Source of the DNA: Bacteroidia bacterium
GTDB lineage: Bacteria > Bacteroidota > Bacteroidia > J057
Assembly: GCA_041753595.1 (NCBI GenBank)
Contig: JBGSTW010000013.1
Location: 1-64,000 of the forward strand
Direction: 5' to 3'
DNA: 64,000 nucleotides
Shown here: one piece after another, positions 1 to 64,000 of the stretch
How positions within the stretch are numbered: position 1 is the stretch's first letter
Layout: every line of letters starts with the position of its first letter
The notes under the pieces: model-generated
What the model was told of the DNA's origin: nothing
Databases searched by the model: none
What the model saw: only the letters and a program-made list of their open reading frames with translations
Made by a program: the position numbers and the translations under genes

Positions 1-122
1 AGGGCCGACTGGTATTCGCCTTCCTGTAGGTACTTCTCTGCAAGTTGTTCTTCCGCATTGGGTTGAGCGACGAGGTTGAAGCAGAAAAAAGCAAGCAGAA
101 ATCCGGTGAGAAAATATTTCAT
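1..122 (-). CDS. partial CDS (N-terminal ~40 aa; ATG at 122..120) of a secreted protein running off the window start
   Basis: Minus-strand translation gives MKYFLTGFLLAFFCFNLVAQPNAEEQLAEKYLQEGEYQSA, a signal-peptide-like N-terminus. It is open to base 1, so no stop is seen and it is absent from the ORF track. Confidence 0.35.
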   Translation of the reverse strand, partial: MKYFLTGFLLAFFCFNLVAQPNAEEQLAEKYLQEGEYQSA

Positions 123-282
123 AGACGTATAAACGAAAACAGGGGCTTTCAGGCCGGGCATTTTCGGGTGTTTTTGTGGAAATGAGGTAAAACTTTTCAT
201 CCAGTTGAAAGCATGCAACAATGCAGCCAAATCTCGTCAGGTAATGGGAGCTAAAATGGGTAATTTTCAGCAGATCAGAGGC

Positions 283-2520
283 ATGAATATGGCAGGAATC
301 CAACTTCGTTTAGCTTTGCTCGGCGTATTTGCCGCTTTAACCCTTGCTGCACAGGCGCAGGAGGAGCCCGTACCTGCGGCAGCCCCACAGGTAATAAGCC
401 AGAAGTCGGTTTTGCTCCGGACAGGCATCGACTCAGTGCTTAAGGCTACCGAAGTTACCGGCCCGGCGGAGTTTCCTAACCTGTACCGGGTGCCTTATTT
501 CTACGAGAAAAAGGAACTCGACCGCCTCCGCACCCTGGAGCGCCAAGGCGACCTTCCTCAACTGGATAAGTACCTGACCGCCTACATCGAGAAATTTGGC
601 ATAGAAAATTTCACCCGCGACAACAACCTCCTCTGGCTGGCCGGAAGGGTAAAACAAGTGCAGGAGGATACCAGCAGGGCTTTGTTTTACTACGAATTAG
701 CCGCGCTCCATAACAATACCGGCGAAATTCCCATCCTCGCATTTGACTCCCTTCGCAGCTACACCGAAAGCGAATGGCTGCCCGTGGACAAGTACTACGA
801 ACTGATCGAATACCGCCGGAGAATCAATCCGTTTTTGCCCTCTCGCAAATTCCTCTCCAGCATGGGGCCTGCCATCAACTCCGCCAGTGCCGACTACGCG
901 CCTTTTATGCACCCTACTGACAGTGTGCTGATATTTACTTCCCGACGCGACACCTCAGGCACCAATCCCAAAGACATTCTTGACCCCTTTGAGAAGCCCA
1001 ACGAGGACCTTTTTTACTCAGTCAAAGATTTCATCACCGGTAAATGGGAAAATGCCCGGCGGATGCCCAAAACTATCAACAGCCTGCTGAACGAAGGCTC
1101 TGCCTGCCTCGCACCCGATGGCAAAACCCTGTTTTTTACCCGATGCAACGACCCCGCCGGATACGGCGACTGCGATATCTTTCAGGCTACCTACGACCCT
1201 GCCGCTGATTCGTGGACAGAAATCCGCAACCTGGGCTCAAAGGTCAACAGCAATTATTGGGACTCTCAGCCCAATATTTCGGCAGATGGCACCACCCTCT
1301 TCTTTTCTTCTAACCGAAAAGGGGGCTTTGGCGGCAGCGACCTCTACTTCTGCACCCTGAAATCCTCAGGCCTCTGGGGCGAACCCCGTAACATAGGCCC
1401 TGTGATCAATACCGCCCGCGACGAGGTTACGCCGTTTTTCCATTCTATCAACAGTACCCTCTACTTTAGCTCCAGCGGTCACATGCAAAACTTCGGGAGC
1501 TTCGACATATTCAAATCGCGCTGGATGGGCGATGGCTGGGAGCTGGTGAAAAACGTGGGTCCCCTGGTCAATACCGACGGCAACCAGTACTATTTCTCCA
1601 TTGACAGCGACGGCGAGACGATTTTTTACTCCAATTCGCGCAACCCCGAAGAAGACCATATCCGGCAGGATTTCGACCTCTTCTCCTTTCCCATGCCCAT
1701 GGAAGCCCGGCCAGATGCGGTTGCCTCCCTCAGTGGGGTATTGCTCGACTCCATTTCCGGCAATCCCCTCACGGGCAATATCATGATCATTGACCTCGAC
1801 AATGGCATTGAGGTGGCCCCGAAGCGCATCAATGGCCGGGGCTACTTTGAATTTGACCTGAAGGATAACAACCGTTATCAGATCATTGTGATGGGAAATA
1901 ACTTCCTGACGATTAACCAGGAGCTGGTTATGAATGGCGATACAACCTTTAACATTCTGGCAAAAAGCCTGGAGGAGGGTAAGCCACTGGTGTTTGAATC
2001 CATGGAATTTGGCTCAAACAGCGACAAGCTCAAAATGCGCAGCAAGCCCAACCTCGACTACCTCGTGGGATTTTTGAAGCAGTATCCGATGTTTCGGCTC
2101 GTGATCGAGGGCCATACCGATTCGGATGGTAACCCCAAATACAACCTCGACCTTTCGCGCAGGCGGGCACAGGCAATCGCCAATTACATCGAATACAATG
2201 GCCAGTTTTCGGCTGAACGCATCAAATTCTTTGGCTACGGCGATACCCGCCCCCTGGTACCGAATGACTCTGAAGAAAATAAGCGTCAAAACCGAAGGGT
2301 AGAATTTCGCCTCGAATGGGACCCCACGTACAAGGGCGATGCGCCACTGCCCAGCTGGCAGGAGCTTCGTTTTCAAAAGAAAAAAACCGACATCGAGCTT
2401 GACGATGACCTCGCCCTGCCCGAAAATTTCGGTAAAGAATTTGAAGAACCCATGGACGATGAGCTCGACCTGGACGCAGAACTGAAGCAAATGGAAGTTC
2501 CTAAGCCAGTAAAACCATAA
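283..2520 (+). CDS. OmpA-family outer-membrane protein with TolB-like PD40 beta-propeller repeats and a CarboxypepD_reg-like domain
   Basis: Signal peptide MNMAGIQLRLALLGVFAALTLAAQA, with an ATG at 283 (the ORF as called starts at 205). There are several PD40-like repeats such as SADGTTLFFSSNRKGGFGGSDLYF. The C-terminus has an OmpA motif: LVIEGHTDSDGNPKYNLDLSRRRAQAIANYI...NRRVEF. Confidence 0.85.
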   Translation: MNMAGIQLRLALLGVFAALTLAAQAQEEPVPAAAPQVISQKSVLLRTGIDSVLKATEVTGPAEFPNLYRVPYFYEKKELDRLRTLERQGDLPQLDKYLTAYIEKFGIENFTRDNNLLWLAGRVKQVQEDTSRALFYYELAALHNNTGEIPILAFDSLRSYTESEWLPVDKYYELIEYRRRINPFLPSRKFLSSMGPAINSASADYAPFMHPTDSVLIFTSRRDTSGTNPKDILDPFEKPNEDLFYSVKDFITGKWENARRMPKTINSLLNEGSACLAPDGKTLFFTRCNDPAGYGDCDIFQATYDPAADSWTEIRNLGSKVNSNYWDSQPNISADGTTLFFSSNRKGGFGGSDLYFCTLKSSGLWGEPRNIGPVINTARDEVTPFFHSINSTLYFSSSGHMQNFGSFDIFKSRWMGDGWELVKNVGPLVNTDGNQYYFSIDSDGETIFYSNSRNPEEDHIRQDFDLFSFPMPMEARPDAVASLSGVLLDSISGNPLTGNIMIIDLDNGIEVAPKRINGRGYFEFDLKDNNRYQIIVMGNNFLTINQELVMNGDTTFNILAKSLEEGKPLVFESMEFGSNSDKLKMRSKPNLDYLVGFLKQYPMFRLVIEGHTDSDGNPKYNLDLSRRRAQAIANYIEYNGQFSAERIKFFGYGDTRPLVPNDSEENKRQNRRVEFRLEWDPTYKGDAPLPSWQELRFQKKKTDIELDDDLALPENFGKEFEEPMDDELDLDAELKQMEVPKPVKP

Positions 2521-2572
2521 TTTGCGCCCTGTTCCGTTGTAACCTTATGCCTTTATCCGAATTATTTTAGGG

Positions 2573-3667
2573 ATGGATCCAATCAAAGCAAGTACCACCA
2601 CCGCCCCGGCTCCCCTGCCTTTGCCTGAGGACCTCCTTACCCGCATGAAGGAGACCCCGCAAAATCCCCGTTACCACGCCGAGGGAAGTGTGTATGAGCA
2701 CGTGATGATGGTGATGTCGGAGTTTGAAAAAAACATCGACGCCTATCAGCTATCGCCCGAGGACAGAGAAGTACTGTACTGGGCTGTGGTGATGCACGAT
2801 GTAGGCAAACCTGTGGTTACCAAAAATGTGGGCGGCGAATGGAGGGCACAAGGACACGAACGTGCGGGGGTACCCATTGCCCGTCAAATTCTGCTTAACC
2901 AGGGAAACCTGTCCCAACATCAACGCCAGCGGGTATTGGAGCTCGTTCGTTACCACCACATACCGCTCACGCTAGGGCTGAAACAAGCGCCCATTGAGGA
3001 TTATTATCGCTCAGCTATTGTTACGGATCTGCGGTTACTCGGAATTTTCGGAGCTTTTGATTTGCGGGGGCGTATTTGCGAAGACATCCCCAGAGTAGAG
3101 CGTATCATTCATCAGTTTCAACACGACATTGAACCAAAAATCCGCTACGATCTCGGCGACCATATAACCATAAAAGAGGCTTACCAATCGGCTCCTCACA
3201 ACAAAAAAAATGCGCTCTGGGCCGCGTGGAACGAGCACAAATTCAACCGAATATCGAAACTTTTGCCCGCTGCAGCACCTCTTAGCAGGCCCAATTACCA
3301 GTGTGCCATTACCCTTGGCGGCCCGGGAATTGACTGGAACGAATGGAAAAACGAATACTTCCCCGACCGCCAGCATTTTGACCTCAGTATGCCGGGCTTT
3401 CCTAAGATGCCCGTAGAGGAACAGTTTCGCATGCTGCGCAATTTTCTTTCGGTTTTCGGGCTAACCTCCCGCAAAAAACTCGTACTCACCGGCGATTTTC
3501 TAACCGATGAATACCGCCGCACAGTCATCGACTATATCCGCGACACGGGCGGAGAAATAGAGTACTTCGTAATTGAAAAGGCACCCGAAGGTATCGCCGA
3601 TCCTTATACATGGCCTCAAACGGGCATTCTCCACCCCTGGGAGGCCCACCGCATCACCTATTGCTGA
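2573..3667 (+). CDS. HD-domain phosphohydrolase (CCA-enzyme-like HD motif) with a C-terminal domain of unknown function
   Basis: H..D signature PRYHAEGSVYEHV ... VMHDVGKP ... AQGHERAGVPIARQIL ... RYHH. The C-terminal ~140 aa (GGPGIDWNEW...) has no Walker A motif and no motif I recognise. Confidence 0.7.
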   Translation: MDPIKASTTTAPAPLPLPEDLLTRMKETPQNPRYHAEGSVYEHVMMVMSEFEKNIDAYQLSPEDREVLYWAVVMHDVGKPVVTKNVGGEWRAQGHERAGVPIARQILLNQGNLSQHQRQRVLELVRYHHIPLTLGLKQAPIEDYYRSAIVTDLRLLGIFGAFDLRGRICEDIPRVERIIHQFQHDIEPKIRYDLGDHITIKEAYQSAPHNKKNALWAAWNEHKFNRISKLLPAAAPLSRPNYQCAITLGGPGIDWNEWKNEYFPDRQHFDLSMPGFPKMPVEEQFRMLRNFLSVFGLTSRKKLVLTGDFLTDEYRRTVIDYIRDTGGEIEYFVIEKAPEGIADPYTWPQTGILHPWEAHRITYC

Positions 3668-3728
3668 TTCGGATTCAGGCCAATACAGCTGAGTCTATGT
3701 TTGCTGCTTAATATCCGACTGAAAGTAC

Positions 3729-6700
3729 TCAGTTGGGGCGATAACTCTTTACCAGCTGCTGAAAGCGTGCCGACTCCCGGTAGGGGTTAAAGGCCGGATC
3801 GGCAAGGTCGAGGGGCGGGAACTTATTCTTGAGTGCATCTTCCAGCAACACATACATATTGTCTTCCTGGTGGTTGCGGGCATAGAGTTTGGAAAGGAGG
3901 CCAAGGTACATCGGATTCCGGGGCTCAAGCTTTGCGGCGTATTGTACGTCCTGGAGCGCCTCTTCCATCTTTCCTGCCAGGTTGCGCACAAAGCCCCTTT
4001 GGTACCAGGCCTCTGCCAGCAGCGGATCGCGCTCAATGGCCTTGGTAAAGTCATTTTCGGCCTGGCTGTACATGGCAGCTTTCCTGCCAAAATTTCCCCT
4101 TTCAAGGTAAGCAGGTGCGTAGTTACGGTCTATTTCCACTGCTTTGTTGAAGTCGGCGAGTGCCTCGGCAATTTTGTCAAGCGAAGCATATACCTGTCCG
4201 CGCAGGGTAAGGGCCTCAGCCGAGCGGGGCTGTGCCGAAAGTGATTTATTTAGCTCGGTAAGTGCTGATACTGCATCACGGGGGTTTTTGACAAAAGTCA
4301 GCCTAGCCTTAGCGGCAATCAGGCGGGGTTCGTTGGGGTATGACCGCTCAGCCAGGTCGAGAGACTCGGTGGCGAGGTCCCATTGGCGGAGCTTAATGTG
4401 GAGCAATGCTTTATCAATGGCGGGATTTACGTTGCGGGCATCCAGGCGAATGGCTTTGCTGAGGTCCTGAAAAGCCTCTTCATACCTTCCGGTTTTCCCC
4501 AACCAGTCGGCCCTTTGAATCAGGTATATATAGGCTTCGGGCTTACGAGCCTGTGCCTTTTGCAACTCATTGAGGGCCAATTCCACATCTCCCTTCAGGT
4601 AAATACACCGGGCACGCAGGGCATAAGCCGGGGCATCTCCGGGTCTTTGTTCAATGGCTTTGGCTATATCTGGCAAGGCGAGATCGACCTTTCCATCTTC
4701 CATTTTCAATCTGGCCCTGAGCAACAAGGCTTCGTACAGTTGTGGATCGAGCCGCAGCGCCTCTGCTGTTTCCCGGTCAGCTTGTACCAGATTGCCCACG
4801 TGTTGGTACAGCTCGCCTTTGCGCAAGTGGGTAATAGCCAACCCGGGATTGAGCGCAGATGCTTTGGCATAATTAGCCAGTGCTTCGGAGGTAAGGCCGA
4901 TGCGGGCGTAAATGGCCCCACGAATGACATGTAATCCAGCCTCCTGCGGGAAAAGTCCGATGCTGGCAGAAACAACTTCGAGGGCACGGTCTGGTTCCTG
5001 GTGGTCGAGGTAAAAGTTAACGAGGGTTTCGCATGCCAGGGTTGACTGCGGGTGCTTTTTCACTTCTGCTTTGAGCTCTTCTTCTGCCTCAGCATTTTTG
5101 CCCATTCGCCCGAGCAGTATACCCCTGAGGAGATGCGTGCGGTCGGAACCAGGATGGTAGTGCAGCATTTCGTCCAGGTCGTTGAGCGCTTCGGGGTACT
5201 TGCCCATGCTCTGAAGTATTTCTGACCTTGCGATCAGGCCCTTATCCCAACCCGGAAGTATGCGTATTGCCTCGTTGAGGTCGGCAAGGGCATCGTTGGT
5301 TCGGCCAAGCATACGTAGGAAAAAAGCCCTCCTGAAGTAAATTTCGGCATCACCGGAGAGGGCAATGTCTTTAGAATAGGCACCAAAAGCCTCTTCCCAT
5401 TCCCCCTGAGTGGCGGATATTTCTCCTTCAAAAACTTTGGCTCCAGGCAGGTTGGGGTTGAGTCTGAGGGCGGCCTGGGCATCTTCACGGGCACCTGCTT
5501 CATTGCCGGTTTTCAGCTTCGCCAGTGCCCTTTCGAGGTAAGCATCGGCATAGTTGGGGGTAATGCCGATGGAGGTATTGTAATCACTGATGGCCTTATT
5601 GTACTCACCCAAACGCGCATAAACTTTGCCCCTGGTAACATATACCGGCGAAAGATTGGGAGCCTGATTGAGTACACGGGAGTAGTCGGCAAGTGCTTTA
5701 CCCAATGCGTCCATGTCTTCATACACCACCGCCCTGCCGATAAGCGCATCATAAAAACCGGGATCAAGTTTGAGGCTCTGGGAATAGTCCTCAATGGCGC
5801 GCTGAAAAAAGTGTGTCTTGGCGAGGAGATTAGCCCTACGCATAAAAGTTTGCGGATCGTCTGGGTGATCCTGAATTTCGAGGTTTAGGGGTTCGAGGGC
5901 TTCCTCTATCCTTCCGGTACGCACATAAGCATCGATGAGCTTGCTACGCACTTCCTGGCTTATGTTTGGGCTGGAAGCGTCAATTCGCTCAAGGTAGGCT
6001 ATGGCCCCTTCCAGATCTCCATTTTGCTGGCGCATATTTGCCAAGGACCAACAGGCGATGTTTTCAACTGAAGCAGACACCACATCCGAATTGGTGAGCA
6101 ACTCATCGGCATCGATGGTCAGGCTTTGGGTTTTTTCGCCCATAAGCTCAGCTTCTCCATAAACCCCGTGGCTGAAAAAATTGAGAATCAACTGCTCCCG
6201 ACCATCCGGACTTACATTCCACTCTCCCCAAACCACCAGGTCAGACCGGCAAAAATCTCCGGCGTTCGTGGCCTGGTCCAGCGAGGGAGGGCATGCGCCC
6301 GAGGATTGCAGTACAGTTTTCACTTCCAGCCCCAGTTTAAGCCTGAGGGACTCCATGCGGTCGTAGATCAACGACATGGAGTTGTTGTTGGCCGGCTCGC
6401 AACTTCCTGACTCATAAACGGGCAGGAGCAGCACATGGTAGAAGTTATCGTTTTCAGGAAAAGGACATCCTCCCCGATGAAAAATCTTGCTTACCGACTC
6501 AGGCACAAGCGAAGGGTAGGCTACTGCCAGCAGAATATAGGTGGCAGCCAAAGCCATGCCACCTACTGCCCATCTTCCCCAGCGGATATGGCGTGGCGGG
6601 CGATCGTCTAGCTTTTCGGGTTCTTTTCTTAAAGGCCGCTTTCTCTCCGCCTTAGGTTTGGCAGGAGGTTGGGGAGCTCCGGGCTTGGTGGCATCGGGCT

Positions 6701-7442
6701 TACGAATGCGCCCGGAGGCACGCAAGGGATTATCGCGGGGAGGAGCAGTATCAGTTAATGGAACGGGTGGCTTGTAAGCTACTTCAGGCGTTACTTTAAA
6801 CTGCCATGCATCGCGACGGTCCTTTCGCACCCAGATTCCCCGCTTGGCCAGGGTTTGCTTTGCGTCGCGCCCCATCCATACCGGGAGCGAATCGTCGGGG
6901 TCGATTTCGGTTACAGAAAGCTCTACACTGCTGGTGCCTGCGGTATCCATAAATACCTTGAGCAGGTTTTCGCCTCTTAATAGTCCCTGATAAATTTCGA
7001 TGGCTATCTGGGCCTGCACGCCTTTGTCGTCGAGCACCAGCACCAAAGGCACCCCTGCCTGAAGCAGGCTACGCACCAGCGACTCAGAGGGCAGACCTTC
7101 GAGGGTTACGAGCTTGAGTTTCGGAAAAGCGGCCAGGCCATCGGCAAGGGTATTTTCCGAAATCATTTTTATCCCATTCGCTGAAGGAAAAGGGATGGGA
7201 TTGATTACGGCACTGTTTCCGCAAATATGTACCACCTCAGTTGTGGCTACCAGGTTGGCTTCATCCGAAAGATCAGGCAACATAGGCCCGCCGTTTTCTC
7301 CTGAGCACACCAATTTCCAGGCTCCTGCCTGTTCTCCTCTTTCAAGGTAGCTGGTGAGAGAGGTCCAATGCGGGGGTCTGTACCTGCGCACATCCTGGTC
7401 TTCACCGGGCAGAGAATATGTAATGAAAAAGATGGGAGACAT
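3729..7442 (-). CDS. membrane-anchored TPR-repeat protein: cytoplasmic N-terminal domain, Pro/Lys-rich linker, one TM helix, then ~900 aa of extracytoplasmic TPR repeats
   Basis: ATG at 7442. The ~230-aa N-terminal domain contains LVLVLDDKG. The linker PPVPLTDTAPPRDNPL...PKAERKRPLRKEPEKLDDRPP is followed by the TM segment WAVGGMALAATYILLAVAYPSLV. After that come many 34-aa TPR-like repeats of the form A..Y...G....A..D...A..L.P. Confidence 0.8.
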   Translation of the reverse strand: MSPIFFITYSLPGEDQDVRRYRPPHWTSLTSYLERGEQAGAWKLVCSGENGGPMLPDLSDEANLVATTEVVHICGNSAVINPIPFPSANGIKMISENTLADGLAAFPKLKLVTLEGLPSESLVRSLLQAGVPLVLVLDDKGVQAQIAIEIYQGLLRGENLLKVFMDTAGTSSVELSVTEIDPDDSLPVWMGRDAKQTLAKRGIWVRKDRRDAWQFKVTPEVAYKPPVPLTDTAPPRDNPLRASGRIRKPDATKPGAPQPPAKPKAERKRPLRKEPEKLDDRPPRHIRWGRWAVGGMALAATYILLAVAYPSLVPESVSKIFHRGGCPFPENDNFYHVLLLPVYESGSCEPANNNSMSLIYDRMESLRLKLGLEVKTVLQSSGACPPSLDQATNAGDFCRSDLVVWGEWNVSPDGREQLILNFFSHGVYGEAELMGEKTQSLTIDADELLTNSDVVSASVENIACWSLANMRQQNGDLEGAIAYLERIDASSPNISQEVRSKLIDAYVRTGRIEEALEPLNLEIQDHPDDPQTFMRRANLLAKTHFFQRAIEDYSQSLKLDPGFYDALIGRAVVYEDMDALGKALADYSRVLNQAPNLSPVYVTRGKVYARLGEYNKAISDYNTSIGITPNYADAYLERALAKLKTGNEAGAREDAQAALRLNPNLPGAKVFEGEISATQGEWEEAFGAYSKDIALSGDAEIYFRRAFFLRMLGRTNDALADLNEAIRILPGWDKGLIARSEILQSMGKYPEALNDLDEMLHYHPGSDRTHLLRGILLGRMGKNAEAEEELKAEVKKHPQSTLACETLVNFYLDHQEPDRALEVVSASIGLFPQEAGLHVIRGAIYARIGLTSEALANYAKASALNPGLAITHLRKGELYQHVGNLVQADRETAEALRLDPQLYEALLLRARLKMEDGKVDLALPDIAKAIEQRPGDAPAYALRARCIYLKGDVELALNELQKAQARKPEAYIYLIQRADWLGKTGRYEEAFQDLSKAIRLDARNVNPAIDKALLHIKLRQWDLATESLDLAERSYPNEPRLIAAKARLTFVKNPRDAVSALTELNKSLSAQPRSAEALTLRGQVYASLDKIAEALADFNKAVEIDRNYAPAYLERGNFGRKAAMYSQAENDFTKAIERDPLLAEAWYQRGFVRNLAGKMEEALQDVQYAAKLEPRNPMYLGLLSKLYARNHQEDNMYVLLEDALKNKFPPLDLADPAFNPYRESARFQQLVKSYRPN

Positions 7443-7607
7443 TCGGAAGAATCATCCTGATTACGAGCAGCAGCAAAAAGACTTAAATTTAACGGATATT
7501 CATCCCTTTAATCACAGATGGTTTGCTCAGGGGAAAAATTAGGTCGTTGATTGGGATTATTGACCAAACGACTGGTAAATTCCCCTTCTTCTGGTACGAT
7601 TCCAAAT

Positions 7608-8756
7608 ATGGCAGCTCCTATTCGTTTTCAAGCCTATTCCCCCGCTTTGAACATCATGATCCGGTTATTGCGTCGGGTACCAGGACCTGTGAACGAATTT
7701 CAGGAACGATTTTCGCTCGCAGCCAAGGCCCTCCATGACTTGCCCAATGTACTTCAGGATGAAAATGCTGCCCGGGAGGCCATTGGCTATTGGATAAAAA
7801 TCAACCTGCCCGAACCTCCGCAAAATACCGCCTGGCTTAGCCTGAGGGGGCTTGAGCAGGCATTTAGGGAGGAGGAGAATTTCGTGTGGAAGCAGTTTTT
7901 CTACGAAGGAATTGAACCCGGACCGGACCCAAACCTGCCATCGCTTTCGCACATCCTGGCCCTTACACTCGACCGGCTGGTACTCTCCCACGGGGAGACC
8001 TTTTCCGCTACAACTGTGGACCCGGCCATGATCCTGACCCTCTTCCATTATCTTTTCGGGGAGTCAAATGCCGAAGAGGAGGCAACGCTGAGGCACTGGA
8101 CAGATGCCGCTCCCGAGCACATGGAGCTTTTTGATGCGTCCTATACCTGGTTTGAAGCCCTTGAGCTTAACCCCGGAGAACGCGCACCCGAGGCACTGGA
8201 ACTGTGGAGTGAAGGGGAGCCTGGTCAAAAATTTCAGCAACCGAAAAAAAGATTCCCGTTCAATCGATCCACCCTGCTTATCACCCTGAGCGGGGTAGTA
8301 TTGCTACTCGCCGCCATATGGGGCTATGAATGGCTTAGGAATAAAAGGAAATCTGCTCCTGAAAAGACCTTCGCCCATCAAGTATGGAAATCTGAGGGAG
8401 GATTGCGAATCGTGCAGATTGATTCAACGATCACTGGCTGGCTGAGTCCCAACAGTACCCTGGAGCAAACAGCCGGCAAGGCTCAGCGGGTACTGATACT
8501 TAAAGGAGTGGCTGTATTTGACATCAAATCAACCGAACCCACAACCATCCAAACGCCCCGTGCACGGCTGGTTACTGCCCGTGGCCATTTCTCGGTCAAC
8601 ACCAAAAAGGAATTTGAGGTGCGACAGCTGGGGGATACCCTCCGCATTCTGACCACCAAAGAATCGTTGCTCCTGATTACCGGACAGGTAGCCCGGTTTG
8701 ATGCCACTTCCGGAACCCTGGTTCGCACCTTTGCCCACGACAGCCTTATTCCTTAA
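7608..8756 (+). CDS. FecR-family anti-sigma-like transmembrane protein with an extended N-terminus
   Basis: First in-frame ATG is at 7608; the ORF track starts at a TTG at 7551. The segment EEEATLRHWTDAAPEHMELFDASYTWFEALE resembles an anti-sigma N-terminal region. TM helix LLITLSGVVLLLAAIWGYEW. The C-terminal beta-rich region looks FecR-like. No ECF sigma gene is adjacent. Confidence 0.65.
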   Translation: MAAPIRFQAYSPALNIMIRLLRRVPGPVNEFQERFSLAAKALHDLPNVLQDENAAREAIGYWIKINLPEPPQNTAWLSLRGLEQAFREEENFVWKQFFYEGIEPGPDPNLPSLSHILALTLDRLVLSHGETFSATTVDPAMILTLFHYLFGESNAEEEATLRHWTDAAPEHMELFDASYTWFEALELNPGERAPEALELWSEGEPGQKFQQPKKRFPFNRSTLLITLSGVVLLLAAIWGYEWLRNKRKSAPEKTFAHQVWKSEGGLRIVQIDSTITGWLSPNSTLEQTAGKAQRVLILKGVAVFDIKSTEPTTIQTPRARLVTARGHFSVNTKKEFEVRQLGDTLRILTTKESLLLITGQVARFDATSGTLVRTFAHDSLIP

Positions 8757-9210
8757 CCGGCCAATTATCGGAGTTCCAGCTAAATCCGGTTTCTTCTTTT
8801 CTGGAAAAAAGCATCCAGCGCAGCCCGTTGGTAATCACGAGATGGGGAGCGTGAAAAACCTCATTGTACCTCACCACCTGCATCACGGTAGCGTCGGTAA
8901 GGGGCACCTGTGGCTGTTTACATTCGATCAGCATCCAAGGCTTTGCCTGGCGGTCAAACACCACCAGATCGAAGCGCTTTTTTTGCCGGAAATAAGGGAT
9001 GGCCTTTTCTACCCCGATCAGACCCGGCGCAATACCACGGTCCTCTACAAGATGAATCAGCACCTGTTGCCGCACCACTTCTTCGGGTGTCTCTATGATC
9101 CATTTGTTCCGGACCGGATCCCATATCCGCACTTTCCCTTCAGCTTCTGCTCTTTCAAGCACTCTGACGGGTATAGCCCAGGGAGCCGGTCCGGTCCATT
9201 CATCACTCAT
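8746..9210 (-). CDS. standalone HsdR_N-like (type I restriction enzyme R N-terminal, PD-(D/E)xK fold) domain protein
   Basis: 154 aa with the D...ECK motif (VVFDRQAKPWMLIECKQP). Its ATG (9210..9208) overlaps the TGA stop of the upstream S8 protease gene in the sequence ATGAGTGA. Its 3' end overlaps the convergent FecR-like gene by 11 bp. Confidence 0.65.
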   Translation of the reverse strand: MSDEWTGPAPWAIPVRVLERAEAEGKVRIWDPVRNKWIIETPEEVVRQQVLIHLVEDRGIAPGLIGVEKAIPYFRQKKRFDLVVFDRQAKPWMLIECKQPQVPLTDATVMQVVRYNEVFHAPHLVITNGLRWMLFSRKEETGFSWNSDNWPVKE

Positions 9211-12184
9211 GCTTCAATACCCGGATAGCCTGGCTGCGATCGGCGGACTGAACCTGTAGCAGGTACACCCCGTCGGGCAGCGAGTGGATATCAACTTTCA
9301 CAGAAGCCTTTGAAATCTGCTGAACCTTTTGCTCCCAAACAACCCTGCCCGTGAGGTCGAGCAGGCGAATGCTGAGTGGGGTAGTTTCCTGCAAATGTAT
9401 ATCGAGGGTGTACAATCCGTTTCCAGGGTTAGGAAAGAGGCTGATTTCCTCATCAGAAAAGGAATCCTGAATACCAGTTGAAACTCCGTTTACCTGTATG
9501 GTTTTGCTCGCCACGCCAAAGCAGGTACCTGCCACGGTAGCACTCAGGGTAACGAGGTAGGTGCCAGGAGCGGTGTAGGTATGCGTGGTGGAAAAGGAGG
9601 TGCTGGTGCTTCCGTCGCCAAAATCCCAGCTACGGTCGGTTGATCCCGGGGTAATGTCCACAAACTGAACATCGCCCGAAACAGACAGATCCACCAGTGA
9701 GTCGCTCACCCCAATGCCCGGAGATACCTGGCCAGCGGTAGTGACCGCATCCACAGCTACCCGGTTACACGAAGGATTGTAGGCAATTTTCCAGTCGTAG
9801 AAGTAGTAGTAATTGCTGGAGTTATCGGTGGCCCTGTTGATGCTGACCACACCGGGCACCTGGATCGGATAGGTGGTGCTGGCGGTCATTTTCAGGTTTG
9901 CAGAACCCGATGCGGCCAGTACATAGCCTGTACCGGCAGGCACATTGAAGCCGAGCTGCATTTTTACAACAGAGTCTTTTTGCAGGAAGACTGACTTGCT
10001 GGCAATGACCGACCCCTGGCTGTTCAAAAGCTGCACCACACGCAAACCGGCAAACCTGGCATAGAAAGTAACCGATTCGAGGGTGAAGCCCTGGATCGCA
10101 TCAAATTCAAGGCCTGGCGCTATCTGGATACCGTAAGTATCGTTGGGGTTAGGCGCAAGTAATCCGGTACTTCCAACTTCTCCGCCTTCAGCATAAAAAA
10201 TGCGGTTACCGTTAAGAGAAGGCGTTACATAAACTGGTCCTTTGCCCACAGAAGCACCCGCGGCCGGTACATCAAACCACTGAATAATGCCGGTGTTTCC
10301 GGTGAGGTTGGCGATCAGGCGTGCACGGTTATTTACACAAACGGTATCTCCTACGGCAGTAACGGCGGGTCCGGTTGCTACGGTAAAGTTGCGCACCAGT
10401 TTGTTGTCCAGCGGGCGGTCGTCCACCGTGCCGTTGGGCATTTTCACTTCGATGGTGAGGGTGTATGAGCCATTAGGAAGAGTAAGCGCCGAAAGCGGAA
10501 TAGGCAGGATATTATTTTTGGGCAAGTTGCCTGTCCAGCTGATAGAGTCAACCACGCCTGTAGAGTACGTGTAGATAATTTTAGCCGAAGTCAGCACATT
10601 GTTCCCCTGGTTTTTGAGAATGAAGAAAGGGAAAACATTGTTGGTACATACCCTTGGATTCAGGTTGGCGATATCAGAGGCTACGGCGTCATTTTGTTGT
10701 TGCACAATCACTGGCTGGTTGCCCTGGGTAATCAGGTACTGGTAAGCAGCATACACGTTAATGATGCCCCGGCCATATTGGTTGTCCTCACCCGGAACCC
10801 CTAGGTCCACTGCGGTATTATACAAAGCGAGTTTGAGGGTAGTGCCAGAGAGGTTGGGGAAAGCTTCTTTGAGCAAAAGGATGGCACCGGTTACGTGAGG
10901 AGCCGCCATAGAGGTGCCGCTGAGCTGTCCGTAGGTATTGCCCGGAAGCGAGGAGCGCACGTTTACGCCCGGAGCAGAAACCTCAGGCTTGATACGCAGG
11001 GCTTGGTCAGTGGTGGCACAGAGGCTAGGGCCACGGCTGGAAAAGCTGGCAATCGGAAAATTAGCTGCTTGTGCATTCACCGCACCAATGCTGAATACAT
11101 TCACCAGGTCGGTGTTAATAACTGCCGGAGAACCGATGGTAAGCGAGTCCGGGCCATTATTTCCTGCCGAGAACACGAGGGCAATACCCGCAGCTTCTAC
11201 GGCATCGAATACCGCTTTGCGGCCATCGAAGCAGGAATTAGAACTGGCAGTGCTGCCCCATGAATTGTTGATTACATCGGGCATGTCGTTGCTGGTAGCT
11301 ACGTTTCCATCCGGATTAATGGCCCACTGCATGGCCTGGGTAAGGCTGTATGCCGCGCATTTTCCTTCGAAATCAGTTACCCCCGTAGCGGCCATCCAAA
11401 GCGCATTGGGTGCTACGCCGATGGTGTCGTTGTTAGCGGTATTGAGACCCACCGAGGTTCCTGTGGTATGGGTGCCGTGTCCATCGCAATCCTGAGGGAA
11501 AGCACGGCCTCCGAGGTCAAACCAGGCTTGGCTGATAGGCACGAAATTTCCCCAAAAACTACGGGCAAGGGCAGGATGGGTTCCGTCAACACCGGTATCG
11601 ATGGTCAGTGTTTTTCTCCCATAACCGCTATAGCCCAGCTTCCAGAGCTCCGGCGCGTGAATGGCTGTAAGGCCTACTTCGTGGCTGTTGGCTGCACTGG
11701 TTTTGGTAGGAGATGCCTGCTTCGTGGGGGTAAGTGCCCGCATCGGCTCGTTCCAGGAAATCATTTCTATTTCAGGACGAAGGCTGATTTGCTTAATGGC
11801 CTCATCGGTCATTTGCACCTCTACCACGTTGGTAATCCAGAGAGGAACAACCGAACCCGTCAATACGCCCGATTGCTGGCTCAATGCCGACAACAGCGGA
11901 CCCTGGGTGCTGGCAGCTTTTTGCTGAAGCAAGTTAATGATCAGCGAAGACCTGCGGCTCAAGGGCACACCTTCATTTTCCCATTGGTACCCGAGCATAC
12001 GGGCATCTACTTTGTCACTCAGGTAAATGCTTACTTCCTGGTAAGCGGTCGGCGTATCCTGCATCCGAAACCAAAGTAACGGATCGATTTTAGTCCCATC
12101 GTAATTGAGCGGCTGGGCATGCACAAGGCTAATTCCTGATAATAAGAGTATTACCAGGTTGCGATAAAGTTGATTTGGACTCAA
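9203..12184 (-). CDS. S8 subtilisin-family serine peptidase with PKD domain and T9SS C-terminal sorting domain (paralogue 1 of 3)
   Basis: Catalytic triad motifs DTGVDGTHPAL, HGTHTTG and GTSMAAPHVTG. PKD motif WDFGDGSTSTSFSTTHTYTAPGTYLVTLS. T9SS C-terminal domain ...LFPNPGNGLYTLDIH...VYLLQVQ. The start is a TTG at 12184; there is no in-frame ATG ahead of the signal peptide. Confidence 0.9.
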   Translation of the reverse strand: MSPNQLYRNLVILLLSGISLVHAQPLNYDGTKIDPLLWFRMQDTPTAYQEVSIYLSDKVDARMLGYQWENEGVPLSRRSSLIINLLQQKAASTQGPLLSALSQQSGVLTGSVVPLWITNVVEVQMTDEAIKQISLRPEIEMISWNEPMRALTPTKQASPTKTSAANSHEVGLTAIHAPELWKLGYSGYGRKTLTIDTGVDGTHPALARSFWGNFVPISQAWFDLGGRAFPQDCDGHGTHTTGTSVGLNTANNDTIGVAPNALWMAATGVTDFEGKCAAYSLTQAMQWAINPDGNVATSNDMPDVINNSWGSTASSNSCFDGRKAVFDAVEAAGIALVFSAGNNGPDSLTIGSPAVINTDLVNVFSIGAVNAQAANFPIASFSSRGPSLCATTDQALRIKPEVSAPGVNVRSSLPGNTYGQLSGTSMAAPHVTGAILLLKEAFPNLSGTTLKLALYNTAVDLGVPGEDNQYGRGIINVYAAYQYLITQGNQPVIVQQQNDAVASDIANLNPRVCTNNVFPFFILKNQGNNVLTSAKIIYTYSTGVVDSISWTGNLPKNNILPIPLSALTLPNGSYTLTIEVKMPNGTVDDRPLDNKLVRNFTVATGPAVTAVGDTVCVNNRARLIANLTGNTGIIQWFDVPAAGASVGKGPVYVTPSLNGNRIFYAEGGEVGSTGLLAPNPNDTYGIQIAPGLEFDAIQGFTLESVTFYARFAGLRVVQLLNSQGSVIASKSVFLQKDSVVKMQLGFNVPAGTGYVLAASGSANLKMTASTTYPIQVPGVVSINRATDNSSNYYYFYDWKIAYNPSCNRVAVDAVTTAGQVSPGIGVSDSLVDLSVSGDVQFVDITPGSTDRSWDFGDGSTSTSFSTTHTYTAPGTYLVTLSATVAGTCFGVASKTIQVNGVSTGIQDSFSDEEISLFPNPGNGLYTLDIHLQETTPLSIRLLDLTGRVVWEQKVQQISKASVKVDIHSLPDGVYLLQVQSADRSQAIRVLKHE

Positions 12185-12223
12185 GGTGTAATTCTTGGTA
12201 AATGAAAAATGAACGACATGCTA

Positions 12224-15172
12224 TCAGTGAACAATCTGAATGAGGCTTGTTCCGGGCAAATTTCCGGAATTCCAGCGTAATGCATACACTCCATTGGCCA
12301 CATCCCCTACCGACACGACCACATCGCCGTTTACATCGGTCATCTTAGCTGATTTCCATACCAACTTACCTGATAGGTCGTAGAGGTTGAGCGAAACCAT
12401 TTGTTGGGTAATGCCGCTGAAATGGAGTTTCCAGCTTCCGTTGTTTGGGTTAGGATATACGGTAACGCTTGTTCCTGCTGAAGGGTCAGTAATGGAAGTA
12501 GGCCGCTCGCCTATTACTACTATTTTTTGCGTAGCTGCTCCACCGCAGCCTGCATTCCCCTGAGACTGCAACGTAGCGAGGTATGAACCGGCCACCTGGT
12601 ATTGATAATTTACGACCTTGCTGGTGTCTGTCTGTCCATCGCCAAAACTCCATATCCGGCTCACGCTTCCGGGAGTTTGGTCGGTAAACTGGATAGATTG
12701 TCCCAAAGAGCGATTCATGAGGGTATCAGAAACTGCTATGGAAACCGCCAGGCCGCCAGGCCTTGCCCGGGCGATCACCCTGCGCCGAAGGCACGAAGGG
12801 TTAGAGGCAATTTTCCAGTCAAATATTCCCGGATAGGCACCTCCCGAAAGGGTAGAACCCGTAATGTTGATCACCCCCGGCTGCACCAAAGGATAATTTA
12901 CGCCTGAAGAAACAGCCAGGAGATTGCCTGTGCCGCTGATCTCCAGCAGGTAGGTCTTCCGGGATTCGATGTCAAAATCCACGGGTAAAATTTGCTTACC
13001 AGCCTGAAGTACTTTCGAGGTGCTGTTAATGATTTGCCCGAGGGTATCTTTCAATACAATGAAGGCAAAACCTGCACCGGTGGCATAAACCGTAACCGAT
13101 TCGAGGGTAAACCCCTGCAATGCTTCAAACCTGAGGGCACCCAATGCGGGAGACAAAGACCTGCCAATAGTATCGGCCAAACCCGCCCATACAGGTTCAT
13201 ATCCTTCTGCGTAAAAAGCAGTATCGGCCAGCAAAGGAGGGGTAAGAAACAGAGCGCCTTTTCCGAGCAATTGACCTCCGGTTGACCGGGAATACCAACG
13301 CACATCTCCGCTCAGCACCTGGGCCTGAAGCAGTGCGCGGGCGCCTTGGCAAGCCTCACCGGCTGTAACGGAGGGAATAGGACCGGTGGCAATAGTAAAG
13401 GTCGCTTCCCCATAGTTGTCGAGGGGGCGGTCGTCCGGCTGGTTATTTACTGAAATAATTTCTACCTGCATCCTGTAGGTGCCCGGCGAAAGCGAAGGGC
13501 CTGTAACTACCACGGGCTGTACCCCTCCGACGGGTATATTACCGGCCCAGGCGGTGGTATCCCAGTTTTGGCTATCGAAAGTGTAGCGGATAAGGGCGGT
13601 AGTCACAGGCAGGTTGCCCAGGTTTTTCATCACTACCACCGGAAGGGGATTGGGACTGCATACCTTTGCGGGCAGGTTCAGCACCTCTACAAATTCTACA
13701 TTCCGGTCATTGACAGGAGGCACCGGTATATGGCCCTGGCTAACGAGGTATTGGAAAGCGGCGCCGAGGTTGATCAGGCCGCGGCCATAGTCGTTATCTT
13801 CACCTACAGGTCCGAGATCCGTGGCAGAAAAATAAAGAGCAAGCTTGATCTGTGTTCCGGTGAGGTAGGGGAAAGCCTCCTTTAACAACACAATGGCACC
13901 CGTTACGTGCGGAGAGGCCATGGAAGTGCCCGACAAATTGCCATAAGTTCCATTAGGCAAGCTCGAACGCACATTCACGCCTGGCGCCGACACCTCCGGC
14001 TTAATCAGCAGTGCTGCCGTATCCCCGCAAATGGAAGGCCCCCGGCTGGAAAAATTGGCGATTGGAATCGAGGCAACGCTGGCTGCAACAGCACCTACAC
14101 AGAAGGTATTGACCAGATCGAGGTTGATATTTTTGGGAGGGGTAATGGTAGAGATGCCCGGACCACTATTGCCCGCAGAGAAAACCACCGCTATACCCGC
14201 CGTTTCGAGCGCAGTGAGCGTGCCTACATACAGGCTCTGGCATTCCGCCGAAAGTCCCCCGTTGAACCAGGAGTTGTTGATGGCATCTGGCATATCGTTG
14301 ATGGTCCCAGGGTCATTGTCCGGGTCCAGCGCCCATTGAAACGAAGCGATCGTTTTGTCGGTTGTAGATCCGCCTCCACAGATGCCCTGGGCCGCAATCC
14401 ACAAACCATTGAAAGCTACGCCGATGGTGTCGCGGGTGACGGGGTCGAGGCCCACCATGGTACCCACCGTATGGGTTCCGTGTCCGTCGCAGTCGTTAGG
14501 CGTGGTGCTGGTGCCGCTCGGATCGAACCATGACTGGGAGTCGCCTGCATATTTGCCGCGGTAGCGCGCTTTAAAAGCCGGATGCTCCGGATCAACCCCG
14601 GTATCCATGCTCATGGCGATGCGGGAGTAACCCGAATAACCCATTGCCCACAAGGCGGGAGCACCGATGGTTACCAGCCCGATTTCTTTGCCATTGGCCA
14701 CGGTAATACCCTTGGGCATAGTTGGCTCGCGGTAATAGTCTTCGAGAAATACCGGGTGGTTAAGGTCCAGGGAAGCCACTTCCGGGTGAGCAGCTATTGT
14801 TCCAATGGAAGAGGCATTTACCTTCACAAAAACGGCATTCACAATCCAGAAAGGACGGATGGAATTAACTTCAACCCCCTCCTGTGCACGTAACCACTGC
14901 AGGAAATCGGGCTGGGTGGCCTCCGCTTTTGCCTGCAGGCGCGTAATCACCTGAAAAGCTCTCTCCTCCAGCGACGCCTGGCGAAGGGTAAGCTCCTGCT
15001 CCAGCGCCGGAAGATTCACCTGGTTCTGAAACAGAATGCAGATGTCGTAGGTAGCAGCTCCAGTCTGCATTTCGGCAGCCAGTTCGGGGGAGATCTGAGC
15101 CGCTAGCTGTGCATAGGCGGGCATTGCCCCTGCGCCCAGCAAGAGCCATGCGCCTAAGAGGTATTTTTTCAT
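12224..15172 (-). CDS. S8 subtilisin-family serine peptidase with PKD domain and T9SS C-terminal sorting domain (paralogue 2 of 3)
   Basis: Motifs DTGVDPEHPAF, HGTHTVGT and GTSMASPHVTG. PKD motif WSFGDGQTDTS. C-terminal domain VTVYPNPNNGSWKLHF...VYALRWN. ATG at 15172 (MKKYLLGAWLLL); the ORF track extends upstream to 15223. Confidence 0.9.
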   Translation of the reverse strand: MKKYLLGAWLLLGAGAMPAYAQLAAQISPELAAEMQTGAATYDICILFQNQVNLPALEQELTLRQASLEERAFQVITRLQAKAEATQPDFLQWLRAQEGVEVNSIRPFWIVNAVFVKVNASSIGTIAAHPEVASLDLNHPVFLEDYYREPTMPKGITVANGKEIGLVTIGAPALWAMGYSGYSRIAMSMDTGVDPEHPAFKARYRGKYAGDSQSWFDPSGTSTTPNDCDGHGTHTVGTMVGLDPVTRDTIGVAFNGLWIAAQGICGGGSTTDKTIASFQWALDPDNDPGTINDMPDAINNSWFNGGLSAECQSLYVGTLTALETAGIAVVFSAGNSGPGISTITPPKNINLDLVNTFCVGAVAASVASIPIANFSSRGPSICGDTAALLIKPEVSAPGVNVRSSLPNGTYGNLSGTSMASPHVTGAIVLLKEAFPYLTGTQIKLALYFSATDLGPVGEDNDYGRGLINLGAAFQYLVSQGHIPVPPVNDRNVEFVEVLNLPAKVCSPNPLPVVVMKNLGNLPVTTALIRYTFDSQNWDTTAWAGNIPVGGVQPVVVTGPSLSPGTYRMQVEIISVNNQPDDRPLDNYGEATFTIATGPIPSVTAGEACQGARALLQAQVLSGDVRWYSRSTGGQLLGKGALFLTPPLLADTAFYAEGYEPVWAGLADTIGRSLSPALGALRFEALQGFTLESVTVYATGAGFAFIVLKDTLGQIINSTSKVLQAGKQILPVDFDIESRKTYLLEISGTGNLLAVSSGVNYPLVQPGVINITGSTLSGGAYPGIFDWKIASNPSCLRRRVIARARPGGLAVSIAVSDTLMNRSLGQSIQFTDQTPGSVSRIWSFGDGQTDTSKVVNYQYQVAGSYLATLQSQGNAGCGGAATQKIVVIGERPTSITDPSAGTSVTVYPNPNNGSWKLHFSGITQQMVSLNLYDLSGKLVWKSAKMTDVNGDVVVSVGDVANGVYALRWNSGNLPGTSLIQIVH

Positions 15173-15182
15173 GCTAAAATAA

Positions 15183-18155
15183 TCAAGGCGTAACGGTGAT
15201 TCGCTGAACCGACCGCTGGCCATTCAGATAAAGGGTAATGGCGTAAAATCCGGCGGGCTGAGCAGAAAGGTCCAGTACAAATTTTCCTGATTTCCCGTTC
15301 AGTTCTCCTGCTTTGATCTGGCGACCGGAGAGGTCGGTAAGCAACCACTGGGCAGCAGCAGGATTTTCCCATTCGTAGCTTACTTCGAAATAGTCGTTGC
15401 CAACATTCGGCCTTACTTCCCATTTTCCTGGAAAAGCAAAAGCAGGATCGATGGCAGTAGGAAAGCCTTCAGCCACGATTTGCAGGGTGTCGGCATCACC
15501 ACAACCGGTGCTACCTGTAGCAAACAAAGTAACGCGGTAGGTGCCAGGGAAGAGGAAGGTGTGATCCGGGTTTTGGGAAGTGCTGGTGGAGCCGTCGCCA
15601 AAATTCCAAAGCCAGGAAGTAGCTCCCTGCGACTGGTCGGTAAAGGTCACTACAGGGTTTGCCTGCAGGTTGATGGTGGTGGCGCTGGCAGCGATAGCAG
15701 CAGCTACGGTACCTGCTCCCACGGTGGCGGTAGCAGGCGTTCTTCCGCAAATACCTTCGTATTCAATTTCCCAGTCGTAGAAGAAATAGTAAAATTTGAG
15801 GGCAGAATTGTCGAGGTTGGAACCGATAATTTCCAGCACTCCGGGAATCACATACGGAAGTTGCAGGTTGGAGAAACTACGGTAAAGACCTCCCACACTG
15901 CCAGGGTTAAGGGCCAACTGCAGATTCTGACCAGCGGGTATGGTAAAATCCAGGTTAACCCTTGACTCACCAACAGGTACGTTTACAATTTTGGTTAACA
16001 ATATCTGGCTGGATGCACTGCGCAAAACAATCACCTGAAGACCTGCTACATTGGCGTAAATCTTCACTGACTTCAGCAAAAATGATTGGTCTGCGCTGAA
16101 GATCATATAGTTGTTCAGGGTGTTTTCATAATTACCGAGGTCGCCGGTATTGCCCGATTTCCCGATATTCTGGGTTTGCACCTGGGCTGCATAGTAGGTC
16201 GTATTGGCAGCAAGTGCAGGGGTAAAGAGGCTCGCACCTGTGGATACAAGCGTTCCACCTGTCTGGTTGGTGTACCACTTTACCTTTCCGGTATCTACCG
16301 AAGCGGTAAGCAGGGCCTGGCTGCCAGCACATACCGTGGCATTGGTGGTAACCGGGGCTTTGTCTCCGGAAATGGTAAATGACTTCTGGATCTTGTTATT
16401 CAGGTAGAAGTAGTCATTCTGACCATTGACCGTAATGGCTTCTACCACTAAGGTGTATTGTCCGGGAGCCAACGTGGCATTCGGGAACAGAATAGGCTGG
16501 GTAAGTCCGGCGGGTAAGCCACCCGTCCAGTTGAAGGTATCGGGGGTACCTCCGTCGTAGGAGTACACCATTTTGAGAGAAGTAAGCGGCTGGGTACCCT
16601 GATTTTTGATGCTGATAAACGGCAAAATAGAAGAGGTACAGTTGAGGTCATTTATATTCAGCACCTCCAGTACGGCTACATCCACCTCCCGCGAAACAGT
16701 CACCGGGGTATTGCCTTTACTTACGAGGTAGTTGTAAGCGGCCAAGACATTGATCATGCCATTCCCGTAGTCATTGTCTTCGCCCGGAGTGCCGAGGTCA
16801 TCAGCTGTGAGGAACAAGGCCATTTTTATTTCGCGACCCGTGAGGTACGGGAATGCCTCTTTGAGCAAAAGTACAGCACCCGTAGCGTGAGGAGACGCCA
16901 TGGAGGTACCTGTGAGCAATTGATATCCGCCATTGGGGCCAGCTGAGCGCACATTTACGCCCGGGGCACTTACCTCCGGCTTGATGGTGAGCGTTCCGAC
17001 AGGTGCGGGGCAAAGCGAAGGTCCCCGGCTGGAGCCGGGGTCAACGGGGTAATTGTTGTTGTTGCCATTGACCATGGCCACACAAAAAACATTGACGGTG
17101 TCAACGTTTATATTTTTGGGAGAAGTGATGGTGGATACACCGGGGCCATCATTTCCTGCGGCAAAAACCACAGCAACGCCTGCGGCTTCCAGGGCCACAA
17201 GGGCATCGCGGGTGGTAGAAGTACATTCCTGTCCGCCGGTTCCGCTGTTCCATGAATTGTTGATGGCATCGGGAATATCGTCGGTGGTGTTCGAGTTGTT
17301 GTCGGGGTTCAGGGCAAATTGAAAAGAAGCAACGGTGCTTACATTGCCACAACCGATCGCTGGAGCCGCCATCCACAATCCACCCGGGGCTACCCCGATG
17401 GTGTCTCTGGTAGCAGGATTGAGTCCCATGATCGTACCGGTCACGTGCGAGCCGTGGTTAGAACTGGGATCACAATCGGCAGGAAATGTGGTTCCGTTGT
17501 TGCTGTACCATGCCTGGCTGCCGGGTTTAAAATTTCCGAGGTAGCCCGCCTTGAGCGCGGGGTGCGTGCCTTGTACGCCTGAGTCGATGATATAGGCTAC
17601 CCGTCCGTATCCGGTATATCCGAGCTTCCACATTTCAGGGGCATGGATGGCGGTATGCCCGTTTTCGTGGCCATTGGCTGAGGCGATGCTTGCCGTAGCT
17701 GCGGTGGTCATGTCCAGCTCCATCGGTGCCTCCCAATCGATCCATTCTATATCCGTACGGTTGCTCAGAGCCGCGATGGCATCGTGATTGGCGCGCAATA
17801 CGACCGCATTTACAATCCAGATTGGCTGAACTGAATAGGGCTCAACGCCCGAAATCGTTTGAATGAAACTCAACAGCGGGCCCTGGGTGCTGGCGGCTTT
17901 GGCCTGCAGGGTTTGTACAACCACCCGTCCGCGGGTTTCCAGCGAAGCATTTGAGCGACGGAGGCTGAGCTCCAGGCTGTAAATATCTACCTTATCGGTA
18001 AGCGATACCACAATCTGCTGAAAGGCCTCGGGGTCCTGGGCCATGCGCATGAGCAAATCGGTGCTTACCCTTGTACCATCTAATATAGGTTGTGCTGTGC
18101 TTATCAATGGAAGCCAAAACACCAACAAAGCAAGGTTGCGTAAAACCTGTTTCAT
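15183..18155 (-). CDS. S8 subtilisin-family serine peptidase with PKD domain and T9SS C-terminal sorting domain (paralogue 3 of 3)
   Basis: Motifs DSGVQGTHPAL, HGSHVTGT and GTSMASPHATG. PKD motif WNFGDGSTSTS. C-terminal domain ...FEVSYEWENPAAAQWLLTDLSGRQ...FYAITLYL. ATG at 18155 (MKQVLRNLALLVFWLPLISTA). Only 10 bp separate its stop from the start of paralogue 2. Confidence 0.9.
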   Translation of the reverse strand: MKQVLRNLALLVFWLPLISTAQPILDGTRVSTDLLMRMAQDPEAFQQIVVSLTDKVDIYSLELSLRRSNASLETRGRVVVQTLQAKAASTQGPLLSFIQTISGVEPYSVQPIWIVNAVVLRANHDAIAALSNRTDIEWIDWEAPMELDMTTAATASIASANGHENGHTAIHAPEMWKLGYTGYGRVAYIIDSGVQGTHPALKAGYLGNFKPGSQAWYSNNGTTFPADCDPSSNHGSHVTGTIMGLNPATRDTIGVAPGGLWMAAPAIGCGNVSTVASFQFALNPDNNSNTTDDIPDAINNSWNSGTGGQECTSTTRDALVALEAAGVAVVFAAGNDGPGVSTITSPKNINVDTVNVFCVAMVNGNNNNYPVDPGSSRGPSLCPAPVGTLTIKPEVSAPGVNVRSAGPNGGYQLLTGTSMASPHATGAVLLLKEAFPYLTGREIKMALFLTADDLGTPGEDNDYGNGMINVLAAYNYLVSKGNTPVTVSREVDVAVLEVLNINDLNCTSSILPFISIKNQGTQPLTSLKMVYSYDGGTPDTFNWTGGLPAGLTQPILFPNATLAPGQYTLVVEAITVNGQNDYFYLNNKIQKSFTISGDKAPVTTNATVCAGSQALLTASVDTGKVKWYTNQTGGTLVSTGASLFTPALAANTTYYAAQVQTQNIGKSGNTGDLGNYENTLNNYMIFSADQSFLLKSVKIYANVAGLQVIVLRSASSQILLTKIVNVPVGESRVNLDFTIPAGQNLQLALNPGSVGGLYRSFSNLQLPYVIPGVLEIIGSNLDNSALKFYYFFYDWEIEYEGICGRTPATATVGAGTVAAAIAASATTINLQANPVVTFTDQSQGATSWLWNFGDGSTSTSQNPDHTFLFPGTYRVTLFATGSTGCGDADTLQIVAEGFPTAIDPAFAFPGKWEVRPNVGNDYFEVSYEWENPAAAQWLLTDLSGRQIKAGELNGKSGKFVLDLSAQPAGFYAITLYLNGQRSVQRITVTP

Positions 18156-18329
18156 GAAAGGTAATTGATAATGATCAGAAAGGGGGAAGAGTTGAATTCG
18201 AAAGATAAAACAAGCCCGGCAAAAATTCACCCGATTTCGTGGCATAGGCCCCGCAATATCCATCAACGGTTATAGGTTGGCTTTTCCAGGTTCCTGTCGT
18301 AATTTTCAAAATAAACCATATACAGCCCC

Positions 18330-19214
18330 ATGAACCCTCTACAACCCATGCTACCGCCTGACAGCCTTCAGGAAAAAGTGATTATCGTTACCGGCGGCGG
18401 CTCCGGCCTTGGCCGTTCGATGACGCAGTATTTTTTGAAACTGGGCGCCAAAGTGGTGATCTCCAGCCGCAGCGAAGAGCGCCTCCAGAAAACCACCGCT
18501 ATCCTGAAAGAGGAAACCGGCGGCGAGGTGAGCTATTTTCCCTGCGATGTAAAGAGCTATGAAAATGTAGAAGCACTCCTGGCATTTACCGTTGAAAAAT
18601 ACGGCCGGGTAGATGTGCTCGTCAATAATGCCGCAGGCAACTTTGTATCCCCAACCGAAAAACTCAGCAACCGGGCCTTCGATTCTGTGGTGGACATTGT
18701 GCTCAAAGGCAGCTACAATTGCTCGCTGGCCGTGGGTAAATATTGGATTGAAAAGGAAATAAAGGGCGTGATACTCAGCATTGTGACCACCTACGCCTGG
18801 ACCGGCTCTGCCTACGTGGTACCTTCGGCTTGTGCCAAAGCGGGGGTGCTTGCCCTCACCCGCAGCCTTGCCGTGGAGTGGGGCCGCAAATACGGCATCC
18901 GTTGCAACGCCATTGCTCCGGGTCCTTTTCCTACGCCCGGTGCCTGGGAGCGCCTTTTCCCCAAAGAGCTACAGCAAGTACTGGGCATGAACCCCATTGA
19001 CCGGGTACCCCTGGGCCGTGTAGGCGAACACCCCGAACTGGCGAACCTCGCAGCCTACCTCGTATCCGACTATTCGGCATACGTCAATGGCGAGGTCGTT
19101 ACCATCGATGGCGGTGAGTGGATCAGCGGTGCCGGTGAGTTTTCTTTCCTCGACAAAGTGCCCGATCAGATGTGGGACATGTTCATCGCTATGGGCAAAA
19201 AAGTAAAAACCTAA
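18330..19214 (+). CDS. SDR-family NAD(P)-dependent oxidoreductase
   Basis: Rossmann motif VIIVTGGGSGLGRS, the NNAAG motif, and a catalytic Y/K region. Confidence 0.85.
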   Translation: MNPLQPMLPPDSLQEKVIIVTGGGSGLGRSMTQYFLKLGAKVVISSRSEERLQKTTAILKEETGGEVSYFPCDVKSYENVEALLAFTVEKYGRVDVLVNNAAGNFVSPTEKLSNRAFDSVVDIVLKGSYNCSLAVGKYWIEKEIKGVILSIVTTYAWTGSAYVVPSACAKAGVLALTRSLAVEWGRKYGIRCNAIAPGPFPTPGAWERLFPKELQQVLGMNPIDRVPLGRVGEHPELANLAAYLVSDYSAYVNGEVVTIDGGEWISGAGEFSFLDKVPDQMWDMFIAMGKKVKT

Positions 19215-19237
19215 TTGAGGATAAGGGAATAAGTATC

Positions 19238-19476
19238 AGACAAAGCGGCTTTTTCTCTGCGTTCTCTGCGATGCCACTGCGTTCTTTGCGTGAACCCACT
19301 CCCTACAAAGTGTGATTAAACGCAGAGGGCGCAAAGGTTTCGCAAAGGGCTTTTTCTCTGCGTTCTCTGCGTGAAACTACGCCCAAGACAAAGCGGCTTT
19401 TCTCTGCGTTCTCTGCGATACCTCAGCGTTCTTTGCGTGAAACTACGCCCCTACAAAGTGTGATTAAACGCAAAGG
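19238..19476. repeat. intergenic structured repeat cluster: two ~88-bp units (period ~148 bp) plus a partial unit, rich in internal inverted repeats
   Basis: Unit 1, ~19238-19325: agacaaagcggctttttctctgcgttctctgcgatgccactgcgttctttgcgtgaa...ctacaaagtgtgattaaacgca. Unit 2, ~19386-19474, is nearly identical. Internal palindromes include ggctttttctctgcg paired with cgcagag, and gcgcaaag paired with ctttgcg. Confidence 0.7.
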
Positions 19477-19533
19477 CCTTTGAAAGAAATCCATCCATTT
19501 TTCAATAAATTGATTCCCAAACCAACCCTAACA

Positions 19534-20070
19534 ATGAATCACCTCTTCAAAACTGGATTACTCCTGGCCGCAACCGCCGCCATGCTTTTCGCCTGCAATA
19601 CCTCCGCGCCAAAGCCCGATGCCGCTGCCCTGGCCCAAGCCGAAGCGCAGATAGCCGCCACCCTCGATTCATTCAACGTTGCAGCCGCCGATGCTGACTT
19701 CGACCGCTACTTCGATTTCTATACCGAAGACGGCATTTTTACCGGGACCGACGCCACCGAACGCTGGGACAAAGCCCGGTTCATGGTGTGGGCAAAGCCC
19801 TTCTTCGACAAAGGCGCTGCCTGGAATTTTACCTCCGTGGAGCGCCATATCTACCTCGACCCCAACGGCGAAATTGCCTGGTTTGACGAATTGCTCAATA
19901 CCCAGATGAAAATCTGCCGCGGCTCAGGCGTGATGGTGAAGCGCGGCGACGACTGGAAGGTGCAGCAATACATCCTTTCCATGACGGTGCCCAACAGCCA
20001 ATTAGATGCCGTTTTGCCGCTCAAAGCTGCAGAAGAAGATTCGCTGATGGAGATTTTGACGAAAAAATAA
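19534..20070 (+). CDS. NTF2/SnoaL-like fold lipoprotein (hypothetical)
   Basis: ATG at 19534. Lipoprotein signal MNHLFKTGLLLAATAAMLFAC. Compact alpha+beta sequence with conserved W/F/D residues, consistent with an NTF2-like cone. Confidence 0.55.
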   Translation: MNHLFKTGLLLAATAAMLFACNTSAPKPDAAALAQAEAQIAATLDSFNVAAADADFDRYFDFYTEDGIFTGTDATERWDKARFMVWAKPFFDKGAAWNFTSVERHIYLDPNGEIAWFDELLNTQMKICRGSGVMVKRGDDWKVQQYILSMTVPNSQLDAVLPLKAAEEDSLMEILTKK

Positions 20071-20088
20071 ACCTGTGACAACCGCTGT

Positions 20089-20535
20089 ATGACCGCCGAA
20101 ATCCTGCTTCGCTACCTACACTTTATCAGCATTTTCGCTATTGTCGGCGCCCTCCTTGCCGAGCACCTGCTGCTGAAACCCCGCCTTACCCGATTGGCGA
20201 TCACTCAACTCACCCGCATCGATGCGATATATGGCATCGCGGCAGTAGTATTGCTGGCGGCGGGCTTTACGCTATGGCTGGGAGGCGTAGGCAAACCCTC
20301 ATTTTTTTATACCAAAAACTGGGTGTTTCACGTCAAACTTGGCTTGTTCGTGGTGCTGGGACTGCTGTCCATTTACCCCTCCGTATTTTTTATGAAAAAC
20401 CGCAAAGGAGACCCGGAGGAGGAAATCGAAATTCCGGCGATGGTATTCTGGATGTTGCGACTGGAGCTGTTGATCCTGCTGATTATCCCTTTGTTGGCGG
20501 GGCTCATGGCCAAAGGGGTGGGATTTTTCGGATAA
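20089..20535 (+). CDS. small integral membrane protein (4 predicted TM helices), hypothetical
   Basis: Hydrophobic segments FISIFAIVGALLA, IAAVVLLAAGFTLWL, LGLFVVLGLLSIYP and LLILLIIPLLAGLMA. It lies 18 bp downstream of the NTF2-like gene. Confidence 0.55.
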   Translation: MTAEILLRYLHFISIFAIVGALLAEHLLLKPRLTRLAITQLTRIDAIYGIAAVVLLAAGFTLWLGGVGKPSFFYTKNWVFHVKLGLFVVLGLLSIYPSVFFMKNRKGDPEEEIEIPAMVFWMLRLELLILLIIPLLAGLMAKGVGFFG

Positions 20536-20543
20536 AAAACCGC

Positions 20544-21161
20544 TCAGGCATCCGCATCCTGGGGCCGGGTTTTCAGCACTATTTTCTTTTTGTTTCCCGT
20601 ACCTACCTGAGTCGCGGCCTGCTTATTGGCCAGCGATTCGGCGAGCTTGGCGCGTTTTTCAGCTTCGGCTTCCGGGGTCATGGTGGCAAATTCGAAGTTC
20701 AGGGCTTCCCGCTCAAAATGGCTATAGTCGTATTCGGGCGTCATGGTCAGGCACTCGGTGGGGCAAACGGTGGTGCAGAGCCCGCAAAAGCAGCACTTGG
20801 CAAGGTCGATGTCGAAAGTGGCCAGTTCGAGCCTTTTTTTGCTGCCGTCGGAAGTAGTGCCGAGGTCGTCCACCGCCTTGAATCCGTCGATGTCGATGCA
20901 GTCCACGGGGCAAATGCGCGCGCATTTATCGCATACAATGCAATCGTCCTCTTCGAGGTGTAGCTGATAGCGGCCATTGACAGGCGTAGGCACCGTTTCG
21001 CGAGGGTACTGAACCGTAACCGGACCATCGGGACGGTCAAAATAGCCCGCCGCCTGGATGCCCAGTTGATTTCGCCGGGTACCCGCCCGCCCAAAATGCC
21101 TGCCGGTAAGGAGCAAGCCGCCCACGAGGGTCTGCCAGGTCTGGAGGAATTCGCGTAGCAT
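20544..21161 (-). CDS. nuoI: NuoI-like 2x[4Fe-4S] ferredoxin (NADH-quinone oxidoreductase subunit I family)
   Basis: Two CxxCxxCxxxCP motifs: CIVCDKCARICPVDC and CCFCGLCTTVCPTEC, with NuoI-like spacing. ATG at 21161; the ORF track starts at a TTG at 21167. Confidence 0.75.
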   Translation of the reverse strand: MLREFLQTWQTLVGGLLLTGRHFGRAGTRRNQLGIQAAGYFDRPDGPVTVQYPRETVPTPVNGRYQLHLEEDDCIVCDKCARICPVDCIDIDGFKAVDDLGTTSDGSKKRLELATFDIDLAKCCFCGLCTTVCPTECLTMTPEYDYSHFEREALNFEFATMTPEAEAEKRAKLAESLANKQAATQVGTGNKKKIVLKTRPQDADA

Positions 21162-21260
21162 GGTCAAAGGTACTGGTTTTCGACTTTCCGCGACTGTGGG
21201 GATTTATTTTTCAAAACAGTTCCTTCGCTTGCATACATTTCCCGGCAGCTTCCACTCCGC

Positions 21261-24200
21261 TCAGGATTTGTCTTCGAGCACCTTGCGGATGGCTTCCATG
21301 TGGCTGGTAAACTGGCCGATGTCGCGCACCAGCTGGGCCATGTAGTCGGCGTTCAGGGCTTTTGTTTCCAGGAAAATGCGGCAGATTTCCTCCCACCTGT
21401 TTTTTTCTTTTTCTGAAAAACGGTCCATCATCCGCTTGAATGCCAGCATATTGGCCTCTGCCCCACTGGCCAGGGTTTGCGATTCGGCTTCGTAGTGGCC
21501 CATGATGAGGACATCCAGCTCGGTATCGTTCATCACGGGCGACACCTTTTCGGCGAGGCGACCCATGTTGCGGTAAGAGCCCTGCAGGCGGAAAGGCGGT
21601 TCACGGCGATAAGCCTCTGCCTGCGCAGCGGAGGAAATGTAGTTTTGGTTTACCTTCAGCACCACCTCGCGCACCACCAGCAGCTTTTTCAGCACCGACA
21701 CGGCGTCGTTCAACTCGTCGGGAGAGAAATTGCTGGAAAACTCAGCACCGGCCAGATCCCCCGTTTCGGCGAGGCGATAGAGCGTGTAGAGGTCCTCCTG
21801 CGGGCGTGAAGCGAGCGAAGCCAGCACCGGATTGCTGGTGAGGGCATTTTCGATATAGCTCAACCGGAAAGCTGATTCATTGCCACCGAGCATGTCGCCG
21901 AGGTTGTAGATATCTGCCCGGTTGGCGAGCATGTCGGGTATCGTAAACCGCTCGCCCGACTCGGTATAGGGGTTTCCCGCCATCACGATTGCCAGCCGCC
22001 TCCCGCGAAAATCATAAGTGCGGCTTTTGCCTTTGTACACGCCTTCTACCTTGCGCTGGGCATCGCAGAGGGAGATGAATTTTTGTAAAAATTCGGGGTG
22101 GGTATGCTGGATGTCGTCGAGGTAGATCATCACGTTGTCGCCCATCTCAAAAGCGAGGTTGAGCTTTTCCAGCTCCTCGCGGGCAGCGGCGTTGGTAGCA
22201 GCACCAGGGTCGAGCGAGGTTACCTGATGACCCAGCGAAGGGCCGTTTATTTTCATAAAAATCAACCCCAGCCGCTGCGCTACATACTCCACCAGGGTCG
22301 TTTTGCCGTAGCCTGGCGGGGATATCAGAAGCAGCATGCCCGAACGGTCGTTGCGCGATTGCTCGTCGGCTGTGCCGATTTGCTTGGCAAGGTTGGCCCC
22401 GATCATCGGTAGGTAGACCTCGTTGATCAGGCGGTTGCGCACAAATCCACTCATGGGCCGCGGCCGGAAATCGTCGAGGCGGATCTGGGCGGTAAATGCC
22501 TGCACCAGCCGGGTTTTGAGCGAAGTAAACGTGCGGAAAAGCGGTGCCAGCTCGAGGTCGAAGTGGCGCATTTTCCCCGAAAAACCGTGATAATCGAGCG
22601 CATAGCTGCCCTGTTCGATCAGCTTGTGCTCCCCGCGCATACCGGGTATGACTTCTTCGCTCGAAGCGGCATGCACCGATTTCTCCTTCCAATCGTCGAT
22701 ATACATCAGCCCGGCAACCTCAGCGGCTGCATGGTAGGGGTCGGCGATACCTTCTTTGGCCAGGTAGGAGCGCACCCAGCCGAGCATGAGCCGATACCTC
22801 TCCACCGAATGATTTTCGAGGGCGGTTACCTGCGCCTGAAAAGCGGTGGCTGCCTTTATTTTTTTCAGAAAAACAAAAAATCCCTTAAACATCGTACCGG
22901 CCAGCTTGCTGATGGGCAGGTCGGCAGATCGGGAGCTGATATCCATCAGGAAATCAACCGCCGCGGCAGCCTCTTGTGGGTCGCCCCAACCTGCTGCGGC
23001 AAACGCGGCAACCTTCTCCTGCAATTCTGCCTTAATTTCCGCTGCCCAGGCCGCGCCGATATCCAGCTTGCGCACCGCATCGGCCGCTTCGAGCCGGGCT
23101 TTCCACACGGGCAATTCTTCAGCGCTCAGTCCTGCAAACAAAAACAACCGCCCCAGGGTGCGTACCGAAGGCGCATAGGCCAGCAGGCCCAGGCCCGATT
23201 TCAAGCGGAGTAAGCCCTCCACGATCAAGGTGGCGTCGTGGTCGTGCACGCCTTTCACGTATCCTTCCTGAAACCGGTCGGCCATGAAGGTGCGCACCTG
23301 CTCGCCCGTGTCGCCCAGCGGATCAAATGCCGGGGTTTCCAGCAGCTTATAGGCGAGGTATTCGGCGCGGTAAACGGCGGTATTTTCGGAGGGAAGCGAT
23401 TGGCTCCAAACGGGACGGGTGGCATCCAGTTCGGGGTCGTTGATGGGTTCGAAAAAGCGGGTGCCCGTAAGGTGGTAAGACAGCTGGTCGTGCTGCAACG
23501 CCACGGTAGCTTCGAGGGGGTGCTGCTGCACCGAAAAGCGGTGATTGCCCAGTTTCAGCACATGGGCCTGGTCCTCAAATATCTCTTTCCGGTCGCGGAG
23601 CTGGCGTACGGCTTCTTCGCGGAGGCCCTGCAGGCGGCTCATCAACTCGGTGGCACGGGTGGGGTCGTTGAGGCTTTGGAGTTGGGTGGCGAGGTCGCGC
23701 ACCTTCACCGCCATGAGGTCGGCAGCAAAGTAGGCGTTTATTTCGTCGGGGCTTTCCATGCGGGCGAGGCGCTGGCGGATGCCTTTCAGGATGCGGTCTC
23801 CGGCATCGGCGAGGGAAGCAGATTTACGGTTACGCTCCTCCACGAGGGACACGCGCCGGGCTTCGAAGGTCTGCACTACTTCTTCGCGCTTGAGGGCAAG
23901 GTCGGTGGCAAATTCTTCAAAATCAGCAAATTTCCCATCCAGCTCCTCCAGTTGCACGGTGAGGCGGGTGAGGTATTCGTCGCATTTTTCGGGCGAGTCG
24001 CTGAGCTCAAAGTAGTTGGAGATCGACTGCGAAAAGAGCCGGAGCTGCGCGTGAAATTCGGCCGAGGCCTCGGCTTTGCGCAGGTCTTTGCGGCGGTTGC
24101 GAAGGGCGCTGCGAATGGCGTTTATTTCGGAGAAAAGAACCGAGATACGGTCAATGATGGCCGTGGTTTGGGTAGCGTCTTCGATGGGCAGGCTGCCCAC

Positions 24201-26099
24201 GGTTTCGATCAGCAATTCGAGCTGACGGGCGGCTTCGTCGAGCAGCTTTTCTACCTTATTGGCTTCGGCTACCTTGGTTACGGCTTCAGCTTCTTTGCGG
24301 AGGCGGGCGGCGGTTTCCTGGTATGGCTGCAGGGCTTCGGCTTTCAGCAAAAAAGCCACACAGTCACGGGCCAGGGCCAGCGATTGCGCGCCGATGCGGT
24401 TTTCCCAGTCAGAAAGGGCTTCGAGGTCGGCGTAGCGCAGATCCCGCAGAGTAATCACTTCTCCTTTCAGCCCCCGCAAATCGCTGAGGTAACCGACAAA
24501 TTCCTGCACTTGGCGGGCACCGTGGCGGCGTACTTTGTCGAGCAGGGTCGTAGCTTTTTCTGCAAATGTACCCACCGAATCGCGGGCCAGGGCCTGCAGA
24601 CGGCGCACTTTTTCAAATTCATCTATGGCGGCGGAAGCGGCAGCTTTTACCCCCGTGACCGGCACCGAAAGCTCAAAAGCTTCTTTATTTTTCAGCCAAT
24701 AATACCCGTCGAGGATATCGCCTGCTTTTTTGGATACATCGAGGTAGAGGCTGTTGTAGGGATCGGGTTTTTCGAGCAGGGTAAGCAGCTCGCGGCATTC
24801 GGCCAGGCCTTTCACGAGGTCTTTGTTGCCCACACGTGCCAGCCACGAATCGCTCACGGTATCGGCCGAGGCGGTATCGATGCCGTAAGGGGTCGTCCAG
24901 ACCTGAATCGTGTGCCGCCTGCCGGGCTCGGCTTCGGCCCTGAAATAGCAGAGCTCCCCGCCCGGGAAAAGCGAAAATCCCTGGCAAACAATGGGCGTAT
25001 CGGCCTGCTGGGCCACGAGGTTGTACGGAAAAAGGGTGTAGTCGCCCAGCTCGGGGTTGGTGAACACGTAGAGGAAATCTTCGCCGTTCGGGGAAGTAAT
25101 CCTTTTTTCAAACTGAAGGCCGGGGGGTATTTTTTCAAACACCTTGTAACCGCCCGTTTGGAGGTAAAAACCGCTGGGGAAAATAAGCCCCTGGTTGTCG
25201 GGCAGGAGTACGCAGGCCCCTTGCAGTGCATCGATCCGCACGGCGGTAGCCAGTTTTTCGTTCACCACGATGTAGCGAAAGTCGCGTTCCTGGTAGGGTT
25301 TTACCTTGAGTACGATGAGGTTTCCTACAAAAGCGTAGTAGATCTCAGCGTCGTCCAGGGTCTGGTCGGGCTGGGTGACGGCTTCGGAGAAAATGCCTTT
25401 GCCGGTGTCGGTATTGTCCTCCACCTTCACGGTAAGGTCACCGCCGATGGTTTCTACAAAGATGTGGTCCTCAATGGAAATATGCGGGTGCTTGCCCTTG
25501 CGGTGCATGTCGCGGGTGGTGCGCTTCCACTGAAACTCGTGCTGATCGGGGAAACGAAACTCGTGGTCGAAGCGGTTGCCCTGGTAGTGGAGCTCGTTTT
25601 CGCGTACGGTCCACTTAAAGGTGCGGATGTCGGAGATGGTTTTCCCGGTCTGAAAAACCATGAACAGGTTGGGGCCAATGACCGCAAATTTCGAGAAGAC
25701 CGTTTCTCGGTAGTATTTGTAGAGGTTGTTAAAATCTTCGAGAAAACGAGCGTCTTCGATCATCTCCAGCGAAAGCGGCTTAAAGCTGAAGTCGCTGGTT
25801 TCGAATTGAAAAACGCTGAATACGTCGGCCAGTTTTACTTCTGTCCGCAACCCGATGTGCACATTGTAGCCAAACAAGAGCGTGTCTCCGATCGCGGCCA
25901 TGTCGCGGGGGAGGCAATTGTTGTCGGTGGTGACATGGTTCGTGGCGGCCAGCTTGGGTTCGCGTGCGCCGAAAATTTCTTTCCGGGCGGCGTTCAGCTG
26001 GTCCATACGGCTGCGCAGGTCCTGGGCCTGGGTGTCCAGGCGTTGTTTCAGGATGTCGTAAGCGCCCGTATCGAGCGCCACGTTTTCAGGTTGTGACAT
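21261..26099 (-). CDS. giant (~1612 aa) multidomain protein with a single AAA_5/MoxR-type AAA+ ATPase domain near residue ~1230; function unknown
   Basis: Walker A LLLISPPGYGKTTLVEY. Walker B VMIYLDDIQH. Followed by RRLAIVMAGNPYTESGERFTIPDMLANRADIY, where MAGNP resembles the MoxR/dynein-type NP motif. The N-terminal ~450 aa are beta-rich, the middle ~700 aa are strongly helical, and the C-terminal ~250 aa are helical. ATG at 26099, with a TTG at 26105. Confidence 0.85.
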   Translation of the reverse strand: MSQPENVALDTGAYDILKQRLDTQAQDLRSRMDQLNAARKEIFGAREPKLAATNHVTTDNNCLPRDMAAIGDTLLFGYNVHIGLRTEVKLADVFSVFQFETSDFSFKPLSLEMIEDARFLEDFNNLYKYYRETVFSKFAVIGPNLFMVFQTGKTISDIRTFKWTVRENELHYQGNRFDHEFRFPDQHEFQWKRTTRDMHRKGKHPHISIEDHIFVETIGGDLTVKVEDNTDTGKGIFSEAVTQPDQTLDDAEIYYAFVGNLIVLKVKPYQERDFRYIVVNEKLATAVRIDALQGACVLLPDNQGLIFPSGFYLQTGGYKVFEKIPPGLQFEKRITSPNGEDFLYVFTNPELGDYTLFPYNLVAQQADTPIVCQGFSLFPGGELCYFRAEAEPGRRHTIQVWTTPYGIDTASADTVSDSWLARVGNKDLVKGLAECRELLTLLEKPDPYNSLYLDVSKKAGDILDGYYWLKNKEAFELSVPVTGVKAAASAAIDEFEKVRRLQALARDSVGTFAEKATTLLDKVRRHGARQVQEFVGYLSDLRGLKGEVITLRDLRYADLEALSDWENRIGAQSLALARDCVAFLLKAEALQPYQETAARLRKEAEAVTKVAEANKVEKLLDEAARQLELLIETVGSLPIEDATQTTAIIDRISVLFSEINAIRSALRNRRKDLRKAEASAEFHAQLRLFSQSISNYFELSDSPEKCDEYLTRLTVQLEELDGKFADFEEFATDLALKREEVVQTFEARRVSLVEERNRKSASLADAGDRILKGIRQRLARMESPDEINAYFAADLMAVKVRDLATQLQSLNDPTRATELMSRLQGLREEAVRQLRDRKEIFEDQAHVLKLGNHRFSVQQHPLEATVALQHDQLSYHLTGTRFFEPINDPELDATRPVWSQSLPSENTAVYRAEYLAYKLLETPAFDPLGDTGEQVRTFMADRFQEGYVKGVHDHDATLIVEGLLRLKSGLGLLAYAPSVRTLGRLFLFAGLSAEELPVWKARLEAADAVRKLDIGAAWAAEIKAELQEKVAAFAAAGWGDPQEAAAAVDFLMDISSRSADLPISKLAGTMFKGFFVFLKKIKAATAFQAQVTALENHSVERYRLMLGWVRSYLAKEGIADPYHAAAEVAGLMYIDDWKEKSVHAASSEEVIPGMRGEHKLIEQGSYALDYHGFSGKMRHFDLELAPLFRTFTSLKTRLVQAFTAQIRLDDFRPRPMSGFVRNRLINEVYLPMIGANLAKQIGTADEQSRNDRSGMLLLISPPGYGKTTLVEYVAQRLGLIFMKINGPSLGHQVTSLDPGAATNAAAREELEKLNLAFEMGDNVMIYLDDIQHTHPEFLQKFISLCDAQRKVEGVYKGKSRTYDFRGRRLAIVMAGNPYTESGERFTIPDMLANRADIYNLGDMLGGNESAFRLSYIENALTSNPVLASLASRPQEDLYTLYRLAETGDLAGAEFSSNFSPDELNDAVSVLKKLLVVREVVLKVNQNYISSAAQAEAYRREPPFRLQGSYRNMGRLAEKVSPVMNDTELDVLIMGHYEAESQTLASGAEANMLAFKRMMDRFSEKEKNRWEEICRIFLETKALNADYMAQLVRDIGQFTSHMEAIRKVLEDKS

Positions 26100-26121
26100 G
26101 GCCAAAGGAAGTTTTCAGGGA

Positions 26122-28299
26122 TCAGGAAATGCCCGCCTGGTCGGCTGTTTTGTCGCTGATACCGAGAGATTCGACCACGCCCATGAGCTGCTGCAGCACC
26201 CCGCGCTGCGACTTATCGTTGGTCTGCGCCATCATTTTCAGGATCAGCGCCGACATCGAGAGGTTTTTGAGGTCGTCGGTCGATACCTTAAACTGGGCAA
26301 TAAACTCGCGCAATTTTCCCGTAAACTGGTTGTCGGAGCCGTCGCCAATCAGCTGGTTTTTGAGGCCATTGAGGGTGGAGCTGTGCTCAAAGAGGTTATC
26401 GACGTATTTGGCACTGACGACCGAACGGGTGATGCGGTCGAAGAACTCCTGCTCACCCCCGATGATGTCGATGTTGGCAGATTTGAGGGCTTCGGCGATG
26501 ACCATGGCCTGGGAAGCGGCCACGTCCTTCTGCACGTTGATGCGGGCGAGCTCGACCACTTTCTGCATGTCGAGGCGGAGCTTAAACTCCTCGTGGTCTT
26601 TGCCCACGCCGTCGAGCTGCTTCATGGCTTCGGCTTTGGCCTGTACGCCTTTGGCATCGGCTACGGCTTTGAGCTCGATAACGGTAGCTTCGCTGCGGCC
26701 CATTTTTTCTACGGCAGAGGCTTTCACTTCCGTTACTTCGGCTTCTACCTTGCCTTGTTCCGATTTCAGGGCGTTTTCGGTTTGTCCGAGGCGCTGGTTG
26801 GCATCGGCCTGGGCTTCGCCTTTGAGCTGTATGCCCTGGGCTTCGGCTTCGGCTTTCATGCGCAGCACATTGGCTTCCGCAAAACCTTCTTTTTCCTTGG
26901 CATGGGCCTTGGCTTCGAGCACGCGGGCTTCGGCTAGTCCGAGGGCGGCATGTTCTTCGGCCACGGCATCGGCCATTATTTTTTTGGCTTCGGCGTCCTT
27001 GTCCACGGCTTCGCGCTCGGCGGTAGCCACGATCAGGCGGGTTTGAGATTCGAGCTGGGCAGCTTCTTTTTGGGCTTCAGCGCCTTTTATTTTCACCACC
27101 AATTGCTCCTGAGCCTTTTGCTCGGCGGCGAGGATAGCTACCTTTTTGGAGCGCTCGGCCTCGGCAAAAGCAGAGGTATCTTTTATTTTTTCCTGCTCTT
27201 CTACCACGGCACGCTCCACCACCACGCGGTCGCGGATCACGTCCTGGATATTTTTCTTTTCCTCCTCCACGGCCTTTTCTTTGCCGATCTGCGCAATGGC
27301 CACGATGCGTTCGCGGTCGGTAGATTCGAGCTGGCGGTCGCGCTCCACTTTTTCGCTTTCTACGGCCAAGGTGCGCTCTTTGCTCTTCTGGGCCACGATC
27401 ACGTCGCGGGTTTTATTCTGCTCTTCGATGTCGATCTCCCGCTCGCGGGCGATGCGGGCGCGCTCGGATTTGGTCAGCTCTTCCTGCTGCACCCGCTTGA
27501 TTTCGGCTTCTTCGCGTGCTTTTACCGAGGCAACCTCCCGCTTCTGGATTTCTTCTTTTTCTGAAAGCTGGCGATTCAGCTCCAGAATGGCTTCCTGGGC
27601 TTCTACGTCCTGGCGCTTGATTTCCTTTTCCTTGTTGCGCTGAATTTTGTTGGCGAGGGTAATCTGGTGGCTGGTCAGCTCGCGGATTTTCTTGATACCC
27701 TCGGCGTCGAGGATGTTGTTTTCGTTGAGGAAGTCGATGGGGGTTTGCTCCAGGAAGTCGATGGCGCAGTCGTCGAGTACGTAGCCGTTGAGGTCGCGGC
27801 CGATGAGGTTCATGATTTCTTCGCGGAATTTTTCGCGGGCGTTGTACAGCTCCACAAAATCAAACTTCTTGCCCACGGTTTTGAGGGCTTCGGAGAACTT
27901 GGCTTCGAACAGGAGATTGAGCAGCTCGTGGTCGGAGGCACGGGCACAGCCGATGGTTTGGGCTACCTTCTTCACGTCGTCCACCGTGGGATTTACCCGC
28001 ACAAAAAATACCACCTTGATGTCGGCCCGGAGGTTGTCTTTACAAATAAGGCCCTCTTTGCCTTCGCGGGAAATCATCACCTGCTTCAGGGATATCTCCA
28101 TGGTTTCGGCATTGTGCAGGAGCGGGATGACCCACATACCTTCAAAAGCGACTCGGGTATTGCCGTAGCCGGTGCGCACCAGGGCTTTTCCCTGGGTTAC
28201 TTTTCGGTAAAAAAGGGAGATCAACGTCACGTAGCCAAAAATGGCCACCAGTACAATGACGCCGAAAATGATCCCAATGTTGAGTAGGAGGTTGTTCAT
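26122..28299 (-). CDS. flotillin-family SPFH/Band-7 protein (long form, 725 aa)
   Basis: N-terminal TM helix IGIIFGVIVLVAIFGYVTLI. The SPFH domain spans RTGYGNTRVAFEGMWVIPLLH...TQ. A long E/K/A-rich coiled-coil follows, then a flotillin C-terminal region. Confidence 0.9.
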   Translation of the reverse strand: MNNLLLNIGIIFGVIVLVAIFGYVTLISLFYRKVTQGKALVRTGYGNTRVAFEGMWVIPLLHNAETMEISLKQVMISREGKEGLICKDNLRADIKVVFFVRVNPTVDDVKKVAQTIGCARASDHELLNLLFEAKFSEALKTVGKKFDFVELYNAREKFREEIMNLIGRDLNGYVLDDCAIDFLEQTPIDFLNENNILDAEGIKKIRELTSHQITLANKIQRNKEKEIKRQDVEAQEAILELNRQLSEKEEIQKREVASVKAREEAEIKRVQQEELTKSERARIAREREIDIEEQNKTRDVIVAQKSKERTLAVESEKVERDRQLESTDRERIVAIAQIGKEKAVEEEKKNIQDVIRDRVVVERAVVEEQEKIKDTSAFAEAERSKKVAILAAEQKAQEQLVVKIKGAEAQKEAAQLESQTRLIVATAEREAVDKDAEAKKIMADAVAEEHAALGLAEARVLEAKAHAKEKEGFAEANVLRMKAEAEAQGIQLKGEAQADANQRLGQTENALKSEQGKVEAEVTEVKASAVEKMGRSEATVIELKAVADAKGVQAKAEAMKQLDGVGKDHEEFKLRLDMQKVVELARINVQKDVAASQAMVIAEALKSANIDIIGGEQEFFDRITRSVVSAKYVDNLFEHSSTLNGLKNQLIGDGSDNQFTGKLREFIAQFKVSTDDLKNLSMSALILKMMAQTNDKSQRGVLQQLMGVVESLGISDKTADQAGIS

Positions 28300-28329
28300 G
28301 GGAGGGAAGAAAAATGGTTTATTCAGAGA

Positions 28330-28992
28330 TTATTCAAAAGGTGAAACCAGATAAATGTCTTTTTCCGGGTCAAATTCAACGATGAGTGCCTGGGTGCCTT
28401 TTTCCAGGGCAATATCGCCTTCAGCGGCGGCATTGAGCTGAAAATGGCCTTCGTCGGTTTGTAAACTGATGCTGCCCATGCGGCCCGGAGAGATTCGGGT
28501 AACGACCTCGCCTATTTTCCCCACCAGCTCTTTCTTTTCTTTACCGCCCGCATTCATTTTCGCAAACATGCCCTTGAAAGGACTGGTAAATACCTTGGTG
28601 AGAAACAGGCCGATGAGGAGATTGGGAATCAGCCAGATCAGGAAAAACAAAGCCAAAGCACCCCCTATCAGCCGCTCGCCGATGAGCGAACCCGCCCACA
28701 GAAAAAAGGTGAAAAAGGTGAAAAATACCATGAAGGGTACTTTTCCAAGGTTGAAAAACGCGAGGGTTTCGAGTAAAAATCCCCCACCGGCGCCATCGCC
28801 ATCGTGCATGTCGCCATCGTGGCTGAGGTCGGCATCGTGGCTGAGGTCCGCGTCGTGGTCGGTGTGTATGTCGAGAAAATTGAGGTCGAGGGCCCCAAGA
28901 AATACCGTGACCCAGTACACCAGCACCAGCAGGAGGAGCAGGGTGTAAAAGATATGTACCGGAGAAAATGCAAGTCGAAACAGTTCAGCCAT
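28330..28992 (-). CDS. NfeD-like (YqiJ/YuaF-like) membrane protein, flotillin partner
   Basis: N-terminal TM helix and an acidic His/Asp loop HDADLSHDADLSHDGDMHDGDG. Further TM helices, then a C-terminal OB-fold-like soluble domain GKIGEVVTRISPGRMGSISL...LIVEFDPEKDIYLVSP. ATG at 28992, with a TTG at 28998. It sits 30 bp upstream of the flotillin gene. Confidence 0.8.
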   Translation of the reverse strand: MAELFRLAFSPVHIFYTLLLLLVLVYWVTVFLGALDLNFLDIHTDHDADLSHDADLSHDGDMHDGDGAGGGFLLETLAFFNLGKVPFMVFFTFFTFFLWAGSLIGERLIGGALALFFLIWLIPNLLIGLFLTKVFTSPFKGMFAKMNAGGKEKKELVGKIGEVVTRISPGRMGSISLQTDEGHFQLNAAAEGDIALEKGTQALIVEFDPEKDIYLVSPFE

Positions 28993-29215
28993 ATTCAAAA
29001 TATTACGACATGCCCATACACTACTGATCTATCCTGCCAGCTTATCGCTTTCAAGGTATTCACAGTAAAAAAGCAGATTTTACCCGAAGGTTGAAACAGG
29101 GAACAGGAATTTAATCAGTATAATTTTCTTCCCCGCTTGCTAACACTTCAGTCTATGCCTGGGCAATACACAGCGCGGCTCCGTCACTTTTAAAAGAACT
29201 ATTGACCTTCTACTC

Positions 29216-29833
29216 CTATTTATCCAGCAGCGTGTTCGCGCCTTCCGGCATCGCTAAGCCCTGAAAGTGATCGGTAAGGCCATAGAAAATGGCGAGCATC
29301 AGCAAAAAACCTATTCCAAGCAGGGCCATAGATTGCTGCGTTACGGAAAGGCCGAGCAGGGAGTGCTTCATTTTTTTGTGGTGAATAGAAGCCACGTGCG
29401 CGAAAAATGCCATAATCGCCAATCCGTAATAGGGTACAAAAAAGAAATAAAGCGGAAAGGCATTCACCCCCGCTGCACCGAAGTAGAGGTTGGTATCGAG
29501 CTGAAAAAGATAACGCCCGCTCATCACCGCTGAAAGGTGAATAACCAGGAAAAATGCCAGGTATAGCCCCGACCAGCGATGGAGTTTTTCAAATCCGGAT
29601 ACCGCCTCTTTTTTTCCCTGAAAAAACAACCGCACTCCCGTCACAATTTGTACCCCGCAGGCAGCCAGCAGTACGGGCTCTACGAACCTGTTCCGGTATA
29701 CCAGCCGGAGTTGATCCATTACCGCGAGGTGTAGTTCAGCGCCCCGGATGCTGAGGAAGTGATTAATGAGGTGCGCGCCGATGAAGAGGGTAAGCGTTAA
29801 CCCGGAGTAATAGTGTATTTTTTTAAGGCTCAT
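29216..29833 (-). CDS. integral membrane protein with conserved His residues in its TM helices (possible haem-b-binding), hypothetical
   Basis: Five hydrophobic helices. Histidines lie inside them, at GAHLINH, VIHLSAV and FFAHVASIHH. Confidence 0.55.
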   Translation of the reverse strand: MSLKKIHYYSGLTLTLFIGAHLINHFLSIRGAELHLAVMDQLRLVYRNRFVEPVLLAACGVQIVTGVRLFFQGKKEAVSGFEKLHRWSGLYLAFFLVIHLSAVMSGRYLFQLDTNLYFGAAGVNAFPLYFFFVPYYGLAIMAFFAHVASIHHKKMKHSLLGLSVTQQSMALLGIGFLLMLAIFYGLTDHFQGLAMPEGANTLLDK

Positions 29834-30119
29834 GACAGACGAAATTCAGCGCTAGAGGGGATATCAAGATTAATAGTACTTGCGGGATTATCAGGATTGT
29901 TTTCCGCGATTTTCAAAGGTTTAATCTCAGCATTTTTCGCAGACCACTTTCTTTTGGGTAGTACCCATGGCTTTGTTCCTTCCGCCAAAAGATGGGTAGT
30001 AGCACGCACGATTTGCTGGACGAATTGCTCCTGAGACTCACCCTGGACTAAAAACTATAGATCACTCCGCAGCTTACGAAAAATCCGGCGGCCCGCCACC
30101 CAGGCGGCAGCCCACGCAC

Positions 30120-31418
30120 TCATAAATAGACCATCGCCTGCAGGCGCAGCAAAGCATGGGAAGGGGTACGGGTCAGCAGGCCGGGTTCCCGTTGGTGCTG
30201 GTATTCCAGGGTGAGCTTTGCATGGTGCCCGTCGATGTACCAGTTGACCCCGCCGCCCATCATGCGGCCGATCGGCTCCCGGTATGCGCGGTAGGCCTCC
30301 AGGTCGCGGTGAGTAAGATGGATATAGGCTTGCAGCCGTCCCCGGTCCGTGAAGGCAGGTAGCAAATAGCCCAGCTGCCCAAACAGGATGGTGCCCGTGC
30401 CGACACCACCCACGCCGCCGGTCCAGTTGGGACCCCAGTCGTGCCGCACCGCAGAACCGTAGGCGGTAATTGCCGCGCCGCCCGTTCCCAGCGGACTGTC
30501 ATAAAACACATCCACCGCCAGCGAGGTGGGGTTGTAAAAAGTCAGTTGGCCTGCCTCATCACAGGAGGTCGCCCCGGCCACGTGGTGGAAGAATCCCACG
30601 CCGATATTGAAGACCTTCCGGGTGCCGAGGTAGCTTCCCGTAAAGTAGGGCAGCAGGTTGCTCTCCTGCTCCAGCAGCTGATAATTGACATAGCCCTGGT
30701 ACACCTTACCTCCGCCGGGATTTTCAGGATTGCGGTAGATCACCCGGTCCGGAACGAGGATTTCTGTCCCGGTATCGTTGGGGGCTGTATGCTTGTCGTA
30801 GCCCCGGCTGGGGTTACTGATGGCTTCGTTGATTGCCAGGCGGTAATCCAGTCTCCCGAGCTTGCCCTTGGCAAAAAAGCCGAGGTGCCGGGCAAACTGG
30901 TCGGTGGTACCGATCGTGGGCCAATTGTGAATAGGCGCATCGAGGGTCAGCATATTGAGGGTACTCTGACTGGTGAGGCGGGAAATGCCGTTCCAGTAAT
31001 GCAGGCCGCCTCCCAGGTCCAGCTTGCCCTTAAGCACGGCATACTGGACCCAAGCATCGTGGAGGAAGAGTTGACCGGACTGGCCGGGCTCTCCCACAGG
31101 ACCATTGGCGCCCATGTTGTCCGGGCCGAGGTTGTTCAGCCCAAAATGCGTATTGATCAAAAAACGATCATTGATTTGCGCATACATCAGCACACGTGAC
31201 CGCCGAAGCAGAAAATCCGTTTGCAGCTGATTCTGGTCGTCCTTTTGTGCCGTAGCCCAAACCTGGTGCCAGCTGATCAGGCGAAAGTACTTACTGCCGT
31301 TCTCGTTGAGCGGGACAGTCAATCCGCCGGTATAATCAGGAGAGCCCTGCCCCCGCAGGGGGGAGATCAGGGCTGCGAGCCCCGGTATCAGTAGAATAAA
31401 GAGAATATTCCGGCGCAT
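30120..31418 (-). CDS. outer-membrane porin-like beta-barrel protein
   Basis: Signal peptide MRRNILFILLIPGLAALISPLRG. Amphipathic beta-strands alternate throughout, and the sequence is rich in G/N/Y/W. Confidence 0.5.
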   Translation of the reverse strand: MRRNILFILLIPGLAALISPLRGQGSPDYTGGLTVPLNENGSKYFRLISWHQVWATAQKDDQNQLQTDFLLRRSRVLMYAQINDRFLINTHFGLNNLGPDNMGANGPVGEPGQSGQLFLHDAWVQYAVLKGKLDLGGGLHYWNGISRLTSQSTLNMLTLDAPIHNWPTIGTTDQFARHLGFFAKGKLGRLDYRLAINEAISNPSRGYDKHTAPNDTGTEILVPDRVIYRNPENPGGGKVYQGYVNYQLLEQESNLLPYFTGSYLGTRKVFNIGVGFFHHVAGATSCDEAGQLTFYNPTSLAVDVFYDSPLGTGGAAITAYGSAVRHDWGPNWTGGVGGVGTGTILFGQLGYLLPAFTDRGRLQAYIHLTHRDLEAYRAYREPIGRMMGGGVNWYIDGHHAKLTLEYQHQREPGLLTRTPSHALLRLQAMVYL

Positions 31419-31914
31419 AGGATCGAATTTTGTAAAAAAACGGGGCAGGAAGAGTGATTTACGATGAACTTACAGCTGCTATTTCGAAGCAGGAGATCCT
31501 GTAAAATAGGGCCTTTGACTCCGCCCGGCGCTCCCATCAGGTAAGGCAGGCAGGTGATTTTTATCACGGATAGCTATGACTTTGCTTACCTGATATCAGA
31601 AAGGCTGGATGCTCCTTTTTGAAATACTTGCCAGCGCCATACATCCGGGGGATTCATGGTTGACAGCGCCCGAACGTACAAAAAACTTCTTCTGAGCGAA
31701 TCCTCGAAGCAGGCCAGCGAAATCCTTCTATCCCTCTCGCATCCCTGCCTCATGCGGTTCACGCTCCCTGATCTCTCATAAAATCCTTCATGGCGTACAT
31801 CTTCACCCCTCAACAGTTGCTTTTCACCCCCTTGGTACTTAGCGGATTCGCTACTTTGGCATTCCGTTACTGAATCAACAGAATCCTCCCCAATACTTCT
31901 CATTCCCTTTATCT

Positions 31915-32934
31915 ATGACACTTCCTCTTACTCCCATCCGCAATGGTTTCCTCGCGACCTTGCTCTTTGCCACGGCTGGTCTTTGCCAAACACGTGCCTT
32001 TGGACAAAGCCAATTGACGGCCATTGAAACAACTGAAACTATGACCATCGATGGACTGGGAAATGAGGCGATCTGGTCGGCAGCCACCTGGTATCCGATT
32101 GATCAGACCTGGATCGGAACACCGCCCTCCTCAACAGATTTTTTGGGCAAATTCAAGGTTGTCTGGGATCAAAACTTCCTCTATGTGCTCACAGAAATCA
32201 CCGATGAAATATTGAGCGACGACCACCCCAATCCGCTAACCAATTGGTGGGACGACGACGGGATTGAGATCTTCCTCGACGAAAACTTCTCCAAAGGCAA
32301 TCATCAATTCAACTACAATGCCTTTGCCTATCACGTGAGCACGTTCTATGATGTGGTGGATCTCGGAACTGACCAAAATCCGCATTTATACAACGACCAT
32401 ATCACCACGGTCCTGAGCAATTCCGGGACGGTATATACCTGGGAGTGCAGGATAAAAATATTCAACGACCAATTTGTCTATGGTGGCAACAACACGCCGG
32501 TGTCTCTAAACGCAAATAAAATCATGGGCTTCTCCATGGCCTACAATGACAATGACGCCGGCACTTCGCGCGAAAACTTCATGGGTTCCGGAGTCGTGCC
32601 CGGCACAGATAAGAATGTTGGCTACCTCACGGCAGATTATTTTCAGCAACTGACGCTCGTGGCTTCCGGTGCGTCGTCCATCTCTCCCGAAAATGCTTTG
32701 GCATTGGGGGTAAAGGTCTATCCCAACCCCGCATCTGACCGATTCACCCTCGACCTCGAACATCCGCGTTGGGAGAACCTCGGGCTCTTTTCGATCACCG
32801 GAAAGCAGGTGCTGAACCAGGAAATTCGTGGCTTGCAACAAGTACAGGTGAATGTGGCCGATTTTCCGCCGGGGATCTACCTCTTGAAGGTGAGCGGCGC
32901 GCAGATCGCCACAACCAAATTGCAGATAAAATAG
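31915..32934 (+). CDS. CBM9-like carbohydrate-binding domain protein with T9SS C-terminal sorting domain
   Basis: Signal peptide. The CBM9/DOMON-like region is W/D-rich: NWWDDDGIEIFLDENF. The C-terminal sorting domain reads VKVYPNPASDRFTLDLEHP...GIYLLKVSGAQIATTKLQIK. Confidence 0.75.
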   Translation: MTLPLTPIRNGFLATLLFATAGLCQTRAFGQSQLTAIETTETMTIDGLGNEAIWSAATWYPIDQTWIGTPPSSTDFLGKFKVVWDQNFLYVLTEITDEILSDDHPNPLTNWWDDDGIEIFLDENFSKGNHQFNYNAFAYHVSTFYDVVDLGTDQNPHLYNDHITTVLSNSGTVYTWECRIKIFNDQFVYGGNNTPVSLNANKIMGFSMAYNDNDAGTSRENFMGSGVVPGTDKNVGYLTADYFQQLTLVASGASSISPENALALGVKVYPNPASDRFTLDLEHPRWENLGLFSITGKQVLNQEIRGLQQVQVNVADFPPGIYLLKVSGAQIATTKLQIK

Positions 32935-32960
32935 CGGGCGCATTGCTCACAACCTGATTG

Positions 32961-33049
32961 CCGACCTGGCTTTTCGTCGGCGACTGAAGCTCGCCGGTAC
33001 AGGTTAGTACGGGCGGGCTTCAGTCGCCCAGCGTGGGGGGCGGGCGGAA
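32961..33049. repeat. small dispersed repeat with an internal 12-bp perfect inverted repeat; second copy at ~37865-37937
   Basis: The shared ~48-bp core ccgacctggcttttcgtcgg(c/a)gactgaagctcg(c/g)cggtacaggttagtac is about 90% identical between the two copies, and both also share gggggcgggc. In the copy at ~32961-33049 (copy 1), ggcgactgaagc (~32979-32990) pairs with gcttcagtcgcc (~33017-33028). Confidence 0.7.
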
Positions 33050-33298
33050 ACAAATGTTTAGCGACGTATTCGACCATTGAAAATCCAGTCTTTTTATTTT
33101 AAAACGGAGGGCTAGCTCACCTTGAAGATCGCTATTGGGTGATACATGTTCCCGGAAAAGCGGGTGTTTGTTTATTTCACAGGAAGACGCCATGCCGCGA
33201 AGAATTAGGCGTTTGGGACGTGCGCTGTTGTTAAGGAAAAAGCCTTGTTTTTTCGCAGACCCCATTCATTCAGGCATGCTCCCTTCCGGTAAAGTCCC

Positions 33299-34285
33299 TC
33301 AATTTCCCGCCTTGATCCGCCGTTCTTTCACCTCGCGCCAGGTGGTGAGGATAAAGCCTTCTTCAGACAGAAAGGTGCGCAGGCGCGGGTCGAGCATGGC
33401 CAGCAAATCGCCCTGACGGGTGGGGCCGGAGTCGGAGATATGGGCAAAAACCTCTGTGGGGTCGGTGCAATGCATGATGACCATCGTGAGGCCGGGCTCC
33501 ACCTCGCGCAGGGTTTCCATATAGTGATCGGCGGTAGCGCGCTGGAGTTTTTTGGGATTGGCAGCAATGGCAGGCGCAATCTCCCAGCCGTAGCTGAGGT
33601 TGTGCAGGTCGTCGAGCACGGGCAGGCCCGCCGCCCATACCTGCTCGCCCAGGGCGCGGATAGGCTCCAGGTCCATGGGGTTGGTACGCGAAACCAGCTT
33701 GCAATTTCCCGCCGGAAACATCACCGGGATGCCGGTTTCCATGCCCAGCTGCAGGTAGCGCATCAGAAAATCGGGCGTGGCAAAGAGGGTGCCCATGTGC
33801 GAATCGAGGTGGGTAGGCTCGAAACCCATGGCGCGGGCACGGGCAAGCTGGGCGCGGATTTCGGCATCCACTTCGTCGGCAGAGGCGTGTTGCACCACGG
33901 CTTCTATCGAGGGCCAAAGGGCACCTTCGGCATCGGTCAGGCCCGGAGCAGCGGGTTTGCCCGTGAGGGGACCCCAGCGGTAATCGGCCCATTCGGAGGT
34001 GAGGGTCAGGTGCAGGCCTGCGTCGAGGCCAGGGTTTTCTTTCAAGGCATGCACAAAACCGGGTGTCCAGGGGCAGGGCATCATCACACTCACAGAGGTG
34101 GCCACGCCTTGGGTAAGAGCCTGGAGTGCGCCCTCGTTCGAATCCCAAGACATGCCCGCATCGTCCACGTGCAGAATCAGCACCCTGGCACCGGCAGGAA
34201 ATCCCAGCCGCTCGGCATAGGTAGGTTGGGCGAAAAGCCCGGCACAAATGGCCAGGAAACAAAGGAAGGAAAAGGCGTTTTTCAT
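33299..34285 (-). CDS. YdjC/ChbG-family carbohydrate deacetylase-like secreted protein
   Basis: Signal peptide. The motif LILHVDDAGMS matches the H.DD.G signature of the YdjC-like family. There are also His-rich metal motifs DSHMGT and MHC. Confidence 0.65.
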   Translation of the reverse strand: MKNAFSFLCFLAICAGLFAQPTYAERLGFPAGARVLILHVDDAGMSWDSNEGALQALTQGVATSVSVMMPCPWTPGFVHALKENPGLDAGLHLTLTSEWADYRWGPLTGKPAAPGLTDAEGALWPSIEAVVQHASADEVDAEIRAQLARARAMGFEPTHLDSHMGTLFATPDFLMRYLQLGMETGIPVMFPAGNCKLVSRTNPMDLEPIRALGEQVWAAGLPVLDDLHNLSYGWEIAPAIAANPKKLQRATADHYMETLREVEPGLTMVIMHCTDPTEVFAHISDSGPTRQGDLLAMLDPRLRTFLSEEGFILTTWREVKERRIKAGN

Positions 34286-34368
34286 GGTTGGGGGGGTTTA
34301 AGCGAATATTCACAAAACCGCCACAAAAAACAATGCGTCCCGCCTGCTCCCGTACGGGTTGCCCGATA

Positions 34369-35505
34369 TCACCCCAAATTCCCGATCTCTTTCAGCGGCA
34401 AAACGGTGATATTTTCTGCCAGCGCATACCGCTGCCCTCCGGGGTAGAGGACGTAGAGGTGCGCTAATTGGAGGTCGTCGATGGACTGGTGCATGGATTT
34501 GGTGAGCCGGGGCGCATCGAGGTATTTAAATTCGGCTCCCGTGGGTTTTCCTTTTTCGAACCAGAAAAGGTCGAGCTCCAGCCCGGCGTGCGATCCATAA
34601 AAATAGACCTCGTTTTCGCGCTTATTCAGTTGAGCAACGGTTTCTTCGAGCGCAAATCCCTCCCACGAGGCACCCAGCTTGGGGTGACTTCGGAGCGCCT
34701 GAAGGGTTTCGATGGATTGAAGCGCGTGGAAAATACCCGAGTCGCGGATATAGAGTTTGGGGCTTTTGACGAGGCGCTTGTTGGTATTGGTATGCCACGG
34801 CATCAGGAGCCGCACCATAAAGGTATCTTCGAGGATAGAAAGGTAATGCTTCACGGTTTTTTCGCTGATGCCAAACGACCGGCCCAATTCGGCATAGTTG
34901 AGGGTCTGCCCGTGGTAATGGCTCAGCATGAGCCAGAATCGGTACATCACCGGCGCAGGAATGCGGATACCCAGCGCTGCGAGGTCTTTTTCCAGAAACT
35001 TGGAGATGAAATTAGCACGCCAAAGCATGCTTTGCCCGTCCGTTTGCGCCAGAAAGGACCTCGGAAAACCGCCCCTGATCCACCGCGACTCCCAGTAGTC
35101 GGTTCCCGTTTCGGCCAGATTAAAACCTGTGAGGTAGTGGTAGCCAATGCGCCCGGCCAACGATTCGCCGCTTTGTTGCCGCAAACTGGAGGAAGCACTT
35201 CCCAGAATCAGGTAGCGCTGCGCAGGCTGGTTATCGACAAGGTAGCGCAACAGCGGAAACAGCTCGGGCATAAGCTGCACTTCGTCGATCATGATTAGCC
35301 CCCGGAGGCCCTCCAGCGTCAGTTGCGGGTTTTGGAGCGCCACGCGGTCCCGCGGATTTTCGAGGTCGAATTGGTGGTCCGGGGAAAAGGATTTCGCCAG
35401 GGTAGTTTTCCCTACCTGCCGTGGTCCCAAAATGGCCGTGATGGGAAAAACGCCCAACAGGGCCGAAACCGCGTCCTTGTCCTTTTTGCGTGCAATGGCT
35501 TCCAC
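34369..35505 (-). CDS. AAA+ ATPase of the DUF4143 (AAA_14) family
   Basis: Walker A ILGPRQVGKTTLAKSF and Walker B LIMIDEVQ. The C-terminal region is DUF4143-like. The start is a GTG at 35505. Confidence 0.85.
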   Translation of the reverse strand: MEAIARKKDKDAVSALLGVFPITAILGPRQVGKTTLAKSFSPDHQFDLENPRDRVALQNPQLTLEGLRGLIMIDEVQLMPELFPLLRYLVDNQPAQRYLILGSASSSLRQQSGESLAGRIGYHYLTGFNLAETGTDYWESRWIRGGFPRSFLAQTDGQSMLWRANFISKFLEKDLAALGIRIPAPVMYRFWLMLSHYHGQTLNYAELGRSFGISEKTVKHYLSILEDTFMVRLLMPWHTNTNKRLVKSPKLYIRDSGIFHALQSIETLQALRSHPKLGASWEGFALEETVAQLNKRENEVYFYGSHAGLELDLFWFEKGKPTGAEFKYLDAPRLTKSMHQSIDDLQLAHLYVLYPGGQRYALAENITVLPLKEIGNLG

Positions 35506-35602
35506 GGGGAGTACTTTGCCCGTAAATTACCATTTATCCTTGAAAATCCGGACTTTACCTCCGGATTTTCAAGGATCTTTTTTAGGAAATGCCCCTTTTA
35601 AC

Positions 35603-36247
35603 CTACTTCGATAGGCGGTAAATAGCCGACACCTCTGCCTGAGCGTATTGCCTGGGCCATGCGTTGTCGTCGAAACTGTAGTTGTAGCTGCCCGCGATTC
35701 CGAGGTCTAGGTTTGGCACAATAGGCCAGCGTAATTCGAATCCACCTGTAAAATATCCCCGGTATGGATCTTGAGCTTTTCCCCAATATGTGGTTCTCCT
35801 TGCCGAAAATTTATCAAAAGTATAATACCGCCCTCCTCCAATTAACCAACTGGGCAAATAGCCGAGCGAAATACGGAACTGCCCCCGGTTATTTTCAGCA
35901 GCAGACAAGCGATAGGAGAGTTTTACAGGCGTTTGGAGGAAATAATCCAGCGAGGCTTGAGACTTTGGGCAGCCGGGAAGGTCGCCCAGCCAACCCGTAT
36001 CACAGACATAGTTTTTCCCGGATTGCTTTTCTTTAAATGTGGAAAAAGTGGCACCAACCGAAACACCTAGCCTTCCCAATAACTGCGTCTCATAGCCCAG
36101 CGCCAGGCCATGTCCGAAGGTGAGAAGGTCCGAATTGCCCTTTGGATAATGGTAATAGGTGGTGGTAATGCCCAGGCTCAGAGATTGCTGGCCCCAAAGC
36201 GGGCTCAGTAGCATTCCAAGGAGTAAGAAGAAGATTAAGCGTCTCAT
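35603..36247 (-). CDS. small outer-membrane beta-barrel protein (paralogue A)
   Basis: Signal peptide, then GQQSLSLGITT. The C-terminus ...WPRQYAQAEVSAIYRLSK ends K rather than the usual aromatic residue, which is atypical for a beta-barrel. The last ~20 codons and ~12 nt of the downstream flank are nearly identical to paralogue B. Confidence 0.6.
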   Translation of the reverse strand: MRRLIFFLLLGMLLSPLWGQQSLSLGITTTYYHYPKGNSDLLTFGHGLALGYETQLLGRLGVSVGATFSTFKEKQSGKNYVCDTGWLGDLPGCPKSQASLDYFLQTPVKLSYRLSAAENNRGQFRISLGYLPSWLIGGGRYYTFDKFSARRTTYWGKAQDPYRGYFTGGFELRWPIVPNLDLGIAGSYNYSFDDNAWPRQYAQAEVSAIYRLSK

Positions 36248-36368
36248 TATGATGATGTTTATTTAGGAAGAAATAATAGAGAAGTAAGATTCAGACAGCG
36301 TCCATAAGACAACATACAATCGCTTATCGAACCATTTGATTTTACTGCCCTCCTTTCAAATTTTGAAA

Positions 36369-36384
36369 CACGGTTTAAACCGTG
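36369..36384. promoter_or_regulatory. perfect 16-bp palindrome cacggtttaaaccgtg between the two beta-barrel paralogues
   Basis: Read directly from the sequence. It lies ~50 bp downstream of the stop of gene 36435..37079 and is flanked by T/A-rich sequence. It could be an operator or a terminator stem. Confidence 0.4.
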
Positions 36385-36434
36385 AGGAGTGCCCGGGTCG
36401 AACCCATCCTGTGATTATCCATAGAGGTGAAAGC

Positions 36435-37079
36435 CTACTTCGATAGGCGGTAAATGGCCGACACCTCTGCCTGAGCGTATTGCGTGGGCCATTTTTTTTT
36501 CTGGAGCGAAAGAAAATAACTGCCTTCAAACCCCACGCTGAGCTTTCGTCCCAGCGGATGGCTAAACGCTACCCCGCCTGTCCAGTAATTAATGCGCCGA
36601 TATCTGGGCGTAAGCCCGGACCAATGGGATTCATAATAATTGGGGTAGTGCTTGAACTTAGCCTTTAAAGCGATACCTTCTAAATTACTCGGCATATAAC
36701 CAAGGAAAAGGCGGGTTTGCCAGTTCTCGTTTTTAAGTGAGGACAATCTATAAGTTAACCTGAGGGGTACCTGAAAACGATAGGAGTAGTACATTTCAGC
36801 CGTTGGGCAAGAGGGACCTGGGGGAGAAAAACCGCGATCACAGATGAGATTGCGACCGGTATATTTACCTTTAAAGGCATTGAAATTAGCTCCTACGGAC
36901 ATCCCAAACCGCCAGAAAAGCTTCGTGTCAAATGCCAGCGTCACGCCATGCCCGGCAGATAAGTAGTCAGCTCTTTCTTCGTGGGAGTAGATAGTCGTAA
37001 TGCCCAGGCTCAGGGATTGCTGGCCCCAGGCCGAAAGGGTCAAAACCGCAAGCAGCAGGGTGAGGTAAAATGGTTTCAT
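36435..37079 (-). CDS. small outer-membrane beta-barrel protein (paralogue B)
   Basis: Signal peptide MKPFYLTLLLAVLTLSAWGQQSLSLGITT. The C-terminus is WPTQYAQAEVSAIYRLSK. Confidence 0.6.
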   Translation of the reverse strand: MKPFYLTLLLAVLTLSAWGQQSLSLGITTIYSHEERADYLSAGHGVTLAFDTKLFWRFGMSVGANFNAFKGKYTGRNLICDRGFSPPGPSCPTAEMYYSYRFQVPLRLTYRLSSLKNENWQTRLFLGYMPSNLEGIALKAKFKHYPNYYESHWSGLTPRYRRINYWTGGVAFSHPLGRKLSVGFEGSYFLSLQKKKWPTQYAQAEVSAIYRLSK

Positions 37080-37377
37080 TAAGGATATGGTTAACTAATT
37101 ATAGATTCAAGAATAGGGGATTATACACCCGGCATTTTTCTCAAAAAACCAAAACGCCCATTGCCTGATGTTAAGGTTGAGAATATAGGAATAATATCAG
37201 CGTATTCTCAGGTTTTTTTGTCAAACAAAATGACCAACCGTTAATCGCCCTGTTACCCGATAAGGTCCCAATCCCCCTGAGCCGTTTTTCTATTTCGGGG
37301 TGTTGCTTTATATGCTAAAATCACCCTTGCTTGCTTTTGGAAACGGAGAACGATAATTTGAAAGATATCCTCCGCCC

Positions 37378-37752
37378 ATGAATTACCGCATCCTTACCCT
37401 CCTCTTCGTTATTAGCGGTTTGGCCCAGGGGCTGAAAGCCGATCCGCCGCGCAATATCGTGTATATCCTCGCCGACGACCACCGCTTCGATTTTATAGGC
37501 TTTAAGGGCAAAGTTCCCTGGCTGAAAATGCCCAACCTCGACCGCCTGGCGCGGGAAGGGGTGTATGCGCCCAATACCTACGTCACCACTTCGCTGTGTT
37601 CGCCAAGCCGGGCCTCGATCCTCACGGGGCTTTTTTTGGGGCGGGTATCAAACCCGCCGTTATTGAGTGGCACAGCACGCGGATTGGCAGGGCCAGCGAT
37701 CCTTCGCAGTGGGTTCTATACCCACCTACTATTGGCGGCAGAATGCCCCTGA
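37378..37752 (+). pseudogene. sulfatase N-terminal remnant (~88 aa of authentic sulfatase sequence) truncated by repeat sequence
   Basis: Signal peptide, then VYILADDHRFD and the sulfatase signature CSPSRASILTG. The reading frame then runs into the ~95-bp repeat and terminates. No sulfatase C-terminal part is present. Confidence 0.65.
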
Positions 37753-38032
37753 ACTGCTTCGCGCTAAAATCGGGGGGATGCGTTTTTCTATAATCCGGGC
37801 ACCCCTGACGGGGTTTTCGGAGTGGATGATTTTGGGGAGGATGCGCAGAATAGCTTTTTCAGGGCCGACCTGGCTTTTCGTCGGAGACTGAAGCTCGGCG
37901 GTACAGGTTAGTACACGCGAGGTTGGGGGCGGGCTTTTTTTTGGGAGCGGGTGTCAAACCCGCCGTTATTGAATGGCGCGTCACGTGGATTGGCAGGACT
38001 GGCGATCCTTCGCGGTGGGTTTGATACCCACC
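37631..38032. repeat. pair of ~95-bp direct repeats (~37631-37726 and ~37935-38032) flanking a copy of the small dispersed repeat
   Basis: The two copies are about 85% identical. Each contains a T-run followed by the hairpin ggcgggtatcaaacccgcc, written g(a/g)gcgggt(a/g)tcaaacccgcc across the two copies. Confidence 0.7.
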
Positions 38033-38147
38033 AACAACGATGGGGGGCAGATGATTTTGCTAGTAGCACCCCCCTGCAATTCCCCCTTTCGTCTTTTTTC
38101 CCTAGCTTCCCCTTTTCTCCGAAACCCCTGACTATCCGAAAACCGGA

Positions 38148-40346
38148 ATGAACGCCCCTTACCCTGCCTCCGGCTGGTTTTTTCGCTGCTTGCTGCTCGC
38201 TTTGGCGGCTGGCGGGCTGCTCCCACGCGCGCAGGCACAAACCGACCGCACGCCCAACCGTGCGGGCTACGTGCTGCACATCCATAAAGCCGCAGGCACC
38301 TTCCACATCGACGGGCAGCTCGATGAGCCCGACTGGCTCAGCGCCGAGGTAGCGGGCGATTTTTGGCGGGTGCAGCCCATCGACACGGGCTACGCCACCA
38401 CCACCACCGAGGTGCGCATGAGCTACGACGACCGCAACCTCTACTTCGGCATTGTCTGCCACGAGCGCGTGCCCGGCCCCAACATTATCGCTTCGCTGCG
38501 CCGCGATTTTGGATTCGGCGCCAACGACAATTTTCTCCTATTTATCGACACCTACAACGACCAAACGAACGGCTTCTCCTTCGGTGCCTCGGCAGGCGGT
38601 GCGCAGTGGGACGGCATCCAGTCCAACGGTGGCACGGTGGCCCTCGACTGGGACTGCAAGTGGACCTCGGCCGTGAAGCAGTACCCCGATTACTGGATCA
38701 TCGAGATGCAGGTGCCCTTCCGCAACCTCCAGTTCAAGGAGGGGATCGATCAATGGGGCATCAACTTCAGCCGCATGGACGTGAAGGCGAACGAAAAGTC
38801 GAGCTGGGCGCCCGTGCCCCGGCAGTTTGCTACCGCCAACCTGGGTTTTGCGGGCACGCTGCAGTGGGATGCGCCGCCGCCCAAGTCCAAAGGCAATTTT
38901 TCGCTCATTCCCTATGTCACCGCGCGGAGTTCGCACGACTACGTGCTCGACGACCGCAAGCCGTTTACGTCCAACGCGGGCATCGACGCCAAGATAGCGG
39001 TGTCGCCCACGCTCAAGCTCGACCTCACCCTCAACCCCGATTTTTCGCAGGTGGACGTGGACGAGCAGCAAACCAACCTCGACCGCTTCGAGCTGTTTTT
39101 TCCGGAAAGGCGGCGTTTTTTCCTCGAAAACCAGGACGCATTCACGGGCTTCGGCAAAGACAACCTGCGTCCGTTTTTCTCGCGGCGCATCGGCCTCACC
39201 AGCCCCGTGCAGGCGGGCTTGCGCCTCAGCGGCAAAATCAACGAAACGGTGCGCATCGGCCTGCTCGATATGCAAACGGTTGCGAACGCGGTAGCTCCGG
39301 CAGCGAATTTCACGGTGGCTTCGATTCAAAAAAAGGTCTTCGCCCGGTCAAACATCGGGGTGTTTGTGGTGAACAAGCAGCTCACCGCGCCGGAATCGGC
39401 CAGCCCCGACAGCCTCAACCGCTACAACCGCGTGGTGGGCATCGACTACAACCTGGCCAGTGCCAACAGCCGCTGGACCGGGAAGTTCTTCGCGCATAAG
39501 TCGTTTACGCCCGCAGGCGAGGCGCAATCGATGGTAGCCTCCGCCAACCTCGCCTACAGCACCCCGCAGTGGCTGATCAGCGGTGCTTACGACCAGGTGG
39601 GCGCCAATTTTGTGGCGGAAACGGGTTTTTTTCGCCGCACGGGACTGCACCTTACCGAGGGATCGGTGGGCTACCGCTTTTATCCGCATTCTAAAACCGT
39701 CGTCAACCACGGCCCCACGGGCAGCGTGCAGTATATTTTTGATCCGGCCTTCAAAAAAACGGACCACCTCTGGCAGGCTTCCTACGCCCTGGTGATGCTC
39801 AACCGCAGCGAAATGAAGCTCACCTACAGCGCGCAGTTTATCCGGCTGCTCGCGCCTTTCGATCCTACGCGGTCGGTAGGTATTTTCCTCGAAGAAGGCA
39901 CCGAGTATCAATGGAAAAGCCTGGCATTCAGTTATTTATCCGACGCCAGGAAGTTGTTCAATTACTCCTTCACCACGGGCTACGGCGGTTTTTACCACGG
40001 CAACCGCTTCAATGCCCAGGGCCAGGTAAACTTCCGCTTTCAGCCCTACGGCAGCATCGCCCTCAACGTGACGTACAACAACCTGCAGTTTCCGGAGCCG
40101 TACCCCGACGTCGATTTTTTCCTCATCGGCCCCAAACTCGACCTCACGCTTTCCACCAAACTGTTTTTTACCACGCAGGTCCAGTACAACGAGCAAATCA
40201 AAAACATGAACACCAATATCCGCCTGCAGTGGCGCTACAAGCCGGTTTCGGATCTGTTCATCGTGTACTCCGACAACTACCTGCCCCAACCCTGGAATGT
40301 GAAAAACCGGGCGCTGGTGGTGAAGCTGTCGTATTGGTTTAACTGA
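38148..40346 (+). CDS. DUF5916-like secreted protein: N-terminal CBM9-like carbohydrate-binding module plus a large beta-rich C-terminal domain
   Basis: Signal peptide MNAPYPASGWFFRCLLLALAAGGLLPRAQA. The CBM9-like segment is HIDGQLDEPDWLSAEVAGDFW...NLYFGIVCHE. The C-terminal half is long and beta-strand-rich. Confidence 0.7.
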   Translation: MNAPYPASGWFFRCLLLALAAGGLLPRAQAQTDRTPNRAGYVLHIHKAAGTFHIDGQLDEPDWLSAEVAGDFWRVQPIDTGYATTTTEVRMSYDDRNLYFGIVCHERVPGPNIIASLRRDFGFGANDNFLLFIDTYNDQTNGFSFGASAGGAQWDGIQSNGGTVALDWDCKWTSAVKQYPDYWIIEMQVPFRNLQFKEGIDQWGINFSRMDVKANEKSSWAPVPRQFATANLGFAGTLQWDAPPPKSKGNFSLIPYVTARSSHDYVLDDRKPFTSNAGIDAKIAVSPTLKLDLTLNPDFSQVDVDEQQTNLDRFELFFPERRRFFLENQDAFTGFGKDNLRPFFSRRIGLTSPVQAGLRLSGKINETVRIGLLDMQTVANAVAPAANFTVASIQKKVFARSNIGVFVVNKQLTAPESASPDSLNRYNRVVGIDYNLASANSRWTGKFFAHKSFTPAGEAQSMVASANLAYSTPQWLISGAYDQVGANFVAETGFFRRTGLHLTEGSVGYRFYPHSKTVVNHGPTGSVQYIFDPAFKKTDHLWQASYALVMLNRSEMKLTYSAQFIRLLAPFDPTRSVGIFLEEGTEYQWKSLAFSYLSDARKLFNYSFTTGYGGFYHGNRFNAQGQVNFRFQPYGSIALNVTYNNLQFPEPYPDVDFFLIGPKLDLTLSTKLFFTTQVQYNEQIKNMNTNIRLQWRYKPVSDLFIVYSDNYLPQPWNVKNRALVVKLSYWFN

Positions 40347-40482
40347 GGGGGAAAAGCTTTACCGCCCCTTGGCCATTTATTGGCTACCTTCCCTTTTTGC
40401 AGGTTATCGACCCCTTCAACATAACCAAACCTCCTGCCCGGTGGTTATGCATTTACTTTTCATCCAAAATCAACAAAATACC

Positions 40483-40959
40483 ATGTCTGATATGCTCAAG
40501 CCCGGCGCGCTTCTCCCCGACTTCCAGGTGCCCGACCAAAACGGCAATCCCGTTTCGCTCCACGATTTTGCCGGAAAAAAACTCATCGTTTACTTCTACC
40601 CCGAAGACAATACGCCCACTTGCACCAAGGAGGCCTGCAACCTCCGCGACAACTACGAGTTGCTGCAAAACGAAGGGTTTACCCTTGTGGGCGTGAGTCC
40701 CGATTCGCCGGAGAAGCACACCAAATTCGCAAATAAATTTTCGCTGCCCTTCCCGCTGCTCGCCGATACCGAACACCTGCTTATCGATGCTTTTGGGGTT
40801 TGGGGAGAGAAAAAAATGTACGGCAATACCTACATGGGCCTCTACCGCACCACCTTCATTGCCGACGAAACGGGGGTGATTACCCACGTGATCGACAAGG
40901 TGAAATCGGCTGACCACACCAACCAGATCCTGGAGCTGGTAAAATTACCGACAGCTTAA
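40483..40959 (+). CDS. bcp: thiol peroxidase Bcp (peroxiredoxin, AhpC/TSA family)
   Basis: ATG at 40483. The motif LIVYFYPEDNTPTCTKEAC carries the peroxidatic Cys in the T/S-x-x-C context. Confidence 0.85.
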   Translation: MSDMLKPGALLPDFQVPDQNGNPVSLHDFAGKKLIVYFYPEDNTPTCTKEACNLRDNYELLQNEGFTLVGVSPDSPEKHTKFANKFSLPFPLLADTEHLLIDAFGVWGEKKMYGNTYMGLYRTTFIADETGVITHVIDKVKSADHTNQILELVKLPTA

Positions 40960-40983
40960 CCCGCTATTTTTGACATAATCGAC

Positions 40984-41020
40984 AGGGAACCTTTTCATCC
41001 GGGTTCCCTTTCTTTATTTT
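40984..41020 (+). terminator. rho-independent terminator downstream of bcp
   Basis: Stem agggaacc / ggttccct with a 9-nt loop, followed by ttctttatttt. Confidence 0.6.
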
Positions 41021-41048
41021 AGCCATTCTTTAAAAAAATCACGCCCCC

Positions 41049-42116
41049 ATGCGCATCAAAGCTATACACGTCCGCAAAGAAAGCCTGGAACTTACCCGGC
41101 CCTATTCCATCGCCTACAAAACCATTACCGAAGTAGAAAATATCCTCGTAATCGTTGAAACAGACGAAGGACGCGTGGGCCTCGGTACCTCCAACCCCAG
41201 CAAGCAGGTGGTAGGCAAGGACCTGAACGATACCTTTCAGGCGCTCGATCAGGTAATGCTGGCCCGGTTTATCGGTAAAGACACCCGCGAACTGGGCGGT
41301 TTGCTGGAAGAGCTTCGTCGCACCTACCCCGAAAATCCAGGCGCACGGGCCGCTTTGGACATGGCTTTCTACGACCTCTTTGCGCAGGGACTCGGCATGC
41401 CCCTTGTGCGCTTTTTTGGCCAATACTACGCCGGGCTGCCTACTTCGGTCACCATCGGCATTAAAAACGAAGAAGAAACCCTTGAAGAAGCCGCTGAATA
41501 CATCGGCAAAGGGTTTAGGGCGTTGAAGGTGAAGCTGGGGCCGCAGGTAGAGCTGGAAATTGCCCGTATCCGCAAACTACGCGAAGTGTACGACCGCGAC
41601 ATCCTCCTGAGGGCGGATGCCAATCAGGCTTTCACGGTGCTGGAAACCAAGAAATTTCTGGCCGAAACGGCGGATGTTCACCTGGAGCTGCTGGAGCAGC
41701 CCCTGCCCGCCGCCGACTACAACGGCTGGCTGGAATTTAGCCCGGAAGAGCGGAACAAACTCGCTGCCGATGAATCGCTGGTCAACATCAACGATGCCAT
41801 CCGAATGACGCAGCCGACGCCCCGCACCGGCATTTTCAATATCAAACTGATGAAAACAGGAGGCATTGCGCCCGCCCGGCACATAGCCGAAGTAGCCCGT
41901 GCCGCCGACGTAAACCTCATGTGGGGATGCAACGACGAGTCAGTCGTTGGCATTGCGGCGGCTTTGCACACAGCACTGGCCTATCCGCATACCCGCTTCC
42001 TGGACCTCGACGGCAGCTTTGACCTGGGCCGCGATTTTGCCAAGGGCGGCTTTGCCCTCCGCGACGGCCTGATGGTGCCGCTCGATAAACCCGGACTGGG
42101 CGTCGAACTTATCTGA
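41049..42116 (+). CDS. enolase-superfamily dipeptide epimerase (L-Ala-D/L-Glu epimerase-like)
   Basis: KxK motif ALKVKLG. Metal ligands are D in LRADANQ, E in LELLEQP and D in LAADES. The second catalytic K is in FNIKLMKTGG. Confidence 0.8.
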   Translation: MRIKAIHVRKESLELTRPYSIAYKTITEVENILVIVETDEGRVGLGTSNPSKQVVGKDLNDTFQALDQVMLARFIGKDTRELGGLLEELRRTYPENPGARAALDMAFYDLFAQGLGMPLVRFFGQYYAGLPTSVTIGIKNEEETLEEAAEYIGKGFRALKVKLGPQVELEIARIRKLREVYDRDILLRADANQAFTVLETKKFLAETADVHLELLEQPLPAADYNGWLEFSPEERNKLAADESLVNINDAIRMTQPTPRTGIFNIKLMKTGGIAPARHIAEVARAADVNLMWGCNDESVVGIAAALHTALAYPHTRFLDLDGSFDLGRDFAKGGFALRDGLMVPLDKPGLGVELI

Positions 42117-42137
42117 TAAAAAGGGTGGGGAGCCTTA

Positions 42138-42389
42138 TTAGGCGGGGGAGAGCTCGAAACGGAACTGCTCAATGATCGGGTTTGCCAGCAATTTGCGGCA
42201 GGCGGCCTCTACCTGGTCAGAAGCGGCAGAAGCGTCGTCGGCCTCTACTTCGAGGTGAACCATTTTGCCAATGCGTACGTCACTGATCGCCTCAAAGCCC
42301 ATGTTGTGCAGGCCGAGTTGGGTAGCTTTTCCCTGAGGATCAAGGATTTCGGGACGGGGAGAAATGTAAATGGCAGCGCGGAACTTCAT
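42138..42389 (-). CDS. purS: phosphoribosylformylglycinamidine synthase subunit PurS
   Basis: 83 aa with the typical PurS sequence MKFRAAIYISPRPEILDPQGKA... Confidence 0.85.
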   Translation of the reverse strand: MKFRAAIYISPRPEILDPQGKATQLGLHNMGFEAISDVRIGKMVHLEVEADDASAASDQVEAACRKLLANPIIEQFRFELSPA

Positions 42390-42395
42390 GTTCGT

Positions 42396-43145
42396 TCAGG
42401 TAGGAGATTGGTCGGAAGTGGTTTTCAGCCAGATGTTTTCTGAGAAAGATAAAATCAGGTACCACAAAAATACACAGGGTACCGCTAGCATTTGGAACAA
42501 AACCAGCAAAAGCACAGACCCCCCGATCAGGAGGTAGCGAAAGCGGTTATTTTTCCAGGAAAAATCTTTGAACTTGAGGGCAATCAGTCGCACGTCCATC
42601 ACCATGGCCACACAGCAGGCCAGCGTAATGAGGACCAAAGGCCCTATTTGCACCAGGAAAGCCGCAGCGGGCGTTTCGGAATAGCCATTGCTGATGAGCC
42701 ACAGCGAAAGCACCAGCAGCGAAATGGCGGGAGTGGGTACCCCATAGAAATTATCCGATTGGCGGGTATCTAAATTGAACTTAGCCAGTCGCCAGCCCGA
42801 AAAAACCGGAATCAGCAGCCCGATCCACCACCAATGAGCGGTTTCGGTGCCTTGCAAAAACTGGCCTCCCGTTTCAGCGGTGAAGAGCATATGCGCCATA
42901 ATCAGGCCCGGCACCAGCCCAAAGGAAACCATGTCGGCCAGCGAGTCGAGCTCCTTTCCCATCGGCGAGCTCACTTTCAGGGCACGCGCCACCAGCCCAT
43001 CGCCAAAATCGAGCAGGAGGCTGATACCGATCAGGATCGCGACCTCCATTGGGCGGTCCTGCATGACAAATACCGTAGCCAACGCCCCGCAAAAGAGGTT
43101 GCCAAGGGTCATGAAATTGGGCAGATTCGATATCAGGCGGCGCAT
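42396..43145 (-). CDS. pssA: CDP-diacylglycerol--serine O-phosphatidyltransferase (CDP-alcohol phosphatidyltransferase family)
   Basis: Motif DFGDGLVARALKVSSPMGKELDSLAD, which matches D-G-x2-A-R...G-x3-D-x3-D. Multiple TM helices. Confidence 0.85.
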   Translation of the reverse strand: MRRLISNLPNFMTLGNLFCGALATVFVMQDRPMEVAILIGISLLLDFGDGLVARALKVSSPMGKELDSLADMVSFGLVPGLIMAHMLFTAETGGQFLQGTETAHWWWIGLLIPVFSGWRLAKFNLDTRQSDNFYGVPTPAISLLVLSLWLISNGYSETPAAAFLVQIGPLVLITLACCVAMVMDVRLIALKFKDFSWKNNRFRYLLIGGSVLLLVLFQMLAVPCVFLWYLILSFSENIWLKTTSDQSPT

Positions 43146-43251
43146 GCGCGCAAAGGTAGGGAATTACGGGATAAGCCAAAGCGGTGGTTTTTATTGAAAA
43201 AATGACAGCGCAGTTCTCAGTCACCCCCAGCTTTCCCGAAAGGAAAAGCCC

Positions 43252-45951
43252 CTAGTTCTTCCTTATTTTTTGAAAATAAATTTTTCCCTGCGCATCCTGC
43301 ACCACCACCTGGTAAATGCCCGAAGCATAGCCCCGAAGGTCGAAAAAATGTAACGATTCCCCTTCGGTTACCTGCAGGCGTTGTCTGTCAACTACCCGCC
43401 CGGAGGGACCCAGCAACTGCCAGGTGAGCGTCTGTGCGGCCGGAGCGACAAACCACACGGAAATAAAATCATCGGCAGGCGACGGGTAGATCGGGCGCAT
43501 CACCAGCGAGGCGGAGGAGTCGCTTACCCCCGGAAAAAGCTGGCTTTGGGGTATCAATTCGCGTGAAAAACGCTCCCCACTCCACGAAAGCGCGATCTGC
43601 GCTCCGCCGATGTACTCAAAATACACCAGCCGGATGCTGTGCTTTTGGCCGCCTTCGAGGTGAATTTTTCCTTCGCGCTCCGTCGGGCGGTGGGGCGCCC
43701 AGTCGTCTATCACCAACTGGTCGTCGAGGTACAACTGGCAGCCGTCATCTGCGAGGGTATAAAAGGTTACCTCCTCCGATTCGTACGGCAGAATGCTACC
43801 TTCCCAAACCACCATGAATTCGTTGCCCGAGATTTGTATGGGATCCGGAGAGCTTTCACCCCAATCAAAGGAAATCTGAGAATCTATGCGCCGAAAAACA
43901 GGACCGGTATCCGGCAGCGGATTGTTCCAGTTATTGGAGTAATAGGAGCCCGTTAGGCCCGTTCCGTTGGCGTAGAGCAAGGGAGAATACCAGGCTTCCA
44001 CCTTCGACACGCCCCCGGGCAGCACATAGGTGCGCAGGGTTTCGCGACCCGCATTTTCCCAATTTCTGAAAATCAACCGCCCTTCGGGTTGCTCAACGGT
44101 GGCCACGGGTTCGATGGTCCGCTCCATGCCTTCCACCCCGGTTCCTTCCCACGGCGTAATCACATTGAGTCCGTCGATATTTACCGGAATACCGGTGGGA
44201 TTGGTTTCTACCCGAAAGGTGCTGATGCGGGGCTTGATGTCGAGGTAAGCCGTTTGCTTGAGTCCTTCGGGATCGGTGGCAGTGAGGGACACGAGGTACC
44301 ATACTTTTTCGGAAAGCTCCCCTACCCTTGGCACCACAAATGTACCCGATGAAATGCCGGAAACCGGCATCAGCCCCGGATGTGCATGCGCTTCGTGGTA
44401 AAAATCAATTTTCCAGGTAAGGGCCGAATCGGGCAAAGGGCCTGATTCGGGATCGGTGGCCGATCCTTCAAAATGCAGGGTATCGCCGCCGGCGTAGGTT
44501 GAAAATTCCAATGGCAGGGAGATTCGCGGTACCGGACGTCGGTTGGTCGTTACACTCAAAATAGCTGCCTGGCTGGTATCGGCTCCGAGGTCGTTCCACA
44601 CCCGGCAGCGCACAAGGCTGCCATCGTCTTCTATTCCCACCGCCGGAAAATCAAATGCCGGATGGGTCGCACCGGCAACTTCCAGCCCGTTTACTTCCCA
44701 CTGGTTCTGGAGCGGTGCAGCTCCCGATGCCTGAATAACAAAGCGGGTGGTTTCGCCGAGGGGAACCAGCACCGGTTGGGGCTGTACGGACACGTGCGGC
44801 GCGCCGGAGCCGGTATAGTTTATTTTCCACAAAGACCCTTCGTTGCTGCCGGTATTGTCCTGGTCAGAGCCATCTCCCAGTCCGCCTCTGGCGATGTAGT
44901 ACAGGCTGCCATCCGGGCCAGTGAGTAGCAACAATAAGCGGTTGATGCCTGTGGCAAATACCTTCACAAATTGCCCGTTATCGGGATTGAGCACCCGGAT
45001 AGAGCCGTTGCAGTAATCGCCAAAGAAGTATTTGCCCACATACTCCTGCGGAAACTGCCCCTGTGCGGGCTGATAGAAGCTACCTCCGACCACCGCGCAA
45101 CCCATAACATGCGAGTAGGTATAAAAGGGATCCTGGTAAGCCACGGGCATGGGTTGACTGGTACGCTTTCCTTCAATGTTCTGCCAGCCATAGTGGGCGC
45201 CGGGGAGAATTTCGTTTACTTCTTCCCAGTCTTCGCGGCCCACATCGTTTACAAAAAGACGGCCCGTAACCGGATCTTTAGTCATGGTAAAGGGGTTGCG
45301 CAGCCCGCGGGCATAGATCGCCCGGTATTTTCCGGTTGTCTGGGTGTAAAAGGGATTGTCCTCCGGAATGGTTCCATCGGGGTTGAGGCGAAGCACTTTG
45401 CCATGGGTTTTGACGAGGTCGCCTGCGTAAGCACCGTAGGCCCCATCACCGGTGGCTACATAGAGTTTGCCATCGTTGCCAAATTGCATAGCACCGCCGT
45501 TGTGGATGCCTGCCGCCAGTGGGTCCATTTCAAAAAGCACGGTTTCACTGCCCGGAATGGCCAGGTCGCCGTTTATCTGAAAGCGGGAAAGACGGTTGAA
45601 GTGGGCGTTATTCGGCACTGTGTAATACACGTACAAGTAGCCATTTTGCTCAAAGCTGGGGTCCAACACGATGCCTTCGAGGCCGCGCTCGTTGAAGTCG
45701 TCCACAGCGATGCTGAGCATGGGAATTGTAACCAGCGAGTCATTTCGAAAGATGCGGACTTTGCCATTTTTCTCTGCAATCAATATCCTGCCATCCGGAG
45801 CCATCACCATCGCTGTGGGATTGAGCCCTGAAGCGAGCCTCGTTTCCGAAAATCCACTAAGTAAGTCTGCAGCCAAGGTTTTGGAAGGAAAAAGAGGTTG
45901 TGCTACCCCTATAAGAAACAGGGTTGCTACTCGTAAACAGGTTGCTCTCAT
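43252..45951 (-). CDS. PQQ-dependent sugar (glucose/sorbosone) dehydrogenase beta-propeller fused to a PA14 domain and a T9SS C-terminal sorting domain
   Basis: Signal peptide. GSDH-like motifs GRILIAEKNGKVRIF ... GLRNPF. The PA14-like segment is GTGLTGSYYSNNW...FDWGESSP. The C-terminal domain is ...IYPSPADDFISVWF...GIYQVVVQDAQGKIYFQKIRKN. Confidence 0.85.
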   Translation of the reverse strand: MRATCLRVATLFLIGVAQPLFPSKTLAADLLSGFSETRLASGLNPTAMVMAPDGRILIAEKNGKVRIFRNDSLVTIPMLSIAVDDFNERGLEGIVLDPSFEQNGYLYVYYTVPNNAHFNRLSRFQINGDLAIPGSETVLFEMDPLAAGIHNGGAMQFGNDGKLYVATGDGAYGAYAGDLVKTHGKVLRLNPDGTIPEDNPFYTQTTGKYRAIYARGLRNPFTMTKDPVTGRLFVNDVGREDWEEVNEILPGAHYGWQNIEGKRTSQPMPVAYQDPFYTYSHVMGCAVVGGSFYQPAQGQFPQEYVGKYFFGDYCNGSIRVLNPDNGQFVKVFATGINRLLLLLTGPDGSLYYIARGGLGDGSDQDNTGSNEGSLWKINYTGSGAPHVSVQPQPVLVPLGETTRFVIQASGAAPLQNQWEVNGLEVAGATHPAFDFPAVGIEDDGSLVRCRVWNDLGADTSQAAILSVTTNRRPVPRISLPLEFSTYAGGDTLHFEGSATDPESGPLPDSALTWKIDFYHEAHAHPGLMPVSGISSGTFVVPRVGELSEKVWYLVSLTATDPEGLKQTAYLDIKPRISTFRVETNPTGIPVNIDGLNVITPWEGTGVEGMERTIEPVATVEQPEGRLIFRNWENAGRETLRTYVLPGGVSKVEAWYSPLLYANGTGLTGSYYSNNWNNPLPDTGPVFRRIDSQISFDWGESSPDPIQISGNEFMVVWEGSILPYESEEVTFYTLADDGCQLYLDDQLVIDDWAPHRPTEREGKIHLEGGQKHSIRLVYFEYIGGAQIALSWSGERFSRELIPQSQLFPGVSDSSASLVMRPIYPSPADDFISVWFVAPAAQTLTWQLLGPSGRVVDRQRLQVTEGESLHFFDLRGYASGIYQVVVQDAQGKIYFQKIRKN

Positions 45952-46064
45952 AAAAAAAAACTGCTAAAAGCTTGACCCCAAAAATACCGCGTTATTCTAA
46001 TTTTATTCTAATAAAAAACGCCTGCAAACACACGATTGATCACCTTTTGAAGTCTGAATCAGGC

Positions 46065-46110
46065 AAAAAACGAAAATACCCGAAGGACCTAACGGCCTCC
46101 GGGTAATTTT
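46065..46110 (-). terminator. putative rho-independent terminator after gene 46135..47646
   Basis: Stem cccgaagg / cctccggg with one mismatch and a 9-nt loop. It is flanked by an A-run on the plus strand (a T-run on the minus strand) and by a T-run downstream on the plus strand. Confidence 0.45.
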
Positions 46111-46134
46111 TATAAGTAAAAGCCATAAAACCGT

Positions 46135-47646
46135 TTATACCGCGGCGTAGGCTTTGCGCAGGTCGTCGAGGCGGGAAAGGTGCAGGTCGGCTTCTTTGTG
46201 CAAATGGGGGTCTTCCACAAGTTGCTTCACTTCCAGCGACTTGGCTACCATGTCGAGGTAGCGGCCTTCGTTGAATTCGTCCACCTCCTGCTGCACATAC
46301 CAGCTAGCCTCTACGTGGTTGAGCAGGGTAAGGGCCCTTTCGAGCGGAAACCTGCCGGGCGTGCGTATTTCGAGGGCTTCCTGGTAGTAATGCAGGGCCT
46401 TCTTATGGTTATCTGAATGAACGGCAGCCGGGTATTTCGTCAGGGCATTGCCGAAGCTATTGCAGACCAGGGCGTATTCGTAGGGGTAATTTTCTTTGTC
46501 AAAAATGGTCAGGGCTTCGGTGAAAGCCGCTGAGGATACCGCCGCCCAAACACTCTTTTTCTTTACCTCATCGGGTATTTCGGAGTAAATGACCCCGAGC
46601 ATGTGCTGGATTTCGGCAAAAACTTCGGGCGTTTGATCACGCGAGAACACCTTCAAGGCTTGCTGAAAAGCGTCTATTGCCGGACGGAAAAACTGCGCCT
46701 GGCCTTTTTTGGCCCAGGTGTAGAGCAGGGTACCTTTCCGGAACTGGGCATTGGCCAGCAGCTCACCGAGGCCCTCGTTGCCAAAAATTTCAATCGCCTG
46801 GTTCACGTAACCCAGCGACTCGGCAAAGCTTTCGGCATAGTTGGCGATCTGGGCAGCATCTACGAGCAGCAGACCGCGCTCCGCTTCGCGGTGATAGGTT
46901 TCCAGGTGCCCGAGCACTTCCCACAGGGTTTGTTTCAGTTCGGCCAGGAGCGCCTGGTCATAGGGCACCGCCAGTTTATTCATCCACACGGCACACAAGC
47001 CCTGCTTCAGTTCCATTTTCACCTGATCGTGAGGGGCATATTGCAACGCGCCCAGCAGGAGGTCCTCGGCATGGGCCACATGGCCTACATCCGATAGAAA
47101 AACGGCGTATTGCTTGGCGGAAAATGCTTTCCAGGCATCATCGGGCGCAGCTACCATGGCTTCGTGGTAGAAGTAGCGCACTTTTTCTCCGTCGAAATTG
47201 GCTTCCTCTGCCGCATAGTGCCGCACCACAGCCTGGTTGTGCATCAGGCGGTATTCTTCAAACTCCGAATACTCACTCGCCAATTCGTCGGGGTTGACCG
47301 GCATGCCGATGCGGATGCGGTCCATTACCTCCATTTCCTGGAGGAGGGCAGGGTCACCGGCGAGCCATTCCCAGGCTTTTTCGTTGTTTCCCAAAAAGAA
47401 AAAAACCAACCCCAGCAGCACCTCTGGTTTCGCTGGCAGGTATTCGGGCAAAATATAGGGGGTATGCCTGTTTTTCCAGTCGATTGACAAGGCTATTCCT
47501 TTCTTTTCAAAACGGAAATCGGGATCATCGCCAGCCACGAGGGCGGCTTCGTCCTTTACCGATACCAGTTCATTGAGGCGGTGTTCGCGGGCGATCCAGC
47601 TGTGGATGGTTTCATGATGATCGGCCGGTGCAACGATAAGCAGCAT
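46135..47646 (-). CDS. hypothetical protein (503 aa, helical) encoded in the [NiFe]-hydrogenase cluster
   Basis: No catalytic motif is recognised. It sits 36 bp downstream of the preceding gene and is co-directional with it. Confidence 0.55.
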   Translation of the reverse strand: MLLIVAPADHHETIHSWIAREHRLNELVSVKDEAALVAGDDPDFRFEKKGIALSIDWKNRHTPYILPEYLPAKPEVLLGLVFFFLGNNEKAWEWLAGDPALLQEMEVMDRIRIGMPVNPDELASEYSEFEEYRLMHNQAVVRHYAAEEANFDGEKVRYFYHEAMVAAPDDAWKAFSAKQYAVFLSDVGHVAHAEDLLLGALQYAPHDQVKMELKQGLCAVWMNKLAVPYDQALLAELKQTLWEVLGHLETYHREAERGLLLVDAAQIANYAESFAESLGYVNQAIEIFGNEGLGELLANAQFRKGTLLYTWAKKGQAQFFRPAIDAFQQALKVFSRDQTPEVFAEIQHMLGVIYSEIPDEVKKKSVWAAVSSAAFTEALTIFDKENYPYEYALVCNSFGNALTKYPAAVHSDNHKKALHYYQEALEIRTPGRFPLERALTLLNHVEASWYVQQEVDEFNEGRYLDMVAKSLEVKQLVEDPHLHKEADLHLSRLDDLRKAYAAV

Positions 47647-47682
47647 AAACGTAGAAGTTAAGGCGGGTTTCAGGAGAAAAAT

Positions 47683-48051
47683 TTACCAGGAAATTTCCAG
47701 GGTATGGGTGCCTTCGGGGCAATGATAGCTCAGTACCCGATCGGTGTCGTCAAGGCCCTGGTCGAGCAGTACATCGTGCAGGGCTACGGAACGGTCGCCG
47801 TGCGGATTGCGGGTTTTGAGCATGTGAAGGGCTGTTTTGTGCGCATCGCGAAAGGCCATATCGTCCATCCGGGCCAGGCGCAGCACTTTGAGCGCTTCGT
47901 CAAAAGCCGTTAATACCTGCTGGATATCTCCAAAAAGAGGTGTTGCTACCTCAGCTGCAATCAACAGGTGTTGCTGCCGGAGGCTTACGGGGTGGGTGGC
48001 GGGTTGCGGTGCCGAAGGTTGCGGGTTGCCTACACGGATCGTTTTTTCCAT
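47683..48051 (-). CDS. hypothetical protein (122 aa) encoded in the [NiFe]-hydrogenase cluster
   Basis: Start is an ATG. It lies 36 bp downstream of the maturation protease gene. Confidence 0.5.
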   Translation of the reverse strand: MEKTIRVGNPQPSAPQPATHPVSLRQQHLLIAAEVATPLFGDIQQVLTAFDEALKVLRLARMDDMAFRDAHKTALHMLKTRNPHGDRSVALHDVLLDQGLDDTDRVLSYHCPEGTHTLEISW

Positions 48052-48087
48052 AACATATGCCTTTTTTGATAAGGTAAGATACAGCTA

Positions 48088-48579
48088 TCAGGCGGGAGTG
48101 GAGTGACCCGGTTGGGCTATTTCCTCCAAAATAAGCGCGGCTACCCGCCCGGCTGCCTCGGATACGACTTCCGAAAGCCCTACTTCCAGCCGGGTATTGG
48201 TGATGGAAATAAGGTAAACCGATACATCCTTGGGGTAATCGTTTTGCAGAATTTTGCGGGCGTAGGACAATGCCTGGTCCCACTTCAGGGAGTGAAGAAA
48301 AACCATGGGATCGTCCTGGATAGATGCTTCCACGGCTTCGGCAGGCAGTCGGTAAAGGGTGCCGTCGGGTTCGCCTGAATTTATCACGCCATCTACCAGC
48401 AGGATACGGGTATGGCCTTTTAGCTGAAACAATACCTCAAAAGCCGAGGTACCCATGTCGATCAAAGACACATGCTCGTGCTCACCCATCTGTGCCTGGA
48501 GCAGCTCAATGACCCTACAGCCTACCCCGTCGTCGCTGCGAACCGGGTTACCAAAACCCAAAATGGCTGTTTTTCCCAT
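48088..48579 (-). CDS. hydrogenase maturation protease (HyaD/HybD/HupD family, large-subunit C-terminal peptidase)
   Basis: N-terminal motif ILGFGNPVRSDDGVGCRV, matching GNP...DDG. The cluster context also supports the call. Confidence 0.85.
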   Translation of the reverse strand: MGKTAILGFGNPVRSDDGVGCRVIELLQAQMGEHEHVSLIDMGTSAFEVLFQLKGHTRILLVDGVINSGEPDGTLYRLPAEAVEASIQDDPMVFLHSLKWDQALSYARKILQNDYPKDVSVYLISITNTRLEVGLSEVVSEAAGRVAALILEEIAQPGHSTPA

Positions 48580-48639
48580 GATGCTGAAAAAAAGTCCGCC
48601 TCCCGAACAGGAGGCGGATGAAATAAAAACCTTAAGGGT

Positions 48640-50232
48640 TCAAAGTTTGAAACGGGAGATTTCCTCGCCCGATTTGCCGTCGTGGGCATGCACGGTACAA
48701 ACGAGGCAGGAGTCAAATGACCTTGCCACCATGCCAACCTCCACCGGATCGTGTGGATCCTCGATTTCGGTGCCTTCGAGGGCAGCTTCAATCGGGCCGG
48801 AGTTGCCGGCTTCATCGTTAGGGCCTACATTCCAGGTAGTAGGAGCGACTACCTGGTAATTTTTGATCACGCCATTTTCGATTTCAATCCAGTGAGCGAG
48901 TGCCCCGCGGGCAGCTTCGGTGGCTCCCCATCCCTGGCCGTCTCTTTCTTCAGGCTTGATATAAAATTCGTCGTCGAGGCGAACCTGACCCAGCCAGTCG
49001 TTGATGAAGGTGTAGAGGCGCGGGGCTTCGTGCATACGTGCCAGAGCGCGGGTAAACACGCTGGGGCCTTTTTTGTCCATGATATCGAGGAACAAAGGAT
49101 CCTGGATCTGATGGGAAAGGTTGGCCGGGTTGGCGTTCATGATTACCCGTGAAAGCGGCCCGGCTTCGGCGGCATAGCCCAGGTAGCGGGGGGCTTTTGA
49201 CCAGGAGTATTTTCCGTTAAAATCTGTTTCGTTGAGGTTTTGAGAAGCCAACGGGGTTGGAAGAGGTTCTGACCAGGGATGAGCAGCGTTCACATCGGCG
49301 TACCAGGAGTGCTTTACGTGCTCGGTAATGTCGAGGTGATTGAGGTTAATGAACTCCTTGCCATCCCAGAAACCGCCGGGGCTGATAACGGCTGACTGGC
49401 GCGATTCCACGGTGGGGTGGTTGTAGAGGTCTTTGTGCAGGTAGGTACCGTAAGCCACAAATTTACCTACTCCCTGGCCGAAGGTATCGAGGCCAAACTC
49501 GAGGCTGGCGCGGATAAACAGGCCGAGGTCAGAGTTGCGCTGCGATTCGTTTTCGTCCACCCACTCCAGCATGTCTTCCCATGACTTGATCTGCATGTAC
49601 CGGTCGATGGAGCAGCCGAGCCAAACGGATTCGAGCCAATCGTTGCGGAAGTGGTTCATGATGGCCGTGGCGCGGGTAATATCCTTGAGGGTCGGTGCGC
49701 ACATCACGCCTCCGGGTACCATGTAGGATGAGTGCGGCCACTGGCCGCCAAACAAAGCATATACCTCCACCGGACGACCCGAGGCGGTTACCCCGCGCTG
49801 AAAGGAGGTACCCACGTAGGCCGAAAAGCGGCGCACCACTTCGTCGTAGAGGGGTTTGTTGGCAAATTTTTTATTCGCCATGTCGGTGGCGAAGATGGCA
49901 TAAAACCAGCGGGGAATACTCTGGATCGTTTCTGTTGCCTGTCCAATGGCGCGGAGCAGCAGGGCATTGGGCGGAAGGGTTGTTTTCCAGGCCGTATCGA
50001 GGGCCGAAGAGGCGCAGTACAGGTGTGAGCCTCCACAGATCCCGCAGATACGCGGGGTAACAATCAGCCCCGACTGGGGGTCTTTACCGGCCATGATTTG
50101 CTCAAAACCACGAAACATCGCGGCTTGGGTGTGAGCACGGGTCACTACCCCGTTTTCCATATATACTTTCACATCCAGGTCGCCTTCTACACGACCAACG
50201 GGTGAAATATTTAGCTCTTTATAGGCTGACAT
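48640..50232 (-). CDS. [NiFe]-hydrogenase large subunit
   Basis: N-terminal NiFe-binding motif RICGICGGSH. C-terminal motif DSCLVCTVH, followed by a short extension that is the substrate of the adjacent protease. Confidence 0.9.
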   Translation of the reverse strand: MSAYKELNISPVGRVEGDLDVKVYMENGVVTRAHTQAAMFRGFEQIMAGKDPQSGLIVTPRICGICGGSHLYCASSALDTAWKTTLPPNALLLRAIGQATETIQSIPRWFYAIFATDMANKKFANKPLYDEVVRRFSAYVGTSFQRGVTASGRPVEVYALFGGQWPHSSYMVPGGVMCAPTLKDITRATAIMNHFRNDWLESVWLGCSIDRYMQIKSWEDMLEWVDENESQRNSDLGLFIRASLEFGLDTFGQGVGKFVAYGTYLHKDLYNHPTVESRQSAVISPGGFWDGKEFINLNHLDITEHVKHSWYADVNAAHPWSEPLPTPLASQNLNETDFNGKYSWSKAPRYLGYAAEAGPLSRVIMNANPANLSHQIQDPLFLDIMDKKGPSVFTRALARMHEAPRLYTFINDWLGQVRLDDEFYIKPEERDGQGWGATEAARGALAHWIEIENGVIKNYQVVAPTTWNVGPNDEAGNSGPIEAALEGTEIEDPHDPVEVGMVARSFDSCLVCTVHAHDGKSGEEISRFKL

Positions 50233-50258
50233 AGTAATTGCTGTTGAAAAGGGGAAGG

Positions 50259-51240
50259 TTATTTGGAGGTCTCGAAGTGTTCTTTGTTGGCGCCAGCGAT
50301 TTTCTCTACTGTGCCGAGCACTTTCTCAAAGCCCGCACGGGTGTAGTAGCCAAGGCGGGTATTGCCGGTGGGTACATCTTTTGGCAGGAATCCGAGATAT
50401 TTCAGCGACTTGAATACGCTCCCTTTCACGAGGTCGTGGTGGGGGAAGCCCGGCTCTGTACAACCCAGGCAAGGGTGATTGGCGCGGGTTTTGGACGACT
50501 GGCGGTTCCAGAGAATACGGTTACAACTGGCGCGCGTCATGGGTCCACGACACCCTACTTCGTAAAAGAGGCATCCGCCACGCTTGCCAAAATGTCCGTC
50601 CACTTTTTCGGCAAAGCTGATGGCATTGGGGCAGCCGGTTTGCACGAAGTCGGTAAAGAAGGTTTTTGGTCGGTGGAAAGAATCGAGGAGCACATCTCCT
50701 ACCCTGCCCGTGGCAATGGCTACCAGAATCTGGGTAATCCAGTCGGGGTGTGCCGGGCAACCGGGTATATTGATTACGGGCAAGCCGCCTTTGGATACAT
50801 AATTTTCACCCAAAAATCCCCCCTTCTTGTCCTTATGAAACTGCATACCGGTTGACTCGCTTGGGTTTGGCGGAACGGCCGGAATGCCCCCCCCAGGTAG
50901 CGCAGTCGCCGATAGCCACCACAAAAGCAGCTTTTTTCGACAACTCCTGCACCCAGTCCTTCATGGGGCGGTCGCAGAAATAGTTCATCGTTCCGGTGCC
51001 GTGTGGCCCGTTAATGATAGAGCCCTCGTACACCAGGATATCCAGCTGGACCTTTTCCTTTTTGATGTCCTCCATAAGGTCGGCTACCTGATGGCCAATC
51101 TCAAGACCAATAGAGGGATGCCATAAAATATTGACACCGAAATCGGTGACCAATTCTACAACCGTAGGCTCTTCTGCATTGAGGAACGACATGGTATTCC
51201 CGCTGCATGCACCGCCTTGAAGCCAAAGCACATTTGCCAT
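50259..51240 (-). pseudogene. [NiFe]-hydrogenase small subunit lacking a Tat signal and interrupted by a +1 frameshift in a G8 homopolymer (C8 on the plus strand, ~50887-50894)
   Basis: The N-terminal ORF 50833..51240 reads MANVLWLQGGACSGNTMSF ... AIGDCATWGG. The C-terminal ORF 50259..50924 reads IPAVPPNPSESTG...INIPGCPAHPDW...CLGCTEPGFP. Removing one G joins them as ...DCATWGGIPAVPPNP.... Confidence 0.8.
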
Positions 51241-51382
51241 TTGATAAGGGTTGGGGTTGTGAAAAATAGCTACTGACGTATCTAATTAGCCAGTTAGGTA
51301 AATATATAGGTTTTTATTTATCCTGGAAATTATTTTCTAAATATTCTAGAAAAAAATATCTAATCCTAATATTCGGAGCAAT

Positions 51383-52015
51383 TTACATGGGCAGTCCATC
51401 GGGGTAAGTCTGCACTTCCAGCACATATATTTCCTGTCCTTTGGGGGTAAGCAGGGGCAGCAACTGCTCCCACACCTGGTCGCGGAAATTTACCGGTAAA
51501 TGGGCCGTACCCTTCAATAGCTGCTGATGCTGGAAGAAAATGGCCTGCAACCAGAGGTTATGGCTCAGGGTATCGAACATGCCCGGATAGGCCTCGCCTT
51601 TCAGCAAGCCTTTCTGCACGAAAAAATCGAGGCGGTAGCGGAGTTGGGTAGAAAATTTTTTAAAATAACTCTGTAACCGGGATTCTTTTTCGGGGAAAGC
51701 GCGGATGACTTCGGGGATATCGAGGAGGAAAAACCGATACTGCTGAAAAAACTGCTGCAGGCGGCTCAGCTGCAAGTCAAGGTCCATGAGGTTGGGATAC
51801 ACGAGGTATTCGCCCAGGATTGCCGCAAATTCGTCCTGTATAATATCGAGCACACCGGCCACGATCGCTTCTTTGTTGGTGTAATGGTAGGCGAGATTGC
51901 CCACACTGATACCCGACTCATCGGCAATTTGCTGGAGGCGCACATTGGCTATCCCCCGGTCATTAAATAAACGGATAGCAGATTCAAGGATGCGATTTTT
52001 GGTCGTTACAGACAT
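51383..52015 (-). CDS. TetR/AcrR-family transcriptional regulator
   Basis: HTH motif ILESAIRLFNDRGIANVRLQQIADESGISVGNLAYHY. Confidence 0.85.
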   Translation of the reverse strand: MSVTTKNRILESAIRLFNDRGIANVRLQQIADESGISVGNLAYHYTNKEAIVAGVLDIIQDEFAAILGEYLVYPNLMDLDLQLSRLQQFFQQYRFFLLDIPEVIRAFPEKESRLQSYFKKFSTQLRYRLDFFVQKGLLKGEAYPGMFDTLSHNLWLQAIFFQHQQLLKGTAHLPVNFRDQVWEQLLPLLTPKGQEIYVLEVQTYPDGLPM

Positions 52016-52054
52016 TTCGACAAAAAAGTAGGGTAAAGGAATGAAATACGAGGC

Positions 52055-52414
52055 TCAGTTAGGCTCAGAAAGCAACTGGTCGGGGTCGATGCACAGGGTA
52101 CCGCGCTGGTCCTTGGCGGCAAGCCTGCGCATGAGGCTGGCAGTGAGGTCGGCTTTGCGTTTGCAGGAAAAGGAAATTATCCGCCTTCTTAGAAATTGCA
52201 TGGGCCGTTGATAATGGGCAAATACCAGCGATATTTCCCACTCTCCACGCACCCTGCGCAGAGATTCAATCACCGCAGAGTCTGTAAGCCAAACCCCATC
52301 CTGCAGGAAACCGAGGTCTCGCTCCTGACCAACCACGTCCAGTATGTGCAGGCCGTGGAGGGCATACAGCATTTGCTGGTAAACACGTTCGTCGATGTGG
52401 AATGAATGGGGCAT
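52055..52414 (-). CDS. hypothetical protein (119 aa) between two TetR genes
   Basis: ATG start. It is co-directional with its neighbours and spaced 13 bp and 39 bp from them. Confidence 0.45.
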   Translation of the reverse strand: MPHSFHIDERVYQQMLYALHGLHILDVVGQERDLGFLQDGVWLTDSAVIESLRRVRGEWEISLVFAHYQRPMQFLRRRIISFSCKRKADLTASLMRRLAAKDQRGTLCIDPDQLLSEPN

Positions 52415-52428
52415 AATCGGGTTTTAAT

Positions 52429-53085
52429 TTAGAAATATTTTCCTAAAATTAAAGCATTCAATTGTGAGAATTCTGACCAGCCCATGTCGGAAAAGCAAGT
52501 GGACAGCAGCATCCAGGGAGATTTGCGGAAGGCTTCGAAATCATCGGCAGGGGATTGTAGTAAGCGTTGGCGGTATTGCCAGCTTTCGAGCTGATTCCAG
52601 CATATTTCGGCCAAAGCCTGGTGCTGCCCGGGCGAATATTCGGGGATAAACGCCCCACGCGATACATTGAACTGAAACATCATGCCTACCTGGGCAATCT
52701 GATTGAGTCGGTTTTCGCGGTGTGCGGCTGCAATCTGGGGGTAGCTGCGGAGTATCTCGAGGGTATCCTGGTAAAAAAAAGGATAGGCTTGCTGCAAAGC
52801 AAAATAAGACCGGAACATGCGCTCGATGTCTTCGAACAAGGGCAGTACCCGAAATTCGGCCATGAGGGTATGTTGCGCTTCGAGGATACGCGCCCAGATC
52901 GCCTCTACTATCAGCTCTTTGGTGCGGAAGTGGTAGGCCATATTGCCCAGGCTCATGCCCGCTTCGTCGGCAATCTGCTGCAACCGGGTATTGGACACCC
53001 CCGTGTGGTTGAAACACCGGACAGCCGCCTCCAGGATGCGCTGCTTCGTAATCCAACTTCCGGCCTGGTTTGCCCGCGTATTCAT
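52429..53085 (-). CDS. TetR/AcrR-family transcriptional regulator (paralogue)
   Basis: HTH motif ILEAAVRCFNHTGVSNTRLQQIADEAGMSLGNMAYHF. Confidence 0.85.
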   Translation of the reverse strand: MNTRANQAGSWITKQRILEAAVRCFNHTGVSNTRLQQIADEAGMSLGNMAYHFRTKELIVEAIWARILEAQHTLMAEFRVLPLFEDIERMFRSYFALQQAYPFFYQDTLEILRSYPQIAAAHRENRLNQIAQVGMMFQFNVSRGAFIPEYSPGQHQALAEICWNQLESWQYRQRLLQSPADDFEAFRKSPWMLLSTCFSDMGWSEFSQLNALILGKYF

Positions 53086-53241
53086 GTCCGAAGGTACGGA
53101 CCACCGCTATTTTTTCGAAACACCGATTTTCACCTGTGCACTACACCCCTTTTAAGGACCCGCTTTCTAGGTCATAAGCACGATACAGCGCGCATGGGTT
53201 TTTCATTTATCTTCGGGAAAACAACCCCAATCCCCACACCT

Positions 53242-53613
53242 ATGATCTGGCTGCAAAAAATCCTCATTGCCCTGGTGGCCCTGGAGCACCTGTATATCCT
53301 CTGGCTCGAAATGTTTGCCTGGACCACCCGCGGCCCGAAAATTTTTCCTTTGCCTAAGGACCTTTTTGAAAAGACCAAAACCATGGCCGCCAACCAGGGC
53401 CTGTACAATGGTTTTCTGGCTGCCGGGCTCATCTGGTCGCTGCTGAACCAGGATCCGCATTTCAGCTTTCACATCGCCATATTTTTCCTGGGCTGCGTGA
53501 TTGTGGCCGGGGTCTATGGCGGCATTACCGTGAGCCGCAGGATTTTGTATGTGCAGGCCCTTCCGGCGCTTATTGCCCTGGTGGTGCTGCATCTGCCCAA
53601 TGGCCTCCTCTGA
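53242..53613 (+). CDS. DUF1304-like small membrane protein
   Basis: ATG at 53242. The ORF track extends further upstream, antisense to the TetR gene. About 124 aa, with 3-4 TM helices: MIWLQKILIALVALEHLYILWLE... Confidence 0.65.
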   Translation: MIWLQKILIALVALEHLYILWLEMFAWTTRGPKIFPLPKDLFEKTKTMAANQGLYNGFLAAGLIWSLLNQDPHFSFHIAIFFLGCVIVAGVYGGITVSRRILYVQALPALIALVVLHLPNGLL

Positions 53614-53644
53614 TTTTTCTGAAATACCCCTTTCATTTTCCCCG

Positions 53645-56056
53645 ATGAAACTCTCCTTTCTTACTGCCTCCCTGGCAATTGTCCTTCTGTGCGGCTGCGA
53701 AAAGACCGGGCCCGTTGTTTCCCTGCTATCGAAGCTCGATCCTGCACAGGGCCTTTCCGGCCAGGCTGCCTACCTGGCTTCGCCTTTTGCTGCCGCAGGT
53801 GACCGCCTGTACCTCATTGGCAATCAGGACGGCTCTTTCCCCGATCTGGGTTGGCACGTTACCGGCGAAATGGGCGGCATCTGGGACCACCCCATCAAGC
53901 TCATGGACGGCTTTTCGGCGGCGGTGGTGATGGGTGGCGATACCCTTTGCCTCAATCAGGCGAAGGAATTTGTCAATTACCCCATGGCCAACCAACACCG
54001 TTATTCCTTTCTGGAAAAAAAGCTGGAAGTGGAGCGCGTACAATTTGTGCCGGATGGAAAGGAAGCCGTGATCGTGGAGTTTACCGTTTGGAACGGAAAT
54101 GAACAGCCGCAATCGCTCGATTTTATTTTTGAAGGGATGACCGACCTGAGCCCTGTATGGCTGGGGGAAAGAACGGGCATGACCGACGCCCCCGACTCGG
54201 TGTATTGGCAGGAAAAAACCGGCACCTGGGTCGGGAAAGACACCCAAAACCCCTGGTTCGTCAGCTGGGGAGCAAATCTACCCGCTGCCTCACACACCGC
54301 GCCGGGCACCATTTGCCCTTATCCCCACGCGGGAAAAGGCACCTCGGCACAAACGGTTTACTCCCTGAAGGTAGAGGCGGGAAAATCGGCGGTTTTACGC
54401 TTTTGCATAGCTGGATCGTGGAAATCTGAGGCACTGGCCGCGGCTACCCAGCAGACATGTTTGCAGGATGCCCTCGTTCTATTTGACCAAAAACAACAGC
54501 GCTACGCCACCCTCGCCGCCACCGGCAAGGTAACGGTGCCCGACAGCGCCCTGAACCTCGCCCTGGAGTGGTCGCGCTACAATACCGACTGGCTCATCCG
54601 CGATGTGGAAGGAACGGGCCGCGGCCTTTCGGCGGGTCTGCCCGATTATCCGTGGTGGTTTGGCTGCGACAACGAATACGCCCTGCGGGGGGTGTTGGCT
54701 TCGGGCCGGAGCGACATCGTGCTGGCTACCCTCGATCTACTGCGAAAGCTCTCTGAAAAAGAAAACGGCAATGGCCGCATCGTACACGAAGTTTCGACCA
54801 ACGGCTCGGTGTTTAACCCCGGCAACCTGAACGAAACCCCGCAATTTGCCCCGCTGGTGTGGGCGGCCTATTGCTGGACCGGCGACCGGAAAATGCTGGA
54901 AGCGAATTTTCCTATTGTACAAAAAGGCCTTGTATGGCTCATGAAAAACCACGACCCCGATGGCAACGGCGTGCCTGACGGCTTCGGCATGATGGAAATT
55001 CACGGGCTGAACTCCGAAATGATCGACGTGGCCTCCTATACCTGGCAGGCCTACGAAGCAGCCGCCCACATGGCCGATGAGCTGGGCGAAAAGTCCCTGG
55101 CCGCTGACTACCGCAACCGCGCCGACAAGCTCGCCCAAACCATCAACAGTGCTTTTTGGGCCGAAAAATTCGATTCCTACGCCGACTTTATGGGCACGGC
55201 GGCCCAGGCCCAAACCCTGATCGAAGACGCCATTGTGCGGGCAGATACCCTCAAGAAGCCGTGGGCCGTAGCCGAACTCCGCCAAACCCTCGGTGCCGTT
55301 TCGGCTTTGCCCAAGGACAAGCGCCAGGCCTTTGTGGTGCACCACAACTGGGTGGTGAATACGCCCATGGAAGTCGGGGTGGCCGATTCGGCGAAAGCCC
55401 TTCGCGCCCTTGCTACCGGCAGCCAGTTTGTAAACCCCTTCGGCATGTTTGTTACGGGCATCGACCGCGACGAAACAGCGGGCAACGATGTAGGCTCCTT
55501 CGCCTCCACTAAAAAAATATTCTCCTACGTGGGCGCGGTCATGACGCTGCCTACGGGTGTGCAGGCTATTGCCGAAAACAACTACGGCCGGCCCGACGCG
55601 GCCCTTGGCTATTTGCAGCGCATGGTGCGGTCGTTTGGCTATGCGCTGCCCGGCTCCATGTACGAGGTTTCGCCCGATTTTGGCATGATGACCCAGGCTT
55701 GGACCGTTTACAGCCTGTATCATCCCGTAGTGGGGCAGTTTTTTGGCGTCGAGCCTTTCGCCTTCCGGAAGCAGATTGAGCTTCATCCGCAAATGCCGAC
55801 TACGTGGAATGAGGCATCCATTGAGGCTTTGCCCGTGGGCGACAATGCCGTTTCGGTCCATTATGAGAGAACCCCGAAAGGAATCGCGCTGGAGGTAAGC
55901 CAGCAATTGGCCGATTGGGAGCTGGTGATTCAGTTTCCGAAGGGAAAATACCGGAGTTGGAAAGTGGACGGAAAAACGGTTGCGCCCACCTCCTCCGGCA
56001 ACATGGACCAGGTGGTAATCAGGGCGCTGGCGGCCAGGATTGAGGTTGGGGTGTAG
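53645..56056 (+). CDS. six-hairpin (alpha/alpha)6 glycoside-hydrolase-like lipoprotein (glycogen-debranching/GH63-GH15-like fold)
   Basis: ATG at 53645. Lipoprotein signal MKLSFLTASLAIVLLCGC. Central region DYPWWFGCDNEYALRGV...GNGRIVHEVSTNG...DPDGNGVPDGFGMMEIHG. Confidence 0.65.
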   Translation: MKLSFLTASLAIVLLCGCEKTGPVVSLLSKLDPAQGLSGQAAYLASPFAAAGDRLYLIGNQDGSFPDLGWHVTGEMGGIWDHPIKLMDGFSAAVVMGGDTLCLNQAKEFVNYPMANQHRYSFLEKKLEVERVQFVPDGKEAVIVEFTVWNGNEQPQSLDFIFEGMTDLSPVWLGERTGMTDAPDSVYWQEKTGTWVGKDTQNPWFVSWGANLPAASHTAPGTICPYPHAGKGTSAQTVYSLKVEAGKSAVLRFCIAGSWKSEALAAATQQTCLQDALVLFDQKQQRYATLAATGKVTVPDSALNLALEWSRYNTDWLIRDVEGTGRGLSAGLPDYPWWFGCDNEYALRGVLASGRSDIVLATLDLLRKLSEKENGNGRIVHEVSTNGSVFNPGNLNETPQFAPLVWAAYCWTGDRKMLEANFPIVQKGLVWLMKNHDPDGNGVPDGFGMMEIHGLNSEMIDVASYTWQAYEAAAHMADELGEKSLAADYRNRADKLAQTINSAFWAEKFDSYADFMGTAAQAQTLIEDAIVRADTLKKPWAVAELRQTLGAVSALPKDKRQAFVVHHNWVVNTPMEVGVADSAKALRALATGSQFVNPFGMFVTGIDRDETAGNDVGSFASTKKIFSYVGAVMTLPTGVQAIAENNYGRPDAALGYLQRMVRSFGYALPGSMYEVSPDFGMMTQAWTVYSLYHPVVGQFFGVEPFAFRKQIELHPQMPTTWNEASIEALPVGDNAVSVHYERTPKGIALEVSQQLADWELVIQFPKGKYRSWKVDGKTVAPTSSGNMDQVVIRALAARIEVGV

Positions 56057-56122
56057 GCAATAAGGTGGCCTGATTTTTTGAGAAAAGTGTGAGGCTGTTT
56101 TATAAAACGGCGGGTCAAGGTT

Positions 56123-56608
56123 CTATTTCAGGGAGGTCAGAAATTCCATGTACGCTTTTCCCCTAAATTCAGCGATATGATCAAAAAGGTAAAGCATGAG
56201 TCCTTGTGCGATCAAGCCAAATGCAAGTCCTTTGATCAGGTCCTTGTTCCAAAAGAATAAAGCCAGGAGTATTCCCCCTATGAAAATGCCGAGCTCAACC
56301 TTCTTGATGATTGAAAAGTTTCTCATTACTTTTTCCATCCGGGGCACCTCTTCGGTCTGTATGTTTTCAGGCGCTGATTGATAGTAAGTAGTTACCCGGT
56401 TAATGTCTGACGGTACACGTACAATTACGCCGAGGCATATTGCAGTTAATAACACCGAAAGCGGCAACACAGAGAAGGCAATGCCTTTGAAAAAAGTATT
56501 TTGTAAAAAAAGAAAGTAGACCGCGACGGATATTAACGCCATGGATAGGATCAATCCGATCAGGCACTGGATTCTCTCTCCATTAAAGTAATTGACTATG
56601 TTATCCAT
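56123..56608 (-). CDS. hypothetical integral membrane protein (low-GC islet)
   Basis: Four hydrophobic helices. Its start overlaps the upstream gene by 8 bp. Confidence 0.5.
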   Translation of the reverse strand: MDNIVNYFNGERIQCLIGLILSMALISVAVYFLFLQNTFFKGIAFSVLPLSVLLTAICLGVIVRVPSDINRVTTYYQSAPENIQTEEVPRMEKVMRNFSIIKKVELGIFIGGILLALFFWNKDLIKGLAFGLIAQGLMLYLFDHIAEFRGKAYMEFLTSLK

Positions 56609-57008
56609 TGGATTTTGCTTTGTTGATGCCGATTATGAGCAGTATACCCAAAAAATAGTGGGAAATGACCGCTGTAATGACGGTCGTTTGTGCCAAAGTA
56701 TTATCAAAGATTCCCTCATCGCCCATCACTAACCACATGACCCAATCCATGGTAGCGCTGGCTATTTGGTAGGCAGCAAGCCCTTTTGCAACCCTAATAT
56801 GAGGATCTTTTCTAAAAATCCAGGCCATATAGCCCATGGTACCCAGGGACAATCCTATCAACTTGGTGATCCAGTGACCATCTGCATTGAGGTTCCAACC
56901 TGTAGCCAACGGAATAAGGGAAGGGGGCAACATGGCCGTTACGAAATAGAAGAATTCCAGTATCGCTACGGCAGTAAACAGGAACTTTAAATCAGTTAAT
57001 TTTTTCAT
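56601..57008 (-). CDS. hypothetical integral membrane protein (low-GC islet)
   Basis: ATG at 57008 (MKKLTDLKFLFTAVAIL...). The ORF track starts at a TTG at 57029. Four TM helices. Confidence 0.5.
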   Translation of the reverse strand: MKKLTDLKFLFTAVAILEFFYFVTAMLPPSLIPLATGWNLNADGHWITKLIGLSLGTMGYMAWIFRKDPHIRVAKGLAAYQIASATMDWVMWLVMGDEGIFDNTLAQTTVITAVISHYFLGILLIIGINKAKSNG

Positions 57009-57107
57009 GTTTTCCAGTCTGAAAAACAAACCTATAGGATAACTTTGTTACCTGAAAGTGTTGACTATGCTCTATACTTTGTATTTATACAAAAAAATTA
57101 TTCACGT

Positions 57108-57470
57108 ATGTTAATCAGCGAATTATCCAGGCAAACAGGGTTGACTATTCACACCCTGAGGTACTACGAAAACTATGGACTGTTTCATGGAAAGGCTGAT
57201 GAAGGGGTAAAAACCAACAACTACAAGCAATACGATGAGCGCCTTGTGGAGAAAATAGCCTTAATAAAGGAGGCCAAGGAAATCGGTTTCACCTTAGCGG
57301 AAATCAAGAAGTTATTGGATAGCTGGTTCAATGACCAATTGCCCATGGAAAAGAAAGTTGAGGTTTTGGAAGACAAGATTGAAGAGATTGATGCGAAGAT
57401 TCTTCAATTGCAACAAGTCAGAAAATTTCTTGTTGAGGGTATAGCAGAGGTAAAAAATGGAGATTGTTGA
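57108..57470 (+). CDS. MerR-family transcriptional regulator
   Basis: ATG at 57108. HTH motif MLISELSRQTGLTIHTLRYYENYGLF, followed by a coiled-coil dimerisation helix. It is divergent from the two membrane-protein genes. Confidence 0.85.
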   Translation: MLISELSRQTGLTIHTLRYYENYGLFHGKADEGVKTNNYKQYDERLVEKIALIKEAKEIGFTLAEIKKLLDSWFNDQLPMEKKVEVLEDKIEEIDAKILQLQQVRKFLVEGIAEVKNGDC

Positions 57471-57826
57471 GGTTGCCGCTTTGCGGTGCTTAGTGACTCA
57501 GGGGCATAAACTTCCGCGCCTTTTTCTTCTTGGTCGGCTTTTCCATTCTTTTTCCGAACTATACCGATTGAAGGATTTTTTAGCCCTTTTTTAATGTTTG
57601 GTTTGGGATAATGGCTTAGAATGGGCAGAGGAATGCGGAAAGGCATACAAGGCATTCCCTTTCTGTAGAAAACAGATTTGCAGAACAGAACCCCGCATTC
57701 GGCCCTATTTACCCGCTTTTCCACGAATAGCACAAACATTTAAGGGGTTAATCATTTAATTACGGGTTGATACGCATACTTGCATTTTGCGAGTAGCAGC
57801 CAACGCTTAACCTTTCTCACTTGCAC

Positions 57827-59539
57827 ATGAAACAAGCAATCACTCAAGGCTCCAACTTCTGGCGCAGGGGGTGCTTCGGCCTGGCCTTGCTGGCCCTGGC
57901 GATGCAGCCGCTCCTACTCAGGGCGCAGGGCAACGAACCGCCGGTAACGCGCACCTTCGTACTTACGGGCGCTACGGTAATACCCGCCCCCGGACAAAAG
58001 CTCGAAAACACCCGCGTGGTGGTCAAAAATGGCCTGATTACCGCCGTAGCAGCCGATGCCGCCATACCGGGCGAAGCCAAAATCCTGGCCGCCGACTCTA
58101 TGTTTGTTTATGCAGGCTTTATTTCCGGGCTGTCTTGGGCGGGTGTTCCCTCCAAAGACGAACCCCAGCAACAAGGCCGTCAGCGGGCACCTGAGGGCGT
58201 TATCCCCGGTACCCCGCCCGACAAACTCGCAGGCATTACTCCGGCCCAAACGGTGAATGAATTCCTCGATCCGGAAGACAAGGCCATAGGCGAACTGCGC
58301 AGCGTCGGCTTTACCGCAGCCCTCACCCCACCCAGGGGGAAAATGCTTCCCGGACAAGGCAGCCTCATTTTGCTTGCAGGAAACAAACCCGACCAGATGC
58401 CCTACCGCGACCACCTGGCGGTGTATGCCCAGTTTGTGCCTGCCGCAGGCGTATATCCCGCTACGCCGCTGGGTCTCATGGCTACCTGGAAAAACCTCTA
58501 CCACGAGGCCACTTCCGGGCTTGAATACGAAAAACGCTACAAAACGTCGCCTGCGGACATGGAGCGGCCGATGTACCCCGAAAAGGTAAAAGCCTTTTAC
58601 CCGGTGGTGGACAAAACACAGCCCGTGCTTTTCCGCACCAACGACGACAAATCGGCCTTTCGCGCACTGGCCCTGCAACAGGAGCTGGGCTTCCGCCTGA
58701 TGCTTGCTGAGCTGAGCCGCGGACAGGCAGCCCTGGGCAAAATCAAAGCCGCCAACGTGCCGGTTTTCCTTTCGCTGGATTTGCCCGAAAAACCCAAAGC
58801 AGATGCCAAAAAGCCGGAAATTAATCCCAATCCGGAAATTCAGGCCGAAAACGACAGCCTCCTGAAGCGCCAGGAAGCCGCCCTGAAACAAGCCTGGACG
58901 CAAGCCGCTGATTTCGCCAAAGCAGGTGTGCCCTTTGGTTTTTCTACCATAGAACTAAAGCCCAAATCCTTTCAGGACAATGTGGCGCTGATGATCGAAA
59001 ACGGACTGACCGAAGCCCAGCTGCTGACCGCCCTCACCACCGAACCCGCTCGCCTGTTTGGGGTTTCGGACGTAATGGGAACCGTAGAAAAGGGCAAAAT
59101 GGCCAACCTGGTGGTGATGGACAAGCCCCTCAGCGACCCCAAAGCCAAGGTAAAAATGGTGATTGTCGATGGGCAGGTATTCGAGATTTCGACCAAAAAG
59201 GCAGGCAAAGCCGATGCAGGCGTGAAAGTATCCGGCAAATGGGACTACACCGTGGAGTCGCCCCAAGGAAGCAACGGAGGTGTACTCCAGCTCAAAGGAG
59301 CAGATGGCGACTACTCCGGCACCATTTACAACGACCGCATGGGCCGCACCCTCGACCTCAGCGACGTGAGCGTGGACGGCAAACAGCTTTCGTTCAGCTA
59401 CGAAGCAGGCGGTAACGGCCGCAGCTTTACCGTGCAGGTTTCGGCTACCCTCAATGGCGAAACCATGGAAGGCACCATGTCGGTGGGCGATTTCGGCTCA
59501 TTTCCTTTCAAAGCCACCCGCACCGGCGATCCCGATTGA
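57827..59539 (+). CDS. amidohydrolase-family secreted protein (degenerate: HxH metal motif replaced)
   Basis: ATG at 57827, with a TTG at 57821. Signal peptide. Amidohydrolase-like N-terminal beta-sandwich: VLTGATVIPAPGQKLENTRVVVKNGLITAV. The metal position reads AGFISGLSW, not HxH. Confidence 0.75.
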   Translation: MKQAITQGSNFWRRGCFGLALLALAMQPLLLRAQGNEPPVTRTFVLTGATVIPAPGQKLENTRVVVKNGLITAVAADAAIPGEAKILAADSMFVYAGFISGLSWAGVPSKDEPQQQGRQRAPEGVIPGTPPDKLAGITPAQTVNEFLDPEDKAIGELRSVGFTAALTPPRGKMLPGQGSLILLAGNKPDQMPYRDHLAVYAQFVPAAGVYPATPLGLMATWKNLYHEATSGLEYEKRYKTSPADMERPMYPEKVKAFYPVVDKTQPVLFRTNDDKSAFRALALQQELGFRLMLAELSRGQAALGKIKAANVPVFLSLDLPEKPKADAKKPEINPNPEIQAENDSLLKRQEAALKQAWTQAADFAKAGVPFGFSTIELKPKSFQDNVALMIENGLTEAQLLTALTTEPARLFGVSDVMGTVEKGKMANLVVMDKPLSDPKAKVKMVIVDGQVFEISTKKAGKADAGVKVSGKWDYTVESPQGSNGGVLQLKGADGDYSGTIYNDRMGRTLDLSDVSVDGKQLSFSYEAGGNGRSFTVQVSATLNGETMEGTMSVGDFGSFPFKATRTGDPD

Positions 59540-59564
59540 TCCTAACCCAACACAGCATCCAGTT

Positions 59565-60911
59565 ATGAAAAATATATTGCTTTTTTTGCTTGTCGCTTGC
59601 CTGGTCCAATGGGGATTTGCGCAGCCACAAACCGGCGACCTGCTCATTAAAAACGGCACGGTAATCACCGTTACGGGAGCCGACCTTCCTGGCACCGACG
59701 TGCTGATTCAAAAGGGAAAAATCACCCGAATCGCCAAAAACATTGCCGCACCCACCGGGGTGAAGGTGGTAGATGCCACGGGGCAGTTTGTGATGCCCGG
59801 CATCATCGACGCACACAGCCATATCGCCATCGACGCCGTAAACGAGGCCACCAGCCCTGTTACTGCCGAAGTGTGGACCGGCGACGTGATCGATCCTTAT
59901 GCCATTGAGATTTACCACGCTTTGGCCGGAGGCGTTACTGCGGTACACGCCATGCACGGCTCCGCCAACGTTATCGGCGGGCAATGCCAGACCCTGAAGC
60001 TCCGCTACGGACAAATGGACCCCAAGGACCTGATCATGGAGGGCGCCCCGCGCACCATCAAGTTTGCCCTCGGCGAAAACCCCATGCGCGTACACGGCAC
60101 CGGTAGCGGCATTCACCCCAGCACCCGCATGGGCGTAGAGTTCGTGATTCGCGAAGCACTTTCGCAGGCCCGTAACTACGCCACCGCCTGGACCACCTAC
60201 CGCGAAAAGGTAAAGCGCGACCCCAAAGCAGCTCCTCCCGCTTACAACGAGCGCATGGAAACGCTGGCCGCCATCCTGAAAGGCGATATTATCATCCATT
60301 GCCACTCTTACCGCGCCGACGAGATCCTGATGCTGATGAATGTCTGCAAGGATTTTGGCATCAAAAAACTGTGTTTCCAGCACGTGAACGAGGGCTACAA
60401 AGTGGCTCCGGAGCTTGCCGCCTTTGGTGCAGGCGCTTCGGTATTTTCTGACTGGTGGGCCTACAAATTCGAAGTGTATTATTCCACCTCGTACAATGCC
60501 GCCATCCTCACCCGCAATGGCGTAGTTACCTCCATCAATTCCGACGATGCCGAGCTCATCCGCCACCTCTACCACGAAGCCGCCAAAACCCAGCGCTACG
60601 GCGGACTCACCGACAACGAAGCCCTGCGCCTCATCACCATCAATCCGGCTACCCAGCTCGGTATCGAAAAGCGGGTAGGCTCCATCGAAGTGGGCAAAGA
60701 GGGCGATATCGCCATTTTCAGCCACCACCCGCTGTCGGTTTATGCCGTTCCGCAAATGACCATTGTGGATGGCGTCGTGCGCTTCGACATCCATACCGAT
60801 CCGGCAGATATGCGCCTGGAGGTGGATCCTAAGGAGAAAATCACGCCTACCCTCTTCCGGGAAGGAGACCAAGACCGCTGCATGCAGGACACCGAATTTA
60901 TCAGGCAATAA
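59565..60911 (+). CDS. metal-dependent amidohydrolase (intact HxH motif)
   Basis: ATG at 59565. Signal peptide MKNILLFLLVACLVQWGFA. Motifs LLIKNGTVITV and PGIIDAHSHIAID, plus downstream His/Asp ligands. Confidence 0.85.
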   Translation: MKNILLFLLVACLVQWGFAQPQTGDLLIKNGTVITVTGADLPGTDVLIQKGKITRIAKNIAAPTGVKVVDATGQFVMPGIIDAHSHIAIDAVNEATSPVTAEVWTGDVIDPYAIEIYHALAGGVTAVHAMHGSANVIGGQCQTLKLRYGQMDPKDLIMEGAPRTIKFALGENPMRVHGTGSGIHPSTRMGVEFVIREALSQARNYATAWTTYREKVKRDPKAAPPAYNERMETLAAILKGDIIIHCHSYRADEILMLMNVCKDFGIKKLCFQHVNEGYKVAPELAAFGAGASVFSDWWAYKFEVYYSTSYNAAILTRNGVVTSINSDDAELIRHLYHEAAKTQRYGGLTDNEALRLITINPATQLGIEKRVGSIEVGKEGDIAIFSHHPLSVYAVPQMTIVDGVVRFDIHTDPADMRLEVDPKEKITPTLFREGDQDRCMQDTEFIRQ

Positions 60912-60929
60912 CCTCCCAATCGCATCTAC

Positions 60930-62225
60930 ATGAAAAAGACATTATCTCTGGCACTGGCTGCCCTTTGGCTGGTTGGGGGTTTGCAGGCGCAAATGCCTAA
61001 GGCCCGTAACGGGGTTTTTGCCATCAAAAATGCCACCCTTATCACCGTGACCCAGGACACGATCGTGGGTAACCTCGTGATCCGCAATGGGCTCATCGCC
61101 GACATGGGCGCTGCTGCGGCTATCCCCGCCGACGCGGAAGTAATCGACGGCACAGGCAAATTTGTGTACCCCGGCTTGATCGACGGCGGCACCCTTATCG
61201 GTTTGCAGGAGCTGCGTTCCATCGACCTCACGCAGGACTTTGAAGAAGTAGGCGACATAAGCCCGCAAATGCAGGCCCTTACCGCCGTGAACCCCAACTC
61301 GGCGCTCATTCCCGTGAACCGCGCCGGGGGCGTAACAACCGCCCTCACCGTTCCGAGCGGGTCGTTGTTTCCGGGTACCGCAGCCCTGATCAACCTCCAC
61401 GGCTATACCCCCGAGCAGATGTATGCCGGATTCAAAATCGTGGTAATTGAATTTCCCTCCACCGGCAGAAACGGGCGCTTTGACCGCAGGTCGGAGGAAG
61501 ATATTCAGAAAGACGCCGATAAAAAGGTGAAGCAGATCAACGACCTCTGGGACGAAGTAACGCTCTACGCCAAAATTGATTCTGCCCACAAAGCCGGCAA
61601 AGGAGAGGCCCCGGCCTATCGTCCTGACCTGGCCGCGCTGGTGCCGGTGGTTAAAGGCGAGGCTTCGCTGCTGGTAGAGGTAAACGCCGCTTCCGATATT
61701 TTGAATGCCTTGAAATGGATCAAAGAGAAAAAGGTGAAGGCCGTGCTGACCGGTGTAGCTGAAGGCTGGCGGGTAGCCAAAGCCATTGCCGACTCCGGGG
61801 TGCCGGTGATTACGGGCCCGGTGCTGAGCCTGCCCACGCGTGACTCCGATCGCTACGACCGCCCCTACGCCAATGCAGGCGCCATGAAAGCCGCAGGCGT
61901 AACCGTGGCCATTCGTTCGAGCCAGGCCGAAAACGTGCGTAACCTCGCCTTCAATGCAGGGTTTGCTGCGGCTTATGGCCTGGGTACCCAGGGTGCGCTG
62001 GAGGCGGTTACCATCGTTCCGGCACGCATTTTTGGGGTAGATAAGCAGATAGGTTCGCTGGAAAAAGGAAAGGTGGCCACGCTTTTCATCGCTGATGGCG
62101 ATCCTTTTGAATCCAAAACCCAGGTAACCCATGTGTTTATCGGCGGCTGGCTCATGCCCGACGACAACCGCCAGTTGGGGCTTTACCGCGAGTTTCTGGA
62201 AAGAGATCCCGGATTGAAGAAGTGA
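60930..62225 (+). CDS. amidohydrolase-family secreted protein (degenerate: HxH replaced)
   Basis: Signal peptide. FAIKNATLITV, then PGLIDGGTLIG at the HxH position. Confidence 0.75.
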   Translation: MKKTLSLALAALWLVGGLQAQMPKARNGVFAIKNATLITVTQDTIVGNLVIRNGLIADMGAAAAIPADAEVIDGTGKFVYPGLIDGGTLIGLQELRSIDLTQDFEEVGDISPQMQALTAVNPNSALIPVNRAGGVTTALTVPSGSLFPGTAALINLHGYTPEQMYAGFKIVVIEFPSTGRNGRFDRRSEEDIQKDADKKVKQINDLWDEVTLYAKIDSAHKAGKGEAPAYRPDLAALVPVVKGEASLLVEVNAASDILNALKWIKEKKVKAVLTGVAEGWRVAKAIADSGVPVITGPVLSLPTRDSDRYDRPYANAGAMKAAGVTVAIRSSQAENVRNLAFNAGFAAAYGLGTQGALEAVTIVPARIFGVDKQIGSLEKGKVATLFIADGDPFESKTQVTHVFIGGWLMPDDNRQLGLYREFLERDPGLKK

Positions 62226-62243
62226 TTTTTATGAAATGAAAAA

Positions 62244-62277
62244 GGCCGTCAGGGGAATAACCTGGCGGCCTTTTTTT
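62244..62277. terminator. bidirectional rho-independent terminator between convergent genes
   Basis: aaaaaggccgtcagg-ggaataa-cctggcggccttttttt. The 10-bp stem has one mismatch; an A-run precedes it and a T7 run follows. Confidence 0.65.
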
Positions 62278-62293
62278 AATATTTAAACCCTTA

Positions 62294-62803
62294 TTACTTC
62301 CCCCATTCTGCCACCCAGGCCTCTAAGGTGCCCTTGGTCCTTTTCTGGAGGATCGCTTCAATGGCTTTGTCCTTTTGCAGGGTGTCTGAGTTTTTCTGGT
62401 AAAAATCAAGAACTGCGTTTACCCCACTCAAGTTTCCTTTTAATGGCGACTTATTGTCCTGGTTTTCAAGCACATACTTTGCATAACCCGCCATAAATAC
62501 CATGAGCATTTCACTATTCTTGGCGCTCATGTCAAGTACCTCTTTGGTAAGCTGAATCGTGCAGGTTTTAGTCCCCGTCAGCCACATCAACAGATAAGCA
62601 TTGACGGACTTTCGCTTTTCGTTGTTTTGGACGTAAGGAGTAGTTAATATCCAGTTAATGGCTTGAATAACAGTGGGTTCTGCTTCCTTTATTTCCTGAG
62701 CTGTCTTTAAAGATACATTTTCAGGAACTTCGAAATCCTGAGAAAAGACAGGAAATGATAAGCCAATAAATAACAGGAACAGGGCGAAGATTTGTACTTT
62801 CAT
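62294..62803 (-). CDS. hypothetical secreted protein (low-GC region)
   Basis: Signal peptide MKVQIFALFLLFIGLSFPVFSQ. Local GC is roughly 42%, against ~60% for the window. Confidence 0.5.
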   Translation of the reverse strand: MKVQIFALFLLFIGLSFPVFSQDFEVPENVSLKTAQEIKEAEPTVIQAINWILTTPYVQNNEKRKSVNAYLLMWLTGTKTCTIQLTKEVLDMSAKNSEMLMVFMAGYAKYVLENQDNKSPLKGNLSGVNAVLDFYQKNSDTLQKDKAIEAILQKRTKGTLEAWVAEWGK

Positions 62804-63217
62804 GGAAAGAATAATTTTGTTGTGATTATAGATTTAATTCATACCAAATTACACAATTATGAGTCAGTAATAATACGCGCCAAATTTTTTCCGCCATCTG
62901 TAGCACTATTCTAACCGCTTTTCGGCATCCTCCGGCGTACGACGGATGGGTGGTGCGAACGTTTTCTACCGATATGTGCTCCCTGCGGAAGCGGAGAGCG
63001 TGTTATAACCGTTGATATTCAGCCTGCTAGAGGCGGTTCCTGGTCAAAGTGCTTTGCCCGCTGATCTGTTCTCTGCGGACTTTCACTTTCACTTTCACCT
63101 TCAGCTTGAGCATGCGCAGCACGTGCGTCCGTGTCCCAGCGAGACGGCATGTCGGTAGAAAAAACGATTGCCCCTTGTTGCTACCGCCGCAGGCAGACAA
63201 TTGATTTATTCTCAACG

Positions 63218-63535
63218 TTATTGAACAATTACCTGAAGAAGTTCAATCTCATCGCCCGCTTCGGGCAACAAACCACAGCCTACCCGGTTACCGGTATGCG
63301 TATAAGTAACCAAGACCGAAAGGCTATCTACTTTCAAGGAATCAGGAAAAACAGCAGGCTTAGCCAGTCCAAAGGACGTATCGAAATACCAGCCACAACC
63401 ATCGAGTTCGACCGGGCCGCCATCGCGTATGAGCATAAGTTCTGTCTGCTGAGGGGCCGGGCAATCGCCTGATTTACAGCCAAAAGAGATAAGGGTCAAG
63501 GTGGCTAAAATGATGCCTGAGAGACTTGTTTTCAT
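63218..63535 (-). CDS. hypothetical lipoprotein (105 aa, four Cys)
   Basis: Signal MKTSLSGIILATLTLISFGC followed by a lipobox. Confidence 0.45.
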   Translation of the reverse strand: MKTSLSGIILATLTLISFGCKSGDCPAPQQTELMLIRDGGPVELDGCGWYFDTSFGLAKPAVFPDSLKVDSLSVLVTYTHTGNRVGCGLLPEAGDEIELLQVIVQ

Positions 63536-63722
63536 GGATACTTATTTCCTTTAAGACGAATGGCCCCTCCAAAACGCTGCAAACAGATAATTTTCGAAGT
63601 TAGGATATCCCCACAATAGGGATATCCGACATTGGATGGAGTATCCTTATATTTAGGTGCAATTTTACATTTTCCCTAGATTAACCGTCTCATTCACAAC
63701 CAATAAACTTCTTTCCACACCC

Positions 63723-64000
63723 ATGCAAAAACACCTACCCTGGCTTCTTGCGTCTTTGCTCTTTATTTCCCAAACCGGTTACGCGCAGCCGTTGAGTTCT
63801 CTCCTGGGCAAGTACACCTCCACCAACGGTGTCGGTTATTTACAACCGCTCAACAATGCCTTCAGCCTGAATTTCAACAGCGGATTTGCCCACTCGGCCC
63901 GCGTGCCGCACAACGCCTTTCGCGTTACCCTGAGTCTGGAGACCATGCTCTCCGTGGTACCCGAAGGCAGCAAAACCTTCATGGCCACCACCGACGATTA
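63723..64000 (+). CDS. partial CDS (N-terminal 92 aa) of a secreted protein continuing beyond the window
   Basis: ATG at 63723. Signal peptide MQKHLPWLLASLLFISQTGYAQ. The frame is open to the last base of the window. Confidence 0.45.
   Translation, partial: MQKHLPWLLASLLFISQTGYAQPLSSLLGKYTSTNGVGYLQPLNNAFSLNFNSGFAHSARVPHNAFRVTLSLETMLSVVPEGSKTFMATTDD

Follow-up and report, generated by a model that had tools for sequence, protein, structure and literature searches.

The small-subunit gene of a [NiFe]-hydrogenase assigned to group 2a (hupS/hucS, 50259–51240, minus strand) is split in this Bacteroidia genome by a one-nucleotide insertion in a run of G. The extra base is probably a genuine and recent slipped-strand mutation, that is, an ordinary homopolymer frameshift (probability about 0.6), and nothing in the 64 kb of DNA analyzed here (the window) points to a mechanism dedicated to decoding or switching. 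The first-pass annotation had offered three explanations for the break: a homopolymer sequencing error, an inactivating mutation and a slippage-prone tract that makes expression phase-variable or slippage-dependent. The evidence assembled below favors the inactivating mutation and lends no positive support to slippage-dependent expression.

Read on the minus strand, the sequence at the break is GGC GAC TGC GCT ACC TGG GGG GGG CAT TCC GGC CGT. Its eight consecutive G, which are C8 at plus-strand positions 50887–50894, lie within the GDCATWGG motif, where they span the codons of W117-G118-G119 as TGG GGG GG(G) GC and exceed by one base the G7 that would keep the frame. The N-terminal ORF (50833–51240, minus strand, 135 aa) carries HupS residues 1–119, ending in AIGDCATWGG, followed by a 16-residue out-of-frame tail (HSGRSAKPKRVNRYAVS) and a stop codon. 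The C-terminal ORF (50259–50924, minus strand, 221 aa) carries residues 118–326, reading ...GGIPAVPPNPSESTG...INIPGCPAHPDW...CLGCTEPGFP, and holds the PGCP cysteine together with every ligand of the medial and distal clusters, but it has no native start. Two overlapping ORFs divided at a C8 run near 50887–50894 had been described before, and both the coordinates and the reading are confirmed from the sequence. The accompanying claim, that seven bases would join the halves, also holds: deletion of a single base yields an uninterrupted HupS of 326 aa, with the Pfam domains Oxidored_q6 and NiFe_hyd_SSU_C along its entire length, which aligns at 100% coverage with database proteins of the same size (326 aa), the highest identity being 90%, and the nearest relative has an in-frame G7. 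In the annotation of the source assembly, the gene appears as two fragments, both located on a single NCBI contig (94,581 bp). The N-terminal fragment (P0132, 119 aa) begins at Met17 of HupS, and the C-terminal fragment (P0252, 195 aa) is started at the ATG at 50846.

The G8 tract is the longest G/C homopolymer in the window. Dinucleotide-preserving shuffles lead one to expect 7.8 ± 3.6 G/C runs of at least 8 nt in 64 kb, and only this one is observed; long G/C runs are thus otherwise avoided, and the lone exception breaks a gene. A/T runs of 7–9 nt, unlike the strongly depleted G/C runs of at least 8 nt, are common within the ORFs of the window. The same gene has a second G run, a G6 (50818–50823) located 64 nt downstream, where AAG GGG GGA encodes the K-G-G of KKGGFLG. 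Three database fragments (P0163, P0189 and P0227) seemingly lose the frame near the equivalent site, so that this run may be a second weak point of the small-subunit gene.

The repaired HupS finds its best PDB match in the small subunit of the Mycobacterium smegmatis hydrogenase Huc (7UUR/7UTD, E 4e-134), and HupL matches the Huc large subunit with an E value of 5e-199. The next hydrogenase classes follow only at about 1e-35 for the small and about 5e-59 for the large subunit. HupS has no Tat signal peptide: the protein begins MANVLWLQGGACSGN, and residue 1 of mature HucS pairs with its residue 2 in the alignment. Since the Huc-level matches stand far above those to the other classes and the Tat leader is missing, the enzyme is, judged by its sequence, a group 2a [NiFe]-hydrogenase of the Huc/cyanobacterial HupSL type, an assignment that rests on the separation between best hits and on synteny with Bacteroidota loci. 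The large subunit (hupL/hucL, 48640–50232, minus strand, 530 aa) is intact, with the nickel-binding motifs RICGICGGSH and DSCLVCTVH followed by a C-terminal tail of 15 residues, and hupD adjoins it. The genome is Saprospiraceae-like, and the best matches are to metagenome-assembled genomes of Saprospiraceae, Lewinellaceae and Cytophagales. A Bacteroidota-associated radiation of group 2a has been described in 34 genomes, for which H2 oxidation was then unreported (PMC7784904).

Every gene of the operon other than hupS is full length. On the minus strand, hupL is followed by the maturation endopeptidase gene hupD (48088–48579, 163 aa, intact), by the gene for a conserved 122-aa protein without assigned function (p122, 47683–48051), which is syntenic in most relatives, and by that for a conserved TPR-like protein of 503 aa (46135–47646), the last operon gene in the window. 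A consensus scan places a terminator-like hairpin between hupL and hupD (48595–48618, minus strand; 10-bp stem with 7 G-C pairs and a T7 tail), which may control how much structural relative to maturation transcript is made. Upstream of hupS lies a block of two TetR genes flanking the gene of a 119-aa protein without assigned function (TetR of 218 aa, p119, TetR of 210 aa; 51383–53085, minus strand) that is syntenic with the hydrogenase in most relatives. The complete order TetR(218)-p119-TetR(210)-hupS-hupL-hupD-p122-TPR(503) is kept in most of 80 related loci. Many of these also have p101, a p119 paralogue (35% identical) that separates p122 from the TPR gene; the window lacks it. The neighborhood comparison (L002–L081) assigned no Pfam or NCBIfam family to p119, p122, p101 or the TPR protein of about 500 aa.

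The cluster had also been called otherwise complete. This is correct for the structural, endopeptidase and conserved accessory genes, which are intact, but not for maturation as a whole: the cluster in the window is not complete, with hypA and hypB, like all other hyp genes, absent from the entire 64 kb. The search covered essentially all ORFs of at least 100 aa with Pfam and NCBIfam, and used tblastn with HypA and HypE. Among the 70 relatives with enough flanking sequence, 55 carry hypA directly 3′ of the TPR gene; in two further relatives (L060 and L071) hypA overlaps the TPR stop codon by 4 nt, and in both loci that were checked (L002 and L019) hypB comes after hypA. In the window, set against L002, L005, L006 and L019, the place of hypA directly after the TPR stop is taken by a hairpin with a T-rich tail (46061–46104, minus strand), followed by an unrelated secreted dehydrogenase, and tblastn finds no hypA remnant downstream of the TPR gene at E ≤ 10. 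Seven relatives likewise lack hypA within the fetched locus, and the hyp genes of the window organism may therefore simply lie elsewhere.

The remainder of the window contains several further features. Three paralogous genes arranged in tandem (9203–18266, minus strand) code for S8 subtilases, each of about 1,000 aa, that carry Ig-like and PKD domains; T9SS sorting domains were detected in two of them, and the domains of this kind in the window place the organism in Bacteroidota. In a second group (21261–28998, minus strand), a protein of 1,614 aa that contains DUF3686 ('ATPase involved in DNA repair'), an AAA domain and DUF7902 is followed by proteins of 725 aa and 222 aa without a family match; the group may be a defence-like or repair module. 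A sulfatase remnant (37378–38147) covers only positions 1–61 of the 301 of the Pfam model, and its homology ends where a 99-nt element begins (37631–37729). A second copy of this element, 85% identical, lies 306 nt further on (37937–38035). Each copy has two short hairpins, and there are only these two in the window; the element resembles a small repeat or a MITE that has entered a truncated gene.

The history of the tract can be read from the small-subunit genes of relatives, for which the 80 related genome loci provide 89 copies. All 89 encode the motif GDCA(T/A)(W/Y)GGI in a single frame, and their G-run is G4 in 81 copies, G7 in six and G2 in two; none has G8. The nearest relative found (L096, a JGI metagenome contig), with 86% nucleotide identity and about 97% amino acid identity over the C-terminal 195 residues, reads ACG TGG GGG GGC ATT CCA, an in-frame G7. 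The allele of the window is thus a lineage-specific expansion from G7 to G8. Two further group 2a lineages have changed length at the same Trp-Gly-Gly tract, in both cases by a 1-nt deletion to G6 (at about 3350 in L082 and about 3350 in L086). The first of these (L082–L085, HupS 66% identical) shows G6 in four per-sample SPAdes assemblies (ERZ28548085, ERZ28548069, ERZ28548087 and ERZ28548094), and its other operon genes are intact. The second (L086–L091) shows G6 in six assemblies (three from ENA/NCBI, three from Logan) and has further breaks in hupS and hupL; with multiple breaks in both subunits, it is a decayed pseudogene. The recurrence of G6 in two other lineages, across four and six assemblies, indicates that real indels recur at this tract. 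No sister strain emerged when HupL, HupD, p122 and further proteins of the window were looked up by exact match; apart from the source contig, the matches were all short Logan contigs, belonging to two sibling runs. An exact-pattern scan of JGI metagenomes for G6–G9 alleles between the window's own flanks gave no matches, and the repaired 326-aa protein, which would correspond to the G7 allele of the same species, has no exact match in the protein collection. A literature search on homopolymer frameshifts in hydrogenase small subunits found nothing relevant.

The proposed course of events is as follows. In the ancestor, TGG GGG GGC, with seven G, would have encoded the Trp-Gly-Gly within GDCATWGG, a motif of the proximal Fe-S cluster, and slipped-strand mispairing during replication would have added one G. 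Translation of the G8 allele from the native start exits the frame after Gly119 and stops after 16 further codons. In the small subunits of [NiFe]-hydrogenases, the cysteines of the proximal [4Fe-4S] cluster belong to the motifs GxCxGN, GDCA and PGCP, while the ligands of the medial and distal clusters lie in the C-terminal domain. The 135-aa product would lack the fourth proximal-cluster cysteine (PGCP) as well as the medial and distal ligands, so it would be unable to relay electrons and this allele of the Huc-type uptake hydrogenase would be switched off. As written, the G8 allele should yield no active enzyme, going by what is known of the family. The two fragments were also considered as a naturally split subunit. 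This reading was discarded: the break falls within the N-terminal domain, six residues past the third cysteine of the proximal cluster, natural splits do not occur in any of the relatives, and the C-terminal ORF lacks a start of its own.

How old could the lesion be? The hupS ORF is disrupted relative to its intact orthologues, and neither the gene nor the operon shows a further lesion or relaxed constraint. When the window proteins are aligned with their homologues from the related loci, and private substitutions are counted at columns invariant in all others, there are no deviations in the repaired HupS (0/148 columns), HupL (0/225), HupD (0/33) or the TPR protein (0/14). Given this absence of other damage, the frameshift is either very recent, or not real, or tolerated. 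If it is real, its being the sole defect in an operon of undiminished conservation makes it recent. It is slightly surprising that a null allele should be the consensus of a natural population and yet be accompanied by no other decay. Lying within the G8 tract, the lesion could be undone by a further slippage of the same kind, but nothing indicates that such reversion serves as a switch.

Alternatively, the organism may have G7 and an intact gene, the additional G being a homopolymer miscall in the consensus. A single base makes the break, and it falls in the window's longest G/C homopolymer; the gene and its operon show no other flaw, as expected if an error had been introduced into a functional gene; L096, the nearest relative, carries G7; and the databases contain many frameshifted small-subunit fragments, broken at varied positions, several of them from visibly noisy assemblies (such as L092). 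Against a miscall stands the agreement between assemblies. A contig of the independent Logan k-mer assembly of run SRR28170466 (L001) matches the window at 100% identity along 2,528 bp, G8 included, two more Logan contigs (SRR28170466 and SRR28170468) are likewise 100% identical, and over 6.9 kb the comparison yields zero mismatches and zero indels. These contigs measure 2–2.5 kb, and the presence of short identical contigs in two sibling runs suggests that the source is a metagenome-assembled genome. The end of one Logan contig at 50910 was examined as a possible G7/G8 bubble and rejected as such: at k = 31 an unresolved bubble would break the contig at 50917 or 50893, and at both positions it is unbroken. 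The Logan contig was possibly built from the same reads as the deposited assembly, in which case a systematic homopolymer miscall would appear in both. The other homopolymers of 7–9 nt give no hint of such a tendency: 26 of 36 lie inside uninterrupted ORFs, intact ORFs reach 1,614 aa, none of these runs breaks an ORF, and no second split gene with homology on both sides was found. A general homopolymer problem in the assembly is therefore not apparent, and a miscall, while it deserves to be taken seriously, is the less likely account of the extra base.

The other explanations accept G8 as real and give it a function. The tract could be a phase-variable contingency tract, in which G7 and G8 (and G6) interconvert at a high rate and turn the hydrogenase on and off within the population. 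A hypermutable homopolymer is present inside the ORF, at codons 117–119 and hence in its 5′ third, and changes of ±1 have struck the same tract in three group 2a lineages, in two of which the rest of the operon is intact. However, the assemblies show a single tract length for each population, G8 in both assemblies available here (deposited and Logan) and G6 in 4/4 assemblies of L082–L085; the third lineage is a multiply broken pseudogene; and most relatives have G4 at the motif, so that the tract is not conserved. Nor does a set of selected tracts emerge, with one G/C run of at least 8 nt in a window otherwise depleted in them and mostly G4 in the orthologues. Contingency loci are typically surface or restriction-modification genes of mismatch-repair-poor pathogens, not core energy enzymes. 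Phase variation is accordingly improbable, and it would be a long shot to propose TGG-GGG-GGN as a reversible slippage switch of the atmospheric-H2 group 2a hydrogenase in environmental bacteria, with G8 here and G6 in L082 as the 'off' states of maintained operons. Recoding would make a full-length subunit from the G8 gene itself, either by +1 ribosomal frameshifting on GGG-G or from RNA one G short, produced by polymerase slippage; cells with G8 only would then contain peptides spanning ...CATWGGIPAVPP..., and likewise the peptide ...DCATWGGIPAVPPNPSESTGMQFHK. The P-site tRNA-Gly re-pairs perfectly in the +1 frame of the G run, which makes the slip chemically easy, and reading TGG GGG GGG and skipping the C would give the canonical W-G-G-I-P-A. 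Several observations speak against it. The shift is found in 0/89 related copies, and the nearest relative is in frame too; and there is no RNA structure downstream, the 107 nt that follow folding worse than shuffled sequences (z = +1.81). Together with the lack of tract-length polymorphism in the two assemblies, these points leave slippage-dependent expression, as first suggested, without positive support. In the 0 frame, the codon next to the run is an ordinary CAT, neither a stop nor rare (His CAT/CAC 119/217), and the first 0-frame stop comes 17 codons on, with none at the A site. Documented cases of productive transcriptional slippage mostly involve A/T runs of at least 9 nt. Recoding is therefore extremely improbable, and a recent slipped-strand frameshift remains the preferred reading.

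The case bears on how hydrogenase genes are counted. Surveys of trace-gas oxidizers usually count only matches to hucL/hupL, and an intact large subunit alone is no basis for scoring this genome as H2-oxidizing. The G-run that arises from TGG GGG GGN (Trp-Gly-Gly) makes group 2a small-subunit genes repeatedly vulnerable, with three independent lineages affected, and knowledge of this hotspot is useful for the curation of hydrogenase databases and for judging the quality of metagenome-assembled genomes. Beyond these points on annotation and the hotspot, the lesion is ordinary.

Among characterized enzymes, the hydrogenase most closely resembles Huc of M. smegmatis (PDB 7UTD, 7UUR, 7UUS, 8DQV), with which it shares the subunit matches, the lack of a Tat signal, a dedicated endopeptidase and the motif GDCA(C/T)(F/W)GGIPA; NHL-repeat and hyp genes near the hydrogenase in relatives of the window add to the likeness. 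Differently to Huc, the small-subunit gene of the window is broken by one base and there are no hyp genes in the 64 kb, and the neighborhood is of the Bacteroidota type (TetR-p119-TetR upstream, p122 and TPR downstream) instead of the mycobacterial hucE/hucM set. A group 2a structural gene interrupted in the genome as sequenced is also familiar from heterocystous cyanobacteria, whose developmentally excised hupL element is removed by a site-specific recombinase. That element, however, is multi-kilobase and lies in the large subunit, whereas here a single base interrupts the small subunit and no recombinase is involved. The +1 frameshifting of prfB is similar in that a +1 shift on a re-pairing codon would restore the protein, but the G8 tract lacks a conserved shift site, a stimulatory structure and conservation among orthologues, and its A-site codon is neither a stop nor hungry. 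With the contingency poly-G loci of Campylobacter and Neisseria it shares the repeated hitting of one tract in independent lineages; unlike with them, no length variation has been seen within the population, the tract is unconserved, the region avoids such runs and the gene encodes a core energy enzyme. Another parallel is found in slipped-strand homopolymer pseudogenes, where, as here, a change of ±1 in a G/C run of at least 7 nt inside an ORF truncates the product.
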